This document shows, piece after piece, positions 1-64,000 of a stretch of DNA of 64,000 nucleotides. Source of the DNA: Trichoplax adhaerens (Eukaryota > Animalia > Placozoa); contig NW_002060960.1 in assembly GCF_000150275.1 (NCBI RefSeq), positions 1,114,562 through 1,178,561 on the forward strand. Direction: 5' to 3'. Positions within the stretch are counted from its first letter, which is position 1; every line of letters starts with the position of its first letter. Under the pieces are notes generated by a model that saw nothing but the letters and a program-made list of their open reading frames with translations, made no database searches and was not told the DNA's origin. A program made the position numbers and the translations under genes.

Positions 1-3000
1 TAAGTAAATGCGCACATTTTAATTCACCATGTTGATAGACCATATAAAAGTGTTACAGTCTCAATTTAAATTCTGTCTACATATAACTTACTACTAATTT
101 AAAGAATAACAAGTACCATTATTTACTGAGTCATGAGTATTAAGAACATTAGCAATCGTGCACTAACGGCATATTTGCTAATACAAATGATCATTTAGCG
201 CAAAAGTATGCAATTACTTTGCCCATTATTTCTTTATCATTTACGAAATTGTTACCATTTAAGCGGATTTAATTTATTTTCATTTCTTATTTTTAGACTT
301 GTAATTGTAATTTGTGAACTATTATGCTTGTATCTATGAATGGATGACAATTAACTCACGAATCCTTAACGCTGCATTCGAATAATAAGTAAATCAATTT
401 TGTTACGTGATTTACTTATATTATTATTTGCTCTTGTTTTCAATTTTCGCATAATGTAATCATATCTGCCATAGTGTTAGTCATTCTCATTATGTGGACG
501 ATACTTGATTAATCTCTACAGTTGGATAATATACCATTTACGCTAATGATTTTTATTTTAACTTATCAACAATTATTTAAATATAAACATCTTTCTTCAA
601 ATTTTTCGCTAAAGTTAAACATTACACTTAGGTAGATAGGATTATACGAACTGCTATATTCTGTTAATTAAGGAACCATTATGATATTATAATGATCAAC
701 TATAAGTCATTTCTCTCAACGATTACTTAGTTGTATCTTTCATTTGCAAGTGTTATTGCTCATTTTTAGATTTTACAGTATTTCCCTATAGTGTACGGGT
801 TATTTGCCCTAGGTAAGATGCCATCACTGTATTGCCTACACAAAACTAATGTAATTAGCTGAAATCACTACATTCCGATATTTAATACCATATTCTAATC
901 TTTCAAGATATATAATTTTTCACAGCCTAATATTTCAGCAAGATTCTAGATTCACAGTTATACCATCAAGCTTTTAAAGTACTAATCAGATGTAGCCTAA
1001 TTCTAATTCCAGCAATTTCAAAGTAGCCATTTTTGTTTGTATAATAATTACCCAATTTTGCTATCGTTTTAATTTCCTGAGGAAGCTTAAGCTTACACTT
1101 TTAGCTATGGCAAATGTGATCGAGGACTAACATATCTAACTGACATCTCGAAATAATGCATATATTTGTAATTTAATATTACTAGCGTTACTATTTAAGA
1201 TGACAAAGAGAAACTATATCATAGAGATTTATGGTCAGTTTTTTGAGGCAAATTAGATATGGAATAATTTGAACCAACGCAGAACCTCACCCTGAGAGTC
1301 TATTCCTGAACTTTTTAAGTAGTAGTGACAATTCCAATACTGCTATTAGTTTGTAATGGTTTGTATAGATTAAAGTATATTAGCGGGCTGTGGCTGATGA
1401 TGAAACGGTGAAGTAACGTAGTAGCTATTACATTGTTATTCGAGTGATTCTCACCATAAAATTTTATAATACTAGATAGTAGTGCTCGTATAATTCAGAT
1501 TGAAAATATCGTTATAAAATTTGCTATAGAGATATTGAATTAAAATAACACTAATCAAATTGACCTATGATTACAGCGTCAGTTAGATCACCCTATCGAT
1601 AATAGCATAAATCACTTAAAGGGTACGTAATCTATCAGATTGCAACACTTAGACTGCTTTTAATAAATTTCTTTTTTGAGTTTGAATTGGGTATAAAGAA
1701 CTTTAATTAATTCCGAATACGTGATTAAATGAACTGCTATTGTTAGAAATTTTTAATTGTGATGCAAATTCTAAGATACCTATCTAATAGCTCAAAAGCA
1801 TTTAGGTAACATGTTCTAATCCTATTATCTAGCTTAAAGGTTAAGCTAAAACGATGCCAGTAGCTATTTCGTAGGGTTAGATAATAAATATCTTGCGCTT
1901 TGATCATTACACTCTTGCTTAAAAAACTAGATACTACGACGTACTATCTATATTGGTGCATACCTTACGCTAGATCACTACAGTAATCTACTTGGCTACT
2001 AAGGCAATGGTTGCTAGTTCTTTCAATACTCTACAGTACTTTTTCATGTGTGTCACAAAACAGCTTTGCAACAAGATAACGCAATATACGATCAATAAGT
2101 CAATTCCTTGAACCACGTATCAAGGAACGATATCTGCACTATCAGAAACACTTTTGCTCTACTAGCAGACTACACAAAGACTTAAACGCCTCGTATTTTA
2201 CGTTAAACACTAAGTTGGAGAAATTCTTCTTTATTTCACGATATACTACATTTATATACTATTCCTCAATAGTTCATGAGTCATAGTTAATACAATTAAC
2301 ATTAGAATCATTTACTGAATTAGATATTAATTTTAGCTACTGCTCCCTTAATGCAGACAACAGTATTTACGAACATAGACATGTAATGACTAATACAGAA
2401 TAGTCAGATTACGATATGTCCTATCGCGGAACATTTCCATGATAATTTACAGTCTACCATAAGTAAATTACAATCACAATGATTCGAACTGTAAGCAGAT
2501 GATTTGCATTCCCTATTATAACTATTAATTTCAGTATGTGTATAAGTGTCACTGTCATAAAAAGTCAGTGCTGTATTAAAACACAGTATATCCAAATTAG
2601 AAGTTAACTAAATAAGGATAGTCTAACAGAATTATCCTAACATAGTTATTTCTACTGTAATACAGTATTTAACACTGTAACAATGTGATATCTAGTAAGC
2701 TATATCAGTAAGACACTAAAATTTGATTGCAACGATTGATATATTCTAGCTAACCAATACTCTAAGGTACATCTTCTTAAGACTACTTTTGCGTTCATGC
2801 ATCAGCGTGATCAGTCATTCGCAAGCTTGAAATTCTGAGTATCATTTTAATCAAATAAACATTTGATGCAACTTTTTATACGAATCTTTACTTCATCATT
2901 TTAGTATTTGACTATATGGTTTGCTAGATCTGAAATCCAAACTTCAAAATTGAAATATTATCAGTTTCTTAATCAAAATAATGAAATAGGGTACTAGAGA

Positions 3001-5791
3001 TTTCAATAAAAATCTAAAAGTTTTCAATGATACAGTACTTTACGCAAAAATATTTTTAAATATTTAAGAAGTGGGTACAGTGTTTGCAAGTTTATTGCCA
3101 TTGCAAATTGGCCAATAGAGTATCCCGCAATTGTTTTAACTTTCCCGACTATTATAAATAGCAACTGCTTTAATAAATTTGATGATATTGAGCATTATAA
3201 TTAGATAGTTAATATTACTGGATAAAAAGTATCCATGTTATTGTTTAAAGTATGGTATATTAGTCTAGGACGTAAAAATTTTATTTTTCAACTTTCAACT
3301 TCAATAGCTGCATATAACTACTATAGTTCCAGTTTATTAAAATTAGGCTATTAAATTTAATAGTTTAAGGTGCAATCAGAGACGATAACAACTAAAAATT
3401 AAATTTGCAAAATGGATAAAGAAGGGAAATGAACCTACATTCTTTTAATTCCTTTAGAAATTGCAGATATTTATGATTCTGTTAACGTGAAGCAACGGGT
3501 TTTACCGTCTTTACATCGACAAGAATTAGGGCTTGAGCTTACAGCAATTTGCTAATTTGCAATACATTAACCGCAAAAAGAAGAAGCCAACAGGCTGATA
3601 AAAAAGTTATCTTTAGTATTTTTAACGCTAAACCGATCTTTCGCAAAATAATTGCTTGAAAGGGATAGGAAGGTTAGTGAAATTAAGTATAATATATGAT
3701 ATATTTATAGTTTTGTGTTCTGAATTATTTTTTAGCGTATCGGAGAAACACATATTTAATGAATAAATTAATAGTAAGAACGTAATTAAAATGGGAAATA
3801 CTTCTGATTGGTTGGCAGATTATACAATTTTATTTTTATGTCACATGTCACACAGGGCACGATTTTAGGCACTCTGATGAGTAGAACTTCCTTTATAATT
3901 ACGTAAACATAATTAACTGCTAATATTATTTTTCTAGTCAATATACAGTGGTATTTTGGTGAAATTATAGTACACTATGAAGAGTTAATGAAAGTAAAAT
4001 ACTGCCTCCGTATATCAACTTTTGGCCGTTTCTGTTTCATAGGAGATGATAATATCATGGGTCTGTACTTAATATCTGAATGACTCACACTTATTACTGT
4101 CTGTGCTATTAGTCAGAGTGTGCATTTAATATTAATATTCAATTACTGTACTCAGCTTAAAGAGAGAAGTATACTGTGCATTCATATAGCGAATCTTTCG
4201 AGGCTTAGTACTGTAGAATAGCAATTTTCTATTGCCGTAACAATTGCCATGAAGCTACCAGTCTATTACAATATACTTATGCTGAAGTTAGTACCTTATT
4301 GAAAGTGATTCAAACTTTTTGATATGATATTTTCATAAAGTTACAGCACATATTTTCAATCATCGCACTGTACTGTATTTATACGGCATTGCTATGCTTT
4401 AAGTATAAATCAGTCAAATTAATAGATTGAAGATTTTACTGCTATAACGAAGCTTATACTAATATACCGAACTACTGCAGAGTTTAGTGAATGTATTTGT
4501 AACATTACTTTATGAGAATAAAAGAACAAACATTGAAATAAGTTTGTTTGATGGGAATACAGTACTTTATATCTAAAGAAATGGCCCTTTTACAGCATTT
4601 TTGTAAGGTTTACTATCAGGCACTAGATGTAGCCGATCCGTTTTTGGTACAAGTTTTACTTTGCTCTGTAGCAAATGTTTTCGTCAGGTTAATATTTTGT
4701 AACGGACATTACCCGAAACGTAATTCTATTGATGTATGTTATCATGGCAATTCCATACGAAGAATGTGTTGTAAAGAGAGAATTATTTGTGGACGCTAAA
4801 TTAATTTTTAAATATTTATAAAAGGGAAGTGCTGTATTGCTGTAGTATATATCATAAATGTAATGATTTTAGCTAATTAAAGTGGTTATGCGTTAGGGTT
4901 ACGAAAATACAAAGACAGTATAGATTTTATTCTTCTGCATAGTGAATTTCTGTTTCTAAGTACGCAATATTGCGCTTTATGTGAAATATTTTCTATTCCT
5001 TTATTTATGCTAGTAATTAAAGCATTTTAATAGTAGGTTATTTAAAATTAATTGTAATTCACTACCTGAACTCATCGCCTGCTGCGTATCTATTTACTCA
5101 TATATTCTCCAGTGCCTTATAAAACTGCAATTTTGAGCCGTTCGTTCCTCGGATATTAAGATTTATTAACTAGAAATATAGATACTTTGCGATACAGTTA
5201 CGTATATAAGATTTAAATAAAGAACTAGTTTACTGCATTTATCTATTGCTTTGGTATCAACTATATCCTTGTTTTCAATGTTAGTAGCAGAGTTGCAATC
5301 GTGACTACCTTACATTGAGTAATAATATCACAATCTTTAAATATGGATCGTAAGGTCACTTTATTTAACCACAAAAATTGGTAGCAGTGCATAATTAACA
5401 ATGTTTCAAAAGCATTTTTTAATATTAAACGTTACGTTCTTTAACTTGAAAGTAGCTTTAAAACCTCTTCATTACTTTATTTTTATTATATATATAATAA
5501 AAATAAGAGTATTAATTGTCACATCTTTTAACTGTTGATAGCGATAAATATAAGAGTAGAGTATTCTTGAGTTAGAATTGCTACTTTTGAAAGGGTGCAT
5601 CACGTCTAGAAAGAATCTTTTATAGGCTTATAGTCAGTGGATTTATGGCAAATCCTTTCCATCCTTTAATTGCTCAAAGTAATGCTTCGTAATAAAATGC
5701 AATAAAGTATACTTAAAGAATTGCATTATACTGTAGTTCTGTTAATATTAAGTTATTCATTTAGAACTAGTGAAGCCATTGATTAAGTAAT

Positions 5792-6342
5792 TGTAATGTA
5801 ACTAGTATTGTGATTGTAGACTGTTAGCCATGTGTAGTATAATGTACGGTAGACATTTATCCTAAGAGATATTTGGTAGCTATAACTATAGATTGTAGTG
5901 GTAGAGACTCTATGCTAGAGTACAGATGATTATATACAGTAAGGTGTTGAGTTACTAATAAGGCTATAGGTAAAAATAGAACTGTAAATCATATATTAGG
6001 ATATGGTTAAGTCATTGTACTTTGGCTGGTGTGAATAATGTCTACATAAGTACTGTAGTCGTATCCGTATTGGATTAATGATGGTCCGCAGTAGAATAGT
6101 CTTACTAAGAATAATTTAACTATGTGTAAAATAAAGTAAAAGGTTGCCATGCGGATTGTAGCTGCGAATGCTACAGAAAGTATAAAAGCATGCAACTTTA
6201 GATTATTCTGTTAGTTCGTTCTAGAAATCTTTAGTAGTAGTATTCGGCTAGAGTATAGCAGTGTGTAGTTAGTCTTTGTATAAGATTCAATAAAGCCCTT
6301 ATTTTTCTAAAATTTGAAATTTCGTGATTGGTATATATCGCA
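5792..6342 (+). mobile_element. Solo LTR of the Gypsy element at 53393-54982
   Basis: Starts TGTAATGTAAC and ends TATATCGCA, flanked by a 5-bp direct repeat GTAAT (5787-5791 and 6343-6347). Near-identical inverted copy at 53393-53945 next to an RT/RNase H ORF. Confidence 0.9.
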
Positions 6343-6437
6343 GTAATGTAAAGAAGAAAGAATTTTGTCTTTTTAATTCTTGTCTTCACTGTAACTAGTT
6401 TGGTTCATGTCAGATCTAAATTGTACTGTAAGTCCAC

Positions 6438-9400
6438 TTAACTGTAGAAATTGGAAATGCAGGTCACAATTGTTATAAGTACAAGTGACGCCTTTGGCAT
6501 CTTTTGCGCTCCATTGGAAATCACTAAGCAAAGGTTATAGTAGTTAAAATGCGGCTTACATAGGCTTGCTTACAGAATACTTCAATAAAATTACTGTAGA
6601 CAAAAATTAGAAGTTACCTTCAACGTTGTTGACCCTAAGATCGTCAATAGCATATACAAAAGATGTTGGGATGGATTTCTTTGCCATACTCCTTAGCGTA
6701 ATTTCAAACTAGGATTCAAATACGTCGATATAAAGTTAGTAAGTGATTGATTTTACCGAAAAAATTACTTCCTGATCTGGATCCTTTATAAACGGTATTT
6801 TGCTATCATGATGTTGTAGTAGAAATTACTATCCTTAGATAGTAATATAAATAAATTACTATGCATACAATACTATTTTTAGCTGCTGCTACATTTACTT
6901 AGAATGCTCAAGTTTAGGAATACAAAAAAATATAGTAGCAGCTGCTAGCTAATAGCCTGATTACAATAAAAATATTAGTATATAGCGTTATTGAAGTGAT
7001 AAGCAAGCGATTACTTCGCCCATAAATCAATTACAGCCATCCTATCGTTCAGTCAGTTTTTTACCTTACCTGAAAATCTTCATGTAAATTATCTTCTACT
7101 TCTATCCACATTGTTTGGAATTGTCTAGTAGGTTCATCAATCGATCTGGATTCGATGATATGATCTCGGGTAGAATCTCGACGCAACTTATAACTTACTG
7201 AAATTTGACCATGCGGGATTCCATCAACATAATAATCGAATAAAATCTATTAACAGTAAAATCAAATTAGTAAGGTAAATTCTAACCTTATTTCCTAATA
7301 TTGATTCATGTTTAAAATAATCGCTACGAACAAAATAAAAGCATAACTTACTTGAATTTTATTTCCGCTATTCTGCCTAAAGATTGGACTAATCAATTTA
7401 CTATTACGTTCAGTATCGTCAAAAGGATTTCTCTGCACGTAAATAAAATACTTATCCAGTCGATCTAGACAAGATAGGCGTAAAAAAAGAAAATTTTGGA
7501 GCTCCAGAAATGCCCTCTCGCTTTGCATGTTTAACGCATACAGTAAATTTGCTTACTTATTTGAAGCGGATTATTCCAACTTTCACCTCTATGCCATACC
7601 CACTTTAAATCTCCTGCCACCTTCCAACCACAATAGCTACGTATAAACGAGCATTGATCCGCTGTATAAACCATATCATGAGAGTAACATATTAATAATG
7701 ATTCTATCGTGCTTGTAGCATATGCTTAATGTAAGCATTTGAAATATTTCTTAACTATAGACATCTTTATAGTCTTATCGCTTTCCAGGTAAATATAGGT
7801 TTTCGTAGTTAGTTATTTGTAGCGTTTACAGTCTTTGCTATTTCTACAATCATTTGCTATTGCATAAGTATATTTTATGTTGTAGACTGCATCTTACTTA
7901 AGAATCTTAATCGCTATTCTCTATGTGTTTGTTACTAATAGTTTATTACCGTAAATAATATTTTGCGTTACTAAGTTATTAGAAAACTAGATAATGGTAG
8001 AGCTAAGAAGATTAGCATAGAAAGTGCGAGCTAAAATTAAGATGGAGAATTTAACACTTATACTCGTTTCCTAAGAGACCGTAGTATTAAGGCTATTCAA
8101 TTGGATGATTTCAGTTAGCATAATATTTTAATTAGCACTCCCTATTGCTTATGCTATACATTAGATGAATTACTCTGAGGATCAATATCTTATTTATTAA
8201 TTTGTTAATTAAGTTTTCCTTGCAGGAAAACCAGTAAATAGTATATAAAGGTATATAAGCTCGCTACTGATTAGTTAAAATAGAGTTGTAATTGGATTTA
8301 CCCGGCGTAGCACGTTACTGGTAATAAATTTAACTTTCAAATATCGTTTCAAGTCACTGACTTTAGCTGTGGCTAAGGTTTCGAAGCATGTAGGGTTTAG
8401 TTCGACGCTTAGTAGCTGTAGTACCGCGTAAATTTTAAGTTTCCTTCAGTATTAACTAGCTAAGTAATACTCTAGTTATAAGTCCTAATTATAATTCTAG
8501 CAAATTGATCCAAATATAAGTGAAGTGATGTGAGAGAGATCTTCCAGTTGCTTAAAAGACAATAAAACGAAGTTGTTGCTTGGTTCTATTTCTTTGTTTT
8601 AAACGGAGTTGTGGCAGTGCTTTATCTCTAAAACTATCAAAACTAACAATTTCTGCCTTAGATTCAATTAGTAGCAATATTCACAATATATTTATTATGT
8701 TAACGATTTTTAAGTTGCTTTGTGATAGCTTACATGCTGCTCTACGTTAACTGCCTTACATGCTCAGCGATCAATAAGTATTCGAATATAGTAATATTGT
8801 AAGATGCCCGAATTGTGTAGCAATAACTAAGTTATTGCCAAATGCCTCGTTCATTTTGAATTATTAAGGAACGTTGCAGGGCAATATCTTCTAAATCTAC
8901 TTCCTTTGAATTATTAAATATCCAATAACAACATGCTACTTATATTCAAATCGTAATAAAATTATGATATTATTTCTCAACGATAACACTTATGGATATT
9001 GTATTTCATTTATCATATTAATTATTATAAAGTTAAAGGATGGCTTGCACTCTAGACCGCTTTAGTTTAAACTAAAATAACTTACATGGACTTGCGTGAG
9101 GTATCATACAAGTCGCAGTTGCAGGTAAGGATGAACGGCAGAATGCCGAAGACCGCTCAGTATTGATAACACATTGATCAATCGATGATTCATAGCCACG
9201 GCAGTCAATGGATGTAATTAATGGTTTTGGATAATCTTTCTTTGGTGTATGGGCTAGTTAATAAATTAGGAAAATTTTCTAATAACATCGTGAAGCGTTG
9301 TATCATGAAAATACTATTCCTGTAAATTTAATATATTCAGCTGCGATACATTATGACTCAAACAGAATTTCTAACTATGAACATACTATCATGACGTAAT

Positions 9401-12400
9401 GCAGCAGGATAACCCATCTGACGACAAACAACATCGGCTGACTTATGGTTCCAACCAGAAGTACATATAGTTCCAACTTGACCATCATGTTTTCGAACAA
9501 GAACAGCTCCAACATTATCTTTCTTTTCATGCATAAGGCTTAAATTGTACAATCCGCTTGCTATATTGAAATTCGATCAAATTGTATGGCTTTAGTTTGT
9601 ACCGTACCGATTAATGAATTACTAATAGCCTCAATACCATAACTTAATCCATACTCTAACTACTTAATTCTTCCAATGTTGTAATTCTATAAAAAACAGT
9701 GATTAATTGCAGTAACGTAATAGTTCTATTAACGAACTAATGAAGTGAATACAAGGTACATTTAATGCACAGAAATTATTTATAGTCCTAATAAGAAAAA
9801 TTTAATTTCGTTAAAATGGATTATCACTAAATATTGATTTCAAATGATAATTTGACTATCATCTTACTCAATGAATTATACGTGGAAGGGAGAAAACAAG
9901 TTAGCCAAACTTCATATCCAAAAGTGCGTAAATCTACAGGTGCTGTAATTGTGCATTCTGAAAATGATTTCTTTGATAACGGGCAGTCAATATTTTCAGC
10001 ATCAATACAGTAAGTATTATTCAGCAAGGCAGGACGAGCTAAGATCAATAGACAACGTATTCTTTAATAATTATATATAATTAATCATACTCAGCTTTTA
10101 TTAAACTTAAATCTCAAAAATTTAAAGTCACCACTACTTACACCACACAACACCTACTCCACCAAATCCAGTTTGCTGGCACATTAAATTAATGGTTTTA
10201 TGACTCAAAGAATCGTATGGATTACAAATCGAACGCCATTTTCCATTGATATACGTACTAATACGTCCAGTATAGTCATGCAGGCCATGTAAATTCTGAA
10301 TTTTTAAAGGATTTAATGCTATGTAAATTGAATTTTGTGTGAGTAAATTAGTATTTCAATGTTATCATTCAATTGAGTGATTATTACTATTGGTATACTA
10401 CTTTAGATTTAAGCAATGTATGAACTGCTAAAGATTAGCAATACGATCAAGTCTACGTTAGATAGAATAATTTTAGCTTTACTTCCAAAAGGGTATTCCG
10501 AAGTTTGTGTATTTGGAAACTGGCATTTGGATATATCACAAACTTGCCGTCTATTAGGAGAATCTTTAGTAAAGCACCAGGGCCTTGCTAAGCTTGAGTC
10601 TGGATTTCTGCAAAAATTATTCGTTAAATCTGCCTCAGGAAATTTGTCCTTCGTGTAGGAAGTTGATTTCCATGTAGTACAGGCATGCCCATATTTTGTT
10701 TTAGCAACTCCACCTCGATAGTAATGGCCATTTCCGGAGAAACAGTATCTTTCTAATGATAAGTATTTAATAAAGGTAGGCATAATATAGCTTCTTTAAG
10801 TTGAAAGCTTCTTTGAAATAGCATATAAAATAGTATTAAAAGCTTGCGATGGCTTATCTACCGCAGTGTATGATTATTGAGCCTGGCTATTTCGAATATT
10901 TTTTACGCCATAAAATAAAATTTGATTTATCATTAAAACCCATCAACTACTCACCCATTGGTGAGATTTCAATCCGAATTAATCTTAATTCTCCAAAATG
11001 CTCACTTTCACGAGGTTCATGAATGCCAAATAAACCACGCACAACAATCTGAGTTTATGAAATTCAGTAATTAAGAGATATAATATTTGCGTAAATATAT
11101 CCTTGGCATAGGGATTAAAAACATTTATGCTTCCATATTCCTTAATGTTATTATGGATGCAGTTAGTCAATCGATTTCAGTACTGTAAAATTATAATCAT
11201 CAAGTGATAATATAGAAATGTGCCTTATTCCATGGCCTACGTTAATAGAGAAAATAGTTCATACGCTAAGTTTTGTTAGCAATTTACTTCAGTTAAAAAG
11301 CAAAGGAAAACATGTTGAATATATTGGTATTACTTCCTGAAATAATCAACTTAAAAAACTGACTGAATGGAGTAGTAAAGGCTCATATAAGCAAATATAT
11401 CCATTACTACAGAATACTTACAGAATAAGATGGGTACTTTGGTGAGAAATACAATGTATCTTTGAGCACATTCCTGGTCGAACCTTTTGAAAGATGAAAG
11501 TTGCTAATATCATCCATATGAGAACTGGATGTTGGATATACGGCATGAAATGATATCTGTGCAAACGTGGCATTTTCAAACGCTGCGTAGACACTAATCT
11601 ATAAGATTTAGGATATTGATGAGGTTAGTAATCTATTACAAGTGAGAACTGCTACACTTCTATAGCATGGCTCATTATTATACGTGAAGCAACATTAGCA
11701 GAATGATTGCTGATGTAAAAGAAGGCAATACTTTGCATTACAGGCACAATATAATCAGAAGTACCTTGATCTGCCTTGTTCTTGTTGGAAGTATTAATGG
11801 AGGGCTAACCATATCCGCGAAAGCTCCTATAGGATACTGAAAATCTGGCTTTAATACCATGCCAACATTTAAACCTAACACAACGATCCCAATAATAATT
11901 TATTTTACTAAGAATTGAAAGCAGATAATTGAAAATTTTGCACAATAGTTTTTGATTATAAAATAAAAAATGTAACATCGATAGCTGGTAATAGAAATGC
12001 TGAAAATTTTTTGAATTTTTAGATCTAAATATACTCTTTATACACTACTAGTTTACATTTAAAACGCCAAAAATAATGCATATGAGAAATAGCTAGCATT
12101 AAAAATTGTAAATTCAAATTATTAATAATACTAACGATGCTTCCAATCCAGGAAATCAATCGCTTCTAATTGATTCCAACGGCATGGACTTTTTCGAAAT
12201 AAACAGCTATGTGAGAATAATGGTTCATCTGGACAGGCGATTTTATAAAAAAAGTATTCAGTACCGAAACATAAGAATTAAAAGTAAGAATACTATACAT
12301 TTTCTATCATTATCTAATGGAGCATGTAATGTTAAATTAAAAGCTTAGAGATTATTGATATTGATATATATAAATTTAGTTTTTTATCGATTTTAAAAAT

Positions 12401-14120
12401 TAATCTTTCTTTCTTACGAATCAATTCATTCAGCTTAGACTTAGACTTTTATGCTGTACTAACCTTGAAGATTATAGACCGAATGTTCTTGGAAATGGTG
12501 CGATTTGATACGTTGATCGCGATTATTTTTGAATGATGGCTTCTTATGTCCTTAATAAGATCATAATGTAACTATTAACTTTATTAGATTCGTAATGAAG
12601 TAGAACCCAATCGAGATCATGCAGTTACAGGGTTGAAAATTTTTATGCTATAAATTGATTCTTCGTGAATTAGTAAAGAATAATCGCTAAGAACTCTCGA
12701 TCAGTCTGGAATAACAATTTTCAGAATAACATGCTATATTATCCTATCGCAGTATATTTTCTATCAGCAATGTGCATAGCTTAAAACTAAGTTCTAGATG
12801 TATAATTCCTCAAAAGATCCCAATTAAATAAATTATAATAGAATAAAATTAAGATATATTGATTTTAATATCGTAAGTATGAAAATTATAGTGACAAAAA
12901 TAATTAAACACATTTTGGCCATGATCAAGAAACTATTTTGGTTAATCACATCTAGTAACCTCGCTTTCGAATTAGTGGATCTTTGCTGCTATGTTCGAGA
13001 TTCGGTTTTCGCAAGTCTCTATTGCCATTTGAGGTCCAACATTTACCAATAACCTCCACGGAGTATTCATTTGCAGAATGAAGCAATTTTTGAAGCCTTG
13101 GATCTTCACACTGTAGTTTATCAGCTATCGCACTATCATGCAAGGGTACATAAAATACTAGTCATTCAAAGAATGTCTTATGGTAAACCATTCAAGATTT
13201 TACTTCTTGATGTACTCTAATTTTCATGTTCAAATATTACTTGATTCTATTACGAATTTTATCAAGTGTTTTATAAGAATTGACTCTTTTTATAGCTATT
13301 TTACATTGCAACTCGTAAATAAGCGATTACATCTCTAAATAATCTACAATTACATCTTAGCATTAATAAGGGTTTGTAAACAATTATGATTCAAAGTATT
13401 TCTAATCAGCATGTACAAGTCATGTAAGCTAGTCTGGTGAAGTGTAATTTTAATCTTACCATTAAATACAGCTCAATCTCAGCCTATTGAAATTATTAAA
13501 GTATAGAAGATTGTGTCTTAAGCCAGATTGATATCGCGACTCACAAATAGGCAATTAAACCTCTAACTTATCTATAATTGTATTTTAACGAGCTGTATAC
13601 AAGTGTTATTGAAAGCATTTCTAAGCATGTATTAGTCGAATAAATTAATCTGGGAAACTGTAACATTGATTTACCATTAATAGTGGCTTAATTTCAAGCT
13701 ATTTAGAATCTTCTAACATCAAAACTAAGCACTAAATCATCGTTTACATCCATATAGAGAATAATTAATTCTTTCACCGTTTGAATGCTGTCAAGATAGC
13801 GATATGAAAATCCTATTACTAACGATATTTTCAACATATCTAGAAACAATTTCGACTATTTCAGTTTTTATATCGGCAAATAACAGTAGCTTTAGATTGG
13901 GCTCATGAACTTACATGCGTTTATATCCATGGCTTACATAGGATGCTAATTCATCAGTAATAGTCGGGCAAAGAATTTTAGATTCATGACAACTGCATGA
14001 GGGTGGGCAGCTTTCTCTTGCAGTGTGAGTTCTCGATAAAATTCGGAATAGAAATTGTAGTATCGTAAATAGAACAAGTAGTACAACAACTTTGTATTTC
14101 CAATATTTATACAATTCCAT
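6438..14120 (-). pseudogene. Multi-exon signal peptide-LRRNT-LRR-kringle-SRCR-SRCR-MAM gene with GPI-like tail; 5' LRR exons disrupted (pseudogene or truncated gene)
   Basis: Exon 13911-14120 has a hydrophobic leader plus CPPSCSC. Kringle NFCRNPD...PWCF at ~10490-10750. SRCR exons at ~10140-10310, 9870-10045, 9385-9560 (GTICTSGWNHKSADVVCRQMGY) and 9085-9255 (IDCRGYESSIDQC). MAM exons: CSFIRSYCGW..WVW (~7560-7660), KLISP (~7385), AIDD (~6645). Final exon ISNGAQKMPKASLVLITIVTCISNFYS-stop. Exons at ~13690-13840 and ~10960-11235 have stops or frameshifts in my reading. Confidence 0.7.
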
Positions 14121-16067
14121 TTTTGCTTGTTACTTATTTCATGATATACTGTAGACTTGAATTATTGCACCCTGGATCATGATTAACAGATGTTCATAAA
14201 CAGTTATTCATACTACTGCAAGGCCTTTTCTTGATTGTTGACTAAAACCCTGTAAAACATACATTTATCTATATGTCTAATGCCCTACTAATGGTAACAG
14301 TTTATAGTATAGATGCTCACCGTAGAAGTAATCTGTTAATTATAGTCTAAAACTAGCCTAGTTTCTAACATGTTTAACAGTAGGCAAATCATGACGGTTC
14401 GTCTTTCTGTCCGATCACGGTGCTGAATTAATAAATACACAATACTTTTATAGTACTAGTATTTAAATTGCCTCCTGCTAATTATATATAGTAAAACTCT
14501 CGATTAAGAAGATTTTATCCATATTAAGATCCTTTATGTGATCGATAAGCTTTGGCCTTGTAAGGTACTTTAACAAATAATACTTCATAATGAAAAGGCT
14601 CGCACAAGACAGCTGATTTACGATCGTTTATGTAACTAATTAATTTGGTTTGTAAGTAACCTTATGATTACTATTAGCAAGCATGATCATCGTATTTAAG
14701 TAAACGTCTAAGGCGACAACAACTTCTCTTAATTTCATCTTCCTACAGAACGCTAACTTAGTTATCTGAGCTGCACTCGGCTAGATACTAGGGGTCAATT
14801 ATTAAAATTTCAAAAATTGCGGCAACTATTTCCTAGACATAGGTCTATAAACATTATGATGTTACACCTTTGAATTACTGTGTCATCTCGGCAATTATAC
14901 AACTATAAGTCTTTAAGGTATTAGCCGTATTTTGTCAATACAAAAAATTAAGGAAGATATACAGCTTACAAGCTGAAAGCAACTGTGTCAGCAAATCACC
15001 CAAAATAATTATCTCCATTTTATTTGCAGTTTGAAATAGGGTGTATACCTTAATTAGCTTGGGAAGCACTAATGTAAAGAATGTATTACTTTTTACATTT
15101 TATTTATAGAAAGATACAATATTACAAACTTAAAGCATGTTTTATCAAGTTTTCCATATTCTAACTACTATTCTTCCTAACCCTTGATGTAAGTTGCTTC
15201 GACATCATCAATTATGTTATGTATCAAATGGAAGTCACTATATTCGATCTGTGACACTGAGATATCCTTGACACTTTAGTTAGATTTAGAGGAAATATTT
15301 ACAAGCGAAATTTTCATATTTAGCTAGGTATCTAACAAACTGGTATTATTTCTAAAAATTTTCAATGATTTGCTGCTTTGTTAAAAATTATCTCATTATT
15401 TCTTAAAACATTGAAAGTAAAACATTTACTAAATCTATAGAGCTAAGCGTACAAGACGAAAAGAAGTTGTAGTTCGTTAAGGTAGGCCAATATTCAGCAA
15501 AAACTTTGCAACAAATTGCAGTTATTAAGTTGATATTAGTATCTGCTTAATGGTGTTTCATGCAAATTTATCTTACAATATACATGAACGTATTTAATGT
15601 ATAGCAAAATTAAACTGTGATAACCATACGGTAGATTTTTAATTATCTGAAAATAAACCTTTGATTCGAGGTCTGCCACTTACAGACAGTCGATATAATT
15701 GTAGGAGTATTAATTACAGTATAGCATGCTTTTACCAGGCATAGAGTAATATTTTGATATACCATATTAAATCTGCTGAACTAGCTAAAACGACTTAATA
15801 GAAGTCAATTCACACTTGCTAGATATAAGAATTAACTGTGATATAAGCCAAACGACTCGAAACTAATTATAATCGATGGGTACAGCTAAATTATTAAAGA
15901 CTTTAATTATGGATTTTGAGTAAATGAAAGCAAACTATTTAAATTCCCTTTTCCGTGACGTACTGGTACTTCAGGCATTTTGATAATTTTTCTTTAACTG
16001 TCTCCCTATGAAATGGAAATTGAACCGAATCTCTCATTCTCAGTTTATGGGTTTAAGAAAATCCATT

Positions 16068-19000
16068 ATCTTACAGGCAATGCCAATTATTTAACTAGCA
16101 GCATTATGATGCAATTCTTACCAAATTGATAGCTCGATAAAATAGTATGTAGAAGATTTGCTAAAGCCATTAAAAGGACTATGGAATACCGAGAAATACG
16201 CACCAAAGCCTGTTTCGACATAAAATTGAAATGACTATTTTGTTGTGTTGTTGATATCCTTTTATAAGGATCTGACGTTCTGCATAAAGTAAATTAAATC
16301 TCCAATATCTAACTGAAATAATATACAAAGAAAAACATATACTTTTGAGATGCATCTGAAGACTAATTGAAGAAAAGCTGTAGAAAGTTAAAATGAATCA
16401 TTCTGGAAAAGGTCTACGATTCTTCTATAAACTAATCATGTGATGGTATCATACCTCCAGAAGCTGACATTCTTTTAGTAGATAATCCAATCCGGAGCAG
16501 GAATAACCCCAGACTGTACTTGAGAAAAGTCCTTCCAAGCTCTTACTGACAGGTAGGAAACTCTGATTATCAAAATCATGTAAAACATTTCCAAAGGATC
16601 CATGCAAACTCTCATTCACATAATATGCATACTTTTTCTGAAAATGAACAGAGCGGTAACTATAACTATTTGCAGTATTGGGCAGTAATTAACGCGAAAT
16701 TTGCATTTGCACGTATGGATTATTCATAATTCGATCACCTGTTCACCTGAAATAATTGTTAAACAGAATTAATTTTTCGTTATATGATGGTAATAAACTC
16801 AAATTTTACGTATTACTTAAGAAAATTTTTAAATAATTCATACCAATTGACATAACTTACCTTGAGCAGTAAGTTCTTTTGCGTTAATTTCGCGCTTTCC
16901 AATTACGTCCATGACCAAGTGAAAAGCTCTTTCGGCAAAATATCGACCTGATTTTAAGAAAATTCTATAACTGTCATTCCTTGATACAATATATATCTAC
17001 TTTCTACAGTGTATCTGTTTAAAAATGCAATCAAAAAAGGCGCGAATTCTCATTATATTATTAGAAATAACTATCAAAATTATTATTGATTATAATCTCA
17101 GTATACCCGGCTCTGACATAATCTTAACTTGATCTTCAATAGGAAAATACTCGTCCAAGGCTTGTCTAATCTTAGCGCAAATCTATATCGAGAAATCATT
17201 TCATAAAGATCGAAAATATTTCATGAAGACGTTTTTTAATTGCATATTGCAAACAAACAGTTTCAAATTTAGCATCAGCATATCCAGGAAATCCACCACC
17301 AATATCCAAAATGTCAAAATTATATCCGATCGATTTCTAATACGGATGTAAAACAAAACTACAGATTTAGATCAAATAAAGAGCGAGAGTAGAAGAATAT
17401 TTTATTTACACCATAATGGAATGCTTTTCTAGCCAGCTGTATGGCAGAAGCGAAAATTTCGCCGTCATAACGTCCGCCACCTATATGAAAGCTGCAACCG
17501 AAAAATTTTTTTAATTAATTTAGATCAGGCAGCTGAAGAAATGAATATCTGAAATACCGCATTTGATTTTTTTAGCATTCTGTTTTTATAAACGCAATAT
17601 CGATATCAGTGACAAATTCATATTTAATAGAACGTTAACAGAATGCGGAATACGGCAACATATCTACCCTATCCCAACTACGTTAAGTTGCAGATCACGA
17701 GCTACTTGAAGTTGATTAGGGCAATCTTCAATATCGACGCCATACTTTTCACTAAGCTATACAATTAATTGAAAGAAGACAGTTATCTGTTTTAACATAT
17801 TAGTCCTTAAAGACTTTAAGGTTACACTTACATGATATAGAGTACCAAAATCATCGATCTTAATCCGTAATAACAGTCTGAATTAGTTATTAATTAAAAT
17901 TTAAAATAAAAATTTATACTTAAAGATAGATGTAGTACACTCTCTTAATTAGCTAAGAGTTAAAGCAATAAGAAATTACATATAAAATTACTTTGCTTCC
18001 GGATAGCATCGCTTGATTTTATGTAGCTCTGATACGTTATCGAAGGTCATTAAAGCTATTCCATGGCGTTCTGTAAATCTTAAATATTAGTTAAGAATCT
18101 TAATCGAGGTTACTATAATGCCTTTCGAGATATTTTACTGCAGCGTTTCTATTTGCTCTAATTAAAAGTAGGCAAGCAGAAGGTTATAGGCAATAGCGCT
18201 ATTATTGCTCTACTTATCAGGACTTACTTCAGGTGAGAAATTTGTTTACAAGGATTAGCATAAATAACTTTACTGGAATGGGCGCATATCTTAACAATGG
18301 CTTCCATCTCGTTCTAGATACATTTGTTAAAGTTGTGACTATTTAAATCAACTTCGTAAATATTGATTTTTAAAATTCCTTTAAATCATGGTTTTACTAT
18401 AGCTCTACCTTACTAGCGGCATCAAAACCAACTCCTAATGCATTAAGTGTTGCTAGCAAATTTATGTCGTTATTACACTTCACGGCTATAATCAGAAGCA
18501 AGGAATTTCGATAATTAAATTTGCAATAAAAACTCAACAGCTGTATAATTTAGTTATTCACGACAATAAATTTAGAATATCCCTAAGCCTACCATAGAAA
18601 GGCTGGACACGAGGCAATAAGGACATCCACTAGATAAGGTTTTAATTACAATTTAAAATGTTAATACGTAGTAATTTCACTGTCTAGAACCATACTTAGT
18701 ATTAACGTAGTTTTTTATTAATATCGAATAGAATAGTTCAGTACTTTTATTCGATTACGACCGGTATTTATTAATTTATATTAATCTACTAGATATTTTG
18801 ACTATTTTTGGCCAAACCTATTTCGTAAAAATATCTAGCAAATATGCGTATAACCCTTAATCGCTGAAAGTTTACAGTTAATTGCAGTAGCGTATTAGAT
18901 TTACATACTACAGACATTGCAAAAGTTTTCATGGTCTTTGGATTGATATTCTATCGCACTTACTCTTTGAACTTTATAAATAACATCTCCGATATTGGCT

Positions 19001-19258
19001 ATGTAAAAAGATCGATCATCATCATCCTTACAAACATAAGTAGGAAGCAGGTAAGTGTCATCCGAGAAGCTTGTATACTATCCTTTAGCTCGTACATAGT
19101 ATTTAGCTTTAAATATTTAGTATAAGAAATTAATTAAGAATTGATTCAAATCCAATTACAACGATAAAACTTACTATACGGTTAGTTGCGATCTTTTGGA
19201 TGAGCTGTCTAAGTGAAAATTCAGGTAAAATGTTTAAAGCGGAATCCTCATTCATCAT
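16068..19258 (-). CDS. Ornithine decarboxylase-like fold-type III PLP enzyme (~16 exons)
   Basis: Spliced by eye: MMNEDSALNILPEF..., DDDDRSFYIANIGD, LLPRVQPFYAVKCN (PLP lysine), IYANPCK, MTFDN, EKYG, FHIGGG, LDIGGGFPG, EPGRYF, YYVNESLHGSF, WGYSCSGLD, FGAY..FNGF. No in-frame stop through exon 14. The junction near 16220-16280 and the last exon are unresolved. Confidence 0.9.
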
Positions 19259-20170
19259 TCCTTAGTTAGTGGCAAACGATATCGCTTGTAATAGTCCTAC
19301 AACAAAGCAATTAATTCTGAAGCTTATTAATGTTAGTTTCTACTATAGCGATATAGATTATCGAACTGAATATCCTCAGTAAAGGTGTTGATCATTTATA
19401 TACAGTCAATCAAAACATACAGTTTTATAAATTACAAGTGGAATGTCCATTTTTCAAAAGTAACTTTAAATGTTCTATTACTGATACGAGTCTTATTATC
19501 TTCTAGGCCTCGTTGGCAAGTAAATTAGCTCAATAGCTGCGGTACTAAGATTAGTTCCTTAATTAAGAAGTACTTCACCATATTATCAAGTAAATACTTT
19601 TTATTTTTTAATTACTCAAATTAACACGAACTTACTTTCCTCATAAAACCTGGGACTCAATCGACTAACTAGGCAACTCAAGGAGTTGAGCTAATCGACC
19701 CTACGCTTTTATTACGCAGTTGCTCATACATAATATACGGTGCTACCTATGATTTTAATCACTTGACTTAATATGATACCGAAACATTGACTACGCATAC
19801 CACCTACAGGTTAATGTAGTTTAATAGTAACGAAACCACGCTATTGCAACATTTATATTAACATCCAATACATAACTACAACAGCCAGCTTCCGCAATAA
19901 AGTGCTAATTCTAGCGCTACTTTGAAACTAGTCGCTTAATAATTGATCATGTAAGGTAGCGGTTAAAATTGTTTCTTACTAAAAATTATTATTGAATATT
20001 GCCGTGGTAAATTTAGACCAAGGAAATTATAAACCGGTTGCTCTCAAACTATCGACTAAACTCTTTCCTCCATTCTCACTTAAGGCTACGGCTATAGTCT
20101 CTAAAATTATTCACTAGCAGTATTCGACTATCATAAAGCCTAAATGTATTCCTTGACACTGTTACCGTTT

Positions 20171-20231
20171 AAGTACGAAATCCAGTCAATTATTGATTAG
20201 GCATTTCGCAAATTGCCTGGATTTCGTACTT
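20171..20231. repeat. Inverted repeat / hairpin, 21-bp arms with one mismatch
   Basis: AAGTACGAAATCCAGTCAATT ... AATTGCCTGGATTTCGTACTT with a 19-nt spacer. Confidence 0.85.
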
Positions 20232-20635
20232 GGACTATAACAACACCACCAGTTCACTCAGGTCGAGTGCCGCCATCTTACTTATGATTAATTCTTAATC
20301 AATAATGATCTCAGGCAGACAAAATATAGAACTTTCATTGCAAAGTTAAGAAAGGTGTAGCTATAATTAACCAAAATAAGAACATAAGCTAAAGTATCCT
20401 GAACTCAAAACAGAGCAATGGTTGAACTAGCCTAAGTTCTTTAATACGTTTTGTTTTTAATCTATCTACGGTAATAAAGTAGCCTGCTACAGCTATTAGG
20501 CTCAAGCCATTAAATAAAACATTTTTTTCAAGTAGATTCTCAATATAAGATTCTATAGCCACCTTCATCGTTACAGCATAATAAGTCACGTAAGTCTTAA
20601 TAAACTGTAGCTACCGCCACAACAACGTATGATAT

Positions 20636-21125
20636 TGTAGTGCAGCCCCAAATATAGCTTAGATTACTATTATAAGACTGTACGAGAATAACTTAACTTG
20701 AAAGCTAGAGTGTAAGATTGTATAAGAGTCTATTTGTACAAGATGTTTACAGTACGTATTGTAGCGAATCAATTAAAATGTTTATATAAAGATCTGAGAT
20801 ATAAATAGATTTGCGCTAAGTATGTTAGTACTGTTAGTATTGTATTGTAATGCTTTAAATAGACGCGCGAATTATGAATAGATTGCGCGATAGTAAATTT
20901 AGATCTGATCTTGCGACTTAATGGGCAAGACAAGATTTGTTACAGTAAAAGCATTCTGTAACTAATCGTATATAAATCGTGAATTTTGCTGTAATAAGTA
21001 GATTGTCAGATTGTCAGATAGTCAGATAGTCCTTGGTAGTTAGACGAACCTAACTTCTGGAATAAAGTGAAATTTGCAAGAAACTGTATTTCTTGATTTA
21101 TTGTTTTGAAGATCACTTTATCACA
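20636..21125 (+). mobile_element. Probable solo LTR
   Basis: TGTAG...TCACA termini, flanks GATAT/GATAC (5-bp TSD with one mismatch), AATAAA at 21061. Confidence 0.6.
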
Positions 21126-24100
21126 GATACCCAGTCATCAACAAGGAAATTTAGATAAGTTACACAGGTATCATTAACAGTAAGCGACTAACCTAACCGA
21201 AAACCATTCGAAAATATATGCTACTACGTCTCCTCTAAGATCAGCCCCAAAAATGTAGGTAAATGTACCGTTGCGCTTTCTTGCTTTGAATCTCAAGAAC
21301 AAGGAAGACGGTGTACTGTAAGTGATTATTATTTTATATCAGCGATACTGATTTGGTTACCAGAACATTTTCATTTTGTAATAAAACGTATAGTTTGTTT
21401 TTGAAACTGACTGATAAAGTTTGTATAGACCATTCCCCTCTATCTTACAGTTAACTTATTACATGCCGGTACTAATTATAAATTCATCTACTGTATGCAA
21501 CATTAATAACAATCGTATCATCAGGCAGCCAAAAGTGGTTTATTCGATTTCCATCAGTGCCATTCTTAATGTAGTAAACTAAACAATGTAAAGATTATAA
21601 TTATCTATCACATTTTATTTCTCGCATCATCGGAGGTAAATTTACAAAGGTTACAAAACTTATTTAGTAGAGGTAGTTCAGATTCGATTGTGTATTCAAC
21701 GAGATTAACCTAAATGACAATCCGAGATTAAATCTATCTTAGCGGCAACGATATCAAATTATTAATTTAGTAATTACTTGTAGCCAAACATCTCATATCA
21801 GCTAATGTTAAAATCATGCATTGTTGCTAAAATGGTAATAAGTTATAACACATTAATTTGAAAGTTCGAAGCCGTTAAATGATAAAGTGTCTTTCCTGCG
21901 GTTGAGAAAAGAAGACTAACTTTGAGTAATTTTAAATTATTCTCAGTTTTAGCCTGTTTTATTTTGTTCTGGTACTGCGACTGTTGTATAAATGACTAGA
22001 ATTTCAGCGTAGTTCTAAGCATTCTTAGTCAACATAGTAATGCTTCAGTTGAAAGCTTTTTTGATTGAAGTACCTCCAATTATATTCTATATTGTAGCTA
22101 GTTTATTTTAATTTATATCGGCTATATTCGGGCGTATTATTCAAACGATTGAACGATCTTCATTAAAAACTTCATTTACGATATTGATGAGCTAATATGA
22201 TTTATCCCGTAAGAAGCATTCCTTCATCTAGAGTGGTGAAATATATTACATCACTTAATGTTTCAAATATATTACCCAAATATTAGCTACGAATTCATTG
22301 AAAATCTTAGAGGAGTAATTTCTCGAAACAAGCACCCCCAAATTTTAAAGCTTTTGCTTCTTTAAACTACTGAATGGATTGAAAACGATGCATATTACAT
22401 CATTACCGTAACTCTACTAGAATATGACATTGCGAATTGGACGTAACAACAACATCAGCTCTCTAAGTAACGAATCCTAAGTAACAGATACACCTTACCA
22501 TGCTGCAGAAATTATCTAGGTAAGAACTAATACAAGCAAAATCAACACAGAATTTACTTTATCAACTCCAGTGATATTGAGATTTATATCATAATTGCAT
22601 ATTTAACGTAATCAAACAAAGTTGGGATTACGTGGTATCGACATGTCCCTACTGCATTAACTTGTCGATACAAGTATATATAGTCAATGTTACTACATCC
22701 AACTGAATTATGTAACAGAATTCTTCGCTATTTAATAAAAGCACGCGGTAAATAAGCGATTCATAGCAGCAACTGGTTATATAGTTATGTAGTTGATTAA
22801 TCATTTGATTAAGGAGTTATTCAGAATATAATTTAGCGCTCCTTTAAGAATTCCTAAAACATATTTTGTTCATATAATAAGTTGACGGAATATTTGCTGA
22901 GGAAGTCGTCATAATATTGCAGCTGTTGAGTTATTTACCAACGTAGTTAAGAATATTATAACCAATTTATAAATCAACTTCACTGATATTATTGAAATAT
23001 GGCAATAGCTTGTCTTTCATAGCATCCCTAAATTTTGGTTAGAAGATAGAAATTTACATTTCTTTATCATCTAATTTTTTGACATTTCGATTTATGTTTA
23101 TTTTACTTACCAAGTCTTGCGATCAATAAAGTGATACACCGAAGCCTTATCAAGACCATTAAAACTTGTGTGCAGAGTCAATGCATAGGCTCCCATATCT
23201 ACGAACGTTTAACTAAAAGAATTAGATACTGCATATCAACAACTGGATAAGACCATATATCAAAAGACTCGCCTTCCCAACAGATTAAATCGCCATTTTC
23301 TAGCTGCAAAATTTATAATATTAATGGATTAATTTAATTGGCAGCAAGTGAACAGAATAATGGGGTAAAACAAGAAATTACTACATAAATTAGAACGATA
23401 ATTACCTCAGGAAAGTGACATTATTCTTGAATGCAATCTATCCCGCTGCAATTAGAAGCCCAGACACTGCTTAGATATTGCAAGTCACTCTTCTTGCCCA
23501 AAGCTTGCAAAGAAATAGTACTTTTTTTGCGTAACAGCGAACCAAATGAGACATGCAAGGCATCGTTTATATAGTACATGAATCGTTTCTAAATCAGAAA
23601 ATTAATTAAATTTTATCATTAACATTCAATGATCATACGATCACCATTATTTCAAATTATACGCAATATTCATGATTATAGATTAATACGAACTGATTCT
23701 GTATTTATGCTCTTAACTTCCGAAGTTTCTGCTATAATTATTTAAAGTCATATTAATTGCCCATCTTTACCATTAACTTATAGTATCATTATCAATAGAA
23801 AAATGCTAATATCAACTTAACATCTTACTTCTACTGCACTTCAATTCTCGCTTGCTAACAACGCTCGCGGTCAAATGAAAGGCAGATGCTGCAAAATAGC
23901 GACCTAACGGATTTAAAACAGTAGATATTCTTTTTTACTTAATCATGTCAAAGAACTGAAATAACTCCAAATCTACTTGCATCTATTACAAGCAAAAGCC
24001 TAATGATCGCTATAAATGATACTCTATATGAACTCTATATTACCTGCACTAGAGATAATTTTAACGTTACTAGCAAGTGGAAAATGTTCATCTAGGGCCT

Positions 24101-26075
24101 TGTTTACATCAACACATATCTAAAGTATTAAATAAGTAAAATTTTAAAATTGGTAAAATTATTCGCCGATCTAAGTAAATATATAAAAATAGGAACTAAC
24201 TTTTTCAAATATAGAATCTGCGTATCCCGGAAACCCTCCACCAATATTTAATATATTAAAATTATAACCCGCAGATTTCTAAAAGCATATAGGTTGTATG
24301 GTGTTATTACTCTGTGTTATGAGCCAAATGGTAAATTATTTTTATACTCATATGCTGTGAAGATTAATTTAAGCTATTAAATTCACCCCATAATTAAAAG
24401 CCGTCTTTGCTATTTTAATGGCAGAGATATAAAATGAAGTGTCTGTTCGCCCATGGCCTATATGATAACTTTAAAGTACAATATTTAGGTTTATTAATTG
24501 ATCCAATACAATGCCTTTGCTTTGAGACACGACGATATTTAAGCAAAGACTTTAGTTTACTGTACGTACTGTAGGTAAGTAAAATAAAATAGTAACGATT
24601 TAGCAACATAAAGCTTAGCATTACTTTCTCTACAGATACAGCATTGATCGCGTTACTGGCTATATTAAAAGAGGTCAAGTACTTGTGACTTCAAATCATT
24701 ATTTTCATTTAATTCTATAAAAAATATAATTTTATAATTAAACGTGGAAAATTATGCCATCTTTTACCTTATTCCAACAACATTTAGTTGCAACTGTTGA
24801 GCAGTTTGTAGGACACTCGAAACATCATCTATTTCTACACCATACTTTGATCCAAGCTAAGTAATGTTTCAGTGTGAATTATAAGTTAAATTGTTAGTTC
24901 CTAATTTGCTAAGCAACATCTTTATAAATGGTATAATCTAATCTTAAACGAAGTTTAAGCCTTAGCACGACTCATTCACGTTATATTTGATCTATATAGA
25001 TTAAATAATCCTCTAGTATTTCATTCAATGGGCTAATTTAAAAATAGTTTGGATACATAACACAAGACCGAAAGAGGCACTTTAATTATTTTTATCCTTC
25101 ATTTATAGCTCTTATATCCTGTAGTTACATGCATTTTAAAAGCGAATTAAATCCTAATCCTCTCACTTTTTCAAATATTCTGATAGTAAAATAATTAGCT
25201 TACATATAATTGTTATCTACTCATTTACATTAATGAATCATTTCGTATGATTATCTAACTGTAACCGCTTACACAGTTTCCTATACTATTGATGTTCTCC
25301 AATATGTCGCAATCATCAAATACATCACTACATGTTCACTTAAACTTCTAACTCGTATTTCTCTCTTACCTGATAATGAGTATCAGAATCGTCAATCATT
25401 AAACGTAGAAGTAATCTAAAGATAAAAATTACATGAAATAGTGGAATATTATATTGATAGTTTATATCATTGCACAACTATAAATAATAAAAAGTAAAGC
25501 AGATCACTTTGCTTCCGGGCATAATTTCTTCATTTTGTACAATTCTGATACATTATCAAATGTCATAAACTGAACTTTATGACTTGCCGCAAATCTACAA
25601 CAGCGAGATAGCCGTGTTAATGCCGTGACTGAAATTTGACTAAATTATGGCTTACGAGTATTTAGTTAACTTAATTCGACTATGCTAAACAATAATCAAG
25701 TACTAAAAATTTATACTAAGAATTATTTATCTAATTACGTATATTTTCTTACTTCAGATGAAACCTTGGCTTTCAGGGATTAGAATAGAAAATTTGATTT
25801 GCTCTTGCACCAATTTTTATAACTTTTTCTATTTCATTCTTATAAATGATAGATGGCATTTAATTTCATAAGCATATTTCTCTGTAAAGAGCACTTTAAA
25901 ATATTCGTAATGATTGCTACCTTGCTAACGGCAGAAAAGCCTACCCCTAATAAGTGCAATGTGGTCAGCAACATCATGTTATCATTGCACTTTATAGCTA
26001 AAAACGATAAAATCGATAAGTATTTGGTTGATAGCAATTTTATTTAGTACGTATGTAGAGAATGTCAATAAATTC

Positions 26076-26561
26076 TGTAGTGTATTTAGAATATACTGTA
26101 ACTATATTCTACTCTTAAATATAGACATGTTGTATTGCTCTTATATTTAGACAGATCTACAGTCCGCTTACTCTACATTCATATATAGACTACTGTATTT
26201 AGTTATTACGGTACTCGCTGTTTTCTACAATCTTACGCTATTTTGTAACCTGTTATGGTATATGTTGTATCTAATTCCACAATTCTATTCTCTGCATGTG
26301 CTCTATCTTTAAAACTATAAATACCGGCGATTTCTACCTCAGAGTTCATTAGCCTCTCAGTTAGTCTTCTAGTTAGTCTCTCACAGTCTAATACTTCTAC
26401 TCGTTACTCACGACAGCTTGCACGCTGATCTACCGTAACTACCTCACTGTACTTCACATTACTAACCTACAATAAAGCATAACTTTTATAAACTCTTTGT
26501 TGTAATAATTGTAAATGGCGACTAAATCTCAATCCTCTGAAATATCGAACCCTCCATCACA
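26076..26561. mobile_element. LTR-like insertion in intron 3 of the ODC-like pseudogene
   Basis: TG...CA termini with direct repeat ATAAATTC at 26068-26075 and 26562-26569. Removing it restores an ~80-nt intron. Confidence 0.7.
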
Positions 26562-27039
26562 ATAAATTCCATACCATAAAATTGCTCTATGCGAGGCATT
26601 AGTTATCGCCACTATCAGCATCAATTTTAAATTAGAAACAATTAATAACCTTTATTAACACAAATGTTGTTGATCGATTTATACGTAAAGTATATTAACT
26701 ATTCCCTTTCAATCAAGCTGAAGTAAAAAATAAAGGCCGTAGCTAGTTAAAATTTTAAATTAGCAAATAATAACTGAATCTTCAATTGCCATATGTAAGT
26801 TCTAATTTATGCCCTAATTCTAATGTTATGCTAACAAATTTGAGAGGATGATCTCATTTAGAACATGTAAAAACTAAACTTCTAGTATGTAAGCATGCCG
26901 AACATCATGATTAAATTATACAAAGTACCTTGTTGACTTTATGGACCGCATCGCCAATATTTGCGATAAAAATGGGCCATCATCATCATCCTAGTGCATT
27001 AAACATAAATAAAAAATTGATGAAATTTTTGTGTAGAAA

Positions 27040-27626
27040 TGTCACGGTACTCCGTTACTAATTAAGTAACTGTTGTTTAATGAATGCTTATGAATAGATA
27101 AGATAAGGTTATGTGCTATGCTTAATGCGCTTGTAGCTGATAATAGGATGGTAGAAATGAGATAAAAATAGAAGTTGTTAACAGTTAGTTTACTGCAGGT
27201 TTGTAAGGTGTGTTAATCTCTAAAAATTGATCTGTATATGGACTAAGGTTAAGCGTCTTAACACCTGATAGCTTGTAGCTATCTAAGTCTGAGAATATCG
27301 ACATGGATATTTAGTAATGGTATTATACCAATTAATGTAACTTGTAAAGCATGAATTCTCACTCGTTAATATTGGAATTCACTGTAGAAACCTATTTAAG
27401 CGCGTGTGTTTGTAGAATAAAGAAAGTAATTGCTCAAGAAACGGCAAGACTCATATCGTGAAGAATAGTGCAGTAATTAGTCAGTTGTCTGTGGAGATCA
27501 GCCGAGAAATCGAGTTCTCAAATACTTCTCTCATAGAAACTGAAAGTACTGGGAGAAATAGCCCAAGTTTTAAGTAACTACACTAGAGTTCTTTACTTTC
27601 CTTTGCCACAAGTGAGGATTGTGACA
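27040..27626. mobile_element. Solo LTR in intron 1 of the ODC-like pseudogene
   Basis: TGTCAC...GTGACA inverted termini and perfect 5-bp TSD AGAAA (27035-27039 and 27627-27631). Confidence 0.85.
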
Positions 27627-28329
27627 AGAAACTAGCCAGAAAAATCGGTAAGATCTATAATAGTGCACGTAAACGATAATATAATGTCTTAATCCGTACA
27701 TCACGTCTGCTTACGACTTTAGAAACAAGTTTAGAAACCACAAAATTAGGTACGATTTTCAAAGCGGCGTTTTCGTCTGACATTTTGACTTGCAGTGAAG
27801 TAGAGCTCTAACGCAAGAACGATCAATAAAGCGACATTGTAATTGCATAACTGCATTTATAAAATCACATTTAGCCGGCACATTCTTCTGTTGCAATACC
27901 TTAGAGAAAGTGTAACTTACTCTTTCTTACATTTACCTGACAGATCCACTAAGGGACATTTTATGCATTGTAATAAATTGTACTTATAAATTATATTGAA
28001 ATGCTGTCGGGTAAAATCTCTACGGAATTTATGTTAATATAGTACTTTTTCCTGAAACAGTTATTTTGAAATGTGCTATGACATTCTAGACCCCTGATAG
28101 GCTGGCTATCACTTAAAAATTGTAAAATCAAAAACAGGGGGTCGTAGGTAATAGTATAGATTCAAGCCAGCATTGATTTATTTTATGCAAAGCAATTAAA
28201 TAAGATACAGCCTTAAATGTTCTATCCAACTGTAAAATAACAGTGATTTTAGACTACTGGCCACGTTTGATATGATATATGCAAGTGTCGTATCTATATT
28301 TATCTGATGATATATTTAATAGCCCATAA

Positions 28330-28682
28330 TTAAAGACTGTAACAGTAGAATTTATGCTAGAATACAGATGGCTATAAACAGTAAGATGTTGAACTACTAA
28401 TAACGTTAGAAGTAGAAATAGAACTGTAAATCATACATTAGGATATGGTTAGTACATTGTACTGTACTTCGAGTGGTAGGAATAATGTCTACGTAAATAT
28501 TGTAACTGTTTCCATATTGGATTAACGATGGTTTGCTTTAAAATAGTGTTCATAAAAACAACTTGATTATGTGTAAAATAAGATAAAATGTTGCCATGTT
28601 GAATGTAGCTGTGAAGGCTATAGAGAGTATACTCGTATAAACAGGCGGCATTAGATTACCTGATTGTTCTTTCTAGAAATCT
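28330..28682 (+). mobile_element. Diverged partial copy of the 5792-6342 LTR family
   Basis: Shares AAATAGAACTGTAAATCATA.ATTAGGATATGGTTA and other blocks with 5890-6230. Confidence 0.75.
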
Positions 28683-30197
28683 ACCAACAAGTTTTGAAAT
28701 AAAGCGAAATTAATAGAGTGTAATTTAACGCTTGATCTAACTGACTCTTACACACCACTAGTGACAAAGTAGTCTACACAGGCCAATGATTATGAAGAAC
28801 GCCTCTTACTGACTTGAAGAGTCGAGCTTGCTGTATCACCAAATAAATCAGTTCCAATGACCGAATACTATAGTATAATTATAGCTTCGCCGATAGTGTA
28901 GACGAGGTAGTCAGAGATTTATTAGTATTTATTACTGAACAAATCTTGACAATCAAGATTATAGTCTTGACAATTTAATAGCAATTGACAAACTAGTTGA
29001 CTGACTAACCGACTAACTAACTAAAACGTGGTTATACTGTCTATCTTAAGTTAAAATACTAAGCAAATAAGATTGACTTGGGAATCACCTTCAAAGACTA
29101 AATTTCCATTTTACCTTTTAGTAATACTAAGGTTCAATAGAACTAGTTGGTCAACTTTCATACACACAATATTTCTAGTATTCTAGAAAAGTACTATACC
29201 CACGCGTACTTAACTTACTTATAAAAGTGCTAATACGTGAGATCTTCAAAGATTGATGACTTACTTAGTATCATTTAAGTATAGCATTCAAGTTAAGCAT
29301 GATCAACGATGCCCTTAGCTAATGCTTACTCACCTTGCTATTTCATCAATTTTAAATTCTTTTTTTCTAGCTAAGGACAAAGTACACATCCATAAACAAT
29401 TATGTTAGTGCCAATGGAGCAAGCAAAGCTAACAATCACAGTGATCAGTAGCGTTACTTGATGATAATCGCGAATTCAAATTAGCTGGTGATAAATAATA
29501 CTACTACTAAGATTGACCTGCATTATTACTTCTACATACATCATCCGGTACGATACAGTAAGTTACCAAATCTAGTTAATAGCCAACGGTACCCTAAGGT
29601 ACCAGCAATATGGAGATTTAGAGTCTGCTTGGAATGCTTGAATAACTTATGATTAGTATTGAAAAGATGTCATAGTTAATTGCCGCCATCAATTGTTCAT
29701 TAATGAATATATGCCACATATATACTGATGCAATTACAAAGAGATTAATAACGGTACTTAATCACTCAGTTTTATCCTCTTTGTTTAAGTAAGGTAGCAG
29801 AATAGGCTACTGTCATATACAAACGATATAGCATAGCTTGATCAAAATCTGTCTAGTTTTCTTTGATCATATTGAATTACAGTGTAATCGAAATATCTTA
29901 CAACTTTTCTATCTAATCTAGTCTAATTTTCACAACATAATTGGTTCGGGTAGCTAGAGTTTATAAAAGCAATTAATTACAGAATTTAAGAATGGCAGAA
30001 CAATATTCAATTGAATTAAGAAATTAATCTATAAAATATCATAAAAGAAAGTTTTCTTCAGAAGACGATTAGTTATAAATACTGTAATGTATTAATTTAG
30101 TTCATCCCTTTATAAATATTGGCGGAAATGAATGGGTAATCTTTCAACAAGAAAACGTATGTAGGAATGTATTTACATTAATTTATGTATGACGTTA

Positions 30198-31646
30198 TGT
30201 AATGAAATGAAATGTGTAGAGATCAAGCTACGAAACTTTAACAAACTTTGATTCTACTTTCGTTGCACTCCGGTCGACTTAACGCTAATACTTTGACACC
30301 AAATAAAATTTGGGGAAATAACCGAACAACAATTTATTTCAAAACAAAAATGGAGAGAAGTATAAACCGAACAACCGCACAAATACTTAGCTTTAAGTAT
30401 TATTAAAATAAATGACAGACTTAAAAACTGTCAACGACCAAACAACCTTTCAAAAACAACAATGTTTTAACTTACGACAATTCGACCCCGAAGGCCTTTT
30501 AAATTCAACAAGTTCTTCAAATAAAATCTTCTTCTACTCTCCCTCTAAATTTTCTAATTGCACTATCATTTATTGGCTTCGTAGAGCCGTCAGAGGTATT
30601 TAAAACTAAACATTTGCTAACCAATCGCTCTTAAGATCCGTTTTAGAAAACTACTTTGCACCATTTAAGAAAACAAAAATCATTCAAAGTTCAGACACAA
30701 TTTACCCTACGATTCCCTTACAAAACACTATAAAAGTAACAAGCTAACTATAAAAATACATCAAACTTCATTTCTAACATAATTTCTATCATTAATACAC
30801 TATAAAAGTCTAAAAATCAACCTTTAAACATCAAGATTTAGTCATAAAAACAACATTCTAACTACCTAACAATCAACACAACCTCTACCAATTTCCATCT
30901 TATTTTCTATTTTCCTCACTAAATCTCCTAATGTGACTTCAAGTCACGTCATAAAATTCCAAAGTTTCAAATTCATAACAAAAAGTCCAAATCTCAAAAA
31001 TCAACTCTTACGATATTTTTCATGAACAAAAATCCAAAAATTAAAACAGAAAAATTATAATTCAGACATAAAATAAACCCGACCGGTTCCAAAACAGGAA
31101 AATTATATCGGACACAAACCCGACCGGTCCCAGAATCCGGAAACTATATCGGACACAAATCCGGAAAAATTTGCTTTTTATGAAGATCATAGTAATCGCT
31201 TATCAAAAAAAATTTATATGACTACTACGACTACTTTTCTGACACATTAGTATCGCTTAGTATTCGCGAGTATTGACAGTTGATGTTTTAGCGTCAGATT
31301 GTACTGTAACTGTACGAGTATAGACTACATTACAGTACTTTATCGTCATGTTATAAATCCCCTTTCTCTAAGGATAGGGTTTTGCTACTAAGTCAAATTC
31401 TTTTACAATTTGAATAGACGATGAAACGCCCTTTCTTTAGATTAGGCATTTGCTCTATAGGGCTACTTCTATGGTAATCTATATAATACCTTGTAAAATA
31501 ATGAAGAAGAAAAGATGGCGACAAGATGATTTGGCAGGGTAAAACTTAAAGACACTATCACTTTCTAGGTATTTTCTATAGTAAAATAATACTAATTACA
31601 TACTAAAAAAACTACAAAGGACCCTACTTTTAGTCCTTTTACTACA
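30198..31646. mobile_element. Large (~1.45 kb) solo-LTR-like element
   Basis: TGTAA...CTACA termini, 4-bp flanking repeat GTTA (30194-30197 and 31647-31650). The right half recurs inverted at 62389-63123 with the same end. Internal ~41-bp tandem repeat at 31075-31168. Confidence 0.7.
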
Positions 31647-31859
31647 GTTATACATACTTAAATAGATAACTTCATAGTTTTATAATAAATTCTACGAAAG
31701 TACTGGTAACTACTGCTTCTGTCGATTTACTGTATATTGAATAATTCTTCAATAAAGTTTGGGTTTAGTTACGTACAAGAGACTAGTGTTGTGTTCCTGT
31801 TTTCTCCGATAATAGGAAATCATCCGTATTTAGAGTCTTACTATAGAAAGATGTCAGGA

Positions 31860-33100
31860 TAATAAGAAATACCCTGATCTGTCTAGTTCTATTTAAATGT
31901 ATTAACCCTTAAAGAAGGGCTAAACATATTAGCCAATGTTGTGTTGTGGTACCAAAAATCTGGCTTTGATATTATGCCAACATTTAATCTTAAGGCACCA
32001 ATCCATGCATACCAAAAATTAATTAATCGTACTGAAAATGGAAGGGGATAATAGTAAAATTTCTTTGTAAATTAATTCCTGATTGCAGATTGAAAATTTA
32101 ACGTCAATAACTGGCAATGGTAGAGTTAAAAATTTCTAGATCTAAATTTATATTTCATACACTATTAGTATACTTGATAGATGACATAAAAATAACACAC
32201 CTGAGATTTAGTTGTCATCTGTACTCTAGCATAGAGTCTATACCACTACAGCCTATAATTATGGCTACCAAATATCTCTTAGGATAAATATAGAAGTTAC
32301 GCTACCGCACATTATACTAAACATTGCTAACAGTCTGCAATCACAATACTAAGTTACATTAGAATGATATAGGTGAGTAGAAATGGCATACTTTCCTAAT
32401 AAATAGCCTAGCTATTACTAAAATCCTGTCAAAGTATTGTATCTTAAACATTTAATTTCTGCTCCCTTCTTGCCTAACAGTATGAAAGATTTACAGCATC
32501 AAAGTAACGATATTTAACATTAGAATATGCCACTTCGCTTCACTCATAACGATTTAAGAATGTCATCCTACGAACAGAGATTGCAAATAATCAAGTCCAC
32601 GCTTGTCAAATCATAAAGTTACTTTTTGTCCTTTCAGTAACCTAGTATTTGTAAATAAAATTGTAACCAAGTGCATTAGTATTACCCAAACACCATCTAA
32701 TTAAGACTGTAATCTTCACAAAGTTCTCTTGTAATTGTTTTTATACAGATAAATAAATCTAGAAACCGTTATAATCTATGGCCCATTTTGTATCCTTGAC
32801 CTTTCTCACCACATATTATTGTCTTATTGAATGAAATTGTAATTTCTTAATGTTAAAATGGTAATGTTATTATCGTCATCTCGCTTTTCTACTAAATCTA
32901 TCAAAACCATTAATCATAATAATCAAATTTTGACCAAAATGGAACGTACTTTAATTATTGCAAGTAACTTTTCCCAAATACTTTTAGCACTCAAGTTATG
33001 TGCCGAACCTATTGAAATTACAGTTAAAAGCATAAGTCTATTTAGGTAAACTACATCTTGCATCACAGCCGTCTAATTACTCTGTCTTCGATTTTAAACA
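31860..33100 (-). pseudogene. Degenerate fragment paralogous to the LRR exons of the 6438-14120 gene
   Basis: 31860-32210 aligns by eye to 11750-12090 (AAATCTGGCTTT.ATA..ATGCCAACATTTAA plus intron sequence). CCTATTGAAATTA is shared at ~33008 and ~13482. Interrupted by an LTR fragment. Confidence 0.6.
32214..32361 (-). mobile_element. Fragment of the 5792-6342 LTR family
   Basis: GTCATCTGTACTCTAGCATAGAGTCTATACCACTACAG...CAATCACAATACTA matches 53806-53940. Confidence 0.85.
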
Positions 33101-34921
33101 AGTATTTTCGTTTCACTTACACGTAGTAGAATGGATATAACAGGAGAATAGTATTGTAATGAGTCAATTATTATTGAAGAGAAAATCTCCTTATTCGGTG
33201 TTTTACACGTCTATATTTGCTATCCAGCTCAATTTAAATTTTATTCTAAAATAAAATTAAAAATGAATAAGACAATGGAAAGGATAGAGTTTAATTGCCT
33301 TCTACTCGTGCCACAAGTAGCCTCTAATATTTCACTAGAATGTGTTGATTAAATGTAGTGCGAAACTTTTCTATGTTAGCTTGTGAAAGCAAGTCGTTAG
33401 TCATTATAGTTTAAATTTTCATCTACTAATAATAAATAAAAGCTAGTCTTTCATCATTGTAGATTAAAACTCTATCGTTAAGAGTGTAGTCTAATTTTGC
33501 ACATTAATTATTAAAGTTTCAGTGTATTCCATACGTAGTTCATAGTTATAATTACTAAAAAATATCATGGGACACGTTAAAATTGTTTCTATTCTATATT
33601 AATTCTGTTCCTTTTATTTTCATGACGTTAGCATTAATCTCTATAAAAACTCTCAAACACTTAAAATGCTTTCTCGCCATTCCTAGTGATCTCACTAGGA
33701 TGCAAAGTCCGCTACTAACCGACGGTAAAATTTAAATCAATATTGTTCATTTTGGCTATGCATTATGTGGCCGTACAGCACAAGGTTTCGGCTTCAATCG
33801 TATCCTGAAAATTCATCAAGACTTTTAGTTATAATATGGAATCCTGCAGCGTACAAACTACCGTACTCAAGAAAGATGTGTTTGTAGTATCATCAATCCA
33901 GTTTATACCTAATGTTTCTCTTATTTCCTTCTAGACATTGAGTATTAACTAATTTTAATGTTGTACCCACCTGTAGGATACAATTCATCTATTTTCCGTC
34001 ATCCATTTGCATAATCATAAATCGATTTGACATTAGTATTCCGCTCATGTTGTCCTATACACAGATCAATCTTCCTTAATGCTGTAGGATAAAACAGATT
34101 TATTTCACATATTGTTTACACCATGGTACATTCCCTGGGTACTGAACAGATTACTGTATTCGCTTCGTATTAGACACAGATTAGTGCATTGAAAAGTGTG
34201 CTGTGTACTGATCAATCTTATTTTCTTAATGCTTGAAGGGCAAAAGGAATAGTGTATCACGGTAACATTTTTGAATTTTGCATACGCGTATATTATTCAG
34301 TAACCATTTATTTTTTAGGGTAAAATCATGAACTACAGTATATTAATAGACTATCCTTGCAAAGCTGTGCTGCGATCAGCCAAGTTTTACCCGCTATTTG
34401 CTCTCATTTAGTTAACTGCCAAAGCAGAAACGATTCATAAAAAAAAAAAGCGTTGTAAACGTCAAAAAAGAGTAACTGATATACTGTAAGTGATTAACCG
34501 TCATGATAACTTTTTCGATACATCACAGGTATAGTAAAATCATTCATTGGTAGATAATTATGTTCACAATCATTAACTCAACTTCGTTGAGGTCAATATA
34601 ACGGCTTCTAGTTATAAAACTGCAATCGTATTGATCGCCATCTTCGATGTTGTCGATGTAGTCGATGTAAATAGCATCACCCACGAATTGTTCTTTCAAA
34701 GCTTTGCTTCCACTCATAATACAATTGGCAATGGTGTATAAGTTCAATATTTCGTTAATAAACACTTTTTATTACTGTTACTTTAGCAATTACAACCTCA
34801 TACAGTACAACAATAAACCTTGGGATTGGATTTTCATTATCTAGTTGCATGCATGTAATCGTCTATCATGAATGAGCAAAATAAAATAAATAAAAATGAT
34901 CGTGTCTCTCTTACTAAACTA

Positions 34922-35175
34922 TAAAAGGCTACAAAATGTTTCTATTCTCCTCTTGTAGAACACTTTTTAACTCATTAGTTTGTTATTACTCTTGAATTGT
35001 AATAGAAACAGCTAAATTCTCATTCTCTCGATCGGCTACCAACTCATACAGCCAATTAGCATCGTAATCAAAGGCCTCGTCAATGCCATGGCACTGCTTC
35101 ACTATTTTCTATCGGTACTTTGCAAGAGTTAATAACGCAATGACATTAAGTTTCGGCAGCAAGCTATGGACCTAG
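34922..35175 (+). repeat. Dispersed ~250-bp repeat, copy 1 (copy 2 at ~50254-50512)
   Basis: AAAAGGCTACAAAATG...CGGTACTTTGCAAGAGTTAATAA...AGCTATG is shared in the same orientation. Confidence 0.8.
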
Positions 35176-36348
35176 AAGGACTGATTAATAAAGTGATATG
35201 AACAAGAAACGAAACTTCCTGTCACATTATTCTCGGCCACTTTATCATATATTAGAATCGTAAAGCTATTGTAAGGTTGAATCTAAGACTTTATTTAGAA
35301 AATCATCTTGTTGATAATGACACTCTTAAATTTCTAATTTAAAAATGAACACACTACTATAATTCTTCTGTTTCAATGAAACTTTTTAAAACGTTATTGC
35401 TATATATCGCTAGGGAGTAAATTGACGTCATGGAACTACGTGTTATCGCAAAATCTTGAATATTAATCATATCCTTTAACATGATATCACCTTAGCACAT
35501 GATGGGCAGAACGCAAAAATTTTTAAGTAATTAAGTATGCGGATACGATCTTAAACACTAAAAATGCGAACCTGATATTCGCTCTTAGCTTTACGTCTAT
35601 AACAGTAGCAATAGAATAAAGCCATTCATTGAAAATTCAACGCCGCACAATTAAGGAAACAAGCTTTCTTACCCTATTTTACCACTTGTAAGCCATATAA
35701 AATTATTTAAAGCATATCCATTTCACAATAAAAATAAAACGCAACGTCAAATACTAACACCAATAAATTTACTTCATAGATAAATCGTTTCAATCAATTT
35801 TTGTTTCATTAGCATATTAAAATAGTATTCTCAAGATGTAATAATCTAATACAAATAGGATGTATTCAATCTAAAATTTTTTAAAGAAATACACTTGGTA
35901 AGTAAACTACTAAATAAAGGTTCTCCTGTTATTACATAAAAGTTACCGATATGAAGCATTAGCTTAATAATAGTGATGATTATGTGCGAAGTCGTAATCG
36001 TTATGCCAAGTAATTCTAATAGGAGTAAAATTCACAAAGAAAGATGGCTGAGTGAATTGCAAACTATGATTACCATTAAAATGTTTTCATCCTTTGCAAG
36101 CAAGTAATAAAATTAAACGAACAACATTAGATGCTAAACAGAGAAGTAGACGATGCAAATTGTTGCTTTAAATCTTAATAAAAAAATAATATTGAATTCT
36201 ATGTGAAAAATCTATAACACTATCGAACGTATTGAAGTAGAAAATGATACACCACACCATATTATGTGAATCACATAATTCAGCACCGATAGAGCACTTA
36301 AAACTATGTACAAATGCAGTGGGTGGAACACGTACACAGTGAATATAT

Positions 36349-39300
36349 CTACGTGTTACTTAGTTTCCTTTTGGTTCCCTTTTCATTTTCCCTTTCCGCA
36401 TTTTCTAAGATTTCTATCACTGGCGAATTAATGGTAGATAGAACCTCACAAAATGCATCAAATGCTCGATTACCACGTTCCGGTAAAATATCCAACAATT
36501 TCTCCATTTTCCTGTGATAATAATTGTCACAGTTTATATTATCTACATGATAGATTTTTACAACTAAGCTATATCATCGTATCGTATTGCGGACTTACTC
36601 ATAATCGGTATGCTGACATACAATGATTTCCTTTAGATAAAGTGTTAGAATTTCTCGACTGTATAAGTGATTACAAATAGGCTTCACACTTGATTTACAT
36701 TCCTCAATAATTTTGACGTAGTGGCTGCGTAAGATTTGTTTATGTATTTCCAACATTCCAACTCCGCTGATCTTATATTTTGGTATAGTTGACGCTGAAG
36801 TAAATAATCAAAAAATATTTAAGTTAATTATTTGTCGCTTGTTGAAATAGTATAAGATATTCATATTTTCCTTATAGGAGCTACGATTATAATTTTCAAA
36901 GAATAACTCAAGTTAGTCCATAGACATATTGGCAACTTTGCCTAACTAACCACGATCTTCCTCAGTTAACGGCATGGGAGTGTCCTGTCCGTTATCGCTA
37001 GAAGCATCGACTGTTAAATCCAAGAGATAAAGAATTATTATTAAACCAATTTATAAGGTTATAGATTTCATTTAATAAATTAATGAGTTCGATCCGCCGT
37101 ACAATAAAGTACATACTTTTTAAAAAATTTTACTGAATATTTTGTCTATTGTCATTACAGTTATTTTAGTTAGTAAATTTATGACAACATCGTTTCAAAT
37201 GTATGAGCGCTATTATTGATAACTTATCGATTGAATTAGAAATTAAAGTTGAAATATTATTAAAGCAATTTGTTACTGTTTAATAGATCAATAAAATTGG
37301 TTATTCATGAGAGTTCCAATTAAGCCTACTGTATATACTGATACATTTCATAAAGGAATAATCAGCTACAAAAGATTCGAAAGACAGCACCGTATTTGTG
37401 GTATCACCTGCAATATTATCTAACCAAAACTTTAATTGGTTCGAGGAAAACCAAACATATTGACATTTAGGGCAATCCAGAAGTGATTTATCATCACTTA
37501 AGTCATCTTCGATATTTACTAACTCTCCACAACGCGGACACTTAACACTCACTTTTATTCGTATGTGACTCATATTTGGCATCCATTTAGTAAGAACGAT
37601 TCTTAAAGCTGATTCAATTACATCCTTAACATTGAGCTCAACGGCTGTTTTAGCTTGTAAACTTCGGTGTCGATAAACTAATTGTAAGCCTATGACCGTT
37701 GATAACTTATCGATAATCAAATTAATACCAGGACTAATTCGAAATGAAGCGCAGTTTTGATATAGTTGAACTCTGCTATTATTCCATCCACGCTTCTGCA
37801 AACATTGAGAAATCAAGCAGTAAAAGATATTATAAGAAATATAGGGTAACTCCTTCTCATCAAACCCTAAATAGATGTATTTCGATGTGGTGCTATTCGA
37901 TGGATATAATGCATTACTCTTAGGTCGTGTCTTTAGCAGACAAGGAATAAGATAGATACGATCTTTTCCTTGTAATTCACTTGCTTCACAAAGAATATCG
38001 TAGTGAGTCATAAGAGACAATACGTATTTTCTTTCTTCATCGTCTAAATTAAATTTGCTCCAAACGTGTCGAATGTATTCTTCGCTTATTTTGCCTGTAT
38101 TCTGAATCTTCTCGTAGTCACACCAGTCATCAGCATGAGAAGACTTGAAAAATGAAATTCGAATTAATGAACAAAACACCTCAATTAGCCAATCAATATC
38201 CGATACGACCCAATTACTCAGAATCTCGTCTTTATCGCAATAGACGATTTGTCCGATACTATGCAAGTAAGATAATAAACTATCTAACTTCTCGCCTTGC
38301 TTAGATAGATGATGTTTGTCTATCAAGTCTTTAACTTGTGTTTTAGTCAGTAACTTCTTTATTGTTTTATCTTCTCTTTCTCCACGAAGTATTTGAATGA
38401 TTTCATACCATCGAACTGGAATAGGATTCGTTATAAATGGTAATTTTTCTGCAATTGTTGTAAAGATTTGACATAACTGTTTACGTGTCTCGTCTCTTAG
38501 ACGTTGAGTTGCTTCGCTGTTATCGTTGCCATCACCATTCATAGCTAAGTGTGATAAGTATAGATGTTTGGAAAAGGCCTTATGGCCAAATTCACGTGAT
38601 ATCTTGTTATAAGCTGCTTGTATTTTTCTATTTTTTTCTTTTTCATTATTAGCTACAATCTTATCTGCATGACTACCGATGACAATGACAATAGGCAATT
38701 CATAATTTTTACCATCGATCGTAATCTCATTTCTAACATTACCCTCTAAACCATCGCTTAACCTCTTGCATCCATGTACAGATGATAACCATTCATGCAT
38801 TCTTGCATAGTAGGTTATATCTGATTTTGAGTTGTTCCTTTGTTGTATAGCGTCATTAATCTCTTCAGCGATATTAAATACAAGAACATAAATACTATCA
38901 CACGACATAAATGGTTGATGTGTAACGTGATATTCTGCCTGATCTCCGAAGTCGCACAATACAGCATGTAGATTGTCTATTTTTGACTGCTGTGATTTAT
39001 TACATTCATTACTATCTGTATTTGCCTTTTGTATCTCAGAAAGTTTCGGTATAAGTTTGTTATACTTGCTGCGAAGTGATTCATCGAATACATTCGTTCT
39101 TTGCGATTTCATATTGGATAAGGTCTGTCTTGTAACTTGTAAAGATGGCGATTGAAAAACTGCTAACCCAACTTTACTATCAGCGAGAGTGCCCAATCCA
39201 GTCTTCACCATATCACCAGTATCGAATGTAATCAATTCTATTAGCGGATAATTACCACTAGCTACTTGTGTTGGTGCTTCATTAGCCAATAGTGACTGCT

Positions 39301-42300
39301 TAATTAGCACTTTGAGTAAAGTTGTTTTACCTACATTTTCTGGTCCGATAATCATAATTCTTATAAGATTGTTCTTACATTTTCCTTCTTGTAATGCGCA
39401 AATGAAATCGCGAAAATAATTCAGTCCAACTGTGTTACGAAACGAGAGTTAATATGGAGGATGAAATTCACAAAATTTGTTTTCAAATTAAAAAATTATA
39501 CAGTATGTACTGATTTTCATTTCAACTATATCTTGCATATTGTGCAATCTTTAACAAATTATGATAAATTATCATACAGGAGCTGATAAATACTGTTTTG
39601 TCAAATATTTTCGCAATAGCATTTATTCAACAACTTATTACACTTTATTATAGTATATTTAAAGTTAACCAGACATGACTACATTAATTAAACTGATTTC
39701 TCTATAATTCTAACAACAATATCCTAAATTAATGCTATAAACACAAAAGATAGAATATACTATGATTAAAAACTGTATATCTTTTTTGCTATATGATGAA
39801 ATCTAAACGAGTTTTCACACAATATTATATACATCTTTACTATTTTCGATCGTCAAATCTTTTATTATACATGCTATACTATGAGTATTTAACTAAATGT
39901 AAATGTGATAATATACAGTAAGAAAAAAATACAGTACGTACAATAGTCTATTTAATAATGTCATTGTATATTTAATATACCAATACAACGATACTTACCT
40001 CCTGCAATATTCGTATGATGTGTATGATTGATATGGAATTATGCGATGATAGAATAATAGAGTTTATATAGTATTGACGTATAGTAAGACACAAGTAGAG
40101 AAGAGTAGAGTAGTAATGGTAATTTGTATTGAATGACGATTGAATGGCGATTTAGTGTATAAGCATTGCAGTGTATTGGTGGTTTTAGTATACGTATATC
40201 CGTATAATAACCATACGATAATCATTCCATTCGATCATTGCATATATGTACATATCCATTCCATAGTAAATCGCATTGTCGATCCCATAGTAAATCCAAT
40301 AACATTAAACATGCTATACTACAACTTATTATAATTATCGTACAAGTATTATTCTAATCATACACAATAACAAATATACAGTACGTACAATAGTCTATTT
40401 AATAATGTCATTGTATATTTGATATACAATTATATTAATACTTACAATCTGTACAATTGATATAGAATTATACGATGATAGAATAATAGAATTTATATAG
40501 TATTGACGTATAGTAAGAGTGAGATAGAAGAGTAGAGTAGTAATGATAATTTGTATTGCATGGCGATTTAGTGTATAAGCATTGCAGTGTATTGGTGGTT
40601 TTAGTATACGTATATCCGTATAATAACAATACGATAATCATCGCAGTCGATCATTGCATATATGTACATATCCGTTCCATAGTAAATCGCATTGCCGATC
40701 CCATAAAATAATCCAAGTTAATACACTAAAATAATATTAATCCTCATACAGCAAACATGCTATGCTACAACTTACTATAATTATCGTAGAAGTATTATTG
40801 GGATCATACATACTGACAAATATATAGCCCGTACAATAGTCTATTTAATAATATCATTGTGTATTTTATACACCAATACAACGATACTTACAATCTGTAT
40901 GATTAAAAAAAAATAATGTGATTATAAAAAAATAAAGTTTATACAACATTGACGTATAGTAAAAGAGAAGTAGAGAAGAGTAGAGTAGTAATGGTAATTT
41001 GTATTGAATGACGATTGCATGGCGATTAAGTGTATAAGCATTGCAGTGTATTGTTAGTTTTAGTATATGTATATCCGTACAGTAACAATGAAAAATCATT
41101 GCATTCCATCATAGCATACATGTACATTTCCATTCCACAGTAAATCGTATTGTCGATTTCATAGTAAATCCAACAGTAAACCATATATGTTTGTTAATAA
41201 AACAAAATAAAACAATCCAAGTTAATATACTAAAATAATATTAATCCTTCTACATTAAACATACTATACTACAATTTATTATAACTATCGTACAAGTAAT
41301 ATTGTAATCATACACAATAACAAATATACAGTACGTACAATAGTCTATTTATTGATATCATTGTGTATTTAATATACGAATACAACGATACCTACCCCCT
41401 GCAATATTCGTATGATGTGTATGATTGATATGGAAATATTCGATAATAGAATAATAGAGTTTATACATTATTGACGTACAGTAAGATAAAAGTAGAGTAA
41501 TAAAGGTACATTGTAATCAATGGCGATTTAGTGCATTAGTAGTTTAAGTATACGTATATCCGTATATTAACCATACGATATTATTGAATTCGATCATTAC
41601 ATATATGTACATATCCGTTCCATAGTAAATCCAGTAGTAAACCATATATGTATATTAAAACAATAACATAAAATAATCACAATTAATACACTAAAATAAT
41701 ATTAATCCTCCTACATTAAACATGCTATACTACAACTTATTATAATTATCGTACAAGTATTATTCTAATCATACACAATAACAAATATACAGTAAGTACA
41801 ATAGCCTACGTAATAATATAATTGCATATTTAATATGCGAATTAACAATACTTACGCCCTGTAATATTCGTATGATGTGTATGATTGATATGGAATTATG
41901 CGACGATAGAATAATAGAGTTTATATAGTATTGACGTATAATAAGACAAAAGTAGAGAAGAGTAGAGTAGTAATGGTAATTTGTATTGAATGACGATTGA
42001 ATGGCGATTTAGTGTATAAGCATTGAGGTGTATTGGTAGTTTTAGTATACGTATATTCATATAATAACCATACGATAATCATTCCATTCGATCATTGTAT
42101 ATATGTACATACCCGTTCCATAGTAAATCGCATTGTCGATCCCATAGTAAATCCAATAATAAACCATATATGTATATTAATATAATAACGTAAGAAAATT
42201 CATATTAATACGCAAAAGTAATATTAATCCTCCAACATTAAACATGCTATACTTCAATTATAATTACCGTACAAATAATATTGTAATCATAAACAATAAT

Positions 42301-44614
42301 ACATAAACAGTATGTAAAACAGTCTATTTGATAATAATAAATATACAGTACGTACAATAGCCTATTAAATACTGTCATTCTATATTTAATATACCAATAT
42401 AGCGATACTTACGCCCTGTAATATTCGTACAATGTGTAAGATTGATATGGAATTATGCGATGATAGAATAAAAGAGTTTATATAGTATTGACGTATAGTA
42501 AGACACAAGTAGAGAAGAGTAGAGTAGTAATGGTTGATTGTAGTAAATGACGATTGAACGGCGTTTTAGTGTATTGGTGATTTTAGTATACGTATATTCG
42601 TAAAATAACCATACGATAATCATTCCATTCGATCATTGCATATATGTACATATCCATTCCATAGTAAATCGAATTGTCGATCCCATAGTAAATCCAGTAG
42701 TAAACCATAGATGTATAATAACATAAAATAATCATAATTAAAAATAAAATAATATTAATCCTCCTACATTAAACATGCTATACTATAATTATAAGTATCG
42801 TACAAGTATTATTGTAATCATACACAATAAAAAATATACAGTACGTACAATAGTCTATTTAATAATGTCATTGTATATTTAATATACCAATATAACGATA
42901 CTTACGATCTGTTGATTAATATGGAATTATGCGACGATAGAATAATACAGTTTATATAGTATTGACGTATAGTAAGAAAGAAGTGGAAAAGAGAACAGTA
43001 GTAATGGTAAATTGTATTGAATGACGATTGAATGGCGATTTAGTGTATAAGCATTGCAGTGTATTGGTGGTTTAGTATACGCATATCCGTATAATAACCA
43101 TACGATAATCATTCCATTCGATCATTGCATATATGTACATATCCATTACATAGTTAGTCACATTGTCGATCCCATAGTAAATCCAGTAGTAAACCATATA
43201 TGTATGTAAATACAATAACATAAAATAATCATAATTTATACACTAAAATAATATTAATCTTCTAATATTAAACATGCTGTACTACAACTTATTATGATTA
43301 TCGTACAAGTATAATTGTAATCATACACAATAACAAATGTACAGTACGTACAATAGTCTATTTAATAATGTCATAGTATATTTAATATGCGAATAAAATA
43401 ATACTTACAATCTGTATTAATCATACGGAATAATGCAATGATAGAATAATACAGTTTATATAGTATTGACGTATAGTATGACACAAGTAGAGAAGAGTAG
43501 GGTAGTAATGGTTATTTATATTGAATAACGATGGAATGGCGATTTAGTGTATAAGCATTGCAGTGTATTGGTGGTTTTAGTATACGTATATCCGTATAAT
43601 AACCATACGATAATCATTCCATTTGATCATTGCATATATGTACATATCCATTCCATAGTAAATCGCATTGTCGATCCCATAGTAAATCCAATAGTAAACC
43701 ATATATGTATAAAAATACGATAACATAAATAATTCATGTTAATGCGCAAAAGTAATATTAATCCTCGTACATTAAACATACTATACTGCAATTATAATTA
43801 TCATACAAGTATTATTCTAATCATACACAATAACAAATATACAGTACGTACAATAGTCTATTTAATAATGTCATTGTATATTTATTATACCAATACAACG
43901 ATACTTACAGTCTGTAATATTCGTATGATGTGTATGATTGATATGGAATTATGCGATGATAGAATAATACAGTTTATATAGTATTGACGTATAGTAAGAC
44001 ACAAGTAGAGAAGAGTAGAGTAGTAATGGTAATTTGTATTGAATGACGATTGAATGGCGATTTAGTGTATAAGCATTGCAGTGTATTGGTAGTTTTAGTA
44101 TACGTATATCCGTATAATAACCATACGATAATCATTCCATTCGATCATTGCATATATGTACATATCCATTCCATAGGAAATAGGATTGTCGTTCCAATAG
44201 AAAATCATATATATATCAATCAAATCATATAGATTATTTTATTAAACAGAGTAAATGTAATAATGAACGAAAGTAATAATTATTTTACAATTTGCTGTTT
44301 GTAACTGTACCCGGATCATTGGCCGCATCATGTAAAATCCAACCGAATTTTTGTACTTTAAGATCTGGTTGCAAACATAATAAATTGCAAAAGGAAGTCA
44401 TGTTCGTTTTATCTTTTTTCTTGGACTTTAACAAACTGCACAGTGTTCTGTTTTTTTGTTGTCGAGATGACTTTGAATTGATTAATTTGTACTCCTCCTC
44501 TGATATTAAATTCTCATTCTTGATATCAGTTAACAACTCTTCTATAGGTAAATGATCGCAGAGATGATTTTCATAAATTCGTAAAGCGTTGTCAATATAA
44601 TTCCATCCTTCCAT
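36349..44614 (-). CDS. ROCO-family protein: CARD-like death fold, linker, ROC GTPase, COR with terminal CxxC..CxxC, C-terminal CARD
   Basis: Exon 44614 to ~44289/44311 is CARD-like (LPIEELLTDIKNENLISEEEY...KNRTLCSLL). The large exon ~39429-37408 has GPENVGKT, CDFGDQAEYHVTHQPFM, GSHAD and COR motifs (IPVRW, LSYLHSIGQIVY, YLIPCLL). Three further exons (~37010-36950, 36795-36598, 36511-36349) encode a CARD ending KLLDILPERGNRAFDAFCEVL, stop at 36349-36351. Confidence 0.9.
39920..44230 (-). repeat. Intronic tandem array of nine ~450-560 bp units, each with a candidate 3-nt microexon
   Basis: Recurrent unit sequence (ATACAGTACGTACAATAGTCTATTTAATAATG...). Each unit has minus-strand CAG-NNN-GTA(A/G)GTAT with NNN at 43909-11 ACT, 43409-11 ATT, 42906-08 ATC, 42413-15 GGC, 41856-58 GGC, 41396-98 GGG, 40892-94 ATT, 40446-48 ATT, 39999-40001 GAG. 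Confidence 0.9.
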
Positions 44615-45071
44615 TATTTCCAATCAGCCTGTGTGGAGCGTCAATAATATGGCTATATTTAGTTTTAGCTGTTTCGGTTTTTCATTTTTCTCTAACACAG
44701 TATTACGTGCAGTAGACAATACTGTAGCAGTGATAAGCTATCACATCACTTTCAATACAATCCTATCACTCGATTTCATTTCTACTGTAATGTATAAGTA
44801 ACAACAGATTGTTGTACTCCATCTTGACTTTAACGACTTCAATTTATAGTTTAGTAGTCAAACATAGACTCATTGTCGGTATACAAGAAGGATTTACAAC
44901 GTTGCAACATGGAATAATGTGCGAGTATTTCAACATGTCATTGATATACTCGTAAAGCGATTGTTGATGTATTGTAATAGTCAGTTATAGTCTATTTTTC
45001 ATCGTCCAAGTAGGAGTTTATTCTCTCTTGTACACGGTATAAAGTTACTGAACCTCTGACAGGTCTATCAA

Positions 45072-45945
45072 ATGGTAATACTATCTATTAAATGAGCACA
45101 TTATCGTAAACCGTCAGCAAAGCGACGGGAGTTTGTACTAGTCAGATATTAACTGTCTTGGTACAGCTAATTTCTACAGTATATTAGGTATTAATTGTCT
45201 TACTACAGTTCATTTACCTCTCTATTGTTGTCAAGATGAAATGTTATGTTGTTTTGTATGTGTACGTATTCCACCCACCCACCCATCCTAGAAACGAGCA
45301 GCGCGGGGGTATTTATACTACTGTTAGATGACTGTGATTATGGGTTCATTTCAATAGGTCAGTATAAGATTTTTGCAGTACTTTTTAGCTCTAAGGTAGT
45401 CATTTCTGCAGAGTACTGATTATTAAAATAGTATTCGTTATGTCGGTAAGGGTGGCCACTGGGCCTTTCAAGTTTGATTTGATGTAATATTCTGATGAAA
45501 ATTGAATAAACATACAATCTTTATAGAGTTTTCTACGCAGCCATTTTGATTGTTACATTTTCTTATAACGGTTGCTATCGATAGAGCAAGCTTTGCTTGC
45601 ATACTCAAGCGATCCTTAGAGTCATTATAATGATTGGTACAGAATTGACCACAGTACTAAGGACATTGTACCGCACTGTAGATATCTTACAGTACCTGCT
45701 AATCTTAACTTGGTATGTCCATCACCATACATTAGTTATCATAATGTGCTTTGGACCATTAACTATTCTTAATATAGCATTTCATCCGTGAATGCATTAT
45801 TGAAAAGTAGTATTCTACAAGCATTGCTGTGAATATAGTAATGCCTGGCTATTACCGGAATATAGGTAATACTATCTGTTAATTATTAACAAATAAGTAC
45901 ATTATCGTAAACCGTCAGCAAAGCGATGTGAGTTTGTACTAGTAG
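45072..45945 (+). repeat. Two copies of a ~70-bp repeat (45072-45143 and 45865-45943) upstream of the ROCO gene
   Basis: GGTAATACTATCT...CATTATCGTAAACCGTCAGCAAAGCGA.G.GAGTTTGTACTAGT occurs twice. Confidence 0.75.
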
Positions 45946-46689
45946 TCATTAAAGACACCGTGTAATGTAACTCACTGACGTTATTAACTGTAACTATATA
46001 TGAGTATCATATTCATAACATAATCATTATTGACGTAAAAAGACAATCGCTACACGCAGATATTTACATCTACAGTAAAAATATTCCATGACCATGTAAA
46101 ATTAGTTAATCGAATCAGCTACACAATAGTTACTTAATTCTGATTGTGGGTACCGAACTAATTAGGCATTGTTCGAAAATAGTTTTAAAGTATACCGTAC
46201 AAACATGACATCGTCAAAGTTTTATTATATTTCTTTCTCTCTCCGTTTATATGAACGGGGAATTCTCACTAGTAGGATGAATGGAAGAAATAGGCATCAT
46301 CATTTTTAAAACTACAGGTATGGTTTGTTACTAGATGTCATCATGCAATTTCATATTACTGTATTATAAACACAAGTGAGTCAAGGACTATCAGTCAATA
46401 ATAACCTGTAGCGCAGCAAGGATATTTTGCACGCAGCTTGAAGACAACACGCGTCAATTCGGTACGAGTGAAAATTGGGACAATCACCTGCATAGCCGTT
46501 ACTAAATATGGATTAGACAGTAAATCTAATTTGGACAATCTGTTGATGGAGTATGTGAAGGAAATGCTCTATTCTGTACACTCATTGCTCATTCACTCAA
46601 TTGATGGAGGCTAACTACCTGTAAGAGTATCATTGAGTTGAGCGATCTGTGAATGGTGTATTGATCTGATCAATGATGGGCTTATCAGA

Positions 46690-49600
46690 CTGATTGGAGT
46701 TGATGGCCAGTGGATATCGGTGGTGATGTCACTGGTTGAAGTAGCGGATAGTCGATCAACGATGGGATGGATTCCTCTACTGGCTATTGGCTAAGCAGGA
46801 GAAAGGCTGAAAAGGAAAGGGGAAAAAACTGCAGCAAGGCCCGTCAAGATAGCGCAATCAACTGAGAGCAATGTTGGCTACGTTCTCCAAACTAACTATA
46901 CGGCACGTTTCTGCAGCTGGTTGGCATGGGCATAGTAGACAGTATAGTGTACCGCGTCAGACATGCAATCCACTCGAAATGACTCAAGAATCAGCCTGCA
47001 CATCATTAGTATTACAGATGATCGTCTCTACCAGTCTACCTAATGCGATTACAGTCGTGAAGAAGGACGGACATCTTGTTTAATGACTACAGTACTAGAA
47101 TTGATTGACCAGGCCCTTCTCCAGTTCTCCTACTTGTTGCAATCATGTCCTTCGAGTAATTATTATTCCATTTGAAAATAGGAAAATGGAATAATAATAA
47201 ATTAATATAACGTTCTCTTCTATTGCATTGGAAGCGCGACACAGTGACAGGATTACATTGATTTGGAGACGACGGTGTGCAATAGAGACCCTTAACAACC
47301 CTTACAGACTAACGGTCTCTAGTGTACTGTACAATGTTGCGTATTGGCAGTGGTTACCATATTCAGTTAGTCACTGCCGTAATAGCAGGGCGAGCTTTCT
47401 TCAACGTTTTACTTCAACTATCTTTTAAACTACTGTAAGTACCAGCATACAGTTTAGAAGGCAAGAAATGGGCCTAGTTACTTTGTTGATAGCCTGCCTG
47501 CCTGTTATCCAATACTCCGCTACGATATATGATATTTTGTTGAAGATTGCAATGATGCAGGAAAGATGCAAATTATGCTATAGAATGCAGCAACTTATTT
47601 CACCCGTTTTTTTACCCTTCAAAAATGAAAAAAAGAGTCGTTTCCTTCTAGCATAGAACCACTGATTACTTCATCATTACCTTGTTCTTACTCTCCAAAC
47701 GTGATATAAACAGTAAAATTTTTATAATGTATAACTCATTGAGGTAATTAATAATGGAGTAGGGTAAAACCTAGTCAATGCAATAGCACTCTTTCACTAT
47801 TTTGAATCCAACCTTGCAAGAGTCAATATATAATACAACAATTGGTTTTCATAGGTACATGATCCGTTATGATGATCATCTCCACTTACCAGGTTAATTG
47901 GAGTTGATGGCAAGTGGATATCGGTGCTGATGTTCCTAGTTGAAATAGAGAATACGATAACGGTGCTTGGAGCGTACACAATCCTCTAATCGTAGCGGAT
48001 CGTTGATGAAAGATGAGATTGAGAAAAGGGATGAAGAAAACTCCAGCAAGGCCCGCCAACTGAGAAGAATGTTGCCAATGTTCTTCTGTACAGATGCTAT
48101 CAGTAGTCTACAGTAGGTCATCCAAAGTGGTGTACAATACACTATGCTACACTCCACGCTAATAACGCTTGCAGTGGTTGGTGTTTTGGCGCCCAGCGAC
48201 TACTGGCGAGTAGCGAGTCGGTAAATCACTTTCAGTACTAAGTAAGGGTTAGACGATCCATTTTGCCGCTGATTCGACTCTATCAATGCAAGCGTATATC
48301 ATACTGCTCGAAAGCAACTTAGCAATGCGAAGAGGCGGTCCGTTTCTACGGATCGGAAGGAATATCTCAATTTTATTGGTTACTTCTTTCCATTGTGTGA
48401 ATGGAAAGAAGTAACCAATAAAATTGAGTGAAAGGAAAGAAGTAACCAATGAAATTGAGATATTTCTTCCGATCCGTAGATGATCCATGCGCACCGCCTC
48501 TTCGCATAACGCCCTTCACTTAGCAGCACGTTCTCTTCCATTATTACATAGGAACTTTTGGAAGCGTGACACAGTGACAAGATTGCATTGCCTTGGAGAC
48601 GATGGTGTGCAATATTGCGCATTAGCAGTGGTTACCATGGTCACTGCTTTAGTAGCAGGGTGGGTTTTCTTCAATGTTTTACTTCAAGTAAAATTGAACG
48701 ACGTAAAGTACTCGTTTTCGCCTACTATAGATACCAACAGACAGTGTAGAAGGTAACAAATGGATCTAGTTACTTTGTTGATAGACTGCCGGTTATAATT
48801 GTTATCCAATATTCCGATACGAGTATCTGAACGATGTTGACTGCAAAGTTTGCAGAGAGAGTAGTTGCTTCTTAGTCTTAATCCGTTCATTCGATTGGAG
48901 AGTCAACGGATGTATCCTCTGCCATTTTCTTTCTCAGTCATCCATTTACAGATGGTCTTGCGTTGATCGCAGGCATGATTACCAATCAACAAAGTCAACT
49001 ATTGCCCTATTTTGGACTCAAACTTACGCATACATTTCATATCAGCGTATAGGCATGATAGAGCGCTGATCTCATTTATCCACATCGATAACCTGACGAC
49101 TTGTAATGTGAACCGCATTTTTGCACTTTACCATTCTCAAATCCAATAAAGGATAGCATTGCAACATTCCGTAATCATGCTTTGTTGTATTTAATTGTCA
49201 GCAATCGCATACTCTTGGTTTCCTTGCTAGATTAATTATAAATTACATGATACTTGAACTGAAACCAACGTATCCAAAACAAAATGCTATTTTGTTCAAG
49301 ATTGTAATGATGTAGTAATCGAGATGGAAATTGTGCTATGGAATGCAGAAACTTACTTCACATGTTTTGTTTTAACGTACGCGTCTTACTTTATTTATTT
49401 GTTTAACGTACGCAGGTAAGAAATTAAAATAGAGGAGTCGTTTTCTCCTACAATAGAACCACTCACTAGCCAATGTTCCTTCTCTGAATACTGTACCATC
49501 GACAATATTCTTATCAATATTAATATCCAGTACAAAATGATATTTTCTTCAAGATCGTAATGATGTAGTCAAGATGGAAATTGTGCTATGGAATGCTATA

Positions 49601-49930
49601 AATTCACATGTTTTTGTTTTTTCATTAACCAATATTCCTTTTCTGATACTGTACCGTGGATATGATTGTGTTGGATAGTGATGTATTTGTACAATCATCA
49701 ATTCGTTGGATACTTATGTTCTTGCCCATTTCTTTCTACATATAAATCAATCTGTTTTTATTAATCAATTGTAGGATTAAACAGATCTAGTTTACGTTCA
49801 TAAATTCATTAGATACTTAGTTTCTCACCTATTTCTCTTTGCACTCTACAGGCACAATCTTTATTTTTCAAATTGTGGGATGAAACAGACCTAGTTTACG
49901 CTCATAAATTCATTGGATACCTCGAAAGAC
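46690..49930. repeat. Patchwork of degenerate local duplications
   Basis: 46690-46990 resembles 47895-48150, 47210-47520 resembles 48530-48815, 49281-49350 resembles 49534-49600, and there are ~115-bp tandem copies at 49700-49920. Confidence 0.7.
48325..48507. repeat. Long nested foldback (MITE-like)
   Basis: Outer perfect 15-bp inverted repeat ATGCGAAGAGGCGGT/ACCGCCTCTTCGCAT. Inner ~50-bp arms span 48345-48480 with a 5-nt loop and a duplicated segment in the right arm. Confidence 0.85.
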
Positions 49931-50253
49931 AGATCATTTGCTTCGTTTTAGACACAAATCAATACAAAATCTGCAGTATATTGACTGCTTGAATTTGACT
50001 GGGATGACAAGAAGCATCCACTCTGCTGCTCTATTTTCCACTCAATGTTAGTATACACCCTGTATATGCGCACGAGGACAGACAGGATACAACACTGGTC
50101 TCATTTATCTAGATCCATCACATGATGACTTGTACAGGAGAAGCTCTACTGACCCTTAATCCTCAATGGCTAAAACTCTGTCATAGTTTACTTTAATCTT
50201 CGATTAAGCTATCATGCTAACTTTTTGTTTAAAGATTTCTCTTATTGAACTTG

Positions 50254-50512
50254 AAAAGGCTACAAAATGCCCTATTCTCCTCTTCTAGAACACTTTTAAC
50301 TTATTACTCCATCATTACTTTGTTATTACACTTGAATTGTGATAGAAACAGTCAATTTCTCATTCTGTAGATTGGTTACCAACTCATACAGGCAATTAAT
50401 ATAGTAATCAAAGACTTGGTTGATTCAATAGCACCCTTTCAATATTTTCAATCGGTACTTTGCAAGAGTTAATAATACAATGACATCAAATTTTGCCAGC
50501 TAGCTATGTACC
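50254..50512 (+). repeat. Dispersed ~250-bp repeat, copy 2
   Basis: Aligns by eye to 34922-35175. Confidence 0.8.
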
Positions 50513-50645
50513 TGCGGTTCAATATGGCAGAAAGGGTTACATTAACACGGTTTGCATGTTTATTCCATTTAGTCATTTTCATAGATGGGAAAATGTGACA
50601 GTGAATGTGGCGATCACTACCCACTTTACCCGGTGAAGGTTTAAG

Positions 50646-50778
50646 GGCCAATGTTTTAGAACGAGAAGAAACGTTTGTTCATTGCCCTGATCTCCACTCA
50701 AACAAAAGAAGAAAACTAGGAAAATCGTAGGGATCAGGCCAATGAGCATACGTTTCTTTTCCTTCTGAAATATTGGCC
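50646..50778. mobile_element. MITE with ~50-bp imperfect TIRs and ~9-bp TSD (Mutator-like)
   Basis: GGCCAAT...ATTGGCC termini, arms pair over ~50 bp, flanks AGGTTTAAG / AGGTTTTAAG. Confidence 0.65.
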
Positions 50779-53392
50779 AGGTTTTAAGTCATCTTTTCAA
50801 TTACTATGCTGCATGCTCATCAATTTGTACTCCATGCATCGTTGAATTGTAGTTAGCGTTCTATACTACCAACAATGAGTGCAACATTGGTTAAGTGTGC
50901 GAGATTGAGCAAATCCATTCGATGATGGATGTAAATATTGCATTAGATGATTAATTAATTAATTTACTCGCCGATTTTGCTCTTGTAAGCAAAATTTTCA
51001 TATCTTTATCACGTCTTAAGATGAAAAGTAAAATTCATGATTCGATCTACAATAATGTTGTTTTCTTCGATATTTTTAAGATTCCAAATTCTATCCGCTA
51101 GTAGTCTATGGATAAAAATTCATTATAATTATCACCAGTTTGACTACGAGTAGCAATAAGAAATAAATTGTTCGACTATTACTGGCGCACGGTAGTTGAT
51201 CAACTTTTCTATGGAATTCAATGCGCATCTCTACTCCATCATTGCTTATGTATTCATCAATCTACAGCTTACCTATTGATTGGATATTTTCTGTTTCCAT
51301 TTGCGTCGATTATCTTGGAGACCCATTCCTCATGGCACTGAGTCCAATAATTATAAATAAAACTGCAACTAGGATAAGTATAAACCTCATTATCTATTTT
51401 ATTCGTTGATAGCTATGCCGATTGCAGATCTGATCGACTACGACTGCCACTGTTACTACCGCACCATCTACTCATTAAAATGAAAATGATTCCAACAAGC
51501 AATGATGAAATTGCAAGAGAATATGTGTTGGCCAAAGATGGAGTATCAAACGTTCAACAAACTGCCCGCCTAACCAGAGTGTAGTACAATGTACTGCATA
51601 GTAGTAGATTCCACAGTGGAGTACACAGCTGAGTGAAGGATTAATTTGCTAGCTGAAAATTTTCTTATCCAATTCTTCCTTCGTTATGAGATGTTTTAAG
51701 CCTTTAGTACAATGTAATCTGCACTCTAAGTGTAGTTTAGTATAGAAGATGACAAACGCATGCTACAGACAGTAGAGTAATCGATTAATGGTGAAATCAG
51801 TTATTAGTGCTACATAAATGGCTGCAACCTTTCTCGTATTGCACTATCGAAAATCATTTCTATTCGTCAGATGGAAACAGTCTTGATGCATACGAAATTA
51901 GAAAGTGTGTTATCAAGGCTGCATGAATCCAATTTTACACTGTTGACAGCAGGATTATTTTCTATAAGCTATAGCGGTTGCGGTAAAGAATATAGACCTT
52001 ACGATTCCATGCATTAAAGTAATTCACCATGACTTTAATGTGAAAATCATCCATTTGTCATAGTCCTAAATAATTTAATCTATCATACTAATCACAAGGA
52101 AACTCTTTCGTCCTAAACAGCTACGCCACAATCAATGTTAGTCTGATCGTTATTTCCTTAATTCTACGAAGATTTGAATATTTGTAGTCATACCATCGTA
52201 CGAGAAATACAACTTCAAATGGATTGGTTTGTAAGTTAAAATGTAAAATTGTGCAAGTGTTTATTATCACTGCAAAGATAGATGTAGATAGCTCTCAGTA
52301 GAACTTATTTATATGATCTGTACTGACAGTGCAGGGTAGAGTAATAATGTCAAGTTAATAAGAAATTCAAGTTCTTGTCATATTATTCGCTGATTAGAAT
52401 TGTAATAAGATAGTAAAACGACTTTGAAGGATAAATCTTCTACGTCATATCTTAAATAAGGAACAATATTATTAACAATCGTGCTAGTAAGTTACCGATC
52501 GTAATATTAATAACAAATGCTTTGACTATCATTTTTTCGTCCATACAAAGTTAAGTCTAATAATTATCGTTGTACTAATAATATTAGCGTTATACGTCGG
52601 TAAAATGAAGGATAAATAGATTTATTCAGTCAACACAAACTACTAAAATCAATAAAATCACAGGGAAGGAACTTTATGGACAATATTTTACTACTTGTTA
52701 GCCATAATAAATTATTCAACTGTAAAATTAATCAATTTTCTATTATATTGTATAAGGAAAATTCAATGAGCAAGATCATTCAATTAACGTTTTAGCTAAA
52801 AAATTATCATTTTAATTCATTGAATATTACGAGACTTGTATACATCAAATTGGACTGTCCGAATTTTGTACGTCTGTGGGTATGTATGTTCGCAATAGCA
52901 AGCAGCCTTTTAAATTAATGCAGATTATCGAGTGATAATTCATGCCGCAGTGCAACTATATTTCTATATCCTCAAGTAATTTCTTTTAAAACTTAAACCG
53001 AAAATAGTTGCAAGTACTAGAATATTTTTGACAGTTGAAATTATCTTATAGAATTGAGGATCGATTAGTGTATAACCTGGTTCGATTTTGATGTTAAATG
53101 GATTGATTTGATTGATAAGGCAATTTTGCATCATGAATGTATTTGTAGTGAAGTCAATTCTTAAGGGTCCACAATAAGTCAGACTAAGTGGATTTAAAAG
53201 TCGAATTAAGCTTTAATACAATAAAACTAACTGCAACTGTATTGATAACAAACTATGAACAAGAAGAACTCGCGATCTACTCGATACATACGCTTATAAA
53301 ATCCTAGTGCATGACCTAGTAAGTAATGGTAGTAACATTATCACGCTTTCACGCGCTAAATACGGGCATTAAATTACCATATTTTACCGGGG

Positions 53393-54982
53393 TGTGATAT
53401 ATACCAATCACGAAATTCCAAATTTTAATAAAATAAGGGCTTTATTGGATCTTATACAAAGATTAACTACACACAGCTCTTCTCTAGCCGAATACTACTT
53501 CTAAAGACTTCTACAACGAACTAACAGAATAATCTAAAGTTGCATGCTTTTATACTTTCCGTAGCATTCGCAGCTACAATCCGCATGGCAACCTTTTACC
53601 TTTTTTTACACATAGTTAAATTATTCTTAGTAAGACTATTCTACTGCGGACCATCATTAATCCGATATGGATACGACAACAGTACTTACGTAGACATTAT
53701 TCACACCAGCCAAAGTACGATGAATTAACCATATCCTAACATATGATTTACAGTTCTATTTTTACCTATAGCCTTATTAGTAACTCAACACCTTACTGTA
53801 TATAGTCATCTGCACTCTAGCATAGAGTCTATACCACTACAGTCTATAGTTATGGCTACCAAATATCTCATAGGATAAATATCTACCGTACATTATTATA
53901 CTAAACATGGCTAACAGTCTACAATCACAATACTAGTTACGTTACTTTCGTCCGTCTAGAATTTTGTACCAATACAAAATTCTACAAACTAACAAGCTTA
54001 CAAAAGTTTTCCCGGCACGCTGGTCAAATAATCAATTATCCATTACTAGTCTAGATAATACGTCTGCATTGCCATTACTTTTACCCGGTCTATGTCTAAT
54101 ATTAACCTTAAACTGCGACAAAAACATAGACCAACGCATTAACCGCTGGTTATCGTTACACATATGAGCAAGCCATATTAGCGGCTTATGGTCAGTTTGT
54201 AAAACAAACACTCGACCATCTAAGTAAATGTAGAACAATTTTACAGCGTAAACAACAGCTAAACACTCTTTTTCAATTACCGTGTAATTGATTTCAGCTT
54301 GCTTCAGTTTTCGGCTAGCAAATATTACGGGCCTTTCTTCGCCTTTTTCATCCAATTGAAACAATACGGCTCCACGACCAACTTCGGAGGCGTCCGTTTG
54401 CAGGATGAATTTCTTATCCGGCTCTATAATTTTCAAAGTCGGACCACTTGCTAATTTCTCCTTTAATTTCTGGAAGCTTTCTTCACATTGTTCGGTCCAT
54501 TTCACTTCATTCGGCTTTGCCTTCTTAGTCAATTCTACCAATGGCGCAGTCCATTCGGTATATTCTTTTATGAATTTCCTATAATAGCCAACAGCTCCAA
54601 GATATGAACGTACTTCTTTCTTCGTAGTTGGCGTCTTGAATTTTATTATGGCTCTAACATGTACATCTATAGGCGCTATTCGTCCATTTCCAATCGTGTG
54701 TCCCAAATATGACACAGTGTTGCTTGCGAAATTGCGCTTTTCTTCTATAACACTTAATCCAAATTGTCGCAATCGATCGAATACCAGTTCCCAGGTGCTG
54801 CAAATGTTCTTTCCAATTTGCACTATAGACGATAGTGTCATCCAAGTAGACACTAGCAACTCCCTGTAAATCTTTTAGCACTGCATTCATCAAACGCTGG
54901 AACGTAGCTGGAGCACAGTGTAATCCAAACGGCATACTAAACATGGCAAACAGTCTACAATCACAATACTAGTTACATTACA
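53393..54982 (-). mobile_element. Internally deleted Ty3/Gypsy LTR retrotransposon (Gmr1-like arrangement)
   Basis: TG...CA ends with 5-bp TSD CGGGG (53388-53392 and 54983-54987). ~50 nt of 5' LTR is fused to RT. Full 3' LTR at 53393-53945. Confidence 0.9.
54032..54944 (-). pseudogene. pol: Partial pol: RT C-terminal half and RNase H, frameshifted near 54790
   Basis: MPFGLHCAPATFQRLM, YLDD, YLGH, TDAS, EKECLAVV, TDHKPL and NADVLSR are split over two ORFs (54654-54944 and 54032-54859). Confidence 0.92.
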
Positions 54983-57900
54983 CGGGGTACAAGCAACCAA
55001 TCGCGTTAAACTTCGCAAGTGTTATAGCCTACTGTAGCGCATATTAGTAATTCCACGCTTAAATCAGAATTGAACTCAAATGCTATACTCACGACACGAG
55101 TATTTCAATACTGCAGAAGTATGCTTTTCCTCCTCCATTTTAGTATTTATGCATGCTAGCATTGATAATATCTGCACGATAACTCGTAGCATTGGAAAAT
55201 AAAATCACTTATATTACAATGAAATTATACTGGAATTAATGTTAGATAGGGAGATTTTGAGTCAATAGAAATAAATATTGTAGGTTGCAAGCTATTCTGA
55301 ATTCTTCTTTATAATCAGCTCCAAAATTACAGGTTGGGCTAATCTTTTCAATTTTCTAAATTCTATTTAGCCTAGATGCATTCCTCACAGTCTAACAGTA
55401 TTGCATTCGACTACCTTAGCTACTGCGATTGCCAACTTTTATCGACTACTACTTTTATTCTCGTATCTTGACATCATCTTCGTAAACTGTAAAGTAATCT
55501 TGACAAAATATGCCTGAGTCCAACTCTTGTTAACGATTGGTTAATTTGCAATTTCATTTCATTGAATTTGTAAACTGTTTTAACTTCTTTGACACTCATG
55601 TTGGCTTACCTTATCACGATACGTAAGTACAGACCTAGCCAATTAGAAGTTATTCATTTCATTAGTACGAGATTTTAACTTAAGCCAGCCAAGTGATTTA
55701 ATTCTCATCAATTTCTGTTGCATAAGACAAGATTATATCACAAACAAATCGATAGCATTCATACAAATACTGGTTTATCATTGCGATAAAATCAATCTGA
55801 TGCCAATAATTTCTTAAGAAAACCTAACCCTATTTCAATTTTATAACAACCCTTCAGCCACCTGTCAATAATCACAGTTTAATCATAGCCTATTTGGTCT
55901 TAGCTAGTTTGGTCGTTTTAATTTCGTTATGAAACTTGTATTTGGTGTATCAATTGTACAAACCAATGTTATACCGTATTAAATTAGATTTGAGCGTAGT
56001 GATACTGCTTAGCATAAGTTTATCCGATTTAAAAAAATGGCATCAGCAAAGCTCTTAATTGACAACCAAGTATCTACATAACTGTACATTCGTAGACTTA
56101 CTTCGCTCTACATCTAATCCTGTCTTTTTGTTTTGTAGCGAATAAAGCAGAAATGTAAGGTGACTATGGCTGCAAATCCTGTTAGAGCTGGTCAAGACAA
56201 TTCATAATTTGACTAGCTTTTGAATACATTATATCGTAATTGTTATATATGGAGCAATTCCATATACAGCACACTGTAAAGTAGTATTATATATAGAATG
56301 GTTAAAAGTCGTACTGTAGGATCACGGTTTAAAATGATTAACGTTCTAATTATGTAATTATCATTTTAAGCTAATCTTACATCTGATATAGATAATCATT
56401 TAGCTAAACCATAAGTGAAGTAATTTAGCAAATGTATAAATACCTTCATAAATTTATTAATAAATGATTCTCAATTGAACCTACACCGTTTACCACGAAC
56501 ATAATAGTAATATTGGTTGATAATGACTTGCTAGTAAATTACAGTGTTATACAACGACGTCATACAACATCATTTTTTTTAATGTTAAGGTTTGCAGTAA
56601 CCTTGATTTCGTAACAGAAACAAATATAAATGCACAACACACTGAACTGGACATACTCCTACATTACCTATATATTGCAGAGAAATTCACAATTATTCTG
56701 ACTTCCTACCCGGAAATACAGACATTCATTTTTATTCCCTATACAGAAACGCTGTGCAAACTGTACTTTTGTCACGGTAGTGAATCAACCGTGATGAATG
56801 ATATCTTACTTAATTTAGACATGTATATGGATCACAATAAGATAGTTATCAATTTGGATATGTGCATGAATTAATTTAAGACTTAATATAGCCGATACAG
56901 ACCTGTTCCTAATACAGCTTAAATTATACTAAATATAGTATATGAATTGTCAATGGTAAATTCGATATAAATCCTGTTAATTATAAGCTAGAGAAAACAT
57001 AAAGTTAATCTATAGTAATATTACAAATTCATTGGATTAGACTAGGAATAATTTAATGTATTCACGAAGTCTTATTGGTCGAAATATATCACACATCGTA
57101 AGCCGGTTTTATTGCTAGAACAGCTATTTAAATGATTGACTTTGAATATTAAATTAGACTTGTATTTTCTAGAATAAAGATATAGCTAGAAGATTCCGAA
57201 AGAGCATTTCTCAGTTATTGTTACTTATCTAGGGTAATTTAATTAGTTTAGATTAGGCAAGTTTAGTTAAGTAACAACTACCTGTACAAATTTGATTTGA
57301 TTCGCTTATATCGCTCCTTACAGTATCCAAAATTATTATTGGAATGAATACTACCTACAATTGAGTAGAGCCCAAAGCAATCCGTTGGCCACATATCTTT
57401 TAAAGCAAACCATTTCGGGGAAATAGTAGAAAAAGTAGTTTTGGATAACTTTCTTCGAAACCAAGAAACGATTGAGTTTTGTAACCATGTCTAGCACCAA
57501 CATTCAATACGCTCTCCAGTAACTGTTAGTAAAAATTTTAGTGCGTGTCACGATGTTCATTCTTGTTATGTGTAAATTAATTTCTAGTTGGAAGTAATAA
57601 TGGACTATGACATGATTATGTTTATTATGATATTTAATTTAGCACCAACCTTCCTTGTTAGTGAGTTATTATTAATTTGAGCCTCTTAAATGATTTAGTG
57701 GTGCTGATTCTCTAGGTCTTAATTGATCGTTGATTGATTTATAATAATTAAGGTTGTTTACTATTAGATTCTACACTGTGTTATATTCTAAATTTATCTC
57801 GCATTCTGATACTAATGTAAGTAAAATTGTACAACCGGCATATTTCAACAATGCCCCATTAGTTTATGGCAAATGTGTATAGTATCTGTGGACTATTCCT

Positions 57901-58067
57901 TACACTCAAGTATCAGTATACAAACAAAAAATTATTGGATCAGTCATTGAATCTCCATCAAAATATGATTTATAATTTCAAGTGCTTTATTTGATCTTTC
58001 TAACTTTAACTTTCCTAAGCAAACTGACATTGTTGTAGTTACTAGGCTAAATAACTTCTATTACAAT

Positions 58068-58525
58068 TATTAAAAGCTAAATATTTCCGTATCCATATCT
58101 AATGTCAAATGACTTGCAACATGTTGGATCTGTCATTAAAATTATTAGTAACTGTTATTAAAAACTAGAAATTTTGGTATCCATATCAAGTATCATAATA
58201 CATGCGCTTTGTTAGATATATCGTTAACGTTTTAAGTTATTAATAAACTATTATTAAAAGCTAAAAACTTCGGAATCCATATCAAGAGTCAGAAAGTATA
58301 CACCTTATTAGATCTGTCTTAGCATTATAAGTTATTAATAAACTATCAATAAAACTAAAAAAGTTGGTATCCATGCTAAGTGGCAGAAGACTTACTTCTT
58401 ATTGAATCTATCATTAGCGTTGTAAGTTGTTAATAAACTACCATTAAAAGTTACAACTTCGGTATCTACATCAAGCGTCGAAAAACTTTCAGCTTATTGG
58501 ATCTCGTGTCAATGTTGTAAAATAA
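58068..58525 (-). repeat. Five ~90-95 bp tandem units, each with a candidate 12-nt microexon
   Basis: Unit ATTAAAAGCTAAAAACTTCGG.ATCCATATCAAG...TTATTAGATCTGTC repeats with periods 88, 96, 94 and 95. Confidence 0.75.
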
Positions 58526-58991
58526 TAATTACCTAAGTTAAATTAGATCTCATACAGTATTAGATACTCTGTTATCTTCGATAATCTTGCTAAATAATCA
58601 GAGTACTTTGCTTAGTCCCAGATTCAGGCATTGAGCTGAACGTACTTGTAAAAACTACTATAAATATTGGATCAGAGTATCTGAGATCTATTAATTATCT
58701 AAATAATTACAACAATAAGCGTTAAAGGCTTTGGTTCAATTTCGCCTATCCAGAAGCATCCATAAATCAAAATAGCAGACTCGAGGGCGATAGTGTCAGC
58801 AAGGTACTCAAAATGGCTATCCCCACCACGGTTGCAGCATGAAATAGACCAATGCTTTATTGGTTCCGGAATTAACTAGCGTATTGAAGAACTTTTTAGT
58901 CTTTAAGACACAATAACACCATAAGGTACTCCATCAAAAAATTAAGCCTTGTTCCTATTTCATTCTTCTATATTCTATTTGGTAATCATTA

Positions 58992-61900
58992 CCTTCCTTG
59001 GAATTAGTTACTTCAATATCATCGATTAGGATGCCGCCTGAAGACGGTGTACTTGAGCCACGCAGTTCATACACGATTTCCATCTGTATGGATAATTGAG
59101 TGAATAAAAGTATTTGCTGTAAATAAGGCGTAATTAACTCGTATCTTAAGATTTATTTTGCATGACTTACAGTAAAATCTCCGGTGGGATAGAATTGATT
59201 CGGCGAAACACCAACTTTACTCCAGCTCTCTCGAGAACTTGGAACTACAACTCCAAAATCTAAGGTGATAAATGTGCTGTTAACGTATCGATACCTGATA
59301 GCGTAGGTTCCAGTTTGAAAGCCGATAATCAAACGACGGTAATACATCTTTTTTGCAAAATCAAATGTAATAGAAATGAGTCAATTTGATGTTGGCATTG
59401 TCATAATAGCTCATAGAAATCTGTCTTAAAGAAAACAGCCCGACTTTTTGAAGCTTCCTCCACTGACTGACTATCTGAATTTCGTCGTAAAACTGGACTT
59501 CGTAGAATTGCTGTAGAAACTGTCGAATTATATGGAAATCTCTTGACATAAGCGTAATAATTATCTTTCAAGCCTAAATTTTTCATATAGTCATGAGAGT
59601 TTAAATTTTTGTAAAGTAAGCTGATCTTCAAATCATCATCTTAAATACCAGTACGGAATTACCCCAAATAAGATATTATATATCAAATACCTGCAAAAAC
59701 TGGATTGTAACGCTTGTTACTGTTGCCATTATGCCAGATCCATTCTAAACTACCTGAAGATTTCCATCCGCATAATCTTTTATTAAAATTACAGTTTGTT
59801 GGTTGATTTCTTGAATCTATAATTAAAATTGCACAGTTAGTGCCTTCAGTGTCTAATCCACTGTCTTGATATGAGATTTAACAAGGACATCGACCCCACT
59901 ACCAGAAAATTAAATTCAGCTGCAATATAAGGTGCTGATAAAAATAATGAGAATAAAAATCCTAACAAAAACACCATCAGTTTAGCTGATTGATATTGGA
60001 ATTATAGGTACAAACCGTAAGTAGTTTGATGAGGAATACAAGAAACCGTGGCTATGTCTGAATTAAAGCATGGTTTGGTGTCACTAGTAGTTGCTAAGCA
60101 TTCGCTAAGCTTAGTCTCGTATCCCCGACACTTTATCGATGTGATCAATGGAGTGGAAAAGACGGATCAGATAGAGAAACTGATAGGATAAAATGACAAA
60201 CATTAAAAATTTTGTCTAATATGATTAAATTTCTTTTACCAGTTTCACATTAAGCTAGAGACTGTGTATAGAACTTATCAGAAGCTGATAACGACGCAGC
60301 ATAGCCAAGTTGGCGACAAACGACATCAGCCGAAAATGCATCCCAACCATTGGTACAAATGCCACCTTCTTGATTGTTATATTTAATTTTAACAATTCCG
60401 CTTGAACCATTATTATTACTAAGCGAAAGAACGTATGGATTCTTAGCTAAGCAAAGTGTTTCAAATAAAAATAATTGCATTAGTTCTTTTTAGCTTCGTA
60501 ATAGAACATTATAATTATCATTAGTTCACTATAAATGTATCCTTGAATCTTAACAATTATCGTATGAGTTCTTGTATTTTCTATGGAGCAGTTATTTTGA
60601 CATACTTAGAACAGATTGTGGTTTTGGTGGATAACAGGCTAACCAACAACCTCTGGATGAAGAACCGGGTGTGGAACTAATGACGTTACAATCCGATAAT
60701 GATGCAGCATTTGCAGGGCATTTAATGTCCCTGGTTGCATTACATGGTCCATTTAAGATATTCGGCGGATAATCTGCTGTACATAAGAATGATTATTACC
60801 TTACGCTTAATGACTTTCATTTCGCTAAACTATTAATATGGCATTAAAATTATTTCACGTACTCCAGGTGCTTCCATATTGACCTAAAGCCATCTGCCGG
60901 CACATCAAATTGAAAGCGTTGGCCGATATATTTCCAGATGTATTAATAGGACACAGTACGCGCCAGTTACCACCAATATAAAAGGCGATTCTACCAACGT
61001 ATTGATTCGTATTGGTGTTTAGGTGAGCTAAGGCAACTGGGATTTTATCTAATTCGTTAATGTCGATAAAGTTAAAGATTCAATAAGAATTTTAATTTAT
61101 ACCTATTAAGTAAGATAAGTTAATTCGTTAAGATAGGATCTGGACTATATAATTCAAGTTACGCTTATAAACACTCGAATACATGATGCGATTAAAATTG
61201 TTAATATAGCAGATTCAGATATTGCTTTAGTCAAATAGATTTAATAAATGCTCAGAGTAAGGATTAAAGGTACCGTATTCTATTCATGATCAATCCGTAG
61301 TTTATAGTAGAAGAACACATATGCTTCGATTGATAGTGCTTACTTCCTAGCGTAAATGGTGGATTATCCGTAACATTATTATAGCATTGCGGGATATCAC
61401 AATAATCGAAACCGCAAGTCACATTGTTAGCATGGTATTTGGTATAGCACCAAGGTCTATCTCTAGCACCATCAGGATTGCGACAACGATTTAGCGATAC
61501 TTCCTCAGTGCTATCATATGAAGAGTATGGTGTAGGGCCATTCCAATTTAGGCATGTAGCTCCAGTTCTGGTTACTGTTACGTATCCCCGATAAGATTGC
61601 CCTTTACCGACATAACAAACTGTATCTGCATTTCCATGGTTTAAGAATAGAAAAAGAGGTCAGATTGCATGAGAATAACAACCCTATATTCTCATATTTA
61701 GAACATGCATAATAGCCGTTGCACTTTCAGGTGATGACAGTTCATATTTACTTTTATAAAATTCATCCTTATCTTCAAGTAGTAACTTACAACTGGTACG
61801 TGATTAAGTACTTATTGCTTTAATAAAAGATAATTTTAAAATATTCACCTAAAATAATATAATATTCCAAACTTTTATATATTTTTCTGCTAGTAATATT

Positions 61901-62245
61901 TAGTTTTTCTCTCATAACTGGGCAGTGGTCTCAGATTATTATCGTAGTTACTTCACAAAACTAAAAATTAATATCATCCTATTTTCGAAGCAGTCTTTAA
62001 TAAATTCGCATGGTAAATACGAACAATGGCAGCTATGACTTTAAATTATAAACATTTAGATGCTAAATATTCATACGCTTGTGATCATATCGGATTAATG
62101 ATTTAGCATTCACAATGGCTATTGGCGATATACGAGTATTATTCTATCAGTTACCTTCAGACCAAATAACTACTCGCTGTACAATAACTTTTTTGTATTC
62201 ATATGGCTCAGTAGTATTATCAATAACTCCGCGAATCACAATCTA
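58992..62245 (-). CDS. Kringle-SRCR-SRCR-MAM protein, paralog of the 6438-14120 gene (5' and 3' ends not resolved)
   Basis: Kringle CYVGKGQSYRG...NRCRNPDGARDRPWCY (~61345-61625). SRCR exons at ~60860-61035, 60605-60775, 60280-60447 (GGICTNGWDAFSADVVCRQLGY) and ~60015-60180. MAM: CNFNKRLCGW..WIW (~59690-59800), AILRSP, ILIDDIEV (~59020). Confidence 0.8.
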
Positions 62246-62388
62246 TATGTGTGAAAAAGCATTAAACAAGAATAGTCAAAATATTTAAAATTAAAGAATG
62301 ATATTGAATCCATTTTAGATTTAGGAATATATCCAACAGGATTTATCATTTAATCATTATTATATAAATATTAAAAACGGAATCTTAA

Positions 62389-63123
62389 TGTAGTAAAAGG
62401 ACTAAAAGTAGAGTCCTTTGTAGTTTTTAGTATGTAATTAGTATTATTTTACTATAGAAAATACCTAGAAAGTGATAGTGTCTTTAAGTTTTACCCTGCC
62501 AAATCATCATGTCGCCATCTTTTCTTCTTCATTATTTTGCAAGGTATTATATAGATTACTATAGAAGTAGCCCTATAGAGCAAATGCCTAATCTAAAGAA
62601 AGGGCGTTTCATCGTCTATTCAAATTGTAAAGAAATTTGACTTAGTAGCAAAACCCTATCCTTAGAGAAAGGGGATTTATAACATGACGATAAAGTACTG
62701 TAATGTAGTCTATACTCGTACAGTTACAGTACAATCTGACGCTAAAACATCAACTGTCAATACTCGCGAATACTAAGCGATACTAATGTCAGAAAAGTAG
62801 TCGTAGTAGTCATATAAATTTTTTTTGATAAGCGATTACTGTGATCTTCATAAAAAGCGAATTTTTCCGGATTTGTGTCCGATATAGTTTTCGGATTCTG
62901 GGACCGGTCGGGTTTGTGTCCGATATAATTTTCCTGTTTTGGAACCGGTCGGGTTTATTTTATGTCTGAATTATAATTTTTCTGTTTTAATTTTTGGATT
63001 TTTGTTCATGAAAAATATCGTAAGAGTTGATTTTGAGATTTGGACTTTTTGTTATGAATTTGAAACTTTGGAATTTTATGACGTGACTTGAAGTCACATT
63101 AGGAGATTTAGTGAGGAAAATGA
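62389..63123. mobile_element. Inverted near-identical copy of the 30198-31646 element, cut by the assembly gap
   Basis: Reverse complement of ~30909-31646 with few differences. Confidence 0.9.
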
Positions 63124-63124
63124 A

Positions 63125-63174
63125 NNNNNNNNNNNNNNNNNNNNNNNNNNNNNNNNNNNNNNNNNNNNNNNNNN
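63125..63174. other. Assembly gap
   Basis: Run of N. Confidence 0.99.
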
Positions 63175-64000
63175 ATACAGTACGTACAATAGTCTATTTA
63201 TTGATATCATTGTGTATTTAATATACGAATACAACGATACTTACCCCCTGCAATATTCGTATGATGTGTATGATTGATATGGAAATATTCGATAATAGAA
63301 TAATAGAGTTTATACATTATTGACGTACAGTAAGATAAAAGTAGAGTAATAAAGGTACATTGTAATCAATGGCGATTTAGTGCATTAGTAGTTTAAGTAT
63401 ACGTATATCCGTATATTAACCATACGATATTATTGAATTCGATCATTACATATATGTACATATCCGTTCCATAGTAAATCCAGTAGTAAACCATATATGT
63501 ATATTAAAACAATAACATAAAATAATCATAATTAATACACTAAAATAATATTAATCCTCCTACATTAAACATGCTATACTACAACTTATTATAATTACTG
63601 TACAAGTATTATTCTAATCATACACAATAACAAATATACAGTAAGTACAATAGCCTACGTAATAATATAATTGCATATTTAATATGCGAATTAACAATAC
63701 TTACGCCCTGTAATATTCGTATGATGTGTATGATTGATATGGAATTATGCGACGATAGAATAATACAGTTTATATAGTATTGACGTATAATAAGACACAA
63801 GTAGAGAAGAGTAGAGTAGTAAAGGTAATTTGTATTGAATGACGATTGAATGGCGATTTAGTGTATAAGCATTGCATAATATTGGTAGTTTTAGTATACG
63901 TATATTCGTATAATAACCATACGATAATCATTCCATTCGATCATTGTATATATGTGCATACCCGTTCCATAGTAAATCGCATTGTCGATCCCATAGTAAA
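63175..64000 (-). repeat. Second copy of the ROCO microexon repeat array (two units visible)
   Basis: Near-identical to ~41326-42150. CAG-GGG-GTAAGT at 63245-63247 and CAG-GGC-GTAAGT at 63705-63707. Confidence 0.9.

Follow-up and report, generated by a model that had tools for sequence, protein, structure and literature searches.

Candidate one-codon exons in a tandemly expanded CARD-to-Roc intron of a Trichoplax adhaerens Roco gene

Results

The intron between the CARD and Roc exons of TRIADDRAFT_60922, a minus-strand gene of Trichoplax adhaerens of the CARD-Roc-COR(-CARD) type, carries a tandem array of nine units, in which acceptor-like and donor-like motifs are separated by exactly three nucleotides. 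The anatomy of the array, its restriction to one gene family, the selection signatures that it carries and its phase arithmetic are established here. To judge from these sequence features, the triplets are probably real one-codon exons; we hold it moderately probable that the intron was expanded in tandem, that each copy would act as a working intron, and that at least some of the triplets would enter the mRNA as exons of one-codon length.

Anatomy of the array

The window, i.e. the whole 64-kb stretch of DNA analysed, was scanned with the regular expression CAG-NNN-GTA[AG]GTAT, which gave nine minus-strand matches in the array, starting, in transcript order, at 43914, 43414, 42911, 42418, 41861, 41401, 40897, 40451 and 40004. 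A first-pass annotation of this DNA had listed nine CAG|NNN|donor units, and the scan returned the same nine, with identical triplets and coordinates; the six triplet states (ACT, ATT, ATC, GGC, GGG and GAG) and the deviating donor of unit 6 were also recovered. On the plus strand of the window CAGNNNGTAAGT has zero occurrences. The features are listed below, (-) indicating the minus strand.

44311..44614 (-): CARD exon at the N terminus, opening with the ATG at 44614 and comprising 101 codons and one further base; donor CCGG|GTACAG in phase 1
43912..44310 (-): intron 1, from the CARD donor to the first junction AG; last 381 nt before the acceptor AG-free
39991..44230 (-): tandem array of nine units of about 450-550 nt
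43909..43911 (-): candidate 3-nt exon 1, ACT, L-type junction
43409..43411 (-): candidate 3-nt exon 2, ATT, S-type junction
42906..42908 (-): candidate 3-nt exon 3, ATC, S-type
42413..42415 (-): candidate 3-nt exon 4, GGC, L-type
41856..41858 (-): candidate 3-nt exon 5, GGC, L-type
41396..41398 (-): candidate 3-nt exon 6, GGG, L-type; donor GTAGGTAT
40892..40894 (-): candidate 3-nt exon 7, ATT, S-type
40446..40448 (-): candidate 3-nt exon 8, ATT, S-type
39999..40001 (-): candidate 3-nt exon 9, GAG, L-type
39430..39998 (-): last intron, from the unit-9 donor to the conventional Roc acceptor (ttaac...ctctcgtttcgtaacacAG); mostly unique sequence
37408..39429 (-): Roc-COR exon, identified by Pfam; phase-1 acceptor (TT GGA...)
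63175..64000 (-): second partial array copy; junctions GGG at 63250 and GGC at 63710, after a 50-N gap (63125-63174)

Each unit is composed, in order, of GTAAGTAT, about 150 nt containing AGs, an AG-free zone of 275-370 nt, YAG and the 3 nt. The nine units are 443-554 nt long and share a pairwise identity of 84-94%. A four-unit higher-order repeat (L-S-S-L) was also considered and was rejected, as the identities among units give it no support.

An array of this kind could also be produced if the 2008 Sanger assembly had collapsed or wrongly joined a repeat. Most other array copies abut scaffold gaps, and the partial copy at 63175-64000, right after a gap, is 98% identical to 41326-42151 and may be an assembly or haplotype duplicate. 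The stretch containing the nine units (39991-44230) is, however, gap-free; the units differ from each other by 6-16%, sufficiently for unique assembly, and independent paralogs share the same architecture. An artefact is thus very unlikely.

Host gene and reading phase

The CARD exon matches Pfam PF00619 (E 6e-8), while the Roc/COR-A exon matches PF08477 (E 1e-7) and then PF16095 (E 3e-16), providing both the Roc GTPase and the COR domain expected of a ROCO protein. The location of the array between CARD and ROC exons, as originally annotated, is supported by Pfam on both sides, but the exon edges had to be corrected to 44311, where the CARD exon terminates before its donor GT at 44310, and to 39429. 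The exon ends facing the array read ...GATCCGG on the CARD side and TTGGACTG... on the Roc side. The CARD donor (CCGG|GT) and the Roc acceptor (AG|TTGGA) are both in phase 1, and therefore any number of 3-nt exons preserves the frame. The earlier description of one codon per unit holds as far as length is concerned, a 3n insertion leaving the frame intact, but not literally: in phase 1 every codon spans a junction, and no triplet is by itself a codon. Most of the coding sequence lies in the 304-nt CARD exon and the 2022-nt Roc-COR exon, to which the candidate triplets would add at most 27 nt.

Ahead of the annotated Met (39355), the Roc-COR exon has 25 codons whose protein sequence is conserved among paralogs and in a 57%-identical homologue, so that an upstream coding exon is needed. 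Public gene models either start at an internal Met or present the CARD exon as a stand-alone ORF; the CARD model P0010 of Trichoplax sp. H2, labelled 'partial', ends in exactly ...ANDP, and CARD ORFs of equal length (101 aa) occur in other placozoans. These comparisons show, at the level of predicted coding sequence, that the public Trichoplax models of the CARD-Roc-COR family are too short and lack both the N-terminal CARD exon and the 25 conserved codons.

Queries made of the CARD exon, the Roc-COR exon or just its first 120 residues found no protein joining CARD to Roc-COR in two very large protein collections. A representative protein search with the CARD exon returned CARD-only ORFs alone, and no CARD-Roc fusion. 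Linker residues derived from the triplets were found in none of the gene models and protein records searched, a result in favour of the array being a silent intronic minisatellite. According to this explanation, which we consider possible but rather unlikely, the 4.9-kb stretch is removed whole or by nested splicing, the motifs are passive duplicates of a single ancestral junction, and mature mRNA never contains the triplets.

Splice-site signatures

A junction logo was built from 20 non-redundant junctions. The acceptor AG is present in 20/20, preceded at position -3 by C in 17, T in 2 and A in 1, i.e. YAG in 19/20 and AAG in 1/20. All 20 donors are GT, positions +3 to +8 are AAGTAT in 19/20, GTAAGTAT is found in 19/20, and the first variable position is +9. 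Position +8 is the last base able to pair with U1. Of 54 GTAAGT occurrences elsewhere in the window, just 3 continue with AT. The spacer between AG and GT is exactly 3 nt in 20/20 junctions, even with an 18-nt indel adjoining it, in agreement with the earlier observation that acceptor, donor and spacing are kept despite nearby indels. In S-type units the flanks are strongly diverged and the junction motifs are intact. Passive copying of an ancestral junction accounts neither for a donor that is invariant exactly through +8 and variable from +9 onward, even beside such flanks, nor for the constant length next to the indel.

In the nine array units the zone ahead of each junction AG is free of AG for 275-381 nt; in paralog copies the zones measure 290-396 nt, one rearranged copy being the exception. 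Along its minus strand the 64-kb window has a mean AG-free run of 16 nt, and 11/11 runs of at least 200 nt finish exactly at a junction AG. Within the zones AG is counted 0 times, as opposed to about 14 for GA and about 22 for CT. Among the 215 unique substitution variants collected from 18 zones, changes creating an AG number 0, against about 30 expected, and their absence is left unexplained by a silent minisatellite. The last intron, by comparison, has an AG-free stretch of merely about 79 nt.

Gooding et al. 2006 (PMC1431707) connected AG exclusion zones, which can reach 400 nt, with distant branch points and with alternative exons, and AG exclusion of this type precedes all nine candidate exons. 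The exons described in humans are single and of ordinary size; in Trichoplax there are nine such zones in tandem, each before a candidate 3-nt exon. Branch-point candidates in the unit consensus consist of TTAAT and TACTAAA motifs only, and sliding conservation along the unit showed no outstanding block marking a branch point.

By these features the array units show signs of selection for splice-site function, in the AG-exclusion zones, the donor through +8, the YAG and the 3-nt spacing, and each candidate 3-nt exon is flanked, as a microexon should be, by predicted usable 3' and 5' splice sites. The array acceptors have no adjacent pyrimidine tract, a point on the side of a silent minisatellite. 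A known structured RNA, such as an intronic snoRNA, is not indicated in the units, Rfam giving no match beyond a single one at chance level (E 0.3), and a hairpin holding the triplet in its loop was no better than in shuffled sequence (z -0.7 to -1.5).

Triplet variability

Among about 350 aligned unit columns, the three triplet positions vary most, with pi of 0.64-0.70 versus a mean of 0.12. For the L-type triplets, 0.67 differences per site were counted versus 0.072 in the flanks, about 9 times more. Three adjacent hypervariable columns are not accounted for by a silent minisatellite. Together with the fixed length, the hypervariability of the L-type triplets is what would be expected of a combinatorial diversification cassette, in which units would be independently included or skipped, giving many linker isoforms, unequal crossover would reshuffle them between alleles, and the triplets would be under diversifying selection; we regard this stronger interpretation as improbable. 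Intronic positions -3 to -5 vary as well in the junction logo, and therefore a local mutational or recombinational effect fits as well as selection at the protein level. Moreover, the variable segment is a short CARD-Roc linker, with no obvious recognition surface.

Phase arithmetic and stops

Translations were computed as G + triplets + TT over the 512 subsets of the nine triplets. When all nine are skipped, G and TT form a Val codon, so that the direct CARD-to-Roc join is in frame, as a silent array would require. Inclusion of units 1-8 gives DYYRRRDYF. Inclusion of all nine gives an in-frame TGA, built by ATT|GAG, where unit 9 follows ATT; a productive full-length mRNA must then leave out at least one unit, since adding unit 9 creates the stop. 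Full inclusion yields a stop also in paralog C1372 (GGT|AGC, giving TAG). Stops are thus not avoided, which again speaks for a silent minisatellite. A stop occurs in 195 of the 512 subsets (38%), a burden for the combinatorial interpretation, in whose favour 122 distinct open peptides are arithmetically possible. The initial estimate of up to 2^9 subsets with fewer distinct peptides is correct as to the smaller number of peptides, but not every subset is open, and the full set is one of those with a stop.

Genomic distribution and paralogs

In a genome search the unit turned up only in the CARD-to-Roc intron of some six recent paralogs, with every copy running in the sense direction. Occurrence of the unit genome-wide in random orientation outside genes had been named at the outset as an observation that would count against spliced triplets; since only the paralogous CARD-Roc-COR intron contains it, in sense, this objection falls. 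Genome-wide, 19 of 96 matches to CAGNNNGTAAGTAT come from the array's repeat family, more than by chance; six further sites, including C1306:3884 and C1414:7120209, are left out of this survey.

Copies per paralog range from 1 to at least 9, and unit content differs too, as a combinatorial cassette would predict. The single-junction paralog is composed of a CARD exon, an intron of about 400 nt, a 3-nt exon (ATT), an intron of about 570 nt and the Roc exon. The more distant CARD paralogs C1413 and C1414:8.2 Mb have neither a Roc exon nor a junction with an exclusion zone.

Between paralogs, unit-derived intron sequence is 94-100% identical and the adjacent unique intron 82-93%; intron 1 is 95-98% identical, versus 89-96% for the CARD exon. 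Divergence among the paralogs is recent (dS 0.045-0.17) and their dN/dS lies near 1; the Roc exon is frameshifted in two of them, so that part of the family may be decaying. Youth and dN/dS near 1 also suit a silent minisatellite, and some of the conservation among paralogs could reflect recent copying or gene conversion rather than selection.

Some DNA transposon superfamilies produce 3-bp target duplications. The units begin with GT and end with AG, in the manner of introners, and the 3 nt might accordingly be read as target-site duplications of an introner-like or other transposable element inserted repeatedly. Against this, the homologous intron of a single paralog family holds every genomic copy, all of them oriented alike and none at an unrelated site; the two triplets bordering a unit differ, and its ends do not form inverted repeats. 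On the distribution of the copies, an introner or transposon origin was rejected; it is largely refuted, and we give it hardly any credit.

Discussion

According to the explanation that we favour, the array would derive from a single-junction gene, such as the paralog with one ATT exon, through tandem duplication of a segment of about 500 bp spanning the 3-nt exon, up to the nine copies of TRIADDRAFT_60922. Each duplicate would have been retained as a working intron, with a 5' splice site predicted to pair perfectly with U1 through +8 and a 3' splice site made of a YAG after the 275-381-nt AG-free zone, from which a distant branch point is implied. Such a branch point would keep U2 and U2AF away from the AG, and the donor 3 nt downstream could then still be bound. 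At least some of the 3-nt segments would be spliced into the mRNA in phase 1. The faster change of the L-type triplets, with length held at 3, may or may not have an adaptive role.

A more elaborate version, which we consider doubtful, would make the array a working one-codon cassette. Alternative inclusion would generate many CARD-Roc linker variants, and unit 9 would act as a switch between a CARD-only product, through its stop, and the full-length Roco protein; L-type triplets would be under diversifying selection, unequal crossover would alter the unit number among paralogs and alleles, and the 300-nt AG-exclusion zones would enable the spliceosome to process serial 3-nt exons. In humans, long zones of this type go with alternative splicing (PMC1431707), as this version would require.

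In the literature we found no description of tandem arrays of 3-nt exons, nor of nuclear microexons in Trichoplax. One of the nearest parallels is the micro-exon genes (MEGs) of Schistosoma mansoni, outlined as having exons down to 3 bp, in multiples of three, between much longer introns and droppable without frameshift (bioRxiv 10.1101/2023.06.21.545858). As far as that outline goes, the two systems have in common 3n micro-exons between longer introns and frame-safe skipping. In MEGs, as there described, many different micro-exons make up most of a small secreted protein, whereas the Trichoplax candidates are all exactly 3 nt, in phase 1 and in tandem copies of one intron, and would supply only the linker that joins the two large conventional exons encoding a cytoplasmic-type Roco GTPase; TRIADDRAFT_60922 is therefore not a gene of MEG type, whose coding sequence is mostly symmetrical micro-exons. 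Single 3-nt microexons are described in animals for RPS24, PICALM and bee ELAV, and are handled by the ordinary spliceosome; in RPS24, by the same accounts, several consecutive microexons alter the C-terminus. Those examples, as described, are isolated and conserved in sequence, whereas the Trichoplax set is tandemly amplified and hypervariable.

ROCO genes of brown algae undergo exon shuffling and alternative splicing, with lineage-specific expansion and frame-neutral repeated exons leading to receptor diversity (PMC11378527). In the algae a cassette comprises an entire LRR exon of the sensor domain, whereas in Trichoplax the candidates are 3 nt long and lie in the CARD-Roc linker.

Splicing of the triplets into the mRNA would make the design of this gene an extreme one, in which serial 3-nt exons arise from tandem intron duplication. 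It would suggest that the spliceosome can handle 3-nt exons when the branch point is distant, the AG-free spacer long and the donor paired with U1 through +8, and it would give an early-branching animal a rapidly evolving, copy-number-variable coding element within its expanded death-fold/Roco family. A silent array would leave both the AG-free zones and the three hypervariable columns still to be explained.

Recursive splice sites, or ratchet points, serve the stepwise removal of long introns and consist of AG|GT with no bases between. They share with the Trichoplax junctions a 3' splice site followed at once by a strong 5' splice site within a long intron, but are of zero length, whereas the 3-nt spacer is found here at every junction, which sets the array apart from them. 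Candidate exon 9, where CAGGAG|GT contains a second AG abutting the donor, is the sole unit that also offers a zero-length option.

Junction array and gene structure

Regular-expression scanning and direct reading of the whole window (scaffold piece G000:C1397:1114562-1178561) gave nine matches to CAG-NNN-GTA[A/G]GTAT on the minus strand, while by the same scan the motif is absent from the plus strand of the window. The matches lie one in each of nine tandem units, 443-554 nt long and 84-94% identical in pairwise comparisons. The array is real and strongly non-random; its description in the first-pass annotation (nine motifs, their coordinates and triplets) was reproduced in full by strand reading and scan. 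Both flanking exon assignments were likewise borne out by Pfam, with hits to CARD in the upstream exon and to Roc and COR-A in the downstream one.

Features of the ROCO gene in the window
44614 to 44311, minus strand: CARD exon, from ATG to donor CCGG/GTACAG, phase 1
43914, 43414, 42911, 42418, 41861, 41401, 40897, 40451, 40004, minus strand: junction motif starts (regular-expression scan); triplets in transcript order ACT, ATT, ATC, GGC, GGC, GGG, ATT, ATT, GAG
39429, minus strand: Roc exon start, acceptor acacAG/TTGGA, phase 1

Two further junctions, at 63250 (GGG) and 63710 (GGC), are located directly past a 50-N gap. Window positions 63125-64000 consist of this scaffold gap followed by 826 nt, 98% identical to 41326-42151 (100% over the first 300 nt), and the genome beyond window position 64000 is N. 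The GGG unit past the gap carries the canonical GTAAGTAT, its main-array counterpart GTAGGTAT. No Roc exon was found downstream of this copy within the window. Possible explanations are a haplotype contig placed wrongly, an assembly duplicate, or a very recent duplicate or second locus.

The Roc-COR exon matches the protein TRIADDRAFT_60922 (P0001) at 99% identity. This model and those of Trichoplax sp. H2 start at an internal Met at 39355, omitting the CARD exon and 25 upstream codons, and the CARD and Roc exons are never joined in public models. In the H2 annotation the CARD exon appears as a stand-alone ORF of 109 aa, and one H2 model, marked partial, terminates exactly at ...ANDP, the CARD donor. 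Protein searches, performed exon by exon and including a representative set, found no protein spanning the CARD-Roc junction. Protein-level conservation of the 25 codons from the Roc acceptor to the internal Met (GLNYFRDFICALQEGKCKNNLIRI) extends to the paralogs and to a placozoan homologue of 57% identity, so an upstream coding exon is required. The CARD exon alone fits in phase, and it is found ahead of the Roc exon in every paralog with both assembled. The true protein is probably CARD-Roc-COR-CARD. Window positions 50332-50448 (minus strand), upstream of the CARD exon, match the final 39 residues of TRIADDRAFT_60922 at 59% identity and represent a fragment of a paralogous C-terminal exon.

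Candidate splice-site motifs and AG-free zones

A logo was built from 20 non-redundant junctions. The acceptor AG is present in 20/20, preceded at position -3 by C (17), T (2) or A (1), never by G; the donor GT is present in 20/20, with AAGTAT at +3 to +8 in 19/20 and variable sequence from +9 onward. Position +8 is the last base able to pair with the conserved 5' end of U1 snRNA. Elsewhere in the window, AT follows GTAAGT in only 3/54 cases. The spacer measures 3 nt in all 20 junctions, despite an 18-nt indel directly adjoining, and in units of the S-type class, defined below, the motifs are intact within heavily diverged flanks.

Ahead of each junction AG lie 275-381 nt free of AG in the window and 290-396 nt in the paralogs (one rearranged copy excepted); AG-free runs across the whole 64-kb window average 16 nt. 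On the minus strand of the window, 11 AG-free runs reach 200 nt or more, and each terminates exactly at a junction AG. The zones are not merely G-poor (per ~350 nt, about 14 GA, 22 CT and 0 AG), and 5-8 AGs occur in the opening ~150 nt of every unit. Among 215 distinct substitution variants in 18 non-redundant zones, none creates an AG, compared with about 30 expected at random placement. Zone edges fall at the same homologous AG, except for one shared TTTTAG variant at the 5' edge, so that, this variant apart, the test is not circular.

Published work takes AG-free zones of up to ~400 nt as the mark of a distant branch point and finds them enriched at alternative exons (Gooding et al. 2006, PMC1431707). 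Distant-branch-point exons are among the closest known systems, together with schistosome micro-exon genes, whose exons are put at 3-81 bp in bioRxiv 10.1101/2023.06.21.545858. The sequence evidence tips slightly towards maintained functional splice-site pairs, and thus real 3-nt exons. The main rival, a silent minisatellite, seems rather doubtful; a full combinatorial-diversification cassette would be an improbable sub-case of the 3-nt exon reading.

Reading frame through the triplets

Since the CARD donor and the Roc acceptor are both in phase 1, a direct join (G+TT, Val) and any number of 3-nt insertions stay in frame. In this phase the triplets themselves are not codons, each codon being formed across a junction. 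Translation of G + triplets + TT gives DF, DL, GL or GV for single-triplet inclusion, DYYRRRDYF for units 1-8, and DYYRRRDY followed by TGA for all nine. Of the 512 inclusion subsets, 195 contain a stop and 317 are open, for 122 distinct peptides. Full inclusion in the paralog on C1372 likewise produces a TAG at GGT/AGC, so there is no avoidance of stops. This leaves three readings: productive mRNA lacks some of the units; the stop has a use, giving a CARD-only product or NMD; or mRNA contains none of the triplets.

Genomic distribution and paralogs

One unit, compared with the whole genome, matched at only about eight other places. By context retrieval, motif scan and tblastn, all other copies were assigned to the counterpart of this intron in close paralogs, in sense orientation. 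The contrary case envisaged by the first-pass annotation, a genome-wide repeat outside genes, was not found, and the restriction of all copies to one paralog intron, in one orientation, excludes a transposon or dispersed repeat.

Junctions in paralogs, by genome piece
C1399: at least 2 junctions; GCT, ACC
C1372, array one: at least 5 junctions; CAA ... AGC, GGT, AGC, GGC
C1372, array two: at least 2 junctions; GGC, TTG
C1397, start: at least 1 junction; ACT
C1414:7.31 Mb and near-identical contig C1278: single junction AAG-ATT-GTAAGTAT, in a 935-nt intron

Most arrays run into scaffold gaps, so that copy numbers are lower bounds. The single-junction paralog likely represents the ancestral layout. 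Unit-derived intron is 94-100% identical between paralogs, adjoining unique intron 82-93%; constraint, gene conversion or both could account for the higher unit identity. Compared with window positions 37408-39429 and 44311-44614 (about 700 codons), the paralog loci (L031-L038, L044) are young, with dS of 0.045-0.17 and dN/dS near 1, and two copies (C1414:7.31 Mb and C1260) have Roc-exon frameshifts, indicating either rapid protein evolution or partial family decay. Roco expansion in Trichoplax, to at least 17 genes, has already been published (PMC4104024).

In the Roc-COR paralog L044 (G000:C1260:4700-11171), repeat-unit homology starts exactly at ATC/GTAAGTAT, at about 5040-5075 of the locus on the minus strand, which places the breakpoint at the 3-nt position. 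The sequence upstream is unrelated and comes after another ORF; the ...ATC-GTAAGTA junction is present a second time through a local duplication of 22 nt.

Junction types and triplet variability

When all junctions were aligned (+/-150 nt), the triplet columns were the three most variable of ~350 (pi 0.64-0.70 vs a mean of 0.12). Five junctions, including that of the single-copy paralog, are S-type (...CATA[C/A]AG-ATT/ATC-GTAAGTAT), with a stable triplet; the other fifteen are L-type (...CACATCATACGAATATTGCAG-NNN), longer by 18 nt specific to this type (CACATCATACGAATATTG) and found upstream of each L-type CAG, e.g. at 43915-43932. By their sequence, these 18 nt look like a decayed S junction (CAC ATC ATACGAAT vs CAG ATT GTAAGTAT), which suggests a micro-duplication retiring one 3-nt exon and creating a new one.

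L-type triplets show 0.67 differences per site, vs 0.072 in 83 flanking positions, and 9 extra states vs 1.45 expected (P about 2e-5); they are GC-rich (31/45 bases) in 27%-GC surroundings. Given the low synonymous divergence of the paralogs, the triplets are near saturation and neutral sites are not. This hypervariability needs one of two explanations: diversifying selection while length stays fixed, or a mutational or recombinational bias that acts very locally. Positions -3 to -5 vary too, by transitions, which agrees with both.

Minor observations

Inside the AG-free zone each unit has open frames of 50-64 aa on both strands (window 40064-44135, e.g. MIIVWLLYGYTYTK...), which are unlikely to be genes and probably follow from the lack of AG/CT dinucleotides. 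Other direct repeats in the window include three 72-nt copies, ~90 nt apart, at 58063-58318, and two pairs of 70-76-nt copies, 1.2-1.3 kb apart (46681-46750 with 47885-47954, and 47423-47498 with 48715-48790).

Follow-up and report, generated by a model that had tools for sequence, protein, structure and literature searches.

What lies at this locus?

The window, by which we mean the whole 64-kb stretch of DNA analysed here, holds on its minus strand a Trichoplax gene in which a CARD exon is followed by nine repeat units of 402-557 nt, then by a ROC-COR exon, and finally by small exons of which the last encodes a second CARD (Table 1). Pfam matches the first CARD (E 6e-8), Roc (E 1e-7) and COR-A (E 3e-16), with ROC followed by COR in the encoded protein, as is a feature of ROCO proteins, and in a protein search the open reading frame at 37301-39448 (minus strand) matches TRIADDRAFT_60922 with 99% identity, with relatives also existing in H2. 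At its 3' end each unit carries a yAG, then three bases, then a GTAAGT donor (GTAGGT in one unit), and it is these three bases that we regard as exons of a single codon's length. The CARD donor and the ROC acceptor are both phase 1, so that the frame is kept with any number of 3-nt exons in between; the microexons being in phase 1 as well, each codon straddles a junction, its first base coming from the end of one exon and its other two from the start of the following one. The protein as a whole exceeds 900 amino acids, to which the microexons contribute just the linker between CARD and ROC. Trichoplax is reported to have at least 17 ROCO genes, some with a CARD, in a description whose available part makes no mention of microexons (PMC4104024). 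The separate copy of units 5-6 near the end of the window could be a piece of another allele, or else belong to a longer array in which it has not been placed.

Table 1. Features of the CARD-ROCO gene and its microexon array (offsets such as -184 are counted from the acceptor)
Feature	Position	Strand	Basis
CARD-coding exon, phase-1 donor	44311..44628	-	Pfam CARD; RNA joints at both ends
Intron I1, 399 nt; AG-free 44294-43914 (381 nt)	43912..44310	-	AG scan, shuffles
I1 branch-point candidates near 5' edge of zone: YTRAY at -331, -309, -305; in homologous units about -270 to -370	44212..44247	-	motif scan; use inferred
I1 mid-zone candidate branch points TACTAAA (-184) and CACTAAAT (-151)	44059..44100	-	conserved in 8/9 and 7/9 units
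I1 C/T-rich tract, 20/24 pyrimidines, -108 to -85	43996..44019	-	pyrimidine window scan
3-nt exon 1 (ACT)	43909..43911	-	yAG/GTAAGT; in X9 RNA chain
Intron I2, zone 350 nt	43412..43908	-	AG scan
3-nt exon 2 (ATT)	43409..43411	-	splice sites; RNA
Intron I3, zone 332 nt	42909..43408	-	AG scan
3-nt exon 3 (ATC)	42906..42908	-	splice sites; RNA
Intron I4, zone 343 nt	42416..42905	-	AG scan
3-nt exon 4 (GGC)	42413..42415	-	splice sites; RNA
Intron I5, zone 369 nt	41859..42412	-	AG scan
3-nt exon 5 (GGC)	41856..41858	-	splice sites; RNA
Intron I6, zone 290 nt	41399..41855	-	AG scan
3-nt exon 6 (GGG)	41396..41398	-	splice sites; RNA
Intron I7, zone 333 nt	40895..41395	-	AG scan
3-nt exon 7 (ATT)	40892..40894	-	splice sites; RNA (unspliced I8 after exon 7 in X5, X9)
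Intron I8, zone 275 nt	40449..40891	-	AG scan
3-nt exon 8 (ATT); no inclusion among RNA rows listed	40446..40448	-	splice sites
Intron I9, zone 310 nt (40313-40004)	40002..40445	-	AG scan
3-nt exon 9 (GAG); no inclusion seen in RNA; TGA after any T-ending exon	39999..40001	-	splice sites
Intron I10 into ROC exon; ordinary 3' end, zone 78 nt, TATTAAC at -20; internal control	39430..39998	-	AG and motif scan
ROC-COR exon (and zinc-ribbon-like), phase-1 acceptor; TRIADDRAFT_60922 starts inside	37408..39429	-	Pfam, protein match, RNA
Three small downstream exons, the last a second CARD	36349..37010	-	RNA joints in X4; Pfam CARD
Separate copy of units 5-6 by a 50-N gap; exons at 63707 and 63247; zone 290 nt (63539-63250); 98% identical to 41326-42151	63175..64000	-	self-comparison

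Are the 3-nt exons real?

The answer from RNA is yes. Seven of the 22 listed sequencing runs were examined (X1-X5, X9 and X14), the sample leaving out X6-X8, X10-X13 and X15-X22, among which X16-X18, X21 and X22 are small shares. X1-X3 behave as DNA, while X4, X5 and X9, from three studies, contain joints across introns and so behave as RNA; X14, one of the four runs in that RNA comparison, gave no exon joint. The most telling contig occurs in both X9 (depth 61) and X5 (depth 13, one base different), and consists of an I9-like intron end, a triplet absent from the window's array, window exons 1-7 in genomic order, and then unspliced I8, which aligns over 298 letters with no differences in X5 and one listed for the whole X9 record. 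At this same point the match also breaks off in an X4 contig that lies over I8 and exon 7. These joins between neighbours tell us that the 3-nt exons are real, as the original prediction held, and also that they are not mutually exclusive, so that the likeness it drew to such exons falls away. An array of the tropomyosin or Dscam type was rejected on the same grounds, with seven neighbours joined in X9 and X5 and 16 triplets strung together in X9.

It might be argued that the RNA chains derive from multi-codon genomic exons of paralogues that have lost introns, or from artefacts of the assembly graph, and that the exons of the window are normally skipped. The runs do come from other strains or paralogues, the DNA-like ones being from other samples than the RNA, with their joints known among those listed; the H2 gene model skips every microexon; and X5 holds a joint between CARD and ROC at the exact exon ends (39429/44311, with CT..AC ends) at a depth of 167, the letters in between not being known. 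We nevertheless hold this explanation to be very improbable, for the chain in X9 and X5 matches seven separate exons of the window in order and runs on into I8, the junction string is identical in two studies, four or more joined 3-nt exons occur nowhere in the window, and in DNA-like contigs exons 4 and 7 are each still flanked by their introns.

Other chain forms, which come from alleles or paralogues and whose loose letters were parsed by hand, point to variable inclusion. In X9 the 48 letters after the CARD exon can be read as 16 triplets, behind which come a donor and an intron, this chain being built from two contigs with a 30-letter overlap, of which 13 letters are visible in both; the same run also joins CARD to ROC through a single triplet. 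X4 contains two different stop-free strings, each with 10 triplets visible, before the ROC exon (their loose parts are 106 and 128 letters long, 30 shown), as well as three triplets between an acceptor and a donor. The direct CARD-ROC joint of X5 probably represents complete skipping, so that chain lengths across alleles and paralogues are one, at least ten, 16 and probably zero triplets, and no in-frame stop is present in any of the parsed RNA chains. Two kinds of splicing intermediate can be seen, one in which the chain grows from the CARD side and another in which microexons are already joined with the upstream intron retained. The extra triplet ahead of exon 1 may mean that the allele in question has a longer array, that units have been collapsed in this assembly (two more lie by the N gap at 63.2-64.0 kb), or that a back-splice took place. 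Read depths in the DNA-like runs are about 50-90 for unique array pieces, about 300-600 for ROC-exon contigs and thousands for the commonest unit; depth is no copy number, and the ratios are no more than suggestive of several copies of the gene and more than a hundred units.

One contig of X5 (39425-43909) joins an acceptor and an exon-1-type triplet to a ROC-like exon via 19 letters, which cannot be split cleanly into triplets plus the window's ROC start, and it probably derives from a paralogue with a different ROC 5' end.

How unusual are the AG-free intron ends?

Two minus-strand runs without AG, of 381 nt in I1 and 310 nt in I9, had been claimed from inspection of the DNA and proved exact to the base, and the seven further units, which had merely been judged similar, turned out to have zones of the same order (Table 1). 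All nine microexon acceptors are thus directly preceded by 275-381 nt without AG, where exons with an AG exclusion zone are recognised by at least 150 nt before a used acceptor, and exons 1-7 are seen in RNA. Together with a tenth at 63.2 kb, these zones take the first ten places when the AG-free runs of the minus strand are ranked by length, and the next run has 152 nt. Outside the array, no run in the 64-kb window reaches 275 nt, either among 3446 on the minus strand (maximum 152 nt) or among 3190 on the plus strand (maximum 200 nt).

Neither shuffled sequence nor the ordinary acceptors of the same gene show such a depletion. For each of the nine introns, a run as long arose in 0 of 5000 mononucleotide shuffles, whereas the 78-nt zone of I10 was equalled in 1712 of 5000. 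The controls for zone length were all AG spacings in the window and five ordinary acceptors of the same gene, whose zones of 22-103 nt are quite unlike those of the microexons. When the last 275 nt of the nine introns are pooled, AG occurs 0 times against 91 expected from composition, while GA (86 against 91) and CT (171 against 172) lie close to expectation, which makes the deficit specific to strand and dinucleotide; the G content of this region is low, at 11%. Upstream of the zones AGs reappear, with 52 found and 80 expected in the 5' parts of eight units. I10, which starts with the same repeat and ends at the ordinary ROC acceptor, has 27 AGs where 27 are expected.

Selection, or a copied AG-poor repeat?

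This is an important question, since the units are copies of one ancestor and the static deficit therefore comes close to a single event. Indeed, AG-poor repeats can yield long AG-free zones without any splicing role, as has been pointed out (PMC1431707), and one can imagine an ancestral unit that lacked AG by chance and was then copied as a minisatellite. The similarity of the units to their consensus (88-97% per 20 columns), their many copies in the DNA-like runs and the low G content would all be in keeping with such a history. However, the units have diverged, which opens the matter to test. The zone of eight units contains 141 distinct substitutions, among which the observed spectrum leads one to expect 13.9 that create an AG, and none is realised in its own unit; four do create an AG relative to the consensus, and fail to do so in their own unit owing to a different base next to them or to a change in the gapped context. 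Further 5' in these units, outside the zone, the numbers are as expected, with 9 AG-creating substitutions against 7.5, or 7 against 6.7 by a stricter count of net creation. In this test the consensus stands in place of the ancestor, the copies are linked by gene conversion and the 5' limit was set from the observed AGs, and within those terms it points to selection against AG in the zones. A neutral repeat is also at odds with the strand and dinucleotide specificity of the deficit, and with the fact that the zone always ends at the used acceptor, even in units that have lost bases at their 3' end and in I1 where its 5' part has diverged, so that we would give it very little credence.

Where is the branch point?

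The sequence data favour a distant branch point without choosing among the candidate sites, and lariats are not visible in assembled contigs. A branch-like CACTAAAT had been proposed about 150 nt upstream of the acceptor, and it is indeed found exactly in seven of the nine units, at -120 to -151, but the AG-free zone continues well upstream of it, leaving most of the deficit unexplained by this motif. A pyrimidine tract had been proposed at about 90-110 nt, and the best window (20-22 pyrimidines in 24) does lie at -63 to -108, though the 24-nt tract quoted is exact in just five of the nine units; it starts some 35-45 nt after CACTAAAT and does not adjoin it. A second conserved motif, TACTAAA, is present upstream of CACTAAAT in eight of nine units (-153 to -184). 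In the 119-194 nt that lie upstream of both ACTAAA motifs, there are 0 AGs against 7.6-10.3 expected per unit, and 65 substitutions with 0 realised AGs against 7.6 expected.

The other candidates lie at the 5' edge of the zone, where all nine units have a YTRAY placed between 15 nt upstream of the edge and 52 nt inside it, and within 15 nt either side in eight. These motifs, at about -270 to -370, are followed by 37-67% T over the next 30 nt, while the ACTAAA motifs sit mid-zone, with some 35-75 nt between them and the C/T tract. Since AT-rich DNA often contains YTRAY, such a cluster is partly to be expected, but it appears at least as good a candidate as CACTAAAT and TACTAAA. Our tentative first choice would be this 5'-edge cluster, with the ACTAAA pair as a somewhat less favoured possibility; use of both would be unlikely, and a proximal branch point more doubtful still. 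RNA folding of eight segments from four of the nine units (z from +0.7 to -2.1) lent no support to a hairpin that would bring the branch point near the acceptor.

One could also suppose that branching takes place at a weak nearer yTnAy, at -22 to -84, and that the zones exist for another reason, namely that the strong GTAAGT donor would define an exon with whatever AG lies in the 300 nt or so before it, and that such AGs are selected away. The length of the zones, 275-381 nt, does resemble an exon-definition span, and they do run far upstream of CACTAAAT. Weak yTnAy motifs occur at -65 to -84 in eight of nine units (and at -22 to -39 in two), and new YTRAY motifs appear to be tolerated, with 4 created against 5.4 expected and 4 against 3.3, which gives no sign of selection against new branch motifs. 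Against this, no unit of the nine has a canonical YTRAY between -10 and -118, whereas four of the five ordinary acceptors have one at -13 to -31, and the pyrimidine tract lies upstream of the weak motifs, which is the wrong order for a proximal site. We therefore consider a purge of cryptic acceptors without an obligatory distant branch point improbable.

How might a 3-nt exon be spliced?

Our preferred reading, to which we would assign a probability of roughly three in four, is that this array consists of tandem units of an intron plus one codon, that the 3-nt exons are spliced into RNA, and that the intron ends are likely kept AG-free for a distant branch point with use of the first AG. In other words, scanning from a distant branch point to the first AG is the likely mechanism, and the zones would be devoid of AG because, with such a branch point, whichever AG comes first downstream becomes the 3' splice site. 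The suggestion that the whole unit acts as a splicing module is borne out to this extent, that the unit of about 500 nt behaves as a duplicated splicing module and that its zones are related to splicing.

Judging from standard spliceosome footprints, an exon of 3 nt would be too small for the 3'-splice-site factors on the AG and U1 on GTAAGT to be accommodated together, and this lack of room may be why the branch point and pyrimidine tract are placed 120-370 nt upstream. From there, U2 and U2AF could pair with U1 across the span as they would over a normal exon. Step 1 would proceed without an AG, and step 2 would pick the first AG that follows. If a new AG arose along the way, it would create a long, frame-breaking exon and be purged, the purge itself being supported by the substitution test. 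Inclusion or skipping of exons would alter both the length and the residues of the linker, so that the spliceosome would be building a variable protein linker codon by codon.

Because linker codons are shared by two exons, the 512 subsets of the nine exons correspond to 192 peptides, 122 of them stop-free; these are calculated numbers and not isoforms per locus, and the RNA contigs mix paralogues and drop rare forms. All 195 subsets with a stop, again by calculation, place exon 9 after a T-ending exon. Inclusion of all nine exons is one such case, with its stop at the junction of exons 8 and 9, and this form would give a CARD-only product or be subject to decay. The acceptor of exon 9 (39999-40004, minus strand) is a NAGNAG whose distal AG abuts GTAAGT, which might offer a zero-length, ratchet-like option.

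How does the array compare with known systems?

The closest parallels are the distant-branch-point exons with AG exclusion zones, such as PTB exon 11 (380 nt) and GABBR1 exon 23 (287 nt), described by Gooding et al. 2006 (PMC1431707). As in those exons, a long AG-free zone runs up to an alternatively spliced acceptor without a strong proximal branch motif; unlike them, the units here are at least nine duplicated copies in a row, with 3-nt exons whose neighbours are spliced together, in a placozoan, and with a branch point that is a candidate from sequence. Drosophila exons that depend on eMIC are likewise reported to have long AG exclusion zones, together with UCUC-rich tracts and strong branch points (PMC8797185, bioRxiv 10.1101/2024.09.17.613571). 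The exons here resemble the eMIC/SRRM3/4 neural microexons of bilaterians in being very short and frame-preserving, and differ in being tandem duplicates. The UGC enrichment near the acceptor that marks eMIC/SRRM4 exons is absent, with UGC at -26 in one of nine units and two others just within the terminal TGCAG. The eMIC domain is reported by the same two sources to have arisen in bilaterian ancestors, a group to which Trichoplax does not belong.

In Schistosoma, the MEG families have runs of very short exons (3-81 bp), and alternative splicing is proposed to diversify their proteins (PMC10526429). The gene here also has runs of very short exons, and its tandem, frame-preserving microexons with variable inclusion are of the MEG type. 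The MEGs, however, are described as small secreted proteins made mostly of microexons, whereas in Trichoplax all the microexons are 3 nt, derive from one repeated unit and form the linker of a large CARD-ROC-COR-CARD protein. A MEG-type protein was rejected for this gene on its size and on the confinement of the microexons to the linker.

Plant microexons are single or paired, with signals about 50 nt away, unlike the array here, where zones are near 300 nt. The branch point of the 9-nt mini-exon of potato invertase is said to have been shifted upstream, in work attributed to Simpson in 2000. Plant microexons are also reported to have a U-rich upstream signal, and often to lose the downstream intron with the upstream one still detained (PMC8831610); the array here shares the U-rich signal, and the intermediate of X9 and X5 likewise has microexons joined and the upstream intron retained. 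Finally, brown-algal ROCO genes, proposed to be immune receptors, carry tandem 72-bp LRR exons (PMC11378527). Both are cases in which a ROCO has been diversified upstream of ROC by tandem symmetric exons, the difference being that the repeated exon is one codon here and a 24-residue LRR there.

What might it mean?

As far as the published accounts consulted go, the splicing logic is already known (PMC1431707), and what we did not find in print is a duplicated intron-plus-codon module in a ROCO gene. More broadly, our search of the main texts of mostly open literature returned no published report of one-codon (3-nt) exon arrays in placozoan nuclear genes or in ROCO genes. A protein database search revealed no protein with microexon-encoded residues, the single longer CARD relative (the H2 model) skipping the microexons, and a metagenome scan with the CARD exon gave one weak locus, at 40% over 40 residues.

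The array is a replicated natural experiment on the recognition of 3-base exons: it furnishes nine diverged copies from which one dinucleotide has been purged, a control intron of ordinary type within the gene itself, and splicing intermediates that can be seen, all in an animal outside the group said to own a dedicated microexon factor. One unit is, moreover, a ready-made minigene for asking whether a distant branch point is sufficient. There is also a practical point, which is that a hypervariable linker between CARD and ROC is missing from the public models of this ROCO family, TRIADDRAFT_60922 beginning inside the ROC exon and the H2 model skipping the array.

A wider and distinctly speculative idea, which we consider rather unlikely as a whole, is that of a codon-level combinatorial diversifier. 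A placozoan family of CARD-ROCO genes would have ten to several dozen one-codon exons, spliced as eMIC-free distant-branch-point modules, and would make more than 100 linkers per locus, which would differ from cell to cell or from one challenge to the next and serve as a primitive repertoire for recognition or death signalling. Since codons span the exon junctions, skipping would rewrite the linker peptide as well as shorten it. An immune or death-signalling role is our guess by analogy, from the domains and from what is described for the brown-algal ROCOs (PMC11378527).

What else is in the window?

Upstream of the CARD exon, at 46600-48800 (minus strand), there are duplicated blocks of 1.2-1.3 kb with short exons, and in X4 the CARD exon is joined to sequence that resembles the exon end at 47890 and not the one at 46625. 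The intron upstream of the CARD exon contains, at 45036-46127, a short dispersed repeat, probably a small transposon, whose depth in the DNA-like runs is very high and which has many loose ends there. An exon-like stretch at 34907-35173, the last exon in a gene model, has an 80% identical copy upstream of the gene at 50238-50513.

Further afield, a reverse-transcriptase RNase H remnant (Pfam) with LTR-like repeats lies at 53393-54981, with related pieces at 5793-6342, 28243-28682 and 32197-32365, and a 738-nt element is present twice in opposite orientation at 98% identity (30909-31646 and 62389-63121). Two genes bear kringles by Pfam (9358-10795, and 59153-61659 on the minus strand), with neighbours that look scavenger-receptor-like by eye, and at 58062-58412 there are four repeats of about 90 nt which, also by eye, resemble leucine-rich-repeat coding sequence.
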